Source: Octopus bimaculoides (lineage: Eukaryota). From it: DNA of 64,000 nt. Positions 1-64,000 of this stretch are shown piece after piece. Within the stretch, counting starts at the first letter, position 1; every line of letters begins with the position of its first letter. The translations under genes and the position numbers were made by a program. The notes beneath the pieces were generated by a model. It saw only the letters and a list, made by a program, of their open reading frames with translations, searched no databases and had not been told where the DNA came from. Where the stretch lies: assembly GCF_001194135.2 (NCBI RefSeq), contig NC_068999.1:51904758-51968757 (forward strand). The letters run 5' to 3'.

Positions 1-81
1 ATGTGATAAGGCTGAACCTTTGAAATAATATATTGTTCGAAAAGAAAGGTGAGAGAGAGGTGGGGAGGTGGAGACAGACAA

Positions 82-200
82 GTACTTAACTAATAATTTA
101 TCAACCCTGAAAGGATAAAAGTCAATGTTAACCTCAGCAGGATTTGAACTCAGAACAAATACTGCAAGGCATGCTCATTGATGCTCTAACAACTTTACTA
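82..200 (-). mobile_element. Degenerate tRNA-derived SINE fragment (family B, head ...ctgagttcaaatcctgctgaggtt...)
   Basis: Reverse complement resembles the related copies at 60583-60790 and 63425-63620. Confidence 0.55.
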
Positions 201-929
201 ATTCATCTCGTACATCATTAAAATGTATAAAATTTGTTAGATGTATAGAATTAAATGGTCATGATTGCTATCTTCTAATGTTAAGGCATGTATTATTTGT
301 AAATATTTTCTTTNNNNNNNNNNNNNNNNNNNNNGTGATTAAATTGTTTGTAAACAAATTGTGACTCCGTAGCCCTGTTGTGAATGCTCACTTTCCATTG
401 GTGTTTGAAAAAAAAAATACTTTAAGATGAAGAATACTTCAACATTATTAATCACCATCAGTAATTCCAGTGTAATCATCCTCACTATATCATCATACAC
501 ATTGAAAAGTCTTTTATATTTTTTGCTAAACTTGTTGGTTTCTGTAATTGGTCATGCAGCAGCACTGCCTCCAATGGCTTAGTTGATTATATTGACACCT
601 CTTTGCAGTACTTTGCCTGGTACTCGTTTTATCAATCTCAGAAAAGAAAATGGTTAAGTGAGTTTAAGCAGGATTTGTACTCAAAAGATCAAAGGGTTTC
701 GCCAAATAACGTAAGTTATTTTGTCCAATATTCCACTAATTCTGATGACAATTTCTTTGTGGTTCTTAGAGTTATGATGCCCATATGTAAAAAAAAAACA
801 TGATAGAAAGTTGCAGGTCTTTGATCTGAGGTAGCATCAGTCCCAACCTTCCAACCGTAGTGAGGTCAACAGTTTGTACTCTGTCACCACTTCCAAGCTC
901 TGTCTTTATCTTGTATCAGGCATAGGTCT

Positions 930-1207
930 GTCATGAGCCCCAGGTCTCATAAAGTTGAAGTTTAGCTTAGTTTCTATGGTGTATAGGTGACTGAGATTAC
1001 AACACTCACTCGTAAACTGATTGCTAACCCATTACAGTTTTAATTTCCCATCTATTGCTGGAATTTATTTACTGCTGATTGGGCTTTGAGCAACATGAAA
1101 TGAAATGTTTTGTTCAAGAACACAAAGCGTTGCTCAGTCTGAGAATTGAAACTATGGTCTTACAGTCATGAGTGCAACAACCTAACCACTAGGCCATGTG
1201 CTTTCAC
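930..1207 (-). mobile_element. tRNA-derived SINE (family C, MetaSINE-like)
   Basis: The reverse strand has an A box (tggcctagtgg) and B box (gtttcaattc), then gtgttcttgaacaaaacatttc; same family as 13566-13880. Confidence 0.7.
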
Positions 1208-1913
1208 AATTCGTCTCAGGCACTTAACTCATTATGGCAGATTTCAGAACTTCTGGTAGACTTTAGATTAGAGATAGTTTTGGAAATATCTTCTGGTGTA
1301 TTCCTTCAAGATTTTTAGTGGTGCGGCAACAATTTAATGAATTTTGTGTTAATGGTTTTAATTTTTGTTTATATGATAATAAAATACCTCTTTTAATGAA
1401 GTCTATTTATCAACAATTTAGTTTCTACAAAATATATGACATCAACCTTTTAAAAATGTTTTATATGTAAATGGTTTTAAATTTTAGATCTCTTTTGGTT
1501 AAAAAGAAAAAGAAAAGATGATTCATTTCATTAGTCTGCTTCTGAACAATGTAAACCACTTTCTGATAAATGAATGTGTGTATGAGAAAGAAAGAAATAT
1601 AAGGGTAAAAGGAAAGAAAAAACAAAAAGAGAAAGTTTTTTTTTTGAAATTTGCCATTAAAATGTTCCAATAAAATATTAGAGATTAATTTCAGATTTTT
1701 GGTCTATTAATTAACCTTGTCTTTTGTGTTACTATTTTCTACATCATTAATATGTAAATTTTTATGAGTGTCTTGAAATTATCAATGAAGTTGTTTGTAC
1801 TCTGTGTGTGCGCGTGTGCATCTGTGCGTATGTGTGTATGCATGTCTGCGCACAGTAAGCAGGCAGATAAAAGAAGAAAATTTTTCCTTGCTCATGAGTT
1901 CTGTTATACATTG

Positions 1914-2070
1914 GTGCAGACATGGCTGTGTGGTTAAAAAATTTACTTCAGAACCACAAGGTTAGGGTTTCGGTTTCACTGCATGTACACTGTCAGCTGA
2001 TATCCTCAACTATTAGTGAGAATTAACCAATGCCTTGTGAAATTTGGTATATAGAAACTGGAAGAAACCC
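1914..2070 (+). mobile_element. Degenerate SINE 5' half (family A)
   Basis: ggtgcagacatggctgtgtggtt...ccttgtga...tttggta...gaaactggaagaaaccc resembles the copies at 17486 and 39815. Confidence 0.6.
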
Positions 2071-2330
2071 ATCATCATATGTCCGTTTTCCATGATTTCA
2101 TGGGTTGAATGGAGCTGGTAAGACTAAGGGTCACACCTGGCTCCGTTGTCTGTTCTGGCATGGTTTCTACAGCTGGATGCCTTTCCTAATGCTAACCACT
2201 CCGCAGAGTGTACTGGGTGCTTTTTATGTGGCAGCAACACGTTTTTAACGTAGCACCAGCATGAGTGCTTTTTATGTGGCACCAGCACTTAGTATCAGTT
2301 CTGCTGTGACAGATGGGTTTTCTTGAGTAC
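2071..2330 (-). mobile_element. RTE-type 3' tail repeat
   Basis: catcatcat...tttccatg...tttctacagctggatgcc...cctaatgctaaccactc is shared with the better-preserved copy at 8275-8610. Confidence 0.65.
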
Positions 2331-3805
2331 AGTAAGGCACTAGATATCTCAGTCCTTTGTCATCTCATCGGTGGGTGTAATTGAGTCTGTATTCCTCTTG
2401 TAGTGTGACATGTGCTGATTGTAAACAACAATATCACTGTTTAGACAAACTGTGTTATTTGTTTGCAATCCTTCATGAAAGCATATTTAAGCTGTTCATT
2501 GTTCAAAACACTGGGGGAATAATTATTTGGCTTTGAGGGTTGACACCAGGAAGGAAATCCAGCCCAAGAAGATTCTGTTTCAACGAGCCTAAGCAAGTAT
2601 GGAAAAGTCAGCATTAAAATGACGACAGTGGTGATAATGATGATGGTGCCACTGTCTCCTCCCACCAGTTTGATCTCTTGTTTTCTTGAGTTGTTTGTTA
2701 ATTTGCAGTTCCTGCTGGTAATGACTTATATAGAGTTACATCAATTGTATAACATCATATGATGGTATTGTGAGCTGAAGGATTAAAAAAGACTCCCCAT
2801 CACATCAATCAAAATGCAGTCGATAAATACACTGAGAAAGATGTAAATAGACCAGACATTTGTCATAATGTTAATGCTAATACTTCCCCAAAATTTAGAA
2901 TTGCATATTTCTATTTTTGCTTGGTATTTGGTGTTTGTATCTTAAAACCCAGACATTCTAAAGTAGCATTGATATAACTGAGCACCACCAGAGGAAATGA
3001 TAATGTCAGAAGGCGCTGAAATTACCATGATTTCCAATCAATAGTTGATGATGGAAATGTCCTGCTGTGTAAGTTGCAATAGGGGATGAGAAACAGCTAT
3101 TAATATATAAGCTGTTGATATCAGTACAATCATAATAATGTTTGTGCTGAAGCAATAGGCTATCTATACAAATTCCACAAACCATTTGAAACCCCAGCTG
3201 AAATGGTTTCATTTGTTTGTTACTAAAACCATATGTAAAAGTACATATCAACTTCTCAGTCTTGCTTTCAATTGCATATTTATGTATATGTTCCCATCAC
3301 TAGTTTTGTACAGTGGCATACAGCCTTCATCATCTGATTACTACTCTTTGTTGCCTGAAACTGAATAGGAGGAACCGATATATAGCAAAGCAAATAACAA
3401 AGATATGTACAAGAGATACTAGCAGTTAATACTGTTGGGTTAATGGAAGGAAAGAATAAAAGTTACAGGGTAAAAGTTATAACTTTTCAAACATCCTCCC
3501 TCATCAGACACTAGAGGAAAGTACATGAGGGACTGAGAAGAGAAGGAAGAGAAATTAAGAAGAAAAAATGAGCCAAGAAAAAATTGCATGCAGTTCAGAT
3601 TTACAGTGCATGCATGGTTGCGTAGTTAAAATGTTCTCATAACAACCATAAACTTATTGCCTCTAGGTTTTTGTTTTCTTTCTCCTACTAAAGTGCAAAT
3701 TTCAATTGACTTAGAATTTGTGGCATACATCGTTAAGCACATCAACACCTACATGTTTAATTTAGATCTCAATTTACTCAGCACACATTTTTTTTTTTAC
3801 TGATC

Positions 3806-4060
3806 ATGGCATAGGGGTTAAGATGTTAAACTCATGATGATAAAGTTATGGGTTCAATTCCTAGGTGGCACATTACGTACTTAAGTGTGACACTTCATTT
3901 CATGTTACTCCAGTCTACTCAGCTGGAAATGAGCACCAGCCAAGTACTGGTGCAACCCTTTCTCCCTTCGCCTGTCATGTCACGTCATTGGTGTTTCATC
4001 AGGTCAAGGGTAGGAGAGCCAAGAGGATGTCTGTCTCTCATAACAGCTACATAGCTAATT
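3806..4060 (+). mobile_element. tRNA-derived SINE (family C), degenerate
   Basis: tggcataggggtt A box, gggttcaattcc B box, ctccagtctactcagctgg core as in 13566-13880. Confidence 0.65.
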
Positions 4061-4132
4061 AAAGTAAATACTGAAACCATGGTACATGCTAACATTCTTC
4101 TTTGCTAGAAAGTGACAGCTAGGGATTTACAT

Positions 4133-4482
4133 GAAAGCACAGCTGTGGAGTTAAGAAGTTTGCTGCCTGACCACATGGTCATTGGTTCAATCCTGTTGTA
4201 TGGTATCTTGGACAAGTGTCTTCTATTAAATCCCTGAGCCAACCAAAGCCTTGTGAGTGGATTTAGTAGACAAAAATTTAAAGAAGCTTGTGTGTCCTTA
4301 TCTTGGCTTCACATGATTAATTTCCAGTGTGAAAACTAGGAAAAATTTGGAAATATTACCTTGCTTGGAAATAGGTGAGAGTTGGTGACAAGAAGGGCAT
4401 CCAACCCTAGAAAATCTGCCTCTGCAAACTCTGCCCAATCCATGCAAGCATGGAAAAGAGGACATTAAAACAATGATGATGA
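4133..4482 (+). mobile_element. Family A SINE head followed by RTE-type 3' tail ending in (GAT)n
   Basis: caaccaaagccttgtgagtggatttagtagac core; later gggcatcc...catggaaaagaggacattaaaacaatgatgatg. Confidence 0.7.
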
Positions 4483-6677
4483 CTTACAAATACACAATCA
4501 CACACATTCACATATATCAAAGTGTTTATTATTTGTAAAATGTTTTTCTATTGTGTATTTTATATGATTATAGGATCTACTAAGCACTTAGAAAACCTTG
4601 TAATAGGTTTTAACTTAGCTGATGGTTTACAGCAAGGTCCATTTCATATTGTTTCAGCTGATAATAGAATAAACTGTCTCCCACTGAGTTTGATCCCTTT
4701 TATTTCACTTTAGTTCCTAATGTTTATTCTACTTAACCATTATGATAAATTATGATTTTCTCTCCAGCACTACATCATGTCATGACCAATATTATTCCTC
4801 ACTCATAAAAGAAATGTATTTAGTATTTGGCTTTCCACCAACTTACCAAGCTGCAGGGTTCAATATAATATACTGAAATTACTTCCTGAAGAATTTCCGT
4901 TTTGTGTTAGATGATATATTGCTTGGAAGCTCTGTGCTCTTGCATCCAATAATTTGATGCTTTTCATAATATATGATCAAAATCTTTCTGGATATCTCCA
5001 ACTATCAGAATAATTTCTGCAAACACTTGATCAATATAAACTACTTCGCATTACTTTACCCACCTAACTAAGCCATCTGTAAGTAAACCCTTAATAACTC
5101 ATCTAGCATACTGTTATTTACTACACATATTATAATAATTATAGATTATTATTATTATATTTAATTTGTAGACTTCTGAGTGTTGAGAAATAATCAATAA
5201 AGATACCATTTGGCAGGGTGAGGGTGTTTTTTCTTTTTCTTTTGGTTTTGATTTCCACTCACAATGATAAAAAACAAGCAGATAAAAGAAGAATGGTTTC
5301 TCTTAACTATGCTTTTTGTTCCATATTCTCACCAGTTATCTCTTAGTTTTCTTCATCTGTATGTTGATTTGTTGTTCTTGCTATTGAGAAAACTTATGGG
5401 TCTGTAAAGTTACATCAGTTTTATACATCTTATATGATGAGTCTATGAACCGGGGCTAATTTATCCACTCTTTTATTAGTTTCAATCATATGGCTGTGGC
5501 TCTGCTGGGATAAACTTCTTCTTAGAAAATTTACACCCCAACATTTTTTTTCGTCTTTGTTTTAAATTTAGTTTTTTTATGTTCTGTTACTAATTGCCCT
5601 GGTTGCTACCTGTTTTGAAGCTATAAATTTTTAAACATAGTCAGATATGGCCATGCAGTTTAGAAGTTCACTTCACAATTACAAACTCTTATATTCTGTC
5701 CCACTGCTTAGCACCTTGGGTTAGTTATCTTCTACACTTGCTTCAGGCTGACCTGTGTGATTGAAATTGAGACGAAAACTGCTTGAAAGCCTGTTAAACT
5801 CACAAACACCAAATGCATTCTATTGAGTGCGGAGTTGAGAAGTCCTTTTAGTTTTGTCACAGACATGACAACTTCTCTAATGTTTTCATGCCATGGTGAA
5901 TATACCTAGTACACTCTGTCAAGTGATTGACATGAGAGGTACCATCCAGCTCATCTAAAAGCACAGTGACAATCATCCAACTCAGGCCAGTTTAAAAGCA
6001 AATGTAAAACAATGGTAATAATGATGATGTAAGTCTGTGTATTTGGTGTGTGAAAGTTATCACTTTTGCTCCTTGCATGAGATCTGAGGAATGAAAAAAT
6101 AAATGTTGTCACTGTGGTTACATTTCTGGTGAACATGGTGTTCACCAGAAATGAGAACACAGCTCTGCACTCTCGCATTAGTAGGATATAAAGTCCTCCT
6201 CATGTAAAACAAGCAAGGGTTGGTGACAAGAAGAGCTTCAAACCATAAAAATACTATCTCTGATAAGTAACTGTCCACCTTATTCCAGCATCGAAAAACT
6301 GATGTAAAATGTGTAAGTGAAGCCAGTATTAACATTGAACCCTGAGTCGACCCTGATCAAGCAAACCTACTATCAGAAATATTCCAACTGGGAACATCCT
6401 CACCCCATTTTTTCTTTTGCATGTCTAGGACCACAATATCTAATGTGTCTTTCCTTTTCCCTTTTTTAAAGTTGGTATGGTACAATTTAACGGAGATTTG
6501 GCTGTTATTTTTTATAGAGTTTGTGTTTTGGTACTCAGCTTTGGTCTGATATTCCTTAGAATCAATTAAATGACTGTTAGTAATAACCATTAATTATAAA
6601 CAAGAATGATGCATGTCCTAGCTTAAAGTTGCATCACACATTTTAAAATATGTCTTGGCTGAGAACATAAAACAAAT

Positions 6678-6678
<1 letters not shown>

Positions 6679-6711
<33 letters not shown>
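6679..6711. repeat. (CA)n microsatellite
   Basis: Read directly from the sequence. Confidence 0.95.
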
Positions 6712-6714
<3 letters not shown>

Positions 6715-8048
6715 TTTATTATGGCATTATCAAACTATGATTGATGAAGAAATTTTCTTTCTTTTGTCATTGTTTTTCTTTGATACTGTTCAGAAAAACC
6801 TTGTATGTTTAATTCATTGTTTAAGATAATCTTTTTAAAAGTAATTTCTTGACAAAATATTAATTAGGTTATTGTATGTGATCAGGGTTTTGTTTTGATA
6901 TCTGAACAAAATTTATTTATTTATCACTTTGTCTAGAAAGAGAGGTTTCTTTTTTATGTATTGTTTTGCAATGTCTGCTGTATAATAAATAATTGACTCT
7001 CTTCTGCATCAACTATTGTTTGTGTCTCTCTTCAGAAGTTTTATGTTTTGGGGGATTTTTTTTTTTTTTTTTTTTTTTGTTTAATATTTTTTTAAAGTCA
7101 AACAGGCTTTGTTAACTTTTGAAAAATAAACAAATAAAGAAACATATCCTACTCTTTTGCTTACAAGAACTAATTTTCTCTGAACAGTAGGAGACTTCTG
7201 TGTTCAGATACGCATGTGTATAACCAAAATATGCACAGACATACACTTGTACACACGTTTGAGGATTTTTTTTCTCCTTTTGTGTAGATTTTAAGATGTT
7301 TTCTTTGTATTGATTGTTTCAAAATTGATATTGTTTTATTTCTCACCTGCTGTATTTTTATAAATTTATCAAGTCATGGCAAAGTCTAACTGGATAATGA
7401 GTATTAATGCCTGTAACATTAGAGTCATAGCTGGTCAAGTTGATAGGATGACAAACTAGACTGTCAGCTGAAAGGTCATTTGTTTCTATGCTCACGTTGG
7501 CTCAGTCCATCTAGCTATAAATAGGTACCAAAGGATAAGTGATTTATTGACATGCTAGAAATAGCAACTAAATTGTATTCTACTGTCTTCTAGTCCCTGC
7601 TTCCACACCTGAAACTTCTCCTCTAGTTCTGATAGTGACTCAACAATTAAAGGAAAGAAACTTTGAATAATATTGTCGCTGATTTACTAAAAAGATCATG
7701 AGGGTCATGGCTGGAATGCCTTTGATCATAGTTATGCTCAATCAAGGACAACCCAGAACTAAACAACAACTCACCACTGTGTGCTGAAGGAGAAATGTGA
7801 AATTAATGAGTATTTCATTAGAATGTAGTACTGAGTTTAACTGTTTCCATGCATTTAGTTGACATAATTTACATAACAATGAAGCAGTGTCCTCAATCTA
7901 GTATGAAAACAGATCTGCAGATAGACAAAAACTACATTTCGTTTTATTATTATTTGATGCTTTATTTCTATTGTTTCTGTTTTGCTTCTCTTCACTGTTT
8001 CCGTCTTTGTGTCATATATCAGTTCAGCTTTTAAAATTTTAACTTTAA

Positions 8049-8268
8049 CCTTTTAGCATTCAAACCGGCCATATCTGACCAAAATATTTAACCTACTTTA
8101 TGTTGAAACTGGCTAGATCTGACCTCTCACATCAATCCTACAAAGCTATTCTAAGACTAAACAAGCAGATCATCGAAATCTTGAAGCTATGAGATAATAC
8201 ATGATTAATTCAAAACAATGTGAATAAATAAGGGTTAGGTTTGACAGAATAATCTGAATGTTAAAGGG
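8049..8268. mobile_element. piggyBac-like MITE (family P1) with TTAA target-site duplication
   Basis: TTAA 8045-8048 then ccttttagcattca; tgaatgttaaaggg then TTAA 8269-8272; termini are inverted repeats. Confidence 0.85.
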
Positions 8269-8274
8269 TTAAAC

Positions 8275-8610
8275 ATCATCATCATCATCATTTAACGTCC
8301 GCTTTCCATGCTGGCATGGGTTGGATGATTTGACTGAGGACTGGTGCAACCAGATGGCTACACCAGGCTCCAATCTAATTTGGCAGAGTTTCTACAGCTG
8401 GATGCCCTTCCTAACGCCAACCACTCAGAGAGTGTAGTGGGTGCTTTTACGTGTCACCCGCACGAAAACGGCCACGCTCGAAATGGTGTCTTTTATGTGC
8501 CACCCGCACAAGAGCCAGTCCAGGGCCACTGGCAACGGCCACACTCGAAATGGTGCATCTCATGTGCCACCCGCACAAGAGCCAGTCCAGGGGCCCTGGC
8601 AACGATCTCG
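8275..8610 (-). mobile_element. Well-preserved RTE-type 3' end/UTR repeat with internal 67-bp tandem duplication
   Basis: (CAT)n then ttaacgtccgctttccatgctggcatgggttgg...tttctacagctggatgcccttcctaacgccaacc; CpGs retained, suggesting a young copy. Confidence 0.75.
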
Positions 8611-10754
8611 TGAAAATTTCTAAGTCAGAAGCTCAGTCCTGTAATGATTGAGCAGAAAATATCTGAAAATTGGTTTGTTTATTCAAATGCTTATAGTATC
8701 TTATGGTCAAATTATTGTGAAAATTGGTGGTATTGCAGACAAGATTTAGTTGCTCTTGTTTTTTAATATAAGTAGCCATTTGTGTTTAAAATAATATTGC
8801 TCTGGTTATCATCTCCAAGGCATTTTCTGCTATCAAATCATTGAATAAGTTGTTTCTCAAAGATTAGCATCCATTTTTGAATGAGATTTTCAATAAAAGT
8901 CTGAACTCAGCAAAAATTTGGCAATACATTGGTCAATGTTAATAATGAACTTTACAGAATGCAAATAAATGATACAGGGAAATGATAGAGCCAAACAAGG
9001 CTGGTTTGAGTCATGTAGTTTCAAACAGTATAGAACTAATAACTAGATGCAGTACTGTGTGACTTTGTTGTTTTACAAGATATTAAGAGTTAATTTTATA
9101 TTAGTAATGTCTTCTCCTTATCTCATTGTCATCTATGTTCCATCTGCACCTTAATCAACTCTGACCATATTCCTTGTTTACAACCAAATTTCTGATATAG
9201 CTGGAATTGGTAAACCCCATGATAAAATCTGATCAAACTAAAAATATATCAGTTAATCTGAATAAAGATAAAGATATCAGTACAAAAGTAGACTGTTTAC
9301 AAATGTTTGATCACAGATAGTGCTATTTTAGATGTTTGAGTATTTTGCCTAATTTTTCAACCATGAAGTTCACTACACCCACTCTCTTCTGGGGAGAAAA
9401 GACAGCAGCATAGTTTACAGTGGAAATTGAGTCAAATGTATCCAAAGGAGGACTCAAATACAGTTGAAGATGCAAGGTTTCAAGTTAAGTGATAATCATG
9501 TCTCACACAAGGAGACATGGTTCTCATTCAATTGACCGTAATTGACCTGGTGACTCCACCAGTGCTGGTGCCACAAGAAGACCACTCAGTAACTCTATGA
9601 AGTGTCGGTGGCATGTAAAAAGCATACAGTACACTCTGTAAAGTGATTGGCATCAGAAAGGGCATCCAACTGTTGAAACCTTGCAAAAAGCATACAATGG
9701 AGACCAACACAACCCTCAATTTAGATGGATTGTTTTGAACCATCCAACTCATTACCAGCATTGAACACAAACATTTAACTATGATGATGATTCACAGATT
9801 GTCAGTTCCGCATAATTATTGTTTCAGTTCTGTAGTTTTCAGCATCTTTTTCATGTAAGACAATTACATTTTTATGTGTCCTGAGGTGGAGCTCAGGTGT
9901 ATAAAACCTAGTTAATATAATCACACTGAGTGCCAACAGAGTTAATTTTAACTTCTCATTTTGATTTTTGCCCTATAATCATTTGTTCTATGATTTCAGG
10001 CAATCACTGTCTCATTTCAATTTTGTCTTATTCTCTCATTTATAATCTCATTCTAGTTATGTTTTAAACAAGCTTTTCTTATCTTTGTCTCTTGCCAATA
10101 TTATTCACAACCTAATTTTATATTTGCTTCAATCTCATCTCTTTATCTTTTATCATCTGTTTTTGATAGACCGTCTAATTCAGATTGTTGACATCTCTCA
10201 CATACAATGTCTCTTCATCGTCTAGCTGAAAAAAAAAAATCTTTTTTTTCTTTTTTTTATCTGTACTATTTTATTGGAGTAAAATGAATGCTCCAAGAAC
10301 TATTTACGATATTATTGCCAGTAATGTGATGCAAGCAGATCTAAATACCCAGTCTTTGGAAATGGGATTGTGCCAATGACAGTAATTTGACAGATTTTAA
10401 GGAAATTCTTTTGTAGCTCCAACTTTTACATATTTACATTTTACATATATGAGGGCATTAATGTTCGACTTTAACTACCAGCACCACTTATTCTTATCTC
10501 AAAACAATCCTGGAGCAAGTTAGATGATCCAAACTAATCTCACAAGCACACATGCACACAAAGATTTGTGTTATAAACATATATCTAATGTTACCTTTGT
10601 AAAACTTTCAAAAGTTGGCACATCTCTCCACTTTCGAAGCTCAAGATTAGTAAAATAAAATGCTGTTATCTCTGGACAAAGTAATACTTGTCATGAGATA
10701 ACCAACACATTAGTTATGGTTCAAGGAATCATTTGTTGAAATTTTATTTGTTAA

Positions 10755-10968
10755 CCCTTTCGTTACAGCATTTATTTTGAGATGCTCTGTGTTTCTTTCA
10801 ATCACTTTAAATATAACAAAGAATTTAGTAAAATAACTGAGTTATCATTCAGCTAGTGTTAGGAACATAAATTGTGACTAAGGTTTGGTGGAAGATTTTA
10901 ATTCAAAACTTACGAAAACAAGACATTTGCACTCAGAGCCGGTTTCAACCAGGCTGGTAACAAAAGGG
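10755..10968. mobile_element. piggyBac-like MITE (family P2) with TTAA target-site duplication
   Basis: TTAA 10751-10754 then ccctttcgttac; gtaacaaaaggg then TTAA 10969-10972. Confidence 0.85.
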
Positions 10969-11167
10969 TTAAATCCTTACATTTATTACATTGGTTGATA
11001 CTTGGCTATAATAGAAGATACTTGCCCAAGGTGATGTGCAATGGGACTGAACCCAACACTGAGAGGTTATAAAGCCAATTTCTTAACCACATTGCCATAA
11101 GATATTTGTCCCCCCTATTTAAATTTGTTTTTGTTTGTTTTATCTTTTTGACCATTTTACTATTTGT

Positions 11168-11248
11168 CTAATGTACTTTTTTGTTTTCTTTTTGCAGGTA
11201 AGTTAACCTATTACAATTACACTAAGCTGTAGAAAAGTAGTGGTATGT
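11168..11248 (+). other. Candidate recursive splice site (ratchet point) with downstream 45-nt cryptic RS-exon
   Basis: CTAAT branch motif 11168-11172, pyrimidine tract 11176-11193, CAG ending 11197 directly followed by GTAAGT 11198-11203; second donor TG|GTATGT at 11243. Confidence 0.6.
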
Positions 11249-12589
11249 AAAAAGACATTTATTAATTTAAACATGTGTGACATTGTTGTCGTCATTGTTT
11301 TTATGTATTCCATGCTGGCATGATTCAGACAAGAGTTATTATTGCAGTAATCTATATATAACTGAAAGCTCTTCTTTTCACCAACCTTCACCTGTTTCTC
11401 AGGTAAGGCATTTTTATTCCACTGGTCTTTTTCATGTTGAAACCACTAAGCTACCAAATTTGTTCACAGGATTTGTTAACATAATGTCACTGTTGCTCAA
11501 GCAGTATAATGCAGAGACACATGGAAATAAACATTCACACACACACACACACACACATATACATGTGACAGGCTTCCATATGACACCATGTATTCACGAG
11601 GCTTTGGTTGGCATGGGACTGATGCAAGTATGTAAAAGTTAAGACAATTATAAGCTTCAGCACAGCTACAAATTTAGACTAAAGATGAAAACCTGAAGAC
11701 AAATAACTCACTTATAAATAAAATGAATTGCATTGTCTGTCTGTTAGTTTGCACTGATGTAATAAAGACTAAAGACCCCCTTAGGTCATGAATTTATCCA
11801 TTCATGCACCATATATTAATTAATGTCACATAGCTAACCCAGCACTTTTCATGTCTAGGTGCTTTTTCAACTCACCTGTATATGGCCTTTCTTATTAAGT
11901 TAACATTTCAAACCTTACAAATCATACTCATTTTAGTTTTCTCTAGCAGAAAATTTGCTGCATTCACTACTCATATTTCACTTTCAAACAAATGTACAGT
12001 TTTAACATATTCCTCACAGAAGCTAACATTCATATAAAAAGAGAAAGTCAATAAAACACAAATAAATATTACTTTAATACTCTACTTCAGCTCTAGTCAT
12101 TATAATTTCAATAGCTCTGCTACATCCGGCACTACTTATGTCACCTGGGTAACAGAACTTACATTTCTAAGTGAGCTAGTTGAGAAGTGTACAGGCTTTT
12201 GCTTAAGTGTAGCCTAACTTAACAGTTACATTAGGCCACACTTTATTCTCAATGTAGTTGAAAAAGAATTTTCAATCAATTAAAATTATACTCATAATTA
12301 GAAGAAAAGTCATTAATAAAGAAAATTCATCTCAAATGAGACAAGGGAGAAAACTCTGAAATTGAGATTTTAACTGACTATAAAGCACCTTTTATAACCA
12401 TGGTTACCACTAACGTATTGTCTTTAATAACTGGCCATGTCTATAACAAAAAGCTCTGTGGTATTTATTCTGGTTCCTGCATTCTGAGTTCAAATCCTAT
12501 TGAGACCAATTTTGTCTTGCATCTTTCTGGGGTCAATAAATAAAATATTAGTCTAGAGTGATGTGGAGGTGCATGACTTAGTGGATAGG

Positions 12590-12930
12590 GTGTTGGACTC
12601 ATGAGGCAAATTTTCTGTGGTTGGATTACCTTTTTGATGCCAAGTCTCACTTTTGTTTCCAAGCAAAGTAATATTTCCCCATGGCCAGATATGGAAGATT
12701 GGAAATGAACAACATCACTTGAGAGACACTGATGCTTGTTTACAACTATCACTTGATGTCAAGATAAGTAGACACAAAACACACACACACAAATGGGCTG
12801 TCTTCAGTTTCCATCTACCTAATAAATCCATGAAGTTTTGCTCAACCCAGAGCTATAGCAGAAGACACTTGCCCGTGGCACTGTGCAAACTCTAAACCAT
12901 GTGGTTGGGAATCAAATTTCTTAACACAGC
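12590..12930 (-). mobile_element. Family A SINE head joined to RTE-type tail
   Basis: cttcagtttccatctacc...gaagacacttgcccgtggcac...aaaccatgtggttggga is the reverse complement of the family A head. Confidence 0.65.
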
Positions 12931-13565
12931 CTTAGAATCTAACCTTAGCTTTAATTTATATAGGCTAAAATCAAACTAATGTTCTCACTTTTTAAAGATG
13001 GCTTGATGAAATTTAGCTGCTATTTCTAGCAGTTTGAACAAGCACTTAGAAGACCAGCTCTCTATTTGGCTTCAGGCCTCAAAAGATGAGCTGATGCAAA
13101 TTATAGACAATAGCAGAACTTATCCAAATTTTGATATTATCATTTTTGAGCAGCAAGGTATCACTTTTATAGCCCAACAGTAGTGGAACCAAAGTATAAA
13201 TTTGTTTTACATCATTCATGTAAGCTAATTATTTTGTAAACAAGGTGAATTTTAATTGAAATAGCAAGTAATGAGAAGTCTGTGTGGATTATGCCCAAAG
13301 CTAGGAAAATGCATTGTTGTAAGAGTTGATTGATAAATAATTACATAAAACTGCATTAGTAGTTAAAGGGGATTTCTGTATATTAATTACTTCAGAACAA
13401 TACCCGAGCATGTAAGATATGAGAATGAAAAAAATAGAAAAGCTGAATGGAGAGAGAAAAAGAGTTTAATGAATATGATTTGAAATTAAATTTATAATCA
13501 ATCTCTTATTCAGAACATTAGTTTAGAGCCTTTATATATATATGTAGGTATATTTCTACATGCAT

Positions 13566-13880
13566 GAAGGCACATGGCTTAGTGGTTAGGGGTATTCAGC
13601 TCATGATCATGAGGTTATGTGTTCAATTCCCAGCGATGCGTTGTGTCCTTGACCAAGACACTATATTCCACATTGCTCCAGTCCACTCAGCTGGCAAAAA
13701 TGAGTAGTACCTGTATTTTGAAGAGCCGGCCTTGTCACACTCTATGTCATGCTGAATCTCCCTGAGAACTATGTTAAGGGTACACATGTCTGTGGAGTGC
13801 TCAGCCACTTGCATGTTAATTTTATGAGTTGTTCCATTGATCAGATCGACTGGAACTCTTGTCATCGTAACCAATGGCAA
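13566..13880 (+). mobile_element. Near full-length tRNA-derived SINE (family C, MetaSINE-like core)
   Basis: A box tggcttagtgg, B box gttcaattcc, then gtgtccttgaccaagacact...ttgctccagtccactcagctggc. Confidence 0.85.
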
Positions 13881-13890
13881 AATTTGAAAC

Positions 13891-13926
<36 letters not shown>

Positions 13927-13937
13927 CATCATCATCA

Positions 13938-14203
13938 TGGTGGCAAGCTGACAGAATTGTTAGCACACCAGACAAAATACTTAGCGGCATTCTGTCTGTC
14001 ATTACAGTCAAAATTCAAATTTAACCAATTATTATTATTATTATTATTATTATTAAGGTGACAAGCTAGCAGAATAATTAGTGCACCAGATAAAATTCTT
14101 GACAGCATTCTATCCTTTCAGGGTCGATAAAATAAGTGTTGGGGTTGATGTAATCAACTTATCCCCTCCCCTGAACTTGATGGCCTTGTGCCAAATTTAA
14201 AAC

Positions 14204-14204
<1 letters not shown>
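13938..14204 (+). mobile_element. Two stacked family B SINE pieces separated by (ATT)n tails
   Basis: ggtggcaagctgacagaattgttagcac (about 13939) and ggtgacaagctagcagaataattagtgc (about 14057) heads; ccttgtgccaaatttaaaacc 3' end. Confidence 0.7.

Positions 14205-14266
<62 letters not shown>
14205..14266. repeat. (ATT)n microsatellite (SINE tail)
   Basis: Read directly from the sequence. Confidence 0.95.
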
Positions 14267-14844
14267 CCAGACATAATTAAGACATTTGTTTTAATCTGAT
14301 TGGTATTTATTAATAGGTTTCCTTATATTATTTTCATACATAGACAACTGCACATAGATAAAGAAAGTCTCTCTCTCTCTCTTCCTTATGTCCATTCCTC
14401 CCTCCTTGCATACACATCTGTTGGAGCAGTCTACTTTCATACACTATCTTGCAGCACTTTGGACTTGCAATCAATAAGTTTAATATCCTCCTTTTGGACT
14501 GATCTTATTTTCTTTTGTTATTTTATTTTTGTATTTATCCTTGTTGCACAACATAAAAGATAAGAAATAGTTTATTTTAGTTAATTAGTGACCAATGTGT
14601 TTTCAGTTTTGGGACTCATTCAAAACTCTGTTGAGATGACCTTTCACTCAAACCGTTATTGTTCAACTTCAGCTATAATTTATTAGATTCCATTTAGCTT
14701 TGCTGTACACCAGTGAATGTAACCAACATTGCATTGTCATCAATATTTCCTTAATAAATGTGTCCAGTTGGGCATTAGGAATTTAGATCTCTTTAGCTGC
14801 TGTCATAACTTTTTTATGCTCATTCTCAATGGTTGATTATTACA

Positions 14845-14846
<2 letters not shown>

Positions 14847-14883
<37 letters not shown>

Positions 14884-14898
14884 GCGTGCGTGCGTGCA
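14847..14898. repeat. (TG)n/(TGCG)n microsatellite
   Basis: Read directly from the sequence. Confidence 0.95.
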
Positions 14899-15369
14899 TG
14901 TTCCATCCATGAAGCTGTTACATTTGTCAGTTCTAGACCAGAAGTAGTCTTTTTTTTTTCTTTTTCTTGTTATTGCTGTATTGAATTCTGCCAAGAAGGG
15001 TTTGTGAAGGATAATCAATTCATTCACTCTTGAAATATTCATTCATTACAAAATTGGCATAATGTTTGCACAATTGCTTAACTATTTGGCAATAGAAACA
15101 AACCACAATGCTCATAACAAGATTTCCCAGCTTATTATTAGCTTTATATCTCTTGCATTACATTTTTAGCTCTAGCCTGATATTATTTAAATAAAAATAA
15201 AAAACTGCCATCAAATTATGCTAGATTGAAGTACGTAACTTTCTTTCATGATATGATATTGACCAACAAATTAGGGAGCACAGAAAAAGAAGTACCAAAA
15301 GTTTTGGTGGTTGTTAAGAAAAACCTTTCTTCTGGTGACATGCTACTTGTATTTTATTCATTTTGATTT

Positions 15370-15790
15370 TATCATCATCCTCATTTTACATCCATTTTTC
15401 TATGCTTGCTTGAGTTGGATTGGCCCTTTCCATCACAGCATTCATCCATTTGTTGCATTTCTTTCTAATCTCTTTTTGTGAGGTTCAGCATCCCAAGATC
15501 AGCTTTCACTGCTTCCACCCTTTTCATCCTTGGTCTTCCTTCTCTGCTGAAGCATTCCACATGGATGTCTTGGTGTTTCTTTACACATCTGTCATCATCC
15601 TTACACATTACAGATTCATACCAGTTCAGCCCCTCTTGCACACTATATCTGATTCATCTTCTCCACAGTTTTTCTTTCACCTCATGTATAAAGTGGTATC
15701 TTCATACGTACTTCAACTGTTTATTTGTTCTGTTTCTTTTTTAAATTGTATTTCCATTGTCTTAGAACATTGTTCCATTTGTTGTTCTTG
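15370..15790 (-). mobile_element. RTE-clade LINE 3' remnant (RT C-terminal region plus tail)
   Basis: The reverse frame reads EKLWRR*IRYSVQEGLNWYESVMCKDDDRCVKK...GRPRMKRVEAVKADL, like the RTE motif RLRWYGHVMR...GRPRKTWDEVVRKDL; ends in a gatgatgat-type tail. Confidence 0.8.
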
Positions 15791-15972
15791 ACCTCAGGAA
15801 TATGTCTTTCATTTTTTCTCTTTAGTTTCAGTATAAAGCTGTTCACGAACTAAATCTTTCTAATAATTTAAATGCATTGTTTAATAGAAATGTTTTAATA
15901 TATGTCAAAATGAAGTTTCACTTGGCCCTTTGATGATCCTCATAGACTGAATTTAATTTTGAACGTTTGAAT

Positions 15973-16215
15973 AGGCTCAGGTGTGGCTGTATGGTTAAGA
16001 AGCTTGCTTCCCAACCATGTGGTCTTGGGTTCAGTCCCACTGCACAGTACTCTGTCCAAGTGTCTTTGATTATAGCCCTGAGTTGACCAAAGCCTTGTGA
16101 GTGGATTGGTTAATCAAAACTGAAAGAAGCTTGTTATGTGTGTGTGTTTATGTGTGCATGCACCCTTGTCAAGATTTCAAATGATGGTTGTAAATTAGCA
16201 TCAACATGAGCAAAA
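15973..16215 (+). mobile_element. Family A tRNA-derived SINE
   Basis: gtggctgtatggttaagaagcttgcttcccaaccatgtggtcttgggttcagtcccactgc...gaccaaagccttgtgagtggat. Confidence 0.8.
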
Positions 16216-17379
16216 CAGGTTTCTTGCTGTAGAAGAGATACATAGTTACTCAGATTTTAGAAGAGAGAGTGGTGATGATGATGATAATGATGATGATGTA
16301 TGTGTATTGGTCACTCTTCAGCTTTCCAGCTGAGGGAGTTAAGTAATACTGAAACATGTCTATTACTTTTGCCAGTTAGCTCTAAAGACCAAATCCACTC
16401 AGGTGTACATTGTCTATAATACTTCACATATCTGATCTTATTGAAGTTATCTTCCGTGTTTCTGGGATTTCAGATGCCACTCAGCAGTTTTCATCTACTG
16501 ATTTCTTAGAATAACCACAGTTGATCAAAGTTTTTCAGCTCGCTGCATTACATCTGTTGATGTATCTGTAACAGAAATTTTCTAATAATCCATTCGGTCT
16601 TCAAACATCTACTTAATAAAAATTATTCAGTAGTCATGTTCAAAATGTTATTCAAATTCTTCTATTCTTTGAATCCAATCTTTCATTTATGATTTTCCTT
16701 CTTTCTTTCAAAAATCTACATTATCTTTCTCGAATAATATATCAGAATTGACTTTCTATAAATTTGCAGAGCCCCCCCCCCCTTTTTTTTAAAGTTTTTT
16801 TTTTTTTATTTTTATTTTTTATTTACTATCACATAGATTGAGTAGAAAAGATTTCTTTACACGTGTTCTTCCATGAGGAAATGAATATATTCTAAAGAAA
16901 TTCTTCTAGCAGTGTTGCTTTTATTTATTTATTTTTTTTTTTTGCTTTTATATTTTTCTCTCATCATTCTCTTATTATTTGAAGCTCCATTTGCAGTAGC
17001 AGAGAGCAGGTGAATTTTATTTCAATATGTATCTGATAATCATTTCCATTTTAGGTTTACTTTTGGGCTGCTGGTTTCTTTCAGGTCTTACACTCATCGT
17101 CGTTAGCTTTGAAATCAATGGTTGCAATGATTAGATAGAACTTCTGATTGGCTTGCAATATTATGTATTATTGATTTCTAACCTATATTAGAAGACTTCG
17201 GATTTTTAGGACATATTGTATGGTATTGTCCAGCAGGACAATAGTCACATAGGATAGATAGTGTGTTCTCAATGCACTTGTAGAGTTATAACAAGCAAGT
17301 AGCAGTAAGACTACCATGTATGTGTATGTATGTAAATATGCATGTATTTATATATGCATGTGAATTTGTATACAATTAA

Positions 17380-17422
<43 letters not shown>

Positions 17423-17485
17423 CATATATATATACACAAATATATATAAATACACACACACACACATACACACAAATTTATTTAT

Positions 17486-17865
17486 AGGTGCAGGCATGGT
17501 TGTGAGGTAAGAACGTTGCGTTCCAACCACATGGTTCTTGGTTCAGTCTCACTATGCGACACCTTGGGCAAGTGTCTTCTGCTATAGCCTCGAGCCAACC
17601 AAAGCCTTGTGAGTGGGTTTGGTAGATGGAAACTGAAAGAAGCCTGTTGTGTGTGTGCGTATTTGTTCCCTACCACTGCTTGACAACCAGTGTTGGTGTG
17701 TTTACATCCCCATAACCTAGTTGTTCTGCAGAAGAGATTGGTAAAATAAGTACCAAGCTTTAAAGAAAAAAAGGTACTGGAGTTGATTCATTCAACTAAA
17801 TATTATTCAAGATGGTGCCCCAGTATGGCCAAGTCTATTGTCTGAAACAAGTACAAAGTACAAGA
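17486..17865 (+). mobile_element. Full-length family A tRNA-derived SINE
   Basis: Head with A/B boxes, core, central (TG)n, and 3' half ending gccccagtatggcc...ctgaaacaagtacaaag. Confidence 0.9.
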
Positions 17866-17899
17866 TATACATATACAAATATTCCTCACACACACACAC

Positions 17900-18000
17900 T
17901 TAAATGTACCAAATTTCACTCATAAGATTATTCAACCCAAAGCTATAGTAGATGGCATTTGTCCAGGTGTCGCACAGTGGGATTGAACCCAGAACAACAT
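17900..18000 (-). mobile_element. Family A SINE head, inverted relative to 17486-17865
   Basis: gctatagtagatggcatttgtccaggtgtcgcacagtgggattgaacccagaac is the reverse complement of the head. Confidence 0.7.
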
Positions 18001-18704
18001 ATATATGTGTGTGTGTGTGTGTGTGTGTAATCATCACTATAAAACACCTTACTTTGCTTGCATGGGTCACATGGAATTTGTTGAGGCAAATTTTCTATGG
18101 CTGGATTCTCTTCCTGTCACCAACCCTCACCTGATTCCCTTGTCTGTATCTGTTTCCACAGACAACTAGAAACAAATTACACTGCTTTTATGATGGCAGT
18201 ACTTGCAACTCTCATGTAATGTCAAGACAAGCCCCCCCACACACACACACACACACCAGATCTGTATACCAAATTTCACATGAAATCAATCAACCCAAAG
18301 TTATAGTTGACAACATAATTGTGAAGTGAACTTCTTAGATTACGTGACCATACCTGCTTATGTACAAAAAAACCTATTATTTCATTAATATTTTAATTAA
18401 TATTGGTTCAAATATCTTTTACAGTAAAGATATTGGGAAGTACATATCACATGTAAGCATAATTCTTTTGGTGATGGGGATGGATTGGTGGTTGTTTTTA
18501 GATATCGACACATGTTAAATACAAACTGTAATAATTTTGACTGTACAAATAATTGCTAGAAGCAAGATAATTAGCATACCATAACAGTTAATTGTACTTT
18601 TAACTTCCTTGATTATGTTGTTATTTCAATCACAATAGCTAAATTTGTGAATCTAGTTTCCATTCTCCATTCAGTATTACAATCTCTGTTATTTCTAGAC
18701 TTGA

Positions 18705-18895
18705 ATCTTTAGCATTCAGACTGACCATATCCAGCCCTAATGTTATACCTTTTTCTATGTTCAAACCAGACAGATCTGGCCTCTCACATCTATCCTACAA
18801 TGTCATTCTAAAAAGAAACAATCACATCATCAAAATCTTCAAGCTTGAAGGTAATGCATAATTAATTCAAAACAATGTGAATAAGTATTCAAACC
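18705..18895. mobile_element. Truncated copy of piggyBac-like MITE P1
   Basis: tttagcattcaga...agatctggcctctcacatctatcctacaa...ttaattcaaaacaatgtgaataa aligns with 8049-8268. Confidence 0.75.
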
Positions 18896-19511
18896 AAGTT
18901 CCCAGTCTGAGGATACCTCCCTCCAGTCGTGGAGGCTTTTCAAAAGAGTCACACCTACCAACCTTTCTCTTAACTAAATAATACCAAAAAGATGTTAAAA
19001 AGAATTTTTTAAATCAAACATTTAAGTATCTATTTTTTCAGTTTTCCTCCAATTATTTATATAAGATATAATTTTATAAAAATTCATTATACCTTTTATC
19101 AAATGATGAGTGCTTCCTAGGCAGTTATTGATTATCAAGACATTAGCTGGTGGTTTGATTTCTAGTTTTATTTGTTATTTAACCTTTCCCTCTATCTGTT
19201 AGTATTAGTATGCAGCTAGACTAGAGTGAAAGTAGTATGGCATTGCCACAAATGGTAAGTAGAAAACGTATACTAGTACTACCATAATCCATTATTGATA
19301 AGATTGATTAGCTCTTCTATTGTTCAGCTTGCAGATAATGTAGAAAGTAGCATTATGTATTTTAGTTGCTTTAGTTTGTGTTAGTGTATATAATAGAAAT
19401 TAATGTTTTGGCAAGTTGTTAATGAAAATAAGGTCACCTGAGTTATAGTTTTTGATATTCAACACTGCTGGATATATGTATATAGTTTTGTAAAATTTAC
19501 AAATGAGCATG

Positions 19512-19670
19512 GAGGCACAGGTGTGACTATGGTGTAAGAAGTTTGCTTCCCAAATGGTTCTGTGTTCAGTCCCACTGAGTAACACCTTTGGCAAGTGTTT
19601 TCTGTTATAGCTTTGGACCAACAACCTTGTGAGTGGATTTGGTAGACAGAAACTGAAAGAAGCTTATCAT
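19512..19670 (+). mobile_element. Family A SINE 5' half
   Basis: ggtgtaagaagtttgcttccc...gttcagtcccactg...ccttgtgagtggatttggtagacagaaactgaaagaagc. Confidence 0.8.
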
Positions 19671-19676
19671 ATATAT

Positions 19677-19990
19677 ATTCAGGATGCAGTGAATAAAGTG
19701 TCATCTAAATTACGCAAAAATGAAAATAACACTGACATCTCATTTTAAGATATATTTACCAAAATTACATAAAAATATCTTGAAATACTAAAGAGTAAAA
19801 TTTATTCAATAAAATCGCCATTGGCTTCAACCACAGCCTTCAGACGACTTCAGAATCTTCTGCAACACTTCTGGACAGTCTTCTTGTTGAAGTTGGTGAA
19901 TGCTGCCATAATCCTTGCCTTCAGTTCATCTTTGGTGTTACAAGAAGTTTTTTTAGTCTCTCGTAAAACTGTGCCACGCACATGTTTTGG
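19677..19990 (-). mobile_element. Tc1/mariner transposon 3' remnant (transposase C-terminus), adjoining the SINE (TA)n tract
   Basis: The reverse frame reads HVRGTVLRETKKTSCNTKDELKARIMAAFTNFNKKTVQKCCRRF*SRLKAVVEANGDFIE* (stop at 19802-19804), resembling the Tc1-like C-terminus RLEAVVEANG. Confidence 0.8.
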
Positions 19991-21299
19991 GGATATGGCC
20001 AGCCAACTGTCTTTCTGTGTTCACCATCTGTTCTTATTAGAGCTTCCAGTACAAATGCCAAGCAGTACAGTATATCATTTCTGGCAGAGTGAATTGTGTC
20101 ATGGTGCTGTTTGTCTCACAGATGGGGCCCAACTGACCCTATTATACTGTATAGTCAACAAAATCAAAAATAAACAATGCGCATGCACAAAATTAAAGGT
20201 TTCATGGTCTGCTTTGGCTTGGTTTCATGGTCTGCTATGGCTGGATGCCCTTCTGCTCCTTAGTGTATTGGGTGCTTTTTAATGTGGCACCATCACAATT
20301 CATAATGCACCCCCCCCCCTCTTTAATTCTTAGGGTTCATACCCATATAAGAAGACAGCAAGTGTAGCGAAAACTTTGTTACACATGGAACCACATATAT
20401 TTCTTAAAGGGACAAATGAGGTGAAGATATGCTGTTCTGAGATCAAAGATAGTGAGTGTATAAACCAGATCTGCACATACAAAGTTGAATACCAAACTAG
20501 TTGTGATAGATTGCAAAATGTTTTCATTGAAATCTTTAAATTTTTAAATACCTTCTTTTGAAAATAAGAGATCTGGATGAAATCATATTTCATACATCCA
20601 TTGAAATTATCACTATAGTAGTAATAAAAGTTAGTTAAATATTAAATTAAATTTTACAATTACAGAAATGTAATTTTTCAATGACATTGTCGACTGTCAC
20701 ATTTAAGATCTTTTATTGCACTGTATTAATATTTCTAACATATTAGAAAATGGTTATGTACATGCTATATATTGAGTCAATTAATAGTAATGCCTGTATT
20801 GATTTTTAAATGTATTTCCGAGGTTTATTAGATGGATGTTCTCAAGTTCAATTACTCTGCTTTGCACACTTATCTTTATCAGTATATCAAGGTTATCAAA
20901 GATTAAATAAGATATTAGAAATGAATGGAGAAAATTGTATAATTTCTCTTAATTACGCTTCCAGACTCTAACTGGTGTGTATTTGCTTTTATTCCAGTTC
21001 TGTTCACTTTCTGGTATATAAGGCTCATCATCATCATCATCAATAGAATTTAATAATTGTTAGCATATAAAGTAGGTGAAAGTGTGTGGCCAAATGATTA
21101 GAGTGTTGCTCCTGTGATCATAAGATTGTGGTTTCAATTTCCAAAACAGGCAGTGTGTTGTGTGAGGGGCAATGTTGTGATCTTGGTTATTTATACACGA
21201 CAGAAACCAGGCAACTAACCCTTTGAGTTCTAGGACGCAAAACAGGAATTGCTGATAATGATTATTTATGACTGGATTTGCTTCGATATTTTTTGCTTG

Positions 21300-21660
21300 C
21301 TTACTACTTGTGGCAGCCCATGAAAGGTGATGACATTCATCCTCCTCCACCTCCAGCACATTATTCCTCATGAGAGTGAACGTGGCTAACAAGACTGACT
21401 CAAGTGAAGCAGATCCTCTGGCACTGAGGGCACTGAAAGGGGATTAATGATGTCTCCTCCTCTCTTCTTCCTGCATTTGGTTTCAAAGTGTTTCACTCCA
21501 GCATCACACACCAACCTCCATGCTTTCTGATTAACAACTAGGGGCTTCAACTAATTGGGAGGGATACCACGTAAGATGAGAGACTGCTGGAGATGATCAT
21601 GGAAACAAAGTTTTGGACACCCATGAGGTCTACTTCCAGTCTCTATCTCGCTGAAGAGAC
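21300..21660 (-). mobile_element. RTE-clade LINE 3' remnant with C-terminal C2H2 zinc finger
   Basis: The reverse frame reads LFSEIETGSRPHGCPKLCFHDHLQQSLILRGIPPN*LKPLVVNQKAWRLVCDAGVKHFE, then FQCPQCQRICFT*VSLVSHVHSHEE*. Confidence 0.8.
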
Positions 21661-22744
21661 ATCATATATAAAGACTTAGTTACTTATTTCTTGATACTTC
21701 TACATCTATGTTCTAAATGTAAACAGACTCACTGTCTCGCTTGTAAGATCAAACTATCTAATTTAGATGGATGAAAGTAGCTTCCATGTAATTTGTAGCG
21801 CATCTGTCTGGGTTACAGAAGATACATGGTTCAAGTATCATAGATAGCTTTCCACCTTTTTGTTTTTTTCCATCCATGGGTTTTTAAACCAATGGATTAT
21901 ATATAATTATTAAAAGCTGAATTCACTTTGAGATACCTTGTTTACATATTTCTCAATTCTCTTACATTTATGTTCAAAATGTAATAGATTTTGCATTGTG
22001 ATTCTTTGATATGATACGAAAACCTTTAAACATAAATTCAGGAATATTATTTGAAGACCGCCTAGAAAAACATTCTCTTTTAAATGCTTAAAACAATCTG
22101 GATTGAAATTTTTGTTTGTATACATAACAGAATAAACAATATTTCGGTTAAGATTGAATCCATCGGTTCTGTATGATAGCTGTTTTCTTTTGATTAGTTA
22201 TGAAGTCTCTATTGATTTTCTTATATTTGGGAAATTTATGCCTTCCAGTTATTTTGCATATTGGATTCAAAATAAATTTACTTTTCTCATATTTCATTTC
22301 AATTCGTTTCATTTTAATATTAGATGTTAAGCAAATGTAAATAAGAGAATACCACTAGAAATTGTTGTTGTTGTTATTATTATTATCAGTTTACAAAATT
22401 ATTTCATTGGTGTTTTCAAAATGCCGTTCAAGATATGAAGTCACTTAATTCTTTAAGACCAGCGGTTAAAAGATAAAATTTATGTTCTACAGATTTAAAG
22501 GTCAACATGGCAATTTTGATTGCTTCATTCAATCAAGATTGTAAATTAGGGAGCGTCATCTTACATATGTAATGCAATGATTTAAAAATTTTCAATCAAC
22601 TGAGTTTATCCCAGCAATTAATAAGCAAAAATTCTCTCTAAGATTGTTTAAAATCTAAAAACAAATAAGCAAAAGAGATAACTGTACTGAAATCATTTGA
22701 TGAAAATATTTGGATAATATAAACAGTCTTAAGAGGAATTTTTT

Positions 22745-23115
22745 GCATGCAATAGTAGAGTTAGTCCTTTTGTAGGGAGCAACAGCCTAAATGCTTACCA
22801 AAAAACTAGAAACCAAGCTTACATTCAAATGTTAGGAGCAGTTTTAAACATATCTTTGGGAACTCATCCCACCAAGAAACAGCTATATGGAGATCTCCTG
22901 TTTGTTTCCACCATTATAAGGGAGAGGTGCTTGCACTTTGGAAGACATTGCTGGTGAGCTAAAGAAGTGTTGGTATGTGACCTTCTGCTATGGATGCCAA
23001 AGCAAGGCCATACTCAAGCAGGCTTTTCGAACACAACGTATGTAGATCAACTCACCACAAACACTGGATGCTTCCCTGAAGACCTCCCTCATCTAATGCA
23101 GGATCAACAGAAGAC
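22745..23115 (+). mobile_element. RTE/RTEX-like LINE remnant (RT thumb region)
   Basis: Reads QMLGAVLNISLGTHPTKKQLYGDLLFVSTIIRERCLHFGRHCW*AKEVLVCDLLLWMPKQGHTQAGFSNTTYVDQL; includes ORF 22967..23179. Confidence 0.8.
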
Positions 23116-23519
23116 AATAGGAAACCATTGTCATATGTTTCTCTTGAAAAAAATCATGAATTTTCAGGCTTTGGCATAATTGCCAACTCCTGTAGGCATG
23201 GCACATGAAGAGAGAAAAAAGCTGATTTATGAGTAGTGCATATAAAATGTTAAGAGCGAATAGAAAGAAAAAGAAATTACTTCTAGATTTGGCACCTTCA
23301 CCAAAACTACAGCACATTTTGAGGAAGAGCTCAGGAAATGTAATTAAGTTAGAATTGAGGAAAATGAGCTCACATAACAGAAAATGCTAAGAGAAATTCT
23401 GTTTTGTGGACACATCTCAGTATAGACAAATGTGTTAAAACATGATGGTGAGAAAGATGAAATGAAAATGTTGAAAAAATTGTTTTGATTGCCCTTCTCA
23501 CTTCTGTAGTCCTTAATGT

Positions 23520-24035
23520 TATAATAGCTGAATCTAGGCTGCCTAGAAGAACTAGAAGATGGCTTAGTTTTTATCATTGAATCAATATTAGCATTGCAGG
23601 AAAATATGAACTCTGGTTATGAAAACTGAAAGTCAACATGGTTAACAGTTAAGTATTGGTTGAATAATAGATATTATCACTTTTATACCACACTTGAAAA
23701 ACTACTGGTAATTGGTCATGAAGAGAATATAGTAAAAAAGTCAATAGACACTCAATACTATGTAGACCATGCAATCAATGAAAGCAAGATGAGGAAGCTA
23801 GCAACAGTGAATCATCAGTTTAAGTTCATTAAATATACTACTGGTGCAACCAATAGGGACAGCAGCCATGGTTTGAAGGCTATGAACTGCTGTGATGGTT
23901 CATTCAGTATAGTTAGATGTTGTTACTTGAACAATCTAATCAGTACCAAGGTCATCTTATTGGTAGTTTGGTATTATATTGAAATAACATTGGGTCTGGG
24001 AGAAATGAGGTAACTACTACTTTACTGTAAATACA
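23520..24035 (+). mobile_element. Heavily decayed RTE reverse-transcriptase core fragment
   Basis: LEDGLVFIIESILALQEN resembles YADDLVLIAESxxELEEK; KVNMVNS*VLV resembles RVNMxKTKVLV; ends near a WEK...R*LLLLL stretch resembling WxKFRELLPLL. Includes ORF 23660..24013. Confidence 0.55.
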
Positions 24036-24044
24036 GTTAGTTGT

Positions 24045-24260
24045 CATCATCATCATCATTATCATTGTTTCAGAGCCCACATTTCCATGCTTGCATGGGC
24101 CAGGCAGTGTCTGTTGAGACAAACTTACAGCCAAAAGTCCTTCCTGTCACCAACCCATATCTGTTTCCAAGCAAAGTAACATTTTGCCATGGCCAGACAT
24201 GTTTTCCCAGAATATTAGAAATGAATGACACTCCTACAATCATGTGATGTCAAGACAAGG
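24045..24260 (-). mobile_element. RTE-type 3' tail repeat
   Basis: (CAT)n...tttccatgcttgcatggg...cttcctgtcaccaaccc...tttccaagcaaagtaacatttt motif is shared with many copies in the window. Confidence 0.65.
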
Positions 24261-24882
24261 GCATGCACACTCACACAATTGAGGAGTTGCTTTTAGTTTC
24301 TGCTAACCAAATCCATTTACAAGGCTTTGGTCAGCTCAATGTGGTTGGGAAACAAACTTCTAAACTGCATAGAGTATCAAATATAAACAACACTAAAATT
24401 ACAATAGCAACAGAATGCAGTATCTCCTTACCCAAAAGACTGATTTGCATATTCACTAATGAACAACTGTTGCACTGCAACTGAGTGTAACTTCTACTGT
24501 GGCTACCCTGTGCTGTGACCACCATCAGAACCTTCAAACATAACCAAATACAGCACAGAGGATAAAAAACATGGTTTGACTGTTCCACATTACCCTGCCC
24601 AATAAACTGCTACATGACTAAGTTAATAGTATGGCCTGCCAACTGGCAGGAAAAGCATGATATATCAGGGACAAAGGATTTGTGGATTGTACCTAGTTAT
24701 TTAGCTGACTACCTCTTTGCCATTGGTGTGCTCAAGCAAGGTTGATCTGAGATGTTTAAACAACACCAAGAAACATGTTTAGTCAATCCAACTTTTGTTA
24801 ACTTCTTTTTATGTTACCTCACCTAATGTGAACTCTACTATTATCTCTACATCGGTAACCACTAATCTTCTTTATATATACA

Positions 24883-24982
24883 TACACACACACACACACA
24901 CACACAAACATACACACACACACACACACACACAAACATACACACACATACACACACACACACACACAAACATACACACACA
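24883..24982. repeat. Interrupted (CA)n microsatellite
   Basis: Read directly from the sequence. Confidence 0.9.
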
Positions 24983-25694
24983 CTTCGTCTATGCTCTCTT
25001 AATCTCTATATTTTAGCACATACTTCAAACAGCTAGCATAAGAACTGACAATTTTTTTAAAACTTGTAAAACTTTTTTTAAGAGTTAAAATACAGATCTG
25101 CAGTTATATTTTATTATTTAGAGAGAGAAAAAAAAATTAGATTAGAATATTTCATACCAAAACTAGCAACTTAGTAATATTTCTTGTCCTAACCAAAATG
25201 TATTGATCTTGTCTTAAGTGTTTACCTGCACATTTTTTTCTTTCTTTTCTCTTTCTTTTTATTTTTTTTATTATATTTTCTAGTTTAGCTTAGGTGCTAT
25301 ATTTTCACTTATGTAGATTTTTTGTAGATTGAACACTTAGAATTTATTTTCACTCATTAGGTTTCAGCACTTATATTCATTAAACAGCTTTCTTATAGGA
25401 CAGCAATGTGCTAATGTCAATAACTTCACCAATTTGCATTACTTAGATACTAAGTCATCACAGGTCTGGTCTTTTAATTCAGTTCAGTTTGTATTGTAAC
25501 GTATCCTTAAATCTCTTCACTGAGTGGTGATGCTGTTTAGTCCCTGATCAACTCTGATTAGCAGCTTAATGATAAAAATATTTCAGATTGAAAGAAATTT
25601 GGTTGCTATTTCTTGCAGGTCAGGTGACCTTAAGACTTCCTATTTGAGTCATTTTCTGTATTGTTTTTTTTTTTAAAACATCAAGAATAATTCT

Positions 25695-25935
25695 TATCAG
25701 TGAATTTGGTAGACAGAAACTGTTTGGAAACCTATTGTATGTGTCTGTGTTTCCTCCTCCACTCCTTGACAACTGGTATCAGTTTGTTTACACCCCTCTA
25801 ACTTAGTGGTCCAGCAAAAGAGAGCAATAGAATAAGTACCAGACTTCAATATAAGTACTGGGGTCGATTTGTTTGATTAAACACTTCACAGCGGTGCCCC
25901 AGCATGGCCACTGACTGAAACAAGTAAAAGGAGAA
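25695..25935 (+). mobile_element. Family A SINE 3' half
   Basis: ccttgacaactggtatcagtttgtttacacccc...gggtcgatttgtttg...gccccagcatggccac..gactgaaacaagtaaaag. Confidence 0.8.
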
Positions 25936-26900
25936 AAAAAAAAGTATCAGTAATTATATAATCTTTATCCTCAATTTGTTACCATATGAATAATTCAGGA
26001 AAGTTTTGGTTCTTAAATTTCTTTATGCATCTTAGAATGGAAGGTTGATATTTTTTTCTATTCTTTTAGCACTTCTCATAGTCTTACTGCGTTAGACTTA
26101 GCGCTGTTCCACTAAAAGTTCTTTGGAGAAGATTATATTTGTCTATGCAGGTTATACGGGCTCAGGAAGTTGATGCTTGATTCTGGTTTCAGTATCATTA
26201 AATTAATTGAGCAAATGAAAGCTGGTTCACAGGAACTGTTCCCAGGAGATCAGATACCTATTTTCCCCACACATATCTGAGCTTATGTCATCTACTCACA
26301 GACATTACGAAACACTTGCAACTCCACAGTCTTAAGCTAGTAATCCAATATATATTCATTCAATCTTGTGTTGAAAAGTTAATGTTAAGCAACTTAAGTA
26401 TTTATTGACTGGTTCCATTTATTCCATTATGGAAATATTTTCTTTACAATAAAGTATATTCACTTCTATACCATGTTCCGTTTACTCAGTATTTCAGCTA
26501 CTTACATCATTAAAAAGTATATATTCTCTATTTTGATTTTTATAAGATTTTTCTTTCAGTTTGATGCCTTTTTCTATCAAAATTTTGGTTGTTTTATGTA
26601 TCCAAAATATAAGGCATTGAAACTATACTTTTTTTCTTTTTCCAATTTTTCATATTTGCAATGGCTTGTCTTTTATTTATTCTTTTTTTTTTTGGTGGTG
26701 GGAGGCGGGGTGGTGGCAGTTTTCTCTCCAAAGTAAAGTAAATGGGTTGATTAGATCAGTTCATGTCAGATTGTGTTAGCAGTATTAATGCCCCGGCTCA
26801 GAAAGAAGCCAATATTTATTGCTCTAGCTCATGAAACAAGGAAACAAGTTCTTTTCAGAAGGCACCATATTCATATATGGTTTTAATGGAATAAAGCATA

Positions 26901-26901
<1 letters not shown>

Positions 26902-26946
<45 letters not shown>

Positions 26947-26956
26947 NNNNNNNNNN

Positions 26957-27000
<44 letters not shown>
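26902..27000. repeat. (CT)n microsatellite spanning a short N gap
   Basis: Read directly from the sequence. Confidence 0.9.
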
Positions 27001-27003
<3 letters not shown>

Positions 27004-27744
27004 CATATAAATGCATTTATAGGTGTCCACATATATTTATGTATAAAGAAAGAGCAAAAGAGATTCTGGTATAGTATGTTTAGAAAGCTATTGAATTAGT
27101 GGTATATTCTGGTGATTTCAAGATCCATCTTAGTAGCTATATTAGCTATTTAAAACATACATTTACTGTTCTATTACATTATTGTTTTTTGTTTTTTGCC
27201 TTTTTTTAAAATTATCAACTATTAAATTCTTTCATCATGCATTTACAAGCTATTTGCATAATATTCTATTCCATTTTATTGAAATATATAATGAAAGAAG
27301 TAAATATAACACCATGTGTGGCTGTGTGTGTGTGTGTGTGTGTATTAAATTATTCTATCGCAATAAAACTCTTAGTTTCAATACAGAATCTCAAATTAAA
27401 TTTCTTATCAAACAAATAGAACAAAGGTATTTCAAGTTTGGTTTCCCTTGTTTACTTACAATGTCCATCATGGCCACTATAAGTGGTTTAACATCTTTTG
27501 CTTTGCTTTTTGTTCCTGTCTGACATGTCTTTAAAACAAGCTCTTCCTCTGCAACTGCTCTTTTGTACTTACCCGTCCTCCCTCACAAATCCCAACTTCT
27601 CAAACTACATCTGTCTACTTTGCCATGGGAATTCTCTGCACTGTCTATCCAGCTGATGTGAAATCGAATCCGGCTTAGAGATACATCTATAATTTCCATG
27701 TGCCAGTAGCTGTCTGCTTTATCATGTATGGAATTTATGAGACG

Positions 27745-27855
27745 CAGGCATGGCTGTGTGATAAGAAGCTTGCTTCCCAACCACATGGCTTCAGGTTCCG
27801 TTGCACTGCATGGCACCTTGGGTTAGTTCTATTATAGCCCCAAGCTACCAAAAGT
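27745..27855 (+). mobile_element. Family A SINE head
   Basis: gcaggcatggctgtgtgataagaagcttgcttcccaaccacatggcttcaggttc. Confidence 0.75.
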
Positions 27856-30739
27856 CTTGTCTGATAGTTGTATGATAGGTAATGTGGTCCCATATGCCTT
27901 AAAAATAAAAACCAAAAAAAATATCAGATTATCAGTCATTAAAGTGTTGGATAAAATGATTTGCAGTAGTTGTTCTGATTGTCTGCATTCGGAGTTGAAA
28001 TCTTGCTGAGATCAACTCTGACTTCCATCCTTTTGGGGTCAGTTATAAAAGTATCAATTCAGGGCAGTGGATTGGCAAAACTTTTAGAGGGTTGGGCAAG
28101 TATTTGTTCTGGCTCCTTGCATTTTGATAGCAATGCCTGTGACAACACTGGTGACAAGCTGCATCGGACCATGTCAGTGGCCGTTCTCTTAAGTAAACAC
28201 CAGTGGTGTGAAGAAGAGAGATCTGCAAGCATGGGTGACTGCTAGTCTTGCTCAAAAAAATCTTGCCCCTGCTTGCACATATATGGACAGATGCATGGTC
28301 AACACTGACTGACAGAGGTCCTACAAAAAGGAAAAATAATAAGGGGGGGGGATCTTGGATGCCATTTGTTCATGGATCTGCTTAATTAAAGTAAACCTGG
28401 GACTAAACAACAACAATTTGCAAAATACTTTGTTCTAATCATGTTTAATAGTTTCTTTTTTCTCGACAATGTCAAACACCTCAAATACCTAATTGTTTCC
28501 CTCATTCACTTAGACTCAACTGGTTTATTTAGATTTACTTTACTTATGATCAATCTCAGTTCATTATTCCACTCATTGCACATTTATATCCTTACATATA
28601 TAGCAAATATATCTCAAGTAAATGGTATTAGATTGGTATTGACTGTGGCATGGTCGCCTTAAGTGTTGTCTCCCATAAACAAATAAATATATTCTCTAAA
28701 ACACTCACATGCACTGCACTATACTCACCCAAAATACTTCAATATAATTTCTCTTAATCTCAGAGGAATAAGTAACTTCAGAACAATGAGTATGTTCGAA
28801 AATATCTGCTATTACTTTTCTTTCTTCAAACAGCCACAGAAATAGGTTGTTTTTTGTTTTTGTTTTTTTTCTTCTCCCACACTTGATAAACTCTATCATC
28901 CAAAAATATTTGTATAAAAATATGATAATAGAAATTTTCATAATTTCTCTCACCATTCTACTTTTCTTTTTTCCCTCTTTTCCTCCCTCATTTAAACTTG
29001 AAAAAAGAAATAGCTGTTATGATGTCTTCATAATTAGTTCTGACTTGTTAAAACAATTTTTTAAGATGATTTTTCTAGTTAAGTATCAAATTTTTCAAAG
29101 AAAAGATATATTTTTCCCTAATCCAAGTTTAGCTACACCAGATAACCATGAATGTGACTTAAATATCTTTCTATATATTTGCTATTGATTGCTTCCATCC
29201 TCTGGAATATTTTTTGTCTTCTGTTATTTTCTTGTGTCACTTCAGTACTTCTACTAAGAGGTGAACTTGAGAATTTATTTTGACAATTTATTTTTATTCA
29301 GCCATGATAGAATTCCACATTGAAATATCATTACTTAATGGGTTTACAGAAATCTTTGTCATATCCCTATATAAAGCTAATTAATTTCTACACTCTATAA
29401 TTTTGATCCCTTAAGTTTCTTCATGCAAAATCAAATGAAGGCAGCGTCAACTCAAGCTTTACATTTTCCACTCATAGCTTGTTGTTCACCTTTCTTTTAT
29501 TATATGACTTTCTGCCAACCATTGTGACTGTGTTGTCTATTAAAACCTTATTAAAAGCACTTCTACTATCTCAGTCATTCAATATCCTTCATTTTGGTAT
29601 TTAAACTATAACTCTGGCTGGAAGGTTTTGGCTGTGCAATCTCTCCTTTGCTCAAGGTGAGCACTGACTAATGGAAAGAAATATGCTTTATTTCTTCATT
29701 CTAGATTATATTTCAGTCTATATACTGCCTTGTTGAATGCGTTATACAATATATGTTTTACCAGTTAACTATTATGTAGAAAATGCTAAGAATTCGGTGC
29801 TATGATAAAGCACTCTGCTATAATTAACGATTATATTGAAGTGAAACCTAAACAAAAATTTCTTGGTAAGGGCCAGATGAAAGCAAATACCTTTTTTTTT
29901 TTTCATATGCCCATCACAGTTCTGTTAATATACAGCCACCTCAACCCTGTTAAAATGACTAAAGTAACTTATTTTATCAATATTATCAAAAATTGTTTGA
30001 AAATGTTTTGTTTGCCACTTAACCTACACCTTTGAAGTAAACAACCCACCCATGAAATTTAATCATAGCAATTACTTTCCTACTTTAAACAATCATAGCA
30101 AACTTTGATGAAACACTTTGCTGGATTATCTTCAGTTAACACACTTTTTTTTCCTTCAGCTGTTATCAACTGATTAATTTAGTTGATGTGGTTTTTACTG
30201 CTGTCTGCAAATGTGCACATTTACTAGGATTTTAAAATTCTAAAGTAGGGTATACTTTGTAGAATGCATTTGTAGAATAACTGTTGGTAGTAGTAAAACT
30301 AAAATCATTTCAAAATTGTCAGTCCTAAACATTCAGTATATACTTCCAAATACTGGAGTGAAATAGAACTGTTTGTTTTTCGTTATCTAAATCAATGTTA
30401 TCTATTAAACGAAGGTACAGCTCATTACTCAATGAATACCAGTAAAATTACTGATAATATTTATTATGCTTATCAGTTTGTTTTGTTAACCACCTCACTC
30501 ACTGAGTTATTACTGGTCATTAGTTCTGTTTGAATTTTTTTTTTTTTTCCATTTTTCTCTATATTGCTACTATCATCCGTATGGTGTTTAGTTCATTATG
30601 TAAGTAGCTGTTGAAATTAATATTGCATTAACAGCTAACCATACAAAGCTTTATGTGGTTCTCTATCATTTTAAGCTGTTTGATTCATTCAGTTTTTCTA
30701 TCTTGCCACCTCTTCCACTACCACCTCCTCCTCATCAGC

Positions 30740-31255
30740 ATCATCATCGTTTTAACATCCACTTGCATGTTTGGACAGAGTTTATTGAGACAGATTTTCT
30801 ATGGCCAGATGCCTTTCTGTTATCAGCCCCACCTGTTTCCAAGCAAGGTAATATTTTCTTATGACCAGACATTTTCATCGTGCAGTGTCAAGGCAAGGAG
30901 ACAAACATATGTACGTTCACACACACACTTTCCGGAGGGACAAGTTAAAAAAAAGAAGCCATATCTGGCCACTTTTCTCCCCATATATTATACATCAACC
31001 CTTCCTGAATATTTTTCTTTAGTTCCTGGTAAACAGAATGTATTTTGCCAGATCAACAATTTGGTTTTTATATATGCATCCACACACACACATTCATACA
31101 TAGAACCTCAGTTTCCAAATACCAAATCCACTCTCAACACTGGCTAGCCTGAGGCTATAGTAGAAGACACTTATCCAAAGTGCCACACAGTGAGACTGAA
31201 CCCAGAACCGTGTGGTTGGGAAGCAAACTATTCAACCACATAGCCACACCTGCTT
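30740..31255 (-). mobile_element. RTE-type tail (30740-30900) and family A SINE head (31095-31255) just upstream of Rab6 exon 2
   Basis: catcatcgttttaacatccacttgcatg...; gaggctatagtagaagacacttatccaaagtgccacacagtgagactgaacccagaacc. Confidence 0.7.
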
Positions 31256-31488
31256 CTCTACCTTTCTCAACCATAGAGCCACACCTGTGCCTAATAATGT
31301 ATTAGGATATTTAAACATGAGACATGAAGTGTTAATAGTTTCTTGCACACATTTTATGCAATTTATTTTTTATAAATATTTTCACAAATTTGCAACTAAA
31401 AAGGGAAACATTTGTAAGTTTTATTCATTATATTCAATTGCTACATATTTACCTTATTTAAACAGTGTTAAAATAATTACTTATATAA

Positions 31489-31632
<144 letters not shown>

Positions 31633-33584
31633 TAATTATAAATGTTGTTGTTTTAGAAAAGGAATCACAATTTTAATTCTGCAGTCAGTTTTTTTTTTTA
31701 CCTGTTTCTTTCTTTTTCTTTTCTTTCTCACCAGTAAAGAAATACATAACTTCACTGCCATAAAGTGGAGAAGAGCAAGTGAGAAAAAATGTCTTTTGAA
31801 AACTCTAAATCTAGGGTTGCAGGTCTATTTAGTCCACTGTACTTTAAAGAATTTTACATGGCATTTCTTACAGAATGAGGATTTGGTATTTTATTGTTAA
31901 TAGCAAAACACTAGTAAAGTCTTCATATGTAGAGACAGTCAGAACATCTGAACAATTATACATGTCTGTGATTTCTAATGTAAATGTTTTTAAATACTCC
32001 AAGAAAACAAAAAGTATCTGCTGAAAGTACCAAACAGGATTTTGGATTTATTTATTTGACTGTCTCCCACAAAATGTGTGACTTTTTGCTAATGTTTGCA
32101 GTCATAATTTTGTTGACAGATGTTCATTTCCATTTCTTCCTGTAAAGAGAGCTTGAGGGTTGTGACAGACACCTCCTTGCCCCAAAGACATAGTTAGAAT
32201 TTCTGACAGAAGCTTGATGAGATTTCGGCTTTTGGACAGCCTGTTGACCTTAGATAACTAATGACCTTTTCTTAAATATTAAGAAACAGGTAGGAATTTT
32301 CTGATTTTGAGTCTTTTGAATTTTGACAATTGCAGAACTGATCTTTATATGATTAAAAAGAAGAAAAAAAAAGATGCTTGGTTGTAACAAAATCTATTGG
32401 GGTTTGCATGATTTCTTTTTGAAATGTGACTTCATTATGCGCTACTAAAATTGCAGATCAGATTTTCAATAATTTCCAAGTATGGTTTGGAATATATTTC
32501 TCAATTCTTTTGTGACTGTTGGTATGCATGCACATGTTTGTAATTCTAATTGCATTTGACTGGCTTTGTGTCATTAATGCTTTCTGATCACTCTTGTGAT
32601 TGAACCCAATTGTCAAGTAGAACTTGCTGATCAAAATTCTTCTGCCAACTCAATTTAGAGCAATGCTATTTGCTAGTACAATATCTATTGTTAGCTTGAT
32701 ATTTAAGTATCTCCTGTGCATTATCTTTGCAGTAAAACAAAAAAAGCAAAGCAAAATTCTAATTGCGCACTAATTTTAGTATTTTCAATCTAAGTTGTCA
32801 TTGATATTTTGTTAATGAAGTTCTATTTCCTCTGTGGCTTAAAAGTTTCAAATAATATCTATACTCTTAATTTTACACTTTAATAGTTTTCATTAATGAA
32901 AGTTATTTGCCACAGGTTTTCATATAATTTCCATTTTTAGATTCCTTTTCACTTGATTTCAACAAAGATAATGAGCTTTTCTTCAATTTTCTTTAAGTGT
33001 ATGTCTCTAAAAAGGAGGTTTCAAGGAAATGATTAAAATTGAAGCTATAGATGGGTTTTCATTGCAAATGTTTTTCAAGAAAAACATCATTATCATTTTT
33101 CTCTTCTTGGGTTATTTAACTTCAGTAGCTTTTCTCTTTTTGATACTTGCTTCAAGATAAATTTTTCGAGATGTTTCTGATTTCTTCAGAATATAAAATG
33201 TTTTAAGTGAGATGTCCTTAAGGCTTAGAAGGGAGTGTTACTTCTTGTGTATTAAATCCATACCCTTTTATATGATCAGTCATTATTTTTAAACTACAAT
33301 CTTATAGTTACAAATAGTAATGATGTTAAAAATAGGACCATCATCATCATTTTTACGCTGACTTTTCTACTGATTTTTCTTGCACTGGAACTGTGTGTAG
33401 ACATGTGGAAGCACTTCCATGAAGAAACATGATTAAAAATGGGGAAAATATTACCTTGCCTGGAAATAGATGACATTTGGCAACAGGAAGGGCATTCAGC
33501 TACAGAAAATCAGTCTCAAACAGATGGAAAAGTGGACACTAAAATGATGGTGATGATAATAATGTATGATGGGCTTCCATGCTG

Positions 33585-33693
33585 TTTCTATTTAAGCCTG
33601 TTACATATTCTATCAGTCTCTTTTACCAAACTGCTAAGTTACAGGGATGTAAACACACCAACACTGGTTGTCAAGTGGTAGTGGGACACAAAC

Positions 33694-33735
<42 letters not shown>

Positions 33736-33860
33736 ATGCACGCGTGCACACACATATGATGAGCTTCTTTTAGTTTCTGTCTACCAAATCCACTGACAAG
33801 GCTTTAGTCAGCCTGAGGCTATAGCAGAAAACACTTGCTGAAGATGCCATGTAGTCATGC
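33585..33860 (-). mobile_element. Family A SINE with central (TA)n
   Basis: cttcttttagtttctgtctaccaaatccactgacaaggcttt...gaggctatagcagaaaacacttgc. Confidence 0.75.
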
Positions 33861-35304
33861 CTGCACCTAACTATAATTACTCTTTCTGAAGTTACTTCAA
33901 AATTGTAATAATCTCTATAGAACTGCTTCTTTATCAAGATCAGTGAACGTTTGTCGAAATATTTTTTGCAGTTCAAAAGTCTGCATTAAGAAATATATGA
34001 ATATGTATCTCCTCACATTGCTGTTATTCTTATCTTTTGATGAAAGACTATTTAACCCTCAATAATCTATCTAGGTTGCACTACCTCTCTTTTGCTTTGT
34101 GTTCTTCAATGTTTAAACATCTAAGAAATTGAGGAAAAAAAAAAAAAAAAAGAAGAAGAAATCTAAGCATTCTGAAGAACTTGACAGCATTAAAAAAGCA
34201 GTTTCTTAAATTTATTTCACTATATATAAATCCATATCTTATGTTTTCGCATCAAAACTGTAATTCAGAAGAAAACATGCATACATTACTTTACATTCTG
34301 AAAACAAATTTTCTCTGTAAAACTGCAAAATCCTTTGAAACTATTTTGATATCTATACAATAATGGTCAATGAATTCTTAAACATCTTATTTCATTCAAA
34401 CCCATCTATGATTATTTCCAGTGTTTTCAATGTCAGAAATAAGCAACAGTACAGTAAAATGAAGTTATTAGAAATGAGCTAATCATATTCTTTGCCTTAG
34501 CAATCAAGGGAGACTACTACAACTGTTTGTGTATTATTAGGTTTCATCAGTAGAAATATATCCTTTGTCATTGCTTTCTGGCACTGTAGTATCTCACTCA
34601 CATTTTTATTATGTAAATATGTGGTCAGTGCTCTCTATAGTTAACTGTTTTGTTGGTGTCTCTCAATAATTAAATTTTCCATTAATCTCAGTTCCAAGTG
34701 TCACTTGATGTTTCTTTTTAATTTACATCTCTACATAATAAGCTAGTTAACAATGCCTCCAAGTTGTGGAGAAGGTTGTACAACAAAAATTAAAAGTGCT
34801 TAAAATTATCTCCCTGTTCTTACAAGGACCAATTTTTAACTACCCCTTAGGGATATATTTCCTCATATTCACATTTAACCTGAAAAATAGTTATTTCTGA
34901 TATTGAACATATTTGAAATAATCTAAACCACCCTTTTATTATTTCAGGCAGAGTATTGTTGTTCTTATTATAATTGTCAGGTTATGTTATTGTGCTGGTT
35001 ATTTTTCCTATTTCATCAAGCATTTTAATGAGATATCTTTATATTCCATATAATCCCATATAATAAACGGCAGTTCCTAAACTGACTAACCATCAAAGTG
35101 GTTGTATGAAGTTTATGCAGCCTACAACTTTCATTTGAAAGTGTCTATCTGTAGATTTTAATTTAAAAAATGCAAGTGCTATCAAATATACTTAGCTTAT
35201 TAGCATTAAGATAGTTCCTTTCTTTTTGTAAGGTATTCTTGTTGTTTGTGGAGTTGATGAAAAAAATGTTTGCTATTGTAGGGTGTCCTTAACATAGATT
35301 TTCC

Positions 35305-35545
35305 ATCATCATCATCACCATTACTGTTTCTCCATTCTTTTGTGGGTTTCTTTTCCAAAACAACAGCTCAGAATTTGTTATTCATTTGTCTTCTCTTTTG
35401 TGAGGTTCAGTTTCCTGATGTCCGGCTTTTACCACTTTTGCTCCATGTCTTCCTTGGTTTTCTTCTTCCACAATTTCTTTCCGCTTGTATATCCTGTCAC
35501 TTCTTTATCCACACCAATGCAGTCCTCATTCTTGCACACTTCAAT
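35305..35545 (-). mobile_element. RTE LINE 3' remnant (same type as 15370-15790)
   Basis: The reverse strand reads SVQE*GLHWCG...GRRKPRKTWS and ends in (GAT)n. Confidence 0.65.
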
Positions 35546-38500
35546 TGATTCCAGTTGATAGTTTAAAGTTACATTTATGTTAAGGTTGATTTATAATTGT
35601 TTTATACTATTAAATTTGCATTCTTTCTGACATGAGTCTGTATTAATGTTAGATTTTTCAAGAGATATTCCTCATCGTAGGTGTGTTTATGGAAACCAGT
35701 TTCAGTTGATATTCCAATTGTCTTTAGGTGATATTCTTGAGTTAAGAGATCAAAAACTTAAGAACCTTAAAATGACATTATTGACTTTTGGAACAAAAGG
35801 CCAGAAGTTAAAACATGAGACCCATCTGTCAAAACAAAGATTTGCTTCAATCCCTTACCTAACTTATGAATAGTATCTGAAGATAATAGGAAAGACTGCC
35901 GATTGATACACTGTGCCAGCAAACTCAGGATAAAGAAAATAGTTTTTAAAAAGTCTGATATCTGTTACAACAACATGCCTTCTAAGTTCACTGCTAAAAT
36001 AACTCTTGACCTAAAATTGCAGAAAACTGTCTTTGTAGTTCATTTCATTTTGCATAACATAAATCAAAGGTTTTGTCAGATGACAAAACAACTGTCATGA
36101 ATCTGTCCAAAACATACAAGCATGGAAAAGTAGATATATTGATAGTAATGATGCCATTGCAGAGGAGGAGGATTGTTCTTTCAGAAAGGCATACATGTTG
36201 GGAAAGAGAATTTCACTGTAAGAAATAAGATTTCAATTAAAGCTATTATATGCAAGATCCTGTTTTCACTCCCAGATAATTCCTTATGTTGTATCCGAAT
36301 ACTGTTCCTCAGACACTTGTTTGTAAGCATTCCATTCTTGTAGGGTTTTATTACTGCTCTGTTTAAATCGTAATATTAATAGCTGCTATGCAATTAAAAT
36401 GTCTTTAGGTAATAACTATAATTTATTCCATTGATCAATTAATTAATAATTTTCAAGAATACTACTTGAATTACTTATTTAATTTTATGTATATGCAGTA
36501 GTGGAACCTGACATCACAAACAATTAGGTATTTTCACCTAATAATTGGTTAGAACACAGTTCTCTTGGGGCTTCATGCTATTTAAAGAATTGGCACAGCT
36601 TGTCTTGAAGCTACAAAATATCCAGCTAATCTGGATGCACAGTGTGGAATCACATTGTAAAGAGTTTAGAGAGAAATGGAATTAAGCTAGTGAATAGGCA
36701 GATGGCTTGTTATTGAATATAGAAAATAGACTGTTAATGAAAATATTTAATTTCATATCAATAAATGGCATTTCTTTTGAAAATCGTGGAATCACAATTT
36801 TCATTTGGAAGTTCTGTGGTGATAATGCCAGCAATAAACTAAATTCTTTGCTTTGCTAATAAAAATAGTTCTTGCGTTTGGCAATTTTCAATAAATAAAT
36901 ATGACAAATTTTTTTAGCTTTTAAAATGTACTTTAATTTTTTACCCAAATGTTGAAGAATTATTTTCCTTCATTATTCCATATGGTGGATGAGAAATTAT
37001 GCTTCATGTTATCGCCAAGCCTGTGTAGTGTACAATATTAAAATATTTAGATTGATGTATGAATGGCTATTGGCATATGTGCAAAAATATAGATGCAAAA
37101 AGGGCATCCAGTGATAGAAAATCTGTCTCAACAAATTCCATCTGAGCCATTCAAGCATAGAAAAGTTGATGATGATGATGATGGTGGTGGTGGTGGGGTT
37201 TTTTTCTTCTTTTATTGAGGCAAATATATGAAAATGATAGCAGTGAAGAAATAATATACAATCTGCTTAACTCAGGTATAAAACAGCACTTAATTGTTAT
37301 TTACCAACATTATATAACAGCTGATCATAACTTGGCTAGTTAATTAGTTGTGAGGTGTGTGTGTGGGAATGGAGGGTTACTTAGATAAGCAAACAGTATT
37401 ACAGTCACCTACTTGAAGGAGGATCTACACAAGTTTTATTCTGTTATCTTTTAGTTTGGTGGGAAGGGAGGCAAGTATCTTCAAACTGGAAACTTGGCCT
37501 GAATGTTTGCAATAGTGGACTCTGCTACAAGTACCCAGGTGTCAGGTGGTGGTAGTGGTGATGGTGGTGTTAAACTGGGCAACAGGTTAAGTCTACCACC
37601 CAAATAGACCATAGCAGGAACTGAACCCAAAATACAAAGAACTAGAACAAATACAAAGAATCAGTTCTGTATTCTTACAGTTCTTATACCAATTCATTGC
37701 TCTGGACTGGTGTTCTTTTTATTGACCCAACATATCACCATACTGGACTTGTCAGAACCTTTTGTATGCTTTTATGGAACCTGATATGGCGCCCTGACCT
37801 TGTCAGTTCCTGTCAAGTTGTCCAACCCATGCCAGCATGGAAAACAGATGTTAAATGTTGATGATGATGATGATGATGATGATATATAACTCTGACAATC
37901 CAGTCTATTTTGGGATGAAATTTTAGTGTTATTAGGGTTTGGAATATGGGATATTTATACCCAACACAGGAGATTTAGTGTTAAAGTTAGAGATCTATTA
38001 ATAACGTCAGTTGAATTAATTGTTTATAATCATCTGGTAAATAAATCAATATTAAAGGGTCCGACAGTCCACAATTGATAAATCGCAGTAACATTTATCA
38101 ATTAGCCAAGATATACTTCAGCCGTGAACTGCTTACTGATTTTAGCATATTGCTTAAAGATGATCTTTGATGATACACCCACAATCTCTCTCTCTCTCAT
38201 ACACAGAGGTGGTCTCTGTTTTGAGCTGCATCAACTCTATTCTGTTCTGCTGCTGCACTTGCTAACTGTATAAGCTACTTATCTAGACCTACTTGATTCA
38301 TTCTCTGCTCCTTTTGTTTTCCTAACTAATTAACTTCCTGGTTCATGCATTAAACATTTCGTCTAATTCCTCTTCCATTTAACGGCATCGCTTTTGACCA
38401 GAAAATGGGAACTGTTTCATTGTAAGGATACATTTCATTTAATCAAGATCCTATTAAGTTATATGATGAAAAAATTAGCATATTCAACTAAATTTGTATA

Positions 38501-39674
38501 AATAAAACTTGAGTACTTAAATGAGTGCATATCAATCAAATTCTTTCCCTCTAATTAGTCTTCATTTTGTCAAATTTACCCAACTCATTTGTCCTTCTTC
38601 CTAGTCATTGTTTTAGCATTTACTTTTCCATGTTCACATGACTGGGACAATTTGTTGCAGCACCATTTTCCTACGCTTGGTTGCCATTCCAGTTACCAGC
38701 CTTCACCTGTTTCCAAGGTGATATTCCCTCATGACCAGACCTGTTTTCATGGCAGACTGGAAATGAAGAACACTTGGGATGATGGTGACACTTGTTTACA
38801 ACCATCATGCAATGCCAAGGCACAGAGACAATAACACACACACAGACAACAGGTTTCTTTCAGTTACCATCTACTAAATCTATTCACAAGGCTTTGGTCA
38901 GCTCAAAGTTATAGAAAATGACATTTGACCAATGTGCCACAGAGTGAGGCTGAACCAAAAATCCTGCAAATGGAAAACAAACTTACCACACTGCCATTTC
39001 ATTACTAGTTTCTGTTTCTTTTGTGATGCCCCAGAATCTTGTCTGTCAGCTTTTTTTAGTCCATTGATCGTCTCTTATTTTCTAGACATGTCCAGCTCAA
39101 CTCCATTTCAATGGGTTTTTTTTTTTGTAATCCATTTAATTTTTCTGCACCAATCCAACCATAATGTATTCATAAGCATGTTGAATTGCTTTTCACGTGC
39201 TCATACTTGTAATTATCATCGTTGTTTTAACGTCCATTTTTCTATACGTGAATGAGCAAGACATAGTTTGTTGAGGTGAACTTTTTTTTTTATGTACGGG
39301 TGCCCTTTCTATCACCAACCTTCACTTGTTTCCAAGTAAGGTAATATTTCCCCTTGACAAGATATGTTTTCACGGAAGATTGGAAACGAAGGATCAAAGG
39401 ACACTACTTGCATGACATTATAATTATCATGTGACGTCACGGCAAGAAGACCAGTAATACACATTCAAATACATTTATATGCATGTGTGCAGCACACACA
39501 CACAAACACATCAAATTAAATATACAACCAAAAGAGCTACTAATAGTTTTGTGCTACTGTGATACTTGAACAGGCATTTTTATAAAATACGCCATGTATC
39601 TTAAAGCAATCTTTTAGGCTCTGTTTATGTGTTATATATAATTTTTTTTATATATTTTATTTTTATATATATGA

Positions 39675-39780
39675 GTGGCTTCTTTCAGCTTCCATCTACC
39701 AAATTCACTTCACTCAGAGCTTTTGGACCCAAAACCATGTGCTCAAGGAGCAAACTTCTTACCAAACAGCCATGCCACAC
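39675..39780 (-). mobile_element. Family A SINE head (internally deleted), head-to-head with the 39815 copy
   Basis: ttctttcagcttccatctaccaaattcact...aaacttcttaccaaacagccatgcc. Confidence 0.7.
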
Positions 39781-39814
39781 TTACTTATAATATAGTCTTT
39801 AAAAAAAAATCAAC

Positions 39815-41147
39815 AGGAGCGGCTGTGTGGTAAGTAGCTTGCTTACCAACCACATGGTTCCAGGTTCAATCCCACTGCGTGGTACCTTGCGCAAGTGTCT
39901 TCTACTATAGCCTCGAGCTGACCAAAGCCTTGTGAGTGGATTTGGTAGGCGGAAACTAAAAGAAGTCCGTTCTGTGTGTGTGTGTTATATGTACATGTAG
40001 ATGAAGGTATGTACATACATGTACATATATATGCATATACTCATATATTGTTTGTATCACAACAGAACGCACTCATTGACCTTTATACAGTAAGTTTTAA
40101 CTATCTTTCTAACGTGACTCTCTCTATCTCTATATCTATCTCCCCCTCTCATTCTTCCCTCTACTGTTTTTCGCCTCTACCTGTCACTACTATCTCTCTC
40201 TCTATCTCTTGTTACTCGTCCTTCACCTCTCACCGTTACTACTACTATCTCTCTCTCTCTCTCTACCTCTCGTTGCTCACATTTATTCTACTTCCTCCCC
40301 TTCTTTTCCCTCTGCTACTCTTACTCTCTCTCTTTACACAGCCTTGGTCATGTGTGTCCGGCTGNNNNNNNNNNNNNNNNNNNNNNNNNNNNNNNNNNNN
40401 NNNNNNNNNNNNNNNNNNNNNNNNNNNNNNNNNNNNNNNNNNNNNNNNNNNNNNNNNNNNNNNNNNNNNNNNNNNNNNNNNNNNNNNNNNNNNNNNNNNN
40501 NNNNNNNNNNNNNNNNNNNNNNNNNNNNNNNNNNNNNNNNNNNNNNNNNNNNNNNNNNNNNNNNNNNNNNNNNNNNNNNNNNNNNNNNNNNNNNNNNNNN
40601 NNNNNNNNNNNNNNNNNNNNNNNNNNNNNNNNNNNNNNNNNNNNNNNNNNNNNNNNNNNNNNNNNNNNNNNNTGGGAAGAACCATTTCAACGATGCGTAC
40701 TGCCTTAATTCTTCAAATCCCCGGTGTTTTAATGGTGGCAGCTGATGAAGGAGATGTTTCTATGTGGCTTGCTTGTTTGTTGTACCTTGTTTATCATTTT
40801 GTCCATGTTCTTTTGCCACGTCATGTACCAAGTTATGTATCTATATGTACATGTAGATGAAGGTATGTACATACATGTACATATATATGCATATACTCAT
40901 ATATTGTTTATATATATATATATATGTATGTATATTTGTGTGTGTGTGTTTGTCCCCCACCCCACCCCCAACATCACTTGACAACCGATGCTGGTGTGTT
41001 TATGTCCCTGTCATTTAGCAGTTCGGCAAGAGAGACCGATAGAATAAGTACTAGGCTTACAAAGAATAAGTCCTGGGGTTGATTTGCTCAACTAAAGGCA
41101 ATGCTCCAGCATGGCCGCAGTCAAATGACTGAAACAGATGAAAGAAT
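39815..41147 (+). mobile_element. Young family A SINE split by an insert (5' half 39815-39970; 3' half about 40930-41147)
   Basis: Well-preserved head ggctgtgtggtaagtagcttgcttaccaaccacatggttcc; 3' half acaaccgatgctggtgtgttt...catggccgcagtcaaatgactgaaac. Confidence 0.85.
39986..40909. mobile_element. Insert bounded by identical 68-bp direct repeats; possible non-autonomous Penelope-like element
   Basis: 39986-40053 is identical to 40842-40909; the interior has a CT-rich tract, an N gap (40365-40672) and a CTGATGA motif at 40742-40748. The element class is inferred. Confidence 0.5.
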
Positions 41148-42241
41148 AATTACACTAATCTTTGTTTGCAGTTGACGTTTGAAATAACCCAAAGTGAAGA
41201 ATTTAAACATACTATAGACTCATATACCAAAATAATTCTAAGAAATGTCTGAGATTCTTTGCAGATCTGATTTAATAAATTGAACTTAAAGAGAGTTGCA
41301 TCTATTATACTGGGTGACAAAATGGCAAACAAAATCAATTAACTATATTTGACACACTCTGTTTGGTTAGCAAACAGGTTTCACTCCTACTTTACCTCTT
41401 AAATGAAAGGCAAAAGTAAGAGAGCTTCCATCTGTAAAAGCAAATTACTCTAACTACTTATAGATAAATAAGTTTGAGAAAACCAATGTTTTCATTCCAG
41501 TTTGGTAATTGTGTATAAAACAGGATAATATAGAAAATACTAAGTTAGCAGTCAGTTTTTATTATGTTTGGTTCTGGATTGCACCAGGAAAGTAAAATTT
41601 AATTACAACATAAATATTTGTTTTAAATCCTATGTTTTGCTTAATTTTTAAAATCATTCTACTATAATGCAGCTTTGGATGTAGAAAGTGAAAAGAAAAA
41701 CAGTAAATATACAAAACATCAAGTCACTGAAATAATTATGTGCACATTTAGCTATATTTACATTTCATATCGTGTATATAATCACTTATGTAAATACACA
41801 TTACGCATCTAGAAATTTTAACAGAAATTGACTTACGACTTGGGTTGTATTAAAAAGAAAAAATGTTTACACATCCCCCATAATTTCAAGATAAATTTGC
41901 ATGCAAGAGTGTGTGTGTGTACACATATACACTCATGCACAAAATTATAGTTGGATGTAGAATTTAGGATTTATATTTGTTTTCAAATTTAATGACAGTC
42001 TAACCAAGTTTTTAGAATAAGTACACCGTCTCCCTGTATGTAATGTGACTTGATTAAAAGTGTTGGCATTAAAACAGTGCCTCGAAAATATCACCAGAAG
42101 GAGCATGTATAGCAAGAAACTGTATGGCATAAATCATCAATTTCAAATGTATTGATATGTGTGTGCATGTGTATGTGTGTGTATATATATATGTGTGTGT
42201 GTGTGTATACATACACATGCGCACACATATTTATATATTTG

Positions 42242-42286
<45 letters not shown>

Positions 42287-42830
42287 ATAAAAATAACTAT
42301 ATAATAATATATATACTCCAATTTAAAGTGACATTTATCTAAACAATATATTATATTATATTANNNNNNNNNNNNNNNNNNNNNNNNNNNNNNNNNNNNN
42401 NNNNNNNNNNNNNNNNNNNNNNNNNNNNNNNNNNNNNNNNNNNNNNNNNNNNNNNNNNNNNNNNNNNNNNNNNNNNNNNNNNNNNNNNNNNNNNNNNNNN
42501 NNNNNNNNNNNNNNNNNNNNNNNNNNNNNNNNNNNNNNNNNNNNNNNNNNNNNNNNNNNNNNNNNNNNNNNNNNNNNNNNNNNNNNNNNNNNNNNNNNNN
42601 NNNNNNNNNNNNNNNNNNNNNNNNNNNNNNNNNNNNNNNNNNNNNNNNNNNNNNNNNNNNNNNNNNNNNNNNNNNNNNNNNNNNNNNNNNNNNNNNNNNN
42701 NNNNNNNNNNNNNNNNNNNNNNNNNNNNNNNNNNNNNNNNNNNNNNNNNNNNNNNNNNNNNNNNNNNNNNNNNNNNNNNNNNNNNNNNNNNNNNNNNNNN
42801 NNNNNNNNNNNNNNNNNNNNNNNNNNNNNT

Positions 42831-43201
42831 TTTTAGTTGGAGTTATGAACTCTTTTTCAACACGTACTTCCTGTTTTGACACCACACTTCCTGCTTAACA
42901 CAAACTTTTAACCCTTTTTTTAACCTAACACAACTCTTAATTCTCATGCATCCTTATTTTTCCAACCATTATATACAAGAACTACCATTGAATTTCAAAA
43001 GCTCAAAGACAATATAATGTATTGGTATATTTATTTTTTTATATACTATCTTTTTTATATATTATTTTCTTCATTTTGTACTTCTTTGTAAAAAGCATTT
43101 TCATTCTCCTTCTTGAAAATTTGCTTCGCAACGAAAGCCGGTTAGAAATCTTTATTAAACTATGCTTCCAGTTTAGCACTCTGCCTTATTCTTCATTTTC
43201 C
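42831..43201. mobile_element. Foldback (long inverted-repeat) element copy 1: loop and right arm; left arm probably in gap 42364-42830
   Basis: Aligns directly with 53432-53708; its distal part 43105-43201 is the reverse complement of 52869-52971; ends cattttcc|ta. Confidence 0.75.
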
Positions 43202-44047
43202 TATTATTTCTCCACGTGCGGTTAATACAACCCCACTATTTACTGACTTATATATATATATATATCAGATCTAAGAATTTTAACTCACTAGTGAACTCTA
43301 GATCTGAAATGTTCATCGGTTGTAAGCATATACCTAAGTTCCTGTTGAAGAATTGGGAAGTGCTTCCCCTACCAGATTGAATAACTGTACCATAGGATCA
43401 AAGACACTATCTCTTCAGCCTTATAATTAACTGTCTAAAAAAAATAACTCTTATTCCCCTTTTGCTTCTTTCTGATTTCTTTTTCGTTTTCCAGTTTTCC
43501 AGCCTTCTACTTTTTATATATATTTACACTATATGTGTGTGTGTATTGAAAATACATCCATCTCACCAGAAATGAGGTCCTAAAAGCATATCATTCATAC
43601 CTATATCCTGCCACCCAATCTGTACCTGTCAAGCCTTCCCCACAACTCATCTTTGTAACATCCATACCTCTTTCATCCTTCTAACTAAGACTCTATTTCC
43701 TCAACTGTTGTAATTATATGAGAGCAGAAATACACACATTCCATCCCCTTCTTTTCCGCTACCAGTTATCCCTCTCCTTAGAACCAATTTCCTTGTCACT
43801 CAATCCGCATCATCCCTTATATACTTTTTTTCTTTTGTGGTGGTGGTTCAAGAATTACAAGGAACTCTATGTAGGGATGGGCTCAATTATCAGCTTTTAC
43901 TGAATAATTAACTTGCTACATGTGCTGAATACCTTGTTGTGTTTGTACTTCCAAACACAAATATATTTATTTTTTTTACTTATAGCCATATAGATATACA
44001 CATATAGATTCTTTTTACATATTTTACATAACTATTTTCCATTTCAG

Positions 44048-44101
44048 GCCACAATTGGAATAGATTTCCTATCCAAAACGATGTACCTAGAGGACAGAAC
44101 T
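44048..44101 (+). CDS. RAB6: Rab6 coding exon 3: [18 protein letters not shown] (switch I/effector region)
   Basis: Acceptor ttttccatttcag ends at 44047; 54 nt, phase 0-0; donor gtaagt at 44102. The peptide is the Rab6 effector loop. Confidence 0.97.
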
Positions 44102-45029
44102 GTAAGTTAACATTTTAATCCAACCATAACTCTTAACACATCAATTTTTTCATATTTTATCTAAAATGTCATTTATTATAGTTTAAATACTTGTTGCTAC
44201 CATGGAAATTTTCTATTCCAGCCATTCTTAGACAAGATAAATTGATATTTTAAATCATTAAAACTTTTTAATTTTTTTTCCTTTGCTTTATGTGTTAATA
44301 TAATTTTTTTAACTTCTTTATATTAGAAAATTTACATTTAGCACTATTAGTTTCATTTAGCTTTTATTTTATTTTTTTCTTTAATTGACGTAAGATTCTT
44401 TTTTTAGTTAATGGCTGGTTGTTTTAATACTTATCTTTATACTTTTAATTAATATTGATTGATTTTAGAGAAAATACATTTTGTAGTTCATGTTCAGATG
44501 GTATCAGAACACTTAGCATCTTCCATGAAGATGTTTATTGTATACATTTAAAATATGATGTTATATGAATTCTGTCTACAGTGTCCCTTTGTTATTTACA
44601 ACAGCAGCGAGTTGGTTGTAATAGGTCTCTGCCAAACTAATTTATTCGCAGATTTACGTGTTTCTATGTTCTTAGTTCAAATCTCATTAGGTGTGAGTTC
44701 ACTTTCTTTCCATCCTGGTTTTGGTGGATCAGTTCAACCTACCTTCCTTACAAAGTTTTGCTTTGTACGCAGCCAAAAGAAATCATTTTGCATGATTGAT
44801 GTATATTGGTCAAAAGCAACTATACATTGTATTTAAAACTATGAGGCACTATTGTGAAGGGAAAATGCAAATGACAATTATGTTAGTTCAATAATGTTGT
44901 AAGAATGAATAGAAATAAAAGCAGTCTGTAAAATATAACTAATCATTTGGAGTAAATTAGAATTAAAAGTAAATGCATAATGATTAGTGGGGATGAATGC
45001 AGTGATGAGAAGAAAAAAAATCAATGATA

Positions 45030-45345
45030 TAGATGCAGATGTGTGGTCAAGAGGTTCACTTTGCAACCATGCAATTTTAGGCTCAGTCCCACTGCATGGT
45101 ACCTTGAGCAAGTGTCTTCTACTATGGCCTTGAACCAACCAATGCCCTCTAAATGAGTTTGACAGAAATTGTGTGGAAGTTCATTGTTTATGTTCCCATA
45201 ACTTAGTAGTTCAGAAAATGACACTGATTGAATAAGACCATTCTTTAAAAAAATAAGTACTGGGATTGGTTTGTTTGTCTAAACTCTTCAAGGAGATACC
45301 CCAGCATGGCTCTGGTCCAATGTCTGAAACAAAAGATAAAAAGAC
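45030..45345 (+). mobile_element. Family A SINE (internally deleted)
   Basis: ctcagtcccactgcatggtaccttgagcaagtgtcttctactatggcc...ccccagcatggc...tctgaaacaaaag. Confidence 0.75.
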
Positions 45346-45544
45346 AGCACACACTTGGTCTTCGTATAATGTGTTCTAAAATTGTTTCAATATTGTTGTG
45401 TTCTTGGACAAAACACTTTACAATTTACTTCCTTCAATTCAAATGAAAAATACAGGTTTTTCTTTAGGCATAAATGTCTTAAATTTTTAGAAGGCATAGG
45501 CATTCAGTTTTTTTTGTTGTTTTTTTTTTTGTACTATTGTTGAC

Positions 45545-45790
45545 TAATGCAGAGTAAGTTTTGCTGGCCATAGCTATCATGCTAAACAACAAGCCATATC
45601 AGATGTAATGTTGTTGGGACTTGTAATTCCTAATAGAGAATAAAGACCATTCAACTACATTGATGTTATTGGCAGACACAAACAGTGTCAAATTGAGGAC
45701 TCCCAAAGCTATTGGAAAATCAGAAATTCCTGGAATGACATTGTAAAGCACATCTGATTTGCAACTGCATAAAGAAGATAGCTAATTATG
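45545..45790 (+). mobile_element. RTEX-like LINE 3' remnant
   Basis: Reads RVSFAGHSYHAKQQAISDVMLLGLVIPNRE*RPFNYIDVIG (RFAGHC-type thumb motif). Confidence 0.75.
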
Positions 45791-47984
45791 TTCACCTCAG
45801 TGCTTGAGCAGGACATATTTTATTGATCCCAGAAAGATAGGAAGTAATGTTGATCTTGCAGTATATGTAATGGGGTTTAGCCAAATCCTGTAAAGCATTT
45901 GTCTGTTGCTTTATCAGTTGTAGTTAATAACAGAGCTATTCATAGTAATTGTAAAGGGCAACCAATAGTAAAACACACATGTCCCAAACAGCACAAAACA
46001 GTAGAGGTGTCCTATCTTCACATAGAAGTATTAAAATTGGTTGAACACAATTCCATATTAATGAATATAAAATTAGTATCTTCATATAAAACGTCACAGT
46101 GGTAAAGGTGAAGAAAATAAGATATTATCATCATTTTCTGTTTGTTGTTCCATGCTGACGTGAGTTTGATGGATCTCACAGCATCTTCTCATCTGACATC
46201 CACAGCAACAATGGGAACTGGCCATTCTTATTATTGTACGTCTTACAGTGTGCACTGATGTGCATTTTGTCACTAGCACCAGATTAAAGAATTCTCTCTA
46301 TTCTTTGTCAGTTCTTATTAGAAATCATTGCCCTCCTGTACAATATTTTTTAATATCCTTTCTTTAGCTGGAGGCTCTTTCTATTACAACCGCTTTGTAG
46401 TGTATGCTGAATTTTCACGTGTCCTCTACCTTATATTAATTTTTATTTGGGCTTATGCCCTTTTAGGTTGGCAGCTCATGATGCAGCTTTGAAACATCTC
46501 CTTTTCTTCTTTATCAGCTGTGAAGTCATATTTCCGTAATTTAGGAAAGGATAACTTCACAGGCTATTGTTTCTTAGTTTTGTTTTTTGAAGGCTTTTCT
46601 CCTCCTCTTGTGCAAGCCAGTGATCACTGCTTTGTCCCAATTATATTTAATAAACTAGTGAATATTGTTTTGTCCAGTGAGTAGTAGTTATTTTGTTGCA
46701 CAAAAAACTTAGTTAAGTATTATTTAATAAACATAAAACTCATTGAATTTATCAAATAGGTTTATAGTATAGGATTTTAGCACCTATTTTGCTTGTCACT
46801 TGTAAGTGAAGCAATGCTGATGTTGACATTCCAACCTGTCTCTTTGCTCTTTTGAAGATCTGTGCTATATAAAAACACTTTACAAGAGAAGCAGATGAGA
46901 TCTGTTGACAAGACTGACATACAGCAGTAAATTCTGGCTTCAAATAATTATTTGCCTGCCCCTTGCTAGCATGAAAAAACGCATTAAATGAACAAGCAAA
47001 TTCCTGTTTCATATCTTTATAAGATTTTGATGTTCTTTCTCCATGGAATCAGCTTCATATCCATGCTGAGGAAGATACTTAGTGTTTCTGTAAATATCTG
47101 TTTATGAAGACAGTCATGTTTCTAAAGATATTCTGTTGTTTCTATATGTGAAAAGATCATCTTGTAGTTTGTATCATAACAGATCAAGAAGCAATTGATT
47201 TTCTCCACATGTTATTTAGACTTGTGAAAGAAAAGCTATTAATATGGAAGGCTTTCAAATCTGCTCGTTACAGATCACAAGGTAGTGCTGAAATACACCA
47301 GCCAGACTGTTAGAAATCATTAACTTTATCTGTGTTTCTAATAATACTGAAATAATATTTCATCCCTTTTGTAATAATAAAATACTTAATCTGTGATGTG
47401 GAACTAATTTGAGTCTGAGACAACCATTTGGAGAAGAGAAATCATGTCGTATCAGAGCAATCGCTTAACTGACAAGCAAATATTTTTATAGAAGAGGTAC
47501 TTTTTGAAAATAAACTTGTCTTTCCTTTCCCTTTGGGGATTTGATAGTCAGAAGAGTATCCACCTTTAAAATTTTATTGCTTTTATAAAATCCATGAATG
47601 AGACAAGTGGTGAAAGAAGAAATTAAATGGAGGAAGTCAAAATGGAATAAAGTTATTTTACTAGCTACAGCTCAAAGTTCTTAATACACTGTGTGTTGTT
47701 AGGACTGTAAATCATTTGTTGATGTTGTTGGATCAGCTTGTCTGAAGTCTATAAAAACTATAAAACAAAAGCTTCTTTTTCTTTATGGATGTGCTTTTTT
47801 TTATTTTGTACTGGATTATGTTATATTATTTCTTACATTATTAAGAATACAGAGAATTATACTTTATTGGTGAACCTGCTAGTATTGTAATTGTCATTAT
47901 TTCAATATAGGCCCAGTTGGTTTCTTTTCGCTAGAGCTGGCTGGTCTCTTACCTCCACCATTCAGGCACCCTCAAGCCACTCAA

Positions 47985-48150
47985 CTGGTGTTGGTGTGTT
48001 TATGTCCTTGTAACTTAGAAGTTTGACAAAAGAGACCAACAAAATAAGTACTCGGCTTTAAAAAAAAAGTACTGTCAGATCGTTCAACTAAAATTCTTCG
48101 AGGTGTGGCTCCAGAATGGCCACAGTCTAATGACTGACACATGTAAGAAA
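47985..48150 (+). mobile_element. Family A SINE 3' half
   Basis: caactggtgttggtgtgtttatgtccttgtaacttag...ctccagaatggccacagtctaatgactgac. Confidence 0.75.
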
Positions 48151-48299
48151 TAAATAGAAAGATACATATATATGTATATGTATGAATCTTAAACAGTATA
48201 GAATATATCAAAATAGGAGCAACACATAAGTGGTCTACATTTTGACCAATAAGAAAAGAGTAATGTTCAATACTACTTGCCATTAGCTAAACATATGCA

Positions 48300-48343
<44 letters not shown>

Positions 48344-49299
48344 TCAAGAGCAAATGATGCAAAATCAGTTAAGAAAAGTTTCTTTTTAAGTATTAAGATT
48401 AAATAATCGTCAATATGGAAACTCATAAATCAATAGCTCCATTGATTTATAAATTTATTTATTTATTCATTTTATAATTTTTATTTTTTAACTTTTCTAG
48501 GAGGAGATGTTGTTGCTTTCTCTCTAGAATGTACATTTTATCCCCTGTCGGATTTCATCGTAAACCAGTCTGAGCAAGGCATAAGAAAAAAATAAAAATC
48601 AATATAATCAGGATTTGTATTATTAGATGAAGATTATATATGACGATGAGAGATTTTAGATTGTTTCGGAAACATGTCTTCATACACACACACACACATG
48701 CACGTGTGCGTGCACATACGCACACACCATCATCATCATCTTTGTCATTTTAACATCCACTTTTCCATGCTTCTATGGCTCAGACAGAACTCATTCAGGA
48801 GATTTTATTCAGTCATATGCTTTTCCTCTCACCAACCCTCACTTGTTTCCAAGCAAGAAAGTGTTTGCCTTTGGCTGGACATGTTTTCACAAAAGATTGG
48901 AAAAGAGGGTCGCCACTTGTATGATGGTGATGCTCATTTATTTTATAATTCTCTTACAATGCCAGTTTAAGGAAAACACACACACATATATATCAAACAG
49001 ACATATGTATGTCCATTCCCTTGAACATCTCTCTTCAGCAATATATATATATATTTTGATATATATATATATATATATATATTCATCTGCATACAACTAG
49101 ATGATGCTAAAGAATCCCAATAGTTTCTGTGGTGATAGTTCATGCGAAGGTGTGGCTGAAATCTAGTAGTTCTTGTGTCACTCATTGGACTGTGGCCATG
49201 CTGGGGCTCCATCTTGAAGGGTTTAGTCAAACAAATCTACACAAGCACTTATTAATTTTAGGGTCTGATACTTATTCTAGAAGTTGCAAACTTTAAAAC

Positions 49300-49520
49300 G
49301 ATGCATGTCCTAGTGGTTAGGGTGTTGCACTCATGATCACGAGATCATGGTTTCCATTCCTAGAACAGGTAGTGTGTTGTGTTCTTGAGCAAAACATTTC
49401 ATCTCACATTACTGTGATGTGTGGTACACCATGCACCTGTTCAGGCAACATTGATTTCATGGAGAGTGTGAACTAATGTGCATGGCGCTGAACACTCATA
49501 TGTCGTCTTCGACAGGGAAG
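49300..49520 (+). mobile_element. Family C SINE
   Basis: tagtggttagggtgttgcactcatgatcacgagatcatggtttccattcc...gttcttgagcaaaacatttcatc. Confidence 0.7.
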
Positions 49521-51039
49521 TCCATCACTTATTCTATAAACACAAGGACATACAACATCTACATATATATATGCACACACACCTGATGGGCTTTCACATA
49601 GGTTTATTTTTACCAGATTCACTCACAAGGCATTCGTCAACCCCAGACTATAGTAGAGAGCCACTTGCCCAGGGTGCCACGTCTTAACTACACAGTCATG
49701 CCTGCACCTACAAGACGTGTAGAAAATGTATATCTCATAAGATTTTTCTTGTAGAGTTTCTTGTTTATGGAAATGTTGTCATCACATTTGAGTAACAATG
49801 TCCACTCAAACACTGCATCTACATTACATCATTCCTTGTATTTGGATCAGGGTACATGTAGTAATGTCTTTATAGTGAGTAAACTTATCTAAAATATAGG
49901 AACCAAAATATCTAGTGCCTGTTTTGAAGGAAGTTCCTTGTGAAAGATTTGCCTTCTTTCTACTTGTTTAGAACTACACAGAAACTGGTTTATTTAGCTT
50001 TTACCTGTTCATAAGAACTGAATGTAAAATTTTAATAATGTATTTTTAGAAAAATATTCCTAAAACTATATAAATAAAAGTGGGGCTTCTGTCTTCATAT
50101 CTATTTTATAATTAAACTTGTTCATCTTCCTCTTTTTAAGAAATCACTATTTTCACAAGAATATGAAAGCATACTTTGAAGACCATTTTTTTTTTTTTCA
50201 TCTTCTTTCCCTTATTGCCTTAATTGATTGTCAGATATTTTCAGCTAAACATGAATTCAGTCATGTATAATTTTTATCATACATAGTGCAGATCATTTTT
50301 AAGTAATAAAGAATTTAAATAAAATTTTAATATTGATTTAGTATAGAATTAAAAATTATTTCAAAATGTTTTTGTAGAACCTGTTATTATTTTATTTAAT
50401 TTAAATATCGCTTCAATTGCTGCTGGCTGTTTTCAAATGGAACTAATGTCATGTTCCAGTGCGTTATTAAAGGAATCCCCTATCATATATATTCTTTGGT
50501 AATTGATTGTTTTTCGGTATCTGCTGGTTGCCAAGGAAACAATGCATAATGGCACATTAGTTCCTATTTTGAAACAATACATATGTATCCCGTTAGCATT
50601 TTAATGGCATCTGAAATGGTTAAGTTTTAAATGAATTAATATAAATTCGTTTTTAAGAGAGATAGTCCAAATATTATTTATTATGATATTTAAAAATTAT
50701 TTACAATATTTTGTGTTGAAAAATTTTTTTTTTGGCAAGCACAGTTTTATCTGGTCAGAGTGACCTCAGTTGATATAACCAATAGTTGCAAAACACTCTT
50801 TTGGCAGCAGGAAATATTTCATGCCCTACCTCATCATAATCAAATTAAAGCAAAGTATGAGAGTAAAAGGAAAACACCATGTAATGTTACATTGATAACT
50901 TTATACTTGTTTCCATGCAAAACTGATTTATTCATTCATTAGTTTTAATACTACTTGACATTTTCCATCTTAGTTAATTCGCTGCACTCTTCAAGCAATA
51001 TCTTCTTCAAACTGTCACAGCCAAGATGCATTCCACTAT

Positions 51040-51570
51040 ATCTTTCCAGGAATCTTCATTAGCTTTGACAGGTCCTCACTTTCATGTTGTGTATCTCTGC
51101 CAGTAACACTATGTAGTTGCGTGGTCTTCTTGTAGGTTGTAGAAGCCTCCAAAATATAACGTCCGATATGGCCTGTTGCTCAGCACAGTAGCAGTGGCCT
51201 GCAAGGCCTGTCCTGTATTGAGCAACAATAATACAGATGGGTGGAATGTGTCATGTGAACATGAAATATTTTTGTTCCTTCATGAGTTGCCTATGGTACA
51301 TACTATCAAGGTGATCTTGATGCTTTCTTAGTCCAGCTTTTGGTTCTTTGAATATAATGCAGACCACAGCTTGAGAACTACTTGGAGCAGTTTAGCTTTT
51401 AACTAGCTACCCTTGTAATTATTTCACAAATCCTCTGAGGATTTGAAAGTGCAACCAAATGAGTCACCTCAATCAGCTCCAGCTGTAAGATGCAATACTG
51501 ATAGTGGACCAGTATTTTAAATCATAGTCACAAGATAACTGGTTGTTAGTGGTATTATGGTTATCTTGCA
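51040..51570 (-). mobile_element. RTEX-like LINE remnant (same family as 45545, opposite orientation)
   Basis: The reverse frame reads LRKHQDHLDSMYHRQLM...HIPPICIIVAQYRTGLAGHCYCAEQQAISDVIFWRLLQPTRRPRNYI. Confidence 0.75.
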
Positions 51571-51974
51571 AGAGAGACAGCTACATTGTCATAGGCATAC
51601 ACGGATGGGGATGTTTAGTAATACAGAAACACAAGACGGGTTGATGACAGACCCATTTCAAGCTCAGTGACATTTGATCTGAGAGATTGGTGGTAAACAC
51701 AAACTTATGAAATCGTTTCTGCAGCCTTATCTCTACCTATTCCAGAAAAAACAAAATTTGAACAAGTAGTAATAATAATTTTACCAACTACTTCAAATTA
51801 GATAGATTTACAAATCTGACATGATTTTGTTTCACCTTTTCTGATTTACAATTACAAACCTACATCTGTTGCCAAGCAATGGGGAGGATTATCGCAAAGA
51901 CACATGCACAGATATATATATGCATACATACAAACATATGCATACATACAATCATGTGCACTCATTCACACACA

Positions 51975-52120
51975 CACAATAGGCTCCATACAGTTTCCCT
52001 CTACCAAGTTCACTTAGCATTTTGTCAACCAGGAGCTATAGTAAAAGATATTTGCCCAAGGTACCATGCAGTGGGACTGAATCCAAAACCACGCAGTTGC
52101 AAAGCCCACCTCTAGTCACA
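51975..52120 (-). mobile_element. Family A SINE head
   Basis: gctatagtaaaagatatttgcccaaggtaccatgcagtgggactgaatcc. Confidence 0.75.
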
Positions 52121-52830
52121 TAGCCATTAATTATCTGATTTCTCTGCAGTTTGCCACAGTTAATGCATATCTGTGTTAACCCCACCAACCCCACCTGCAA
52201 CAAATTGTCCAAAAAATTATCAGCCATGTCAAAGGCATAAAAGAAATAGTTATAGCCAGTACTGACATTTTGGACTTTTTTCTTTTTTCTTTTTTTGCAA
52301 ACAAGGTTTTGAACTGTCTTATATGTCTTCACAACTACATGACTCAAAAAAGAAAAAAGAACAGATTTTAAATTATCTTAACACTATTTTGCCCTCTAAA
52401 CTAGTAACCATTTCAACTGAAATTTAGATCTGTTCTCACCTTTATAATGGCTGTTAATGTTACGCTTGTATATGTTTGAATTATTTAACAGAATCACTTT
52501 GTATCTATACCTTACAAACAGATAAACTTAGATAAAAAATCTTTTACTTTTCATATTTCTCTCTTTCATTTACTCTCCATACTGTCTTTCCACAATAATT
52601 TCTCCCCTCCTATCCAGTCCCTTCCTCATCTTTCTTTTTCTTTCTTTTTTTTTTTTTCACTTCTCCCTTTCCTCTACCCTCTATATGTCTTGTTCCTCTT
52701 CTCATTATCACTTCTTTTTCCTCTTTTTGTGTATATCCCTGTCTAATCTCCATCTTTCTACATTCATTCCTTCCTACCTACTTACCTACCTATCTATCTA
52801 TCTCTGTTTGTATATGCATATGTGTTTGTG

Positions 52831-52868
<38 letters not shown>

Positions 52869-52870
<2 letters not shown>

Positions 52871-53708
52871 AAAATGAAAAATAATAATAAGGCAGAATGC
52901 TAAACTGGAAGCATATTTTAATAAAGATTTCTAACCGGCTTTCTTTGCATAGCAAATTTTCAAGAAGAGGGNNNNNNNNNNNNNNNNNNNNNNNNNNNNN
53001 NNNNNNNNNNNNNNNNNNNNNNNNNNNNNNNNNNNNNNNNNNNNNNNNNNNNNNNNNNNNNNNNNNNNNNNNNNNNNNNNNNNNNNNNNNNNNNNNNNNN
53101 NNNNNNNNNNNNNNNNNNNNNNNNNNNNNNNNNNNNNNNNNNNNNNNNNNNNNNNNNNNNNNNNNNNNNNNNNNNNNNNNNNNNNNNNNNNNNNNNNNNN
53201 NNNNNNNNNNNNNNNNNNNNNNNNNNNNNNNNNNNNNNNNNNNNNNNNNNNNNNNNNNNNNNNNNNNNNNNNNNNNNNNNNNNNNNNNNNNNNNNNNNNN
53301 NNNNNNNNNNNNNNNNNNNNNNNNNNNNNNNNNNNNNNNNNNNNNNNNNNNNNNNNAAAAAGGGTTAAAAGTTTGCGTTAAGCTGGAAGTGTGGTGTCAA
53401 AACAGGAAGTGTGTGTAAGGGGAGACAAATCTTTTTAGTTGGAGTTATGAAGATTTGTCTCCCCTTACACACACTTCCTGGTTTGACACCACTCTTCTTG
53501 CTTAACACAAACTTTTAACCATTTTTTAAAACCTAACACAACTCTCAATTCTCATGCATCCTTATTTTTCCAACCATTATATACATGGATTACCATTGAA
53601 CTTCAAAAGCTCAAAGACAATATAATGTATTGGTATAGTTATTTTTTTTATATATTATTTTCTTCATTTTGTACTTCTTTGTAAAAAACATTTTCATTCT
53701 CCCTCTTC
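52869..53708. mobile_element. Foldback element copy 2: left arm (with gap 52972-53356), 16-nt loop 53434-53449, right arm truncated at 53708
   Basis: 53357-53433 pairs with 53450-53526 at 71 of 77 positions; starts ta|ggaaaatg. Confidence 0.8.
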
Positions 53709-53717
53709 ACACACATA

Positions 53718-53905
53718 TATGAGGGGGTGCTGAAAAATTCCTGGGTTCAAGGGTAACACCAAAGGCCTGTTTGGCAACCCAGCCTGAGTTCTTTTACAGG
53801 GCTTGGAAAAACTCAAGGATCACTGCAATAAGTGTGTGAATCTGAGAGGGTAATATGTTGAATAAAATCATAATTAATTGATCCTCTTTTAAACACTCCT
53901 TTGTA
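53718..53905 (+). mobile_element. Mariner-derived MITE
   Basis: TA-flanked degenerate TIRs tatgagggggtgctgaaaa / ttttaaacactcctttgta; the interior reads FFYRAWK/GLEKLKDHCNKCVNLRG*YVE* like a mariner transposase C-terminus. Confidence 0.75.
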
Positions 53906-55320
53906 TATAGGGAGAGAGAGCAAGAGAGAAGGAGGGAACAGCCATATGTGCATAGCAGAAGTACAATTAATTATTTAAGAATTGAAATTGGTATTGTATT
54001 TTACCCTCCAGCTTCACCTACAGAATCTGACAACAAACATATCTTCCATGCCTTATCCCTTCTAAATGACAATGCTATTCAGCTTCATTAAACTCTCAAA
54101 ACTTGAAGAAATGGTTACAAAGTATTATTTACTTGTTGGTATTCAAAATTATTAAAGCTTTGAGTTTCAGTCTTACCATTGTTATCTCCTTCATCTATTA
54201 TTTACCTTCTGGCTTTACATCTCCAGACTAATAAATAGAAATGTTTCATTTTCAGAAGTCACTTTAATGCTATTCTCTAAGGGGGTTTTNNNNNNNNNNN
54301 NNNNNNNNNNNNNNNNNNNNNNNNNNNNNNNNNNNNNNNNNTCTAATTAACTACAGCTGGGTTTAAAGCTGATCTCTCTCGCTATAGGAAATCATATGTT
54401 ACAGTAACAGTCACCTCAGTTCAAAGGAGACTCGTCTTAACACACAGAACCAACAGACTAAAAGGGATAAAATGTTATTGATTTAATTCTGATAAATAAC
54501 GTCTACCAGATTAACCTATTTTGCTTTGATATTAAGTGTAAATCTAGTATTATTTTTACTTTGCCCTTTTTTAATCTAGGCTTCTTTCTATGCACATTAT
54601 ACAAGTTTTCCTTTCCTTCTACAGCCCATTTCCCCTTCTGTCTTTCATACATGCAGATGGATATGGATGATGCCCACTTAGTTTCTAATATAGCTCCATT
54701 TTTTTTTCCTTCACCTAAATTCTTAAAGTGTATTTTAATCCAGACAAAGAATTTTCATATTGTCTGTTTTGATAGTGAATATGTCATCTCTTAATAGTTG
54801 TGGCTGCAGAGTGATATTTGTAACCAGCTTACAACAAACACTCCTCATGTTTTCCAAATAAGTTGTTGTTTAATCTGTTTGTTTGGACAACCCAAGAGAA
54901 TCCTTAAAGAGTGTATATTATGATGTAAATCTCAAGAAATTTCAAGAATAATAAATGTTAGTTCATTCAGTCAACAGCCTTTCTTTCTCTCATGAATTGT
55001 TTGGGATAAAATATAATTTTCATTTATTTTCTTTTTAGAGCTCAATAAAAAATGAGTAAATTATTTTATTCAAAAGGAGGCTAATTTTGCATAATGGTTT
55101 AATATCTATATTTTCTTATCATATTCCATCTAGCAAGTGCTTTTTTTTTTATATATAGATAGATAGATAGATATTTGCTTGGACTATTGTTCCTAACAAA
55201 AACTGGATATCAATCTTCTTGCAATCAATGATATCATTAAAGAGAGAAAGAGATTTGGTAAGATTTGCTGGAAGATTAATTAAGAACTTATTAGTGACAC
55301 TGCTATGGATTGACCCAGCG

Positions 55321-55546
55321 TAACCCTTTCCTTACAGTTCTATTGAAATACACTGCCTTTATTTCAATCAATTTTGAAAATAATAAGAAGTTTATTAAAA
55401 TAACTATGACAGTATTAACCTAAGGTTTGGAACATAAATTAACATGAAATTTTGATGGAGGGTTTTAAGTTAGATCCCTTTAAAACAGGAAGTTTGTATC
55501 ATAAAACCAAGGGTGGTTTCAGGCAGACTGATATCTGAAGGGGTAA
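55321..55546. mobile_element. Degenerate piggyBac-like MITE related to P2
   Basis: taaccctttc...gaaggggtaa termini; internal taaaataact...aacataaatt shared with 10755-10968. Confidence 0.6.
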
Positions 55547-56777
55547 ATATAGATCAGCCATTCTGTAAAAACCTATATTGACAAGCTTTTATCTCATAGA
55601 GGTTGTTGCTTTTCTGACCTTCAAATGTTATGCAGGGTGGTGTAACCAAGTCAGGAAACTGAGGAGGTTCAGTCAGATGATGATGAGTAGTAACCTCTCT
55701 GTTAATTTATGCCTGTTTATTTATATATATATGTGTGTGTGTGTAAGACAAGGAGAGAAAGATACTCCTCAAATTTGCATGTTTCTCTTTAAATTCTAAA
55801 TATATATATTCTCCTTTCAGTCCTGTGTTAACCAATAATAAATTTAATAATTATTTTAAAGATAATATCTGCAATTTTTCTACATTTTACATCTAATTTC
55901 TTTGCTTGCTACCTCTATGGGAAATATGAAGAAGACATTTATGATTTTTTTGTTTATTTTTTTTTAAGAAAGTCTCTTGCAAACATTTTATCTTATTTTT
56001 ATTTATTTAAGCATCAATGATATTTAATTCCTCAGAGTGTTCAACATAGCACTTTCTCAAAATTTCCTAAAACACTGTCGGTAAATAAATGCTTTTATAA
56101 ACAAACAGTTGTCAGGTTGAGAGAAATTGCATGATGATAGTAGGATATCGAGCTCATTGAAAGCTCAAAGGTCACCTTTACTCTGCAATGCAAATCTTAA
56201 GAGTTTCACACTTGGTTTATGAATAATTCCACCTGATGAATTTGATAGATTGTATTTTCTCTGTCTCAGAGGCTTCAACTCTTATCAATATTTCCTCATC
56301 TGGCATAATTTTTTGAACTCTAACAAGCATATGTGACCGTGTGCATGCATAGAAAGTAAAATATCAAATCCGATACCAGCCTTCTCACATTCGGCATCAT
56401 TCAGCATGCTGGCTGTAATCTCTATTCAAGTCTTTTACCTCCCTGTAGATTACAGTGATCATGTAAGTATATGGATTCTAAGAAAGTGCAGATATGGTAT
56501 TGACTAGTTTCTTATTTACCTACACAAATATATTAATCAATGCAAGCATGCATGAAATATGGATATCCTTCTGAATTAAAAAATACATAATATGGGGAAA
56601 AAACGAAAAACAAAGTTGTGTGTGGTGGGGGCATGCATAATAATAGTTTGGGTGCCAAAACAACAAAATACACAATAGGCACAAGCATGGCTGTGTGGTA
56701 AGAAGCTTGCATCCAACCACATGATTCCAGGTTCAGTCCCACTATGTGGGACTGAACATTTGATATCCCTCAATCCC

Positions 56778-56778
56778 T

Positions 56779-56840
<62 letters not shown>
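56778..56840. repeat. (CT)n microsatellite after a family A SINE head (56680-56760)
   Basis: Read directly from the sequence. Confidence 0.9.
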
Positions 56841-56844
<4 letters not shown>

Positions 56845-57849
56845 CTCCTATCTCTCATTTCTCTCTTTCTGGTAATCTGAGTTTGCAACCCCTGGTATGG
56901 GAGCTATGAATGTCACAGTTCCTCTATTTCTTTATTAGTTGAGGTCAATAGGGATAAATCAGTTGTTGATTGATACTGTTGATTATGAAAAAGTCCATTC
57001 ATTGACTTTGTATTTGAATTGTGGAGTGAGACACTGAGTGAACAAGTTCAGTTTTGCTTCTTTTTACTCCAGAAATTTTCTTACTCTTTCCACATAAAGA
57101 TGCTTATTCTATTCATTTAATCCAGAAATACTTCAATTTTTGTCGTATCCTTGGAAACCAGTCCAATTTTCTATTGGTATGATTAGCTTTCAGCTGAATA
57201 AAGAACGAAATAAAAAAATGGAATAAACTTATAGCTTAAAAAAATTAAAAAATGAACTACGCCAACGTTTTCTTTTTCTAATAAATTTTAAATGATTCCA
57301 ATTTTTATTATACTCCTATTTGTTTATTTCATAGGAATTTATATTACAAGCAAACAACTTGTACTATTACACTGTGTTATCTGTTGGACTGGTTATTGTG
57401 GTTTTCATTTGTAAATATTTAAAGCAATATGAACAAAAGAAATAAAGTTTGATCATTAAGAAAATAATTGAAAATTAAGATTTTTCCTGAACAGGAAAAT
57501 AGGAAGCTATAGTTTTTATGGCTGTCCTAAAGATATTAGAGATGAAAATGAAACAAAAAGACTTTAACTGGCAGAGGACTGATGTATCAAATAATAGTAG
57601 TAATGGTAATTTTTTGAAGAAAGGTTTATTTTATTTTAGCGTAAGCATTGAAGGACCAGACAGATTGTGGCCATGAATGTTCTATTCGAGGCCCTCCCTT
57701 TATTCAGGATAAAAAAATTAATAAGTTAAAATATTGATTGGAAGGAAAGCCCACTTTCTCCTTATCACTTTAGATATTCTTGGCAGTCACCATGATAGAT
57801 CGCTGACCACAACATTAAAATTTTTTTTCTCCTTGTTTTTCTCCTTATT

Positions 57850-57886
57850 TCTTTCTGTTGAAGAGCGTAGCTTGAAACATTAAAGA
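57850..57886 (+). ncRNA. Degenerate minimal type I hammerhead-ribozyme fold within a Penelope-like remnant (about 57640-57977)
   Basis: Stem I TCTTT/AAAGA, core CTGTTGA, stem II GAGC-gta-GCTT, GAAA, then C-ATT. The core has an A-to-U change, so activity is doubtful. Confidence 0.45.
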
Positions 57887-57997
57887 CTTTCTCTATTCCT
57901 GAGTGTTAAACTAATACATCCTTTTGTTGTTTATACCACCTGTCCTCGTCTGTTGTTTTTTTTCATAAATTCTCCCATATATATATATATATATATA

Positions 57998-58148
57998 TAT
58001 AATCATAAATATATAGGGATTGACAGTAACCTGCTTCTCCAACATACTGAGAATTCAGAAATAGCAGTCAAAGAACTACTGCTATTTCTGAATTCTCAGT
58101 ATGTTGGAGAAGCAGGTTACTGTCAATCCCTATATATTTATGATTATA
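57998..58148. repeat. Perfect 71-bp inverted repeat with 9-nt loop
   Basis: 57998-58068 is the exact reverse complement of 58078-58148 (checked base by base); loop caaagaact. Confidence 0.97.
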
Positions 58149-58220
58149 AATTTTACCGAAAAAGGTTTTTTTCATACTGAGCTACCCGGCAGAATCGTTA
58201 ATTATTAATTTTATTACTAA

Positions 58221-58433
<213 letters not shown>

Positions 58434-58905
58434 TAAATAACCTTGACATTGATATTGCATTATTTGGAGGCTTTGCTGTCAACATATATAAATGGCATTG
58501 CTCTTAGACTGATGGAGGTGGATGGCGAGAAAAGAAACTCTTTCATTTGTTTTGTTTTTTTTCTGTCTCATGTTATTTGTAAATTTAATTTTTGGTAATT
58601 ACTTCAACAATATTACAATTATTTTGTTTCCAGGATCAATAAATCAATACTTTTTTTTTTTTTTTACCATTAAGAGCTGTGTAATTTATGACACAACAGT
58701 GATGTATGAATTAAGATAATTTTAGTTTTGAATCGATTGTTTATTTATTACATCCAGTCTTCATTTCAGTTTTAACACCTAATTGGCTTTTAAGAGATTG
58801 TTTTACTAATGAAAAAGGCATGAAAGTTTCACTAAAGAGTTTGGTTTTTGCATCATAGTACAGTTATTATAACCATTAAAAAAAATACACATATACTTTT
58901 ATTAA

Positions 58906-59100
<195 letters not shown>

Positions 59101-60389
59101 TAAAAGACATTTTGAAATTCTTCATTTATTTTTCTTAATTTACATCTTGTCATGATCTAGAATGTTTTGATTTATGCAAAGCTTAACATTATATTACAAA
59201 TACGATGCTAAACACAGTCGCCATTAATAAATTGTACTCTTCACGATTGTTGAGATTATATGTTGACTATCCTATATAATTTGAACTGATAACTGTGACT
59301 TGATCTAGTTTGGCAGGTGATTTTTCCTTCCCAATGAAATTCACTGATTGCATTCCAAACAAAGCCAGTTGTTAGTTCACTTGCTCTTAGCAGATTTGTC
59401 ATTTTCTGATGCTGTCTCTCGCAGACTGGAATATATTTCTATAGCACATATACATGGGATGTTCAGCTACTGTGGTTGAAATAATTGTGTTAGATCTCTT
59501 CAAATTAGATGCGGCTGCTCACAAATGAATATAAGTATTCAACTGTCAAAGTAGATTTAAAGATATTTGATCTTTTGAATCTCCTGACAAATATCGTATC
59601 TAATAGAACCAGACCACTTGATGCATTCAAAAGATTTCCTGTAAAGATGAATTAGAACATATGTACTGGATGTAACTTGTTGTTTTCTAGTTTGCTCCCA
59701 TTGGCACAATTTCATTTTCGTGTTGGTAATTTTTGTTTGTTTATCTATTTGTATTTTTATATTCCTAAACACACTTTATTTTAGACTAGGAAAAGATGCG
59801 ATAAGAAGAGAAAAATCAATATATATATATATACATATATATATANNNNNNNNNNNNNNNNNNNNNNNNNNNNNNNNNNNNNNNNNNNNNNNNNNNNNNN
59901 NNNNNNNNNNNNNNNNNNNNNNNNNNNNNNNNNNNNNNNNNNNNNNNNNNNNNNNNNNNNNNNNNNNNNNNNNNNNNNNNNNNNNNNNNNNNNNNNNNNN
60001 NNNNNNNNNNNNNNNNNNNNNNNNNNNNNNNNNNNNNNNNNNNNNNNNNNNNNNNNNNNNNNNNNNNNNNNNNNNNNNNNNNNNNATATATATATATATA
60101 TATATACAATAGGAGCAAGTGATACAGGTGATTTAAACTACAAGTACAGTTATTAGAAATTAAAAATAAAAGGCTTTATCTTTTGTGCAAAGTACAATAG
60201 AATAGCTGAAGAACTATCTATCTAACATATTTTGGCTCACTCTGTGATTACCTACATTTTAATGTGTTTGTCAGTTGCATCAGTAAAATATTATCTGTTT
60301 AAATAACTCCTTCAAAAATTGCAGTTTGCAAGTGTAAGCTACTCTAAAACTCCTGTGAAAGCTTATTAAAAAGCTATTGATTTTGCATA

Positions 60390-60790
60390 ATAATAATAAT
60401 AATAATCCTTTCTACTAAAGGCACAAAGCCTGAGATTTTGTGGGGAGAGAGCTAGTTAATTTCATTGACCCCAGTGCATAACTGGTACTTATTTTATTGA
60501 CCTTGAAACAGTGAAAAGCAAGGTTGACCTTGACAGCATTTGAACACAGAACATAAGACCACAAGAAATTCCACTAAGCAAAGGGGAGAGTGGAATGGCA
60601 GAATTGTTAGGGCATCAGACAAAATTGACTCATTATTACATTCTGACTTCAAATCCTGCTCTGGTCTACTTTGTCTTTCATCTTTCCAGGGTCTATAAAA
60701 TAAAGTACCAGTCAAGTACTGGATCAATGGTGTCAATAAAAACTCCACCTCACCTCTTAAAACAGCTAGCCTTGTGCCTAAGTTAGAAAT
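60390..60790. mobile_element. Head-to-head pair of family B SINEs (minus 60390-60580, plus 60583-60790)
   Basis: actggtacttattttattgacc on one side and ggtctataaaataaagtaccagt on the other; both end in cttgtgcct/ctttgtgcct. Confidence 0.75.
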
Positions 60791-61699
60791 GGATTTTGGC
60801 AATCCTTTTATTAATTCTGATATGCACACATCAGTCAAGCGGATAAGAAACGGAGTTTTCTTGTCATAGTGATTGAGTTTATGCCCTGCTCCAAATGTTG
60901 TCTCTCTAAATTTCACTTACCTAAAATTCACATGTATATTTGAAATTTCTAGCACTACTAGTATATATATATATATGTAATAAACTTAGATTAGTTTTCT
61001 TTTGAGGCAGGGGATCTCAGATAACTGAAGCTTGCAGAATTTCAAACAGTCATTTTTTTTTTTTTTCTATTAGACTACTTATTTCCATCTCAATAATTTA
61101 ACATTTTCTCAGAAATGGTACAAGAATTTGAATGAAAGATAACTTGATGGGTTAAGCTATATAGACGTTTACCACCTTATTATGTATTATTGTGTAAGAA
61201 AAGTGAAAGTTTCACAGATATTTCTGCTGTTGACTGCAGCATGTGGAGAGTAAATCTAAGATTGTGCAGAAAGGTTACATAAAATATAGAATTATCCTTA
61301 GGCTGTGGTAGCTAAAATATCATTTTTTTCTTCTTTCCATTTTTGACACAACTTGAAATAGCCTACCAAAGGATCTTAAAATGCATTTTTTGTGTAGCCT
61401 GATATAGATATGTGTGAACCATTGATGCATGTGTGTATGTATTTTCAAAATCTTATCTTGTACCATTTTGAATACAAACTTTATATAAATCTTATATTTT
61501 CAATATATTTGTTTTCTCCAACAGTATTTAGTTTTATCTGCAGGTGTTTTTAAAACTGAAAAAAAAAAATGATGTGCATTATTTAGTAAAAAAAAATTAG
61601 TAGTCTGTATCCTTGTCTATTTTTATTATTTTACATCCATTTTACTACTCTAGCTTCAGTTGAAAAGATCTGTAAATTTGCATATTTGTGTTCTTTTAT

Positions 61700-61890
61700 T
61701 CTTTTACTTATTTCAGTCAGTTGACTGTGGTCATGCTGGAGCACTGCTTTGAAGAGTTTTAGTCAAAAAAATCGACCACAGGATTTATTTTTAAGCCTAT
61801 TTCTATTGATTTCTCATGCCAAACTGCTAAGTTACACGGACGTAAACATACCAACACCAGTTGCCAAGCAGTATGGGGGCACAAACACAG

Positions 61891-61945
<55 letters not shown>

Positions 61946-62090
61946 GGGCTTCTTTCAGTTTCCATCTACCAAATCCCAAGACTGGTCGACCCAAGGTTAT
62001 AGTAAAAGACACTTGCCCATGGTGCCACGCAGTGGGACTGAACCCAAAACATGTGGTTGAGAAGCAGGCTTCTTTCCACACAGCCACAAT
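61700..62090 (-). mobile_element. Full-length family A SINE with central (AC)n 61893-61941
   Basis: cagtcagttgactgtggtcatgctggagcactg...ggcttctttcagtttccatctaccaaatcc...ggtgccacgcagtgggactgaaccc. Confidence 0.85.
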
Positions 62091-63424
62091 TGAATGCTTC
62101 TGTTTCCCTCTTTTTATATATTTACCTCTTGATCTATTGCTGTTATAAGAAAATGTGCAGAAACATGGTGGTAGTCTTTTGCCAGATCAGAATGTCATTC
62201 TATTAGTTTTTACTCATCTAAAGAACTGAGTTCACCATTAGAAACTAACTAAGAAGTACTCAGTTATCCATTATCTCTGCTGTTTATAGTAGTACTGAAC
62301 TAATCCCTACAGTATTTATCTACCTTTCCATCAACAGGTTATTAATAGTAAAGTATCTCTATTCTGAATAATCCTTGTCAAATTATATTCAGTAATGATT
62401 CTTCATCCAGAGGACAGTAACCCTTATAATTCAATCAATTATATCTCTGCTCCTAATTCTACAAATATTGATTCTACAAAATTTTCAGGACAAGTATTGT
62501 AGAGTTGGGTGCCTTGTATTTTCAGTTGAAGTTATGATTTTATTACTATTATTATTATAGCATTGCTTGCTGTTCTTTCCTCTAAATTCTTAAATTTCAT
62601 GTATTATATATAACACAATGATAAATGCTGTACTTTTATTATAAAATGACAGCAATGGTCTATTAGGTTGTTTTGAAGGATAGTATTCTTTATTATGGAA
62701 ATTATGTTAAGAAAAAAATTCTTGAAAATACTTCATCTATAAATAATAGTAATTTATCATGGGGAAAAATAACCTGCAGCATTCATTTTTTTTTTTTTTC
62801 TTCTACTCTCCTTTTGAAGATTGTTGCTTGAAACTTATATCTGAAAAATATCATAAATTTAAACAGTCTCTATCTTTGACTAAAATTAAGATTGCAAACC
62901 ATAAATTTCTAATCAATAATTCCAATAAATTTTTCAGATTAGGCAAAAGAATCACCACCTTTAACAAAGGTGAAGTGCAGAGGTGTAACCTTTTATTAAA
63001 AACCAACATTTCCCAATAACAATAGATTTCTTTTCTTTCTTCTACTCTATAAACAAACAGTACTCATTAGAATTATTTTTTTTACAGATTTTTAGATTCT
63101 AAATTTATAATAAATTTCCATGAGTGTTCTAGCATGACTATATATATTCCCCAAGAATAATTATCTGGGAAAGTATTTTCTTCTACTTTAGCTTTAATGA
63201 ATCAAAAATATTCAATTCAAAAGAGAAAAAAAATTGTAATTATTTCTGTCATAGTTGTGAAGAATAAGGTTATTTTAATGAGAAATAAAATAAGTTGTGA
63301 GATGGCTGCCTTTCTGAAAAGCATTATTAATGAATGTAAAACAGTCAAACTCTTCCACATACTGAAGTATGCATACTTGCATAGAATGCAAGTTCTATGT
63401 AATATTGGTTTCAAATTTTAATAT

Positions 63425-63620
63425 GAGGCCAGCAATTTCAGGGGAGGGGTAAGTCAATTACATTGACCCCAGTGCTCAAATAGTGCGTATTTTATTGACC
63501 CCCAAAAGGATGAAAGGCAAAGTCGACCTCAATGAAATTTGAACTCAGAATGTAAAGACAGATGAAACGCTGCTAAACAATCTGCCTGGTGTGCTAACAA
63601 TTCTGCCAGCTCTCCACTTT
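63425..63620 (-). mobile_element. Family B SINE
   Basis: attgaccccagtgctc...gatgaaaggcaaagtcgacctc...tttgaactcagaatgtaaagacagatgaaacgctgctaa...ttctgccagctctccac. Confidence 0.8.
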
Positions 63621-64000
63621 AGTTCTATGGAATATTAATTAGTGATAAATTGTTTTGCTGTCCCTAATTAATTACATTCTATATTTCCAATAACGGCCAA
63701 GTTCATGCAGAAAGTAATAATTAACTTACATTGTTTACTTTCTTACTGTTCCGGAGTTCAAATCCTTATTTAGCTTCTTAGTAATTATCAGTATTCATTT
63801 GGGTTGTAAAAATTAACAGAAACTGCAAAAAGAAAAAAACCACATTTTACAAAAGAATAAAATCAGATGCACAGTAGCTCAAATATTTTCTGCCTTCTGT
63901 AATGGAATGAGAATGGGTACACATAGAATATAGCCTAACTTGTTAATGTATTAACTTATATGTAATTATTACTGTTACAGCTGTAGTGTGAGGCTTTCCT

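What the first reader, a model, noticed from the sequence alone, without database searches (positions are those of the whole stretch)
11168..11248. Candidate recursive splice site with a poison RS-exon in a probable cephalopod Rab6 intron
Seen: CTAAT branch motif (A at 11171, 26 nt before the end of the AG), an AG-free pyrimidine tract, then CAG|GTAAGT, a 3' splice site fused to a consensus 5' splice site. A second strong donor (TG|GTATGT) follows 45 nt later. Established: Drosophila ratchet points and vertebrate recursive sites have this AG|GT fusion, usually with a cryptic RS-exon defined by a downstream donor. Inference: the site splits the long first intron about 20.4 kb before exon 2. If the 45-nt exon were included after a phase-1 exon 1 it would read GKLTYYNYTKL-stop (TAG 11230-11232), an NMD-type poison exon. 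It sits in apparently non-repetitive sequence and is the only such fusion I found on the + strand. I am not aware of recursive splicing being characterised in molluscs.
Basis: partly seen in the sequence, partly recalled or inferred. Interest (0 to 1): 0.8.

Follow-up and report, generated by a model that had tools for sequence, protein, structure and literature searches.

The report
Candidate recursive splice site, Rab6 intron
Inside a very long intron of a Rab6 gene there is a rare, textbook-looking "splice here, then splice again" signal; it could help remove the intron in two steps as in flies and vertebrates, but no RNA or cross-species evidence could be obtained.

Summary
CTAAT is at 11168-11172, followed by a 94-nt AG-free T-rich tract. 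Then come TTGCAG|GTAAGT (junction 11197|11198), a second donor GTG|GTATGT at 11243, and an in-frame TAG at 11230-11232. Rab6 exons 2-5 lie on the + strand at 31556, 44048, 58320 and 58988. Exon 1 is not in the window, so intron 1 is at least 31.5 kb and the site lies 20,358 nt before exon 2.

With a rough splice-site matrix of my own, the site ranks first of 359 AGGT positions on both strands. It scores 29.3 bits against 22.9 for the next best. Three null models expect 0.0003-0.003 such sites per window strand.

The site meets every sequence-level hallmark of fly and vertebrate recursive sites. It has TT at -6/-5, a branch A at -27 and a 45-nt cryptic exon. That exon's own donor is weaker than the site's donor, and the downstream intron segment is about 20 kb.

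The site lies in a 155-nt repeat-free gap between two SINE-like copies. Conservation, junction reads and the cephalopod origin could not be tested. "Only such fusion" is overstated, because weaker ones exist at 11403, 25619 and 29657. The in-frame stop is uninformative (54% by chance).

Verdict: a good, unproven candidate, P about 0.5, and a new member of a known kind.

The parts
11103..11194 (+). AG-free, T-rich polypyrimidine region upstream of the candidate 3' splice site (94 nt without AG; 61% T, 76% pyrimidine), with TT at -6/-5
   Evidence: The T content of the 60 nt upstream is in the top 0.4% of + strand 60-mers.
11168..11172 (+). CTAAT branch-point-like motif, A at 11171 (about -27 from the junction)
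   Evidence: CTAAY occurs in the -36..-21 interval at 3.6% of random positions, and the looser YTNAY at 41%. Fly recursive branch points lie at -36..-21.
11195..11203 (+). CAG|GTAAGT: a 3' splice site fused to a consensus 5' splice site (junction 11197|11198), the candidate ratchet point
   Evidence: acceptor 16.4 bits, donor 12.9 bits, combined 29.3, rank 1 of 359 AGGT sites on both strands. Null expectation 0.0003-0.003.
11198..11242 (+). 45-nt cryptic RS-exon; in phase 1 it reads GKLTYYNYTKL-stop (TAG 11230-11232)
   Evidence: The phase follows from the start of exon 2 (TT GGC) and from the conserved intron position in a nemertean. The stop is not informative (54% by chance).
11240..11248 (+). 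Downstream donor GTG|GTATGT (GT at 11243) that would define the RS-exon; it is weaker than the ratchet-point donor
   Evidence: 6.9 bits against 12.9. A donor this strong lies within 25-120 nt of 10% of random positions.
10950..11108 (+). SINE-like repeat copy that ends about 90 nt upstream of the site (not part of the signal; context)
   Evidence: 12 copies in the window. The family alignment loses all similarity after about 11108.
11270..11610 (+). Copy of a second repeat family starting about 27 nt after the RS-exon donor; it contains the weaker AG|GTAAGG at 11403 (context)
   Evidence: family consensus CACCTGTTTCCAAGnAAGG at that position.
31556..31614 (+). Rab6 exon 2 ((V)[19 protein letters not shown]), the acceptor of the proposed second splicing step; its donor is CAG|GTAAGT at 31615

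Best explanation
The site at 11197|11198 is an intronic recursive splice site (a ratchet point) in the first intron of Rab6, which is at least 31.5 kb long.

Proposed mechanism (inferred, not shown):
1. As the + strand is transcribed, the branch point near 11171, the long U-rich tract and the CAG are recognised as a 3' splice site. The GTATGT donor 45 nt downstream helps by exon definition.
2. Exon 1, which must end in G, is ligated to 11198. This removes the upstream part of the intron and rebuilds a strong donor, G|GTAAGT.
3. That rebuilt donor outcompetes the weaker GTATGT donor and is spliced to exon 2 at 31556. This removes the remaining 20.4 kb together with the 45-nt cryptic exon, so nothing from the site remains in the mRNA.
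4. If the downstream donor is used instead, the 45 nt are included and bring in an in-frame TAG.

What is shown: the motif, its rarity, its position and strand relative to Rab6 exons 2-5, and the phase. What is inferred: any use of the site in vivo.
For: Strength and rarity of the motif:
- The combined acceptor-plus-donor score is the best of 359 AGGT sites on both strands. It is 6.4 bits above the runner-up, and its acceptor is stronger than all four real Rab6 acceptors in the window.
- The chance expectation is 0.0003-0.003 per window strand under three nulls.

Match to published features of recursive sites:
- TT at -5/-6, seen in 196 of 197 fly ratchet points.
- Branch points at -36..-21.
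- Host introns of 11-133 kb and segments averaging 18 kb.
- A cryptic RS-exon of about 50 nt, with the ratchet-point donor stronger than the RS-exon donor. Here the exon is 45 nt and the donors score 12.9 against 6.9 bits.
- Mouse recursive sites are enriched for AGGTAAGT plus a pyrimidine tract, and 75% lie in first introns.

Position:
- The rebuilt donor keeps G at -1. Exon 1 must supply the G of the conserved Val codon, G|TT.
- The site lies in a 155-nt gap between two repeat copies, not within either family's alignable region.
- The T>A skew of 1-31 kb (-0.05 to -0.065) matches that of the confirmed introns 2 and 3. There is no CpG island or exon 1 in the window.
Against: - There is no RNA evidence of any kind.
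- No orthologous intron could be obtained, so the hallmark conservation of real recursive sites is untested.
- Exon 1 is outside the window.
- In vertebrates recursive splicing at fixed sites is rare: 20 sites in mouse brain, in introns over 51 kb. If this lineage is vertebrate-like, the prior is low.
- A genome of a few Gb would still hold roughly 100-300 equally strong chance fusions, extrapolating.
- The scoring matrix is my own approximation of metazoan splice-site frequencies, not one trained on this species.
- The T-rich tract may simply be a decayed repeat tail or microsatellite lying next to the SINE copy.
- The finding was picked out after reading the sequence, not predicted beforehand.
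Confidence: 0.5

Rival explanations
1. Chance juxtaposition. A T-rich stretch happens to end in CAG and to be followed by GTAAGT. The stretch may be the decayed tail or microsatellite of the neighbouring SINE-like copy. The site is not used, or is used only as low-level splicing noise, and is not under selection.
For: - The flanks are repeat-rich: the SINE core ends at about 11108 and a second repeat starts at about 11270.
- Three + strand AGs have acceptor contexts as good as this one, so strong pyrimidine tracts arise here without function.
- A TE-derived near-miss (11403) shows that such fusions do arise by drift.
- At about 0.003 per 62.5 kb strand, a genome of a few Gb would carry on the order of 100-300 such sites.
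- The accessory features are individually common: the downstream donor 10%, YTNAY 41%, the stop 54%.
- Fixed-site recursive splicing is rare in mouse and no more common in lungfish than in human.
Against: - The expectation per window is only 0.0003-0.003. It falls about tenfold further if the correctly placed weaker donor is also required.
- The site lies on the sense strand of a long first intron, at a typical segment distance from exon 2.
- A 3' splice site stronger than every real acceptor in the window is unlikely to be ignored by the spliceosome.
Confidence: 0.35
2. A genuine alternative 45-nt cassette or poison exon (11198-11242). It would be included in a regulated fraction of Rab6 mRNAs to lower expression through the in-frame TAG. 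The GTAAGT at its 5' end would then be incidental, or would make it an expressed RS-exon of the vertebrate type.
For: - The interval has a strong acceptor, a usable donor 45 nt downstream and an in-frame TAG.
- Mammals have many expressed RS-exons.
- In mouse, many AGGT candidates turned out to be unannotated exons: 46 of 84.
Against: - The donor that defines the exon (6.9 bits) is much weaker than the rebuilt donor (12.9 bits). Under the donor-competition rule established in flies and mammals, this predicts skipping.
- The in-frame stop is expected by chance (54%).
- No transcript evidence is available.
Confidence: 0.1
3. The site lies outside the Rab6 transcription unit, or belongs to another transcript. 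It might, for example, be the donor of an unannotated upstream or alternative exon, or lie upstream of a Rab6 start hidden in an assembly gap.
For: Exon 1 is not in the window in any frame. The assembly has gaps at 314-334 and 26947-26956.
Against: - The gap between the site and exon 2 lies inside a (CT)n run.
- No window has promoter-like CpG content; overall CpG o/e is 0.21.
- The strand skew is uniform from 1 to 58 kb.
- There are no long ORFs, Rfam hits or tRNAs nearby.
- An exon ending in a 90-nt U-rich, AG-free tract would be odd.
Confidence: 0.05

Closest known systems
Drosophila intronic ratchet points ('zero-nucleotide' recursive splice sites; Ubx, kuz, luna; Burnette 2005, Duff 2015, Joseph 2018/2021, Pai 2018)
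   Same: - A (Y)n TT N CAG|GTAAGT fusion.
- A pyrimidine tract more prominent than at ordinary acceptors.
- A branch A at about -27.
- A long host intron and a segment of about 20 kb.
- A short cryptic exon (about 50 nt) closed by a weaker donor and carrying a premature stop.
   Different: - Different phylum. The Rab6 peptide looks lophotrochozoan.
- The host is a housekeeping GTPase gene rather than the developmental and neural genes typical in flies.
- Conservation and junction, lariat or saw-tooth evidence define the fly set. None of it is available here.
Vertebrate recursive splice sites with RS-exons (Sibley 2015; mouse brain set of Moon and Zhao 2022)
   Same: AGGTAAGT plus a strong pyrimidine tract, a preference for the first intron, an exon-definition step through a downstream donor, and a PTC if the RS-exon is included.
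   Different: - Vertebrate sites lie in introns over 51 kb, within genes over 294 kb that are expressed specifically in the brain.
- Here the intron is only known to be at least 31.5 kb, and the gene is Rab6.
- Vertebrate sites are deeply conserved; that is untested here.
Cryptic or pseudo-exons created next to retroposon tails (Alu-type exonisation; DMD pseudoexons)
   Same: A strong U-rich tract next to a SINE-like element supplies a 3' splice site, and a nearby fortuitous donor closes a short, stop-containing exon.
   Different: - The T-rich tract is not part of the alignable repeat consensus.
- The consensus donor fused directly to the AG is not a feature of ordinary exonisation. It is what makes this a recursive-type site.

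Membership tests
Intronic recursive splice site (ratchet point) | [quoted passage not shown] | tested here: met
   TTGCAG|GTAAGT at 11192-11203. It ranks first of 359 AGGT sites, and the null expectation is 0.0003-0.003.
Intronic recursive splice site (ratchet point) | Prominent polypyrimidine tract with TT at -5/-6 and a branch point about 21-36 nt upstream (Duff et al.) | tested here: met
   TT at -6/-5; 89% pyrimidine in -20..-2; 94 nt without AG; CTAAT with its A at about -27 (criteria).
Intronic recursive splice site (ratchet point) | Lies on the sense strand inside a long intron (above about 11 kb in flies, above about 50 kb in mouse) | tested here: inconclusive
   The site is on the same strand as Rab6 exons 2-5 and 20,358 nt before exon 2. 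Exon 1 is absent from the window, so the intron is at least 31.5 kb. That the site lies downstream of exon 1 is inferred from the strand skew and the lack of a promoter, not seen directly.
Intronic recursive splice site (ratchet point) | Cryptic RS-exon: a downstream donor within some tens of nt, weaker than the ratchet-point donor | tested here: met
   GTATGT at +45 scores 6.9 bits against 12.9 for the ratchet-point donor. By chance this occurs at 10% of positions.
Intronic recursive splice site (ratchet point) | Evolutionary conservation of the AG|GT core and tract above that of the flanking intron | not testable with these tools
   Three protein searches returned no cephalopod or mollusc Rab6. 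An exact-ORF look-up failed. The only genomic orthologue fetched, from a nemertean, has a 450-nt intron 1. A metagenome scan was empty.
Intronic recursive splice site (ratchet point) | Splicing intermediates: exon-to-site junction reads, saw-tooth coverage, recursive lariats | not testable with these tools
   No RNA-seq data are accessible.
Poison (NMD-targeting) cassette exon | Exon with an in-frame premature stop or a frameshift | tested here: met
   TAG at 11230-11232 in phase 1. A stop is expected by chance in 54% of cases, so this is not discriminating.
Poison (NMD-targeting) cassette exon | Detectable, regulated inclusion in mRNA, stabilised when NMD is blocked; usually conserved | not testable with these tools
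   There are no transcript data. The relative donor strengths predict skipping.

The most novel reading that the evidence does not exclude
A lophotrochozoan, probably a mollusc, removes the greatly expanded first intron of a housekeeping gene (Rab6) by fly-type zero-nucleotide recursive splicing through a cryptic 45-nt RS-exon. That would extend ratchet-point splicing to a third major animal lineage. It would also suggest that the mechanism is ancestral to bilaterians, or is readily re-invented when introns expand.
Probability: 0.45. Interest if true: 0.5.

Novelty: new member of a known kind. Interest (0 to 1): 0.4.

Why it matters
In the literature I could search, recursive splicing has been demonstrated in flies, human and mouse, and tested in lungfish. 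I found no paper that characterises it in a mollusc or any other lophotrochozoan.

Genomes with very long introns outside vertebrates and insects are a natural place to ask whether fixed recursive sites are a general answer to intron expansion. This site gives a precise, cheap test: one RT-PCR primer pair, or a look at existing total-RNA data, at one junction of a broadly expressed gene.

If the site is used, the same motif scan could be applied genome-wide. If it is not, that shows even a near-perfect motif is a poor predictor in this lineage.

Tried and rejected
1. Orthologous introns. Three searches of the protein collection were run: the exon 2-5 peptide, a full-length guess and the C-terminal half. 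They returned only other animals' Rab6. The lists were capped at 120 and no cephalopod or mollusc entry appeared, so there was no route to a related genomic locus.
2. An exact look-up of the 121-aa ORF next to the site (11277-11639) found nothing on record.
3. A scan of metagenome contigs for the 25-mer spanning the site found no matches.
4. The cockroach Rab6 look-up gave only transcripts. The nemertean locus gave the intron position and phase, but its intron 1 is only about 450 nt, so it holds no comparable site.
5. Exon 1 was searched for in six frames with several conserved motifs and by tblastn. It is absent.
6. Repeat membership of the site itself: there is no second copy of 11109-11263 in the window. 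Both flanking families stop aligning before the site.
7. Rfam, tRNA and tandem-repeat scans found nothing at the site.
8. I rejected the in-frame stop as evidence (54% by chance).
9. I rejected the neighbouring AG|GTAAGG at 11403 as a second ratchet point. It is a mutated repeat consensus, and a score of 22.9 bits or more is expected about 0.2 times per window strand.
10. Sibley et al. 2015 could not be read, because the id I recalled is not held.

Full report
**1. What is in the sequence**

- CTAAT is at 11168-11172, with its A at 11171.
- A T-rich tract follows, with no AG for 94 nt upstream of the splice-site AG.
- TTGCAG ends at 11197 and is followed directly by GTAAGT at 11198-11203.
- Forty-five nucleotides later comes GTG|GTATGT, with its GT at 11243.
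- In phase 1 the 45 nt read G-K-L-T-Y-Y-N-Y-T-K-L-stop, with TAG at 11230-11232.

**2. The host gene**

A tblastn search with a Rab6A sequence written from memory, followed by manual reading, places four Rab6 exons on the + strand.
- Exon 2: 31556-31614 (cag|TT GGC AAG ACT ... TAT CAG|gtaagt).
- Exon 3: 44048-44101.
- Exon 4: 58320-58425.
- Exon 5: 58988-59099.

The spliced peptide is 110/111 identical to the annelid, nemertean and unnamed transcript-derived Rab6 proteins listed. The only difference is DLSEKR where the others have DLSDKR. This fits a lophotrochozoan, but "cephalopod" could not be verified.

Exon 2 begins with the last two bases of the conserved Val codon. Exon 1 must therefore end in G and is phase 1. 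The nemertean Tubulanus polymorphus has its intron at exactly this position and phase (...CAG AGT G|gtaagt ... cag|TT GGT), with an intron of only about 450 nt.

Exon 1 (..GNPLRKFKLVFLGEQS) is not present in any of the six frames of the window. Intron 1 is therefore at least 31.5 kb, and the site lies 20,358 nt before exon 2.

Three observations argue that the Rab6 start is upstream of the window and that the site is transcribed. This is an inference.
- The only assembly gap between the site and exon 2 (26947-26956) lies inside a (CT)n run.
- No part of the window looks like a CpG island; overall CpG o/e is 0.21.
- The T>A strand skew is the same in 1-11197 (-0.053) and 11198-31555 (-0.065) as in the confirmed introns 2 (-0.077) and 3 (-0.067).

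**3. Is it more than chance?**

I scored all AGGT positions with a rough acceptor-plus-donor weight matrix. The frequencies are generic metazoan values from memory, so it is only a ruler.
- The site scores 16.4 + 12.9 = 29.3 bits, first of 359 AGGT sites on both strands.
- The next best are 11403 (22.9), 25619 (21.5) and 29657 (20.8), all on the + strand. The best on the - strand is 19.0.
- Its acceptor outscores all four real Rab6 acceptors in the window (4.1-11.6 bits).

The expected number of sites at 29.3 bits or more per window strand is small under every null.
- 0.0003 with independent bases.
- About 0.003 in order-1, order-3 and order-5 Markov simulations, at 1 in 300 each.
- 0.002-0.003 when the real acceptor-like contexts of the window are combined with the Markov probability of a suitable downstream 6-mer.

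The accessory features add less.
- A donor of 6.9 bits or more lies within 25-120 nt of 10% of random positions.
- CTAAY falls at -36..-21 at 3.6% of positions, and the looser YTNAY at 41%.
- A stop in a fixed frame within 14 codons occurs in 54%. The "poison" property is therefore no evidence.

Extrapolating (inference), one such core motif is expected per 20-30 Mb of single strand. That is some 100-300 in a genome of a few Gb, and fewer with the correctly placed weaker donor.

**4. Repeats**

The site is flanked by repeats but is not inside the alignable part of either.
- A SINE-like core has 12 copies in the window and occupies about 10950-11108. The family alignment loses all similarity after that point.
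- A second family starts at about 11270. At 61842-62089 the distal part of this second family runs straight into a SINE core, so the two may be halves of one longer element.
- The 155 nt between them (11109-11263), which hold the whole signal, have no other copy in the window.
- The T-rich tract could be a decayed tail or microsatellite of the upstream copy. That would explain where a strong pyrimidine tract came from, but it is not shown.
- The neighbouring CAG|GTAAGG at 11403 lies in the second family, whose consensus there is CACCTGTTTCCAAGnAAGG. I regard it as a drifted repeat.

Rfam, tRNA and tandem-repeat scans found nothing at the site. The window has no long ORFs.

**5. Comparison with known recursive sites**

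Duff et al. (bioRxiv 10.1101/006163) report the following for fly ratchet points.
- They resemble fused 3' and 5' splice sites, with a more prominent pyrimidine tract than ordinary acceptors.
- TT occurs at -5/-6 in 196 of 197 sites.
- Branch points lie at -36..-21.
- Host introns are 11-133 kb (mean 45 kb) and segments average 18 kb (median 16.4 kb).
- Conservation is strong.
- Only 6% of long introns are recursive.

Joseph et al. (PMC8605326) describe a cryptic RS-exon of about 50 nt closed by a donor that is generally weaker than the ratchet-point donor. The exon content is poorly conserved and often disrupts the reading frame.

Moon and Zhao (PMC8797253) find only 20 sites in mouse brain. 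These are enriched for AGGTAAGT and pyrimidines, 75% lie in first introns, all are in introns over 51 kb, and they are highly conserved.

The present site meets every sequence-level criterion: TT at -6/-5, a branch A at about -27, a 45-nt exon, 12.9 against 6.9 bits, a first intron, and a 20.4-kb segment. The two criteria that define the class experimentally, conservation and splicing intermediates, could not be tested.

**6. Attempts to test conservation**

Three searches of the protein collection returned no cephalopod or mollusc Rab6. An exact-ORF look-up next to the site found nothing. So did a metagenome scan for the 25-mer across the site. No orthologous long intron was therefore available.

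**7. Most likely mechanism**

Inferred. Exon 1 is first spliced to 11198, using the branch point near 11171 and exon definition by the GTATGT donor. This rebuilds G|GTAAGT. That donor, the stronger of the two, is then spliced to exon 2 at 31556, which removes the remaining 20.4 kb and the 45-nt cryptic exon. Rare use of the downstream donor would include 45 nt carrying an in-frame stop.

**8. Weighing**

The likelihood strongly favours a real signal over chance within one window. The prior depends on how common fixed recursive sites are in this lineage, which is unknown. They are common in flies. They are rare in mouse, and no more common in lungfish than in human. The finding was also selected after the sequence had been read.

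My estimates are:
- 0.5 that the site is used as a recursive splice site.
- 0.35 that it is an unused or noise-level chance fusion.
- 0.1 that it is an expressed alternative or poison exon.
- 0.05 that it lies outside the Rab6 transcription unit or belongs to another transcript.

**9. Novelty**

Full-text searches found no paper that characterises recursive splicing in cephalopods or molluscs. A recent preprint lists flies, mice and humans as the species where it has been identified. If confirmed, this would be a new member of a known kind in a new phylum. That is useful but not surprising, given the conserved spliceosome.

Noticed in passing
window 10989-11108 and 11 other places (e.g. 52035-52137 +, 31153-31246 +, 61983-62089 +, 45144-45042 -, 16090-15984 -, 17602-17501 -): A SINE-like core (consensus ...GCTATAGTAGAAGACACTTGCCCAAGGTGCCATGCAGTGGGACTGAACCC...CTTCTTAACCACACAGCCA) is present in 12 diverged copies (about 65-74% identity) in both orientations. 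One copy sits about 310 nt upstream of the Rab6 exon 2 acceptor. ARAGORN found no tRNA genes anywhere in the window.
   Followed up: partly
window 11270-11610; copies 38573-38898, 39213-39348, 6295-6180 (-), 48763-48857, 18055-18137, 24083-24185; 61842-61952: A second repeat family is often preceded by (CAT)n or (TG)n runs. At 61842-62089 its distal part runs directly into a SINE core, so the two families may be halves of one longer element.
   Followed up: partly
window 11403: A second AG|GT fusion (tttctCAG|GTAAGG, 22.9 bits) lies 205 nt downstream of the candidate. It is inside the second repeat family, whose consensus there is CACCTGTTTCCAAGnAAGG, so it is probably a drifted repeat rather than a second ratchet point.
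   Followed up: yes
window 25619 and 29657: Two weaker sense-strand fusions lie in the same intron: CAG|GTCAGG (21.5 bits) and AAG|GTGAGC (20.8 bits). All four AG|GT sites scoring 19 bits or more are on the + strand in intron 1 and none is on the - strand. The independent-base null expects about 0.6, while the more realistic nulls expect more.
   Followed up: partly
window 26947-26956, 314-334, 40365-40672, 42364-42829, 52972-53356, 54290-54341, 59846-60085: There are seven runs of N (a draft assembly). The gap at 26947 lies inside a (CT)n microsatellite. Exons 6 onward of Rab6 were not found in 59100-64000, which contains a 240-N gap.
   Followed up: partly
whole window: CpG is strongly depleted (o/e 0.21, GC about 33%) and no CpG-island-like window exists. 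T>A skew on the + strand is uniform (-0.03 to -0.09 in most 4-kb bins).
   Followed up: yes
window 59085-59099 (exon 5 end); L004 (Tubulanus polymorphus OZ123234.1): The window's Rab6 has DLSEKR where every listed homologue has DLSDKR. The exon 1/2 intron position and phase are identical in a nemertean, whose intron 1 is about 450 nt against at least 31.5 kb here. Intron 4 here is only 562 nt, while introns 2 and 3 are 12.4 and 14.2 kb.
   Followed up: partly
window 59100: The exon 5 donor is AAG AG|GTAAAA, the weakest of the four Rab6 donors in the window (5.4 bits). The other three are all GTAAGT.
   Followed up: no

What the first reader, a model, noticed from the sequence alone, without database searches (positions are those of the whole stretch)
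57998..58148. Perfect 71-bp hairpin 171 nt upstream of Rab6 exon 4
The arms have zero mismatches and a 9-nt loop, whereas most other repeats here are visibly decayed. That implies a very recent origin, arm-to-arm conversion or selection. In pre-mRNA it would be a long perfect duplex: a substrate for ADAR hyper-editing or Dicer/Drosha, and a possible editing-inducer element beside an exon. It starts in a (TA)n tract next to the Penelope-like remnant, so it may be a collapsed long-TIR MITE or a template-switch inversion. As DNA it could extrude a cruciform.
Basis: partly seen in the sequence, partly recalled or inferred. Interest (0 to 1): 0.7.

Follow-up and report, generated by a model that had tools for sequence, protein, structure and literature searches.

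The report
Unsupported fold-back of a common repeat
The perfect 71-bp hairpin is in the assembled sequence, but it consists of two head-to-head pieces of a very abundant young repeat, and no sequencing read or contig checked contains the join between them, so it is most likely an assembly or library artefact and not a functional RNA hairpin.

Summary
Arms 57998-58068 and 58078-58148 are 71 nt with no mismatches, and the loop is 9 nt (CAAAGAACT). The hairpin ends 171 nt upstream of Rab6 exon 4 (58320-58425).

The arms are not unique sequence. The whole stretch 57790-58236 is high-copy repeat. Each arm 31-mer sits at the capped depth of 25,000, against about 42 for single-copy sequence. The arms match the family majority at every position, so their perfection needs neither selection nor gene conversion.

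Normal family copies read arm + CAAAGAACT + ACTG and then continue as ATTTCAAAAC... The window instead turns back at that native CAGT-N9-ACTG mini-hairpin. This is the geometry of a snap-back or template switch.

The turn-back junction (loop to right arm) was not found anywhere. It is absent from 10 informative contig sets of the species, including four runs of the 2015 sample. It is also absent from one related species, from three raw DNA runs (about 4,500 arm reads, 1,155 of them taking the canonical continuation) and from one RNA run.

Best explanation (about 0.57): gap closure through a high-copy repeat used a snap-back chimera. Main rival (about 0.3): a real, very recent fold-back that is private to the reference animal.

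It is not a MITE with these arms as inverted ends, and it does not score as a known miRNA. There is no evidence for editing or small RNAs. Interest is low.

The parts
57790..57976 (.). Left-flank high-copy interspersed repeat, present here as an older, diverged copy
   Evidence: Summed contig depth rises from about 40-85 (single copy, 57700-57771) to 10^5-10^6. The window differs from the family majority at 57817, 57873, 57879, 57900, 57904 and 57965. Long single-copy contigs stop at 57811-57816.
57977..58000 (.). (TA)12 tract abutting the left arm
   Evidence: The same '(TA)n + AATCATAAATATATAGGGATTGA' join (57984-58021) also occurs in other loci, for example in a 526-nt single-copy-depth contig that matches only these 38 nt.
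57998..58068 (+). Left arm: a segment of the abundant repeat family in its 'F(+)' orientation
   Evidence: Perfect reverse complement of 58078-58148. Its 31-mers sit at the capped depth of 25,000 in every run of the species. No position has an alternative base at 10% or more of depth.
58069..58077 (+). Loop CAAAGAACT. It belongs to the canonical family sequence that follows the left arm.
   Evidence: A 32-mer covering 58046-58077 sits at capped depth. Family reads match the window through 58081.
58065..58081 (+). Native mini-hairpin CAGT-CAAAGAACT-ACTG of the family. This is the switch point where the window departs from all reads.
   Evidence: 279, 416 and 460 DNA reads and 21 RNA reads leave the window at 58081 and continue as ATTTCAAAACTACAAATTATTACTCCAGAT. 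Contig loose ends read ACTACTGATTTCAAAACTACAAATT.
58078..58148 (-). Right arm: the same family segment in the opposite orientation
   Evidence: About 1,000-1,900 raw reads per run cover it, but none extends leftward into the loop.
58149..58236 (-). Continuation of the family copy beyond the right arm (the family's upstream part, reverse-complemented)
   Evidence: A single exact 50-nt contig covers 58131-58180 at depth 1790 (X1, single copy about 42) and 460 (X6, single copy about 10). A 58-nt contig covers 58167-58224 at depth 1477.
58241..58299 (.). (TA)n(CAYA)n microsatellite between the repeat and the exon. It could be a tail or the other half of the target microsatellite.
   Evidence: There is a sub-threshold 'mir-297' Rfam hit here, which is a low-complexity artefact.
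58320..58425 (+). Rab6 exon 4 ([36 protein letters not shown])
   Evidence: tblastn with human RAB6A gives 92% identity over 36 aa. Splice signals are cag| and |gtaagt.

Best explanation
The hairpin is a fold-back join between two head-to-head pieces of one very abundant, recently expanded interspersed repeat. It exists in the assembly but most likely not in the genome. The left arm plus loop plus ACTG is the canonical family sequence. The right arm plus 58149-58236 is the same family in the opposite orientation. The two are joined at the family's own mini-hairpin CAGT-N9-ACTG. That is where a 3' end ...CAGTCAAAGAACTACTG can snap back on itself and be extended by a polymerase.

Shown: the anatomy, the copy number, the identity of the arms to the family majority, and the absence of the junction from all reads and contigs examined.

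Inferred: a rare snap-back chimeric molecule from one of the many copies supplied the roughly 26 junction words. Gap closure across this unassemblable repeat block (57816 to about 58300) then accepted that path because it was the only one connecting the two unique flanks. The true locus probably holds one or two ordinary family copies. As an artefact it has no function.
For: (1) All of 57790-58236 is high-copy repeat. Long single-copy contigs of independent animals end at 57811-57816, so any assembler must bridge this block.
(2) The window is a gapped short-read scaffold with seven N runs.
(3) Arm words are at capped depth 25,000 against about 42 for single copy. The arms equal the family majority at every position.
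(4) Family reads leave the window at 58081 and continue as ATTTCAAAAC...: 1,155 DNA reads and 21 RNA reads.
(5) There is zero depth on the loop side of the junction at 100% likeness in X1, X5, X6 and X13 (no piece longer than 32 nt), in X9, X10, X16 and X2 and in X12, X7 and X3. These contig sets retain words of depth 1-13.
(6) There is zero depth on 58066-58075 in three raw DNA runs and one RNA run, while about 4,500 reads cover the right arm.
(7) Tight fold-back junction contigs of the same family appear in one run of sample S6 but not in another run of the same sample (58047->58102 and 58081->58202 in X9, not in X6). This suggests, but does not prove, library-made snap-back chimeras of this family reaching single-copy-like depth; contig fragmentation could also produce the difference.
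(8) Chimeric reads formed at inverted repeats during library preparation are a documented artefact class (PMC10908179).
Against: An assembler needs reads to write a junction, and I could not see the reads it used.

The block from the hairpin to the microsatellite is flanked on both sides by (TA)n (57977-58000 and 58245-58270). This looks like a real insertion into a TA microsatellite.

One fold-back junction of the same family (58026->58087) is shared by four runs from three studies and so is real. The process therefore also happens in vivo.

It is not proven that the 2015 sample S6 is the animal that was assembled.

Perfect hairpins can be under-represented in PCR-based Illumina libraries.

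Raw-read sampling was only about 0.8x per run. The probability of seeing no junction read from a real homozygous single-copy locus is about 0.15.
Confidence: 0.57

Rival explanations
1. A real, very recent fold-back insertion or rearrangement that is private to, or rare outside, the assembled animal. In one version, a 5'-truncated copy of the repeat (sense on the + strand: right arm, 58149-58236, microsatellite tail) acquired an inverted duplicate of its first 71-84 nt during insertion, when the nascent strand snapped back at the CAGT-N9-ACTG mini-hairpin and self-primed, as in hairpin-primed second-strand synthesis or twin priming. In the other version, a replication or break-repair template switch occurred at the same motif. 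In both versions the perfect arms reflect youth.
For: The junction uses 4-nt microhomology at a native inverted motif. (TA)n lies on both sides of the block. Other fold-back junctions of this family exist at single-copy depth. Some are shared between studies (58026->58087 in X2, X5, X6 and X9; 58028->58119 in X5 and X2). Some appear in single animals. The exact subfamily is nearly absent from the related organism B, so the family is young. Fold-back templated inverted duplications at breaks and short-range template switches are established mutational processes (PMC11724301, PMC7954356).
Against: No junction word occurs in four runs of the 2015 sample (the likeliest source of the assembly) or in at least 6 other animals. 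No raw read spans it. Other tight-loop fold-back junctions of the family are seen at normal depth in the same libraries, so hairpin dropout alone is a weak excuse.
Confidence: 0.3
2. Real and fixed in the species, but invisible to short-read data because a 71-bp perfect stem with a 9-nt loop blocks library PCR and sequencing.
For: Established knowledge: long perfect hairpins amplify and sequence poorly. The fold is very stable, at -128 kcal/mol.
Against: No junction word was found in any of the 10 informative species contig sets, although these sets keep words of depth 1. The five runs whose single-copy depth could be read sum to roughly 155x or more. Palindromic reads and tight-loop junction contigs of the same family are recovered in these same data. 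A short-read assembly could not then have reconstructed the hairpin either.
Confidence: 0.07
3. A functional intronic RNA hairpin: a miRNA or endo-siRNA precursor, or an ADAR-recruiting editing-inducer element for Rab6 exon 4.
For: A perfect long duplex would be a substrate for ADAR or Dicer if transcribed (general knowledge). Generic sub-threshold hits to perfect-hairpin miRNA models: MIR5649 68.7 bits against a gathering score of 100, mir-883 37 against 85.
Against: All Rfam hits are below the gathering score and are of the kind any perfect hairpin gives. No RNA read crosses the junction. The arms are ordinary copies of a repeat, and the 21 RNA reads that leave the window at 58081 agree fully on the canonical continuation. 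The junction is absent from genomic DNA of other animals, so it cannot be a conserved element.
Confidence: 0.03
4. A canonical member of a MITE or foldback-transposon family whose terminal inverted repeats are these arms.
For: The arms are multi-copy. TA-rich flanks could be read as TA target-site duplications.
Against: Family members continue from the arm and loop into ATTTCAAAAC... and do not turn back. No class of reads joins an internal region to the right arm. The hairpin form is found in no run.
Confidence: 0.02

Closest known systems
Snap-back or inverted-repeat chimeric reads from library preparation, and their capture by gap closure
   Same: The junction lies exactly at a short native inverted repeat. 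The inverted part is a perfect copy of the adjacent strand. The junction is absent from independent read sets. It sits in a high-copy block that contigs cannot cross (PMC10908179).
   Different: The palindrome in the window stops after 71 nt at a (TA)n tract instead of running on into the family's upstream part. A simple artefact therefore needs a second join in low-complexity TA sequence. The reads used by the assembler were not seen.
Short-range template-switch mutations, quasi-palindrome to perfect-palindrome conversion, and fold-back inverted duplications at breaks
   Same: A 4-nt microhomology at a quasi-palindrome seeds copying of the opposite or own strand and yields a perfect inverted repeat (PMC7954356, PMC11724301, PMC7202029).
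   Different: Reported events are mostly 5-34 bp, up to a few tens of bp. Here 71-84 nt are copied, and the event is unsupported by reads.
Twin priming and 5' inversions of non-LTR retrotransposon insertions
   Same: Head-to-head arrangement, a microhomology junction, 5' truncation, and simple-repeat tails pointing outward (PMC11702581 discusses twin priming; the classical description is recalled from general knowledge).
   Different: Classical twin priming inverts a different, more 5' part of the element and does not duplicate the same 71 nt. That this family moves by reverse transcription was not shown: no tRNA-like head was found and no Rfam hit.
MITEs and foldback elements
   Same: Short, AT-rich, hairpin-forming, next to TA repeats, built from multi-copy sequence.
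   Different: The multi-copy unit is not a hairpin. Only this one assembled locus has the two arms facing each other.

Membership tests
miRNA precursor (Rfam MIR5649, mir-883, mir-3167, mir-192) | Covariance-model score at or above the family's gathering threshold | tested here: not met
   Best hit 68.7 bits against a threshold of 100. The others score 26-37 against 54-86. These are the hits any perfect hairpin gives.
miRNA or endo-siRNA locus | Small RNAs of a defined size mapping to the stem | not testable with these tools
   No small-RNA run was available.
MITE or foldback transposon | The inverted arms are the termini of a multi-copy element, so other copies also carry both arms facing each other | tested here: not met
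   1,155 DNA reads continue from arm and loop into ATTTCAAAAC... No reads or contigs join the loop to the right arm.
MITE or foldback transposon | Target-site duplication flanking the element | tested here: inconclusive
   (TA)n lies on both sides of the larger block (57977-58000 and 58245-58270), but it is a microsatellite and does not immediately flank the right arm.
Template-switch or snap-back inverted duplication | The switch point lies at a short pre-existing inverted repeat or microhomology, and the new arm is an exact copy of the neighbouring strand | tested here: met
   The family sequence is AGCAGT-CAAAGAACT-ACTG-ATTTC. The window switches after ACTG into the complement of AGCAGT... 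The arms are 71/71 identical.
Template-switch or snap-back inverted duplication (as a genomic event) | The junction is present in genomic reads of the organism | tested here: not met
   Zero depth on the junction in 10 informative contig sets of the species (an eleventh, X29, laid nothing), one related species and 3 raw DNA runs.
Retroposon 5' inversion (twin priming) | The element is a retroposon with a 3' tail and target-site duplication. The inverted segment comes from a more 5' part of the element. | tested here: inconclusive
   A simple-repeat tail is possible (58241-58299). There is no tRNA, 7SL or 5S head. The inverted segment duplicates the same 71 nt and is not a more 5' part.
ADAR hyper-edited dsRNA or editing-inducer element | The hairpin is transcribed as one molecule and shows clustered A-to-G differences | tested here: inconclusive
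   No RNA read spans the junction in X24. No A>G site at 10% or more at 98% likeness, but that filter would discard hyper-edited reads, and only 6% of one run was read.
Assembly or gap-closure artefact | The junction words are absent from reads of the species although the neighbouring words are present, and the locus lies in sequence that contigs cannot cross | tested here: met
   Words of depth 1-13 are retained, and unique contigs end at 57811-57816.
Assembly or gap-closure artefact | The assembly's own records show a closed gap or a chimeric supporting read here | not testable with these tools
   No AGP file, gap-closure log or full set of the original libraries is accessible.

The most novel reading that the evidence does not exclude
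The repeat family systematically produces head-to-head fold-back copies in vivo by snapping back at its own CAGT-N9-ACTG mini-hairpin and at other sites. This would scatter young, polymorphic, perfect intronic hairpins through the genome, this one beside a Rab6 exon included. Such hairpins would feed ADAR or RNAi pathways and differ between individuals.
Probability: 0.1. Interest if true: 0.45.

Novelty: not a real feature. Interest (0 to 1): 0.12.

Why it matters
If taken at face value, the hairpin would be annotated as a candidate miRNA, siRNA or ADAR element next to a conserved exon. The check shows it is two consensus pieces of a common repeat, joined by a junction that no read supports. 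It should therefore not seed functional hypotheses until long reads confirm it.

There are two practical lessons. First, a perfect short-loop hairpin inside a high-copy repeat block of a gapped short-read assembly needs read-level validation. Second, arm perfection in a young repeat family carries no information about selection.

If the minority reading (a real, private fold-back) is right, it would be an ordinary example of template-switch or snap-back mutation. The only added point of interest would be that this family seems prone to it.

Tried and rejected
I worked on stretches ending at or before 58236.
(2) A junction-only query to the run index failed because it held too few sampled words. 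An 81-nt query had 3 sampled words and no run held more than one, which is uninformative.
(3) I tried to identify the organism through Rab6. The protein is too conserved: the best named hits are scallop Rab6 at 96%, and cluster listings did not include the source species. The organism stays coded as 'organism A'. It is probably a mollusc with about 2.3-2.5 Gb of contigs. This is an inference.
(4) I tried to collect other family copies. There are none in the window. The family ORF has no protein homologues. The hairpin ORF is not on record. A metagenome scan found no exact match. The family's class (SINE or other) therefore remains undetermined.
(5) No tRNA-like head was found, and Rfam gave no tRNA, 7SL, 5S or hammerhead hit at E<=1 in 56000-60000.
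(6) The 'Penelope-like remnant' has no Pfam support in ORFs of 53500-58000 or in the ORF at 60497-60916.
(7) The largest 'inverted repeat' in the window (59820-60106) is only an N gap flanked by TA repeats.
(8) At first I discounted the missing junction contigs as graph-cleaning loss. I revised this after seeing that words of depth 1-13 and other single-copy fold-back junction contigs are kept.

Full report
**Observation.** The window contains the hairpin exactly as reported. Arms 57998-58068 and 58078-58148 are 71 nt and perfectly complementary, or 74 nt at 99% if extended. The loop at 58069-58077 is CAAAGAACT. A 53-nt arm core occurs only at these two places in the 64 kb, with 0 expected from shuffles. 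Complementarity ends abruptly outside the arms. As RNA the stretch folds at -128 kcal/mol, z = -22. Rab6 exons lie on the + strand at about 31531-31623, 44036-44104, 58320-58425 and 58978-59100. The hairpin therefore lies in the intron, 171 nt before exon 4. The window is a gapped scaffold with seven N runs of 10-466 nt.

**What the arms are.** I laid contigs of independent sequencing runs of the same species on 57700-58236. Single-copy sequence (57700-57771, depth about 43 in X1 and X5, about 10 in X6) gives way at about 57790 to sequence matched by 20,000-34,000 contigs per run. Long unique contigs stop at 57811-57816.
- At 100% likeness every arm 31-mer is its own contig at the capped depth of 25,000.
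- Between 57969 and 58160 no position shows an alternative base at 10% or more of depth, so the arms equal the family majority.
- The repeat copy to the left (57790-57976) differs from its family majority at six or more sites and is older.
- The right arm runs on into 58149-58236 as part of the same family. One exact 50-nt contig spans 58131-58180 at about 45 times single-copy depth.
- The window holds no other copy of the family.
- In a related species (X13) the exact subfamily is almost absent, so the family expanded recently.

Two young copies of such a family would be identical without any selection or conversion.

**The junction.** Canonical family members read arm-CAAAGAACT-ACTG and then ATTTCAAAACTACAAATTATTACTCCAGAT. 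In three raw DNA runs 279, 416 and 460 reads leave the window at 58081 with that continuation, and 21 reads do so in an RNA run. Contig loose ends say the same. The family thus carries a native mini-hairpin, CAGT-N9-ACTG. The window follows the family through ACTG and then switches to the complement of ...AGCAGT. This is what a 3' end ...CAGTCAAAGAACTACTG produces if it folds back on its own CAGT and is extended. There is no class of reads entering the right arm from an internal region. The family is therefore not a TIR element with these arms.

**Is the junction in any data?** No.
- Contigs: at 100% likeness no contig longer than 32 nt lies on 58030-58125 in X1, X5, X6 or X13. On the 48-nt stretch 58058-58105, depth on 58058-58075 is zero in X9, X10, X16 and X2 and in X12, X7 and X3. 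X29 laid nothing and is uninformative. Contigs of depth 1-13 are retained in these sets.
- Coverage: this covers four runs of the 2015 sample and at least six other animals. The five runs whose single-copy depth could be read (X1, X5, X6, X2, X9) sum to roughly 155x or more.
- Raw reads: I chose the stretch 58066-58113 so that canonical reads cannot cover the loop. Depth on 58066-75 is zero in three DNA runs and one RNA run, while 992-1,900 DNA reads per run cover the right arm.
- Limit of the raw reads: they sample only about 0.8x per run, so this part alone gives a probability of about 0.15 of seeing zero reads for a real homozygous locus.

**Fold-backs elsewhere in the family.** Contigs joining a left-arm position to a non-mirror right-arm position occur at single-copy-like depth.
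- 58026->58087 is present in X2, X5, X6 and X9 and so is a real locus.
- 58028->58119 is present in X5 and X2.
- 58047->58105 appears only in X1.
- 58047->58102 and 58081->58202 are in X9 but not in X6, which is the same sample.

Fold-back junctions of this family therefore arise both in vivo and, apparently, in libraries. In libraries the huge copy number lets a hot-spot chimera reach single-copy-like depth. The raw DNA libraries carry GATCGATC ligation junctions and look like Hi-C. They also contain a few palindromic reads at 58078-58081.

**Explanation.** The most likely account (about 0.57) is as follows. The block 57816 to about 58300 could not be assembled from unique words. Gap closure then accepted a path through generic family words plus about 26 junction words supplied by snap-back chimeric molecules, because that path connected the two flanks. 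Inverted-repeat chimeras of this kind are documented (PMC10908179).

The main rival (about 0.3) is a real, very recent fold-back that is private to the assembled animal. It could have formed during insertion (self-primed or twin-priming-like) or by a replication or repair template switch (PMC7954356, PMC11724301). In its favour are the (TA)n on both sides of the block and the existence of real fold-back loci in the family. Against it is the absence of the junction from the 2015 sample.

Less likely readings:
- Fixed in the species but unsequenceable (about 0.07).
- A functional RNA hairpin (about 0.03). Rfam hits are all below gathering score and no RNA read crosses the junction.
- A canonical MITE (about 0.02, effectively refuted).

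**Limits.**
- The organism is coded and was not identified. Rab6 is closest to molluscan Rab6.
- The class of the repeat family is undetermined.
- No long reads or small-RNA data were available.
- It is not proven that sample S6 is the assembled individual.

**Verdict.** The sequence observation is confirmed, but its biological reality is doubtful. If the hairpin is real, it is an ordinary young fold-back of a common repeat. Interest is low.

Noticed in passing
window 53357-53526: A second hairpin: 77-nt arms at 92% (31 nt perfect at 53403-53433 and 53450-53480) with a 16-nt loop. It starts at the first base after an N gap (52972-53356). It is unrelated in sequence to the finding. It could be a MITE-like element or a contig-end effect.
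   Followed up: partly
window 59820-60106: The largest 'inverted repeat' reported in the window (143-nt arms, 96%) is only a 240-nt N gap flanked by TA repeats. It is an artefact of the repeat finder treating N as matching.
   Followed up: yes
window 57790-57976: The sequence left of the (TA)n tract is itself a very high-copy repeat, present here as a diverged copy. The family majority differs from the window at 57817, 57873, 57879, 57900, 57904 and 57965.
   Followed up: partly
window 58025-58120 (joints seen in contigs of other loci): Many contigs join a left-arm position to a non-mirror right-arm position, for example 58026->58087, 58028->58119, 58047->58105 and 58025->58103, at about single-copy depth. 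Some are shared across studies. Some are specific to one run of a sample. The family seems prone to fold-back junctions, both real and library-made.
   Followed up: partly
window 58108-58119 (loose ends of raw reads): A related subfamily diverges from the right arm after ...GAGAAGCAGGTT into CGTCCATCGATC. In the raw DNA libraries these reads carry palindromic GATCGATC ligation junctions (GGTTCGTCCATCGATCGATGGACGAACC), which suggests Hi-C libraries. GGTTCGTCC resembles a Pol III B box, a hint that the family may be SINE-like.
   Followed up: no
window 58234-58302: A sub-threshold Rfam hit to mir-297 (46 bits against a gathering score of 90) falls on the (TA)n(CAYA)n microsatellite just upstream of exon 4. 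This is a low-complexity match, not a gene.
   Followed up: yes
window 58166-58173: A T7 run preceded by ACCGAAAAAGGT lies inside the family's right-flank part. It would act as a Pol III terminator if the + strand were the element's sense strand, so 58078-58236 may be composite.
   Followed up: no
window 57984-58021: The join '(TA)n + AATCATAAATATATAGGGATTGA' also occurs in other loci, in contigs of 526, 1695 and 194 nt at single-copy depth that match only about 33-38 nt here. Family copies that end in or abut TA microsatellites are therefore recurrent. A mis-join within TA sequence is possible.
   Followed up: partly
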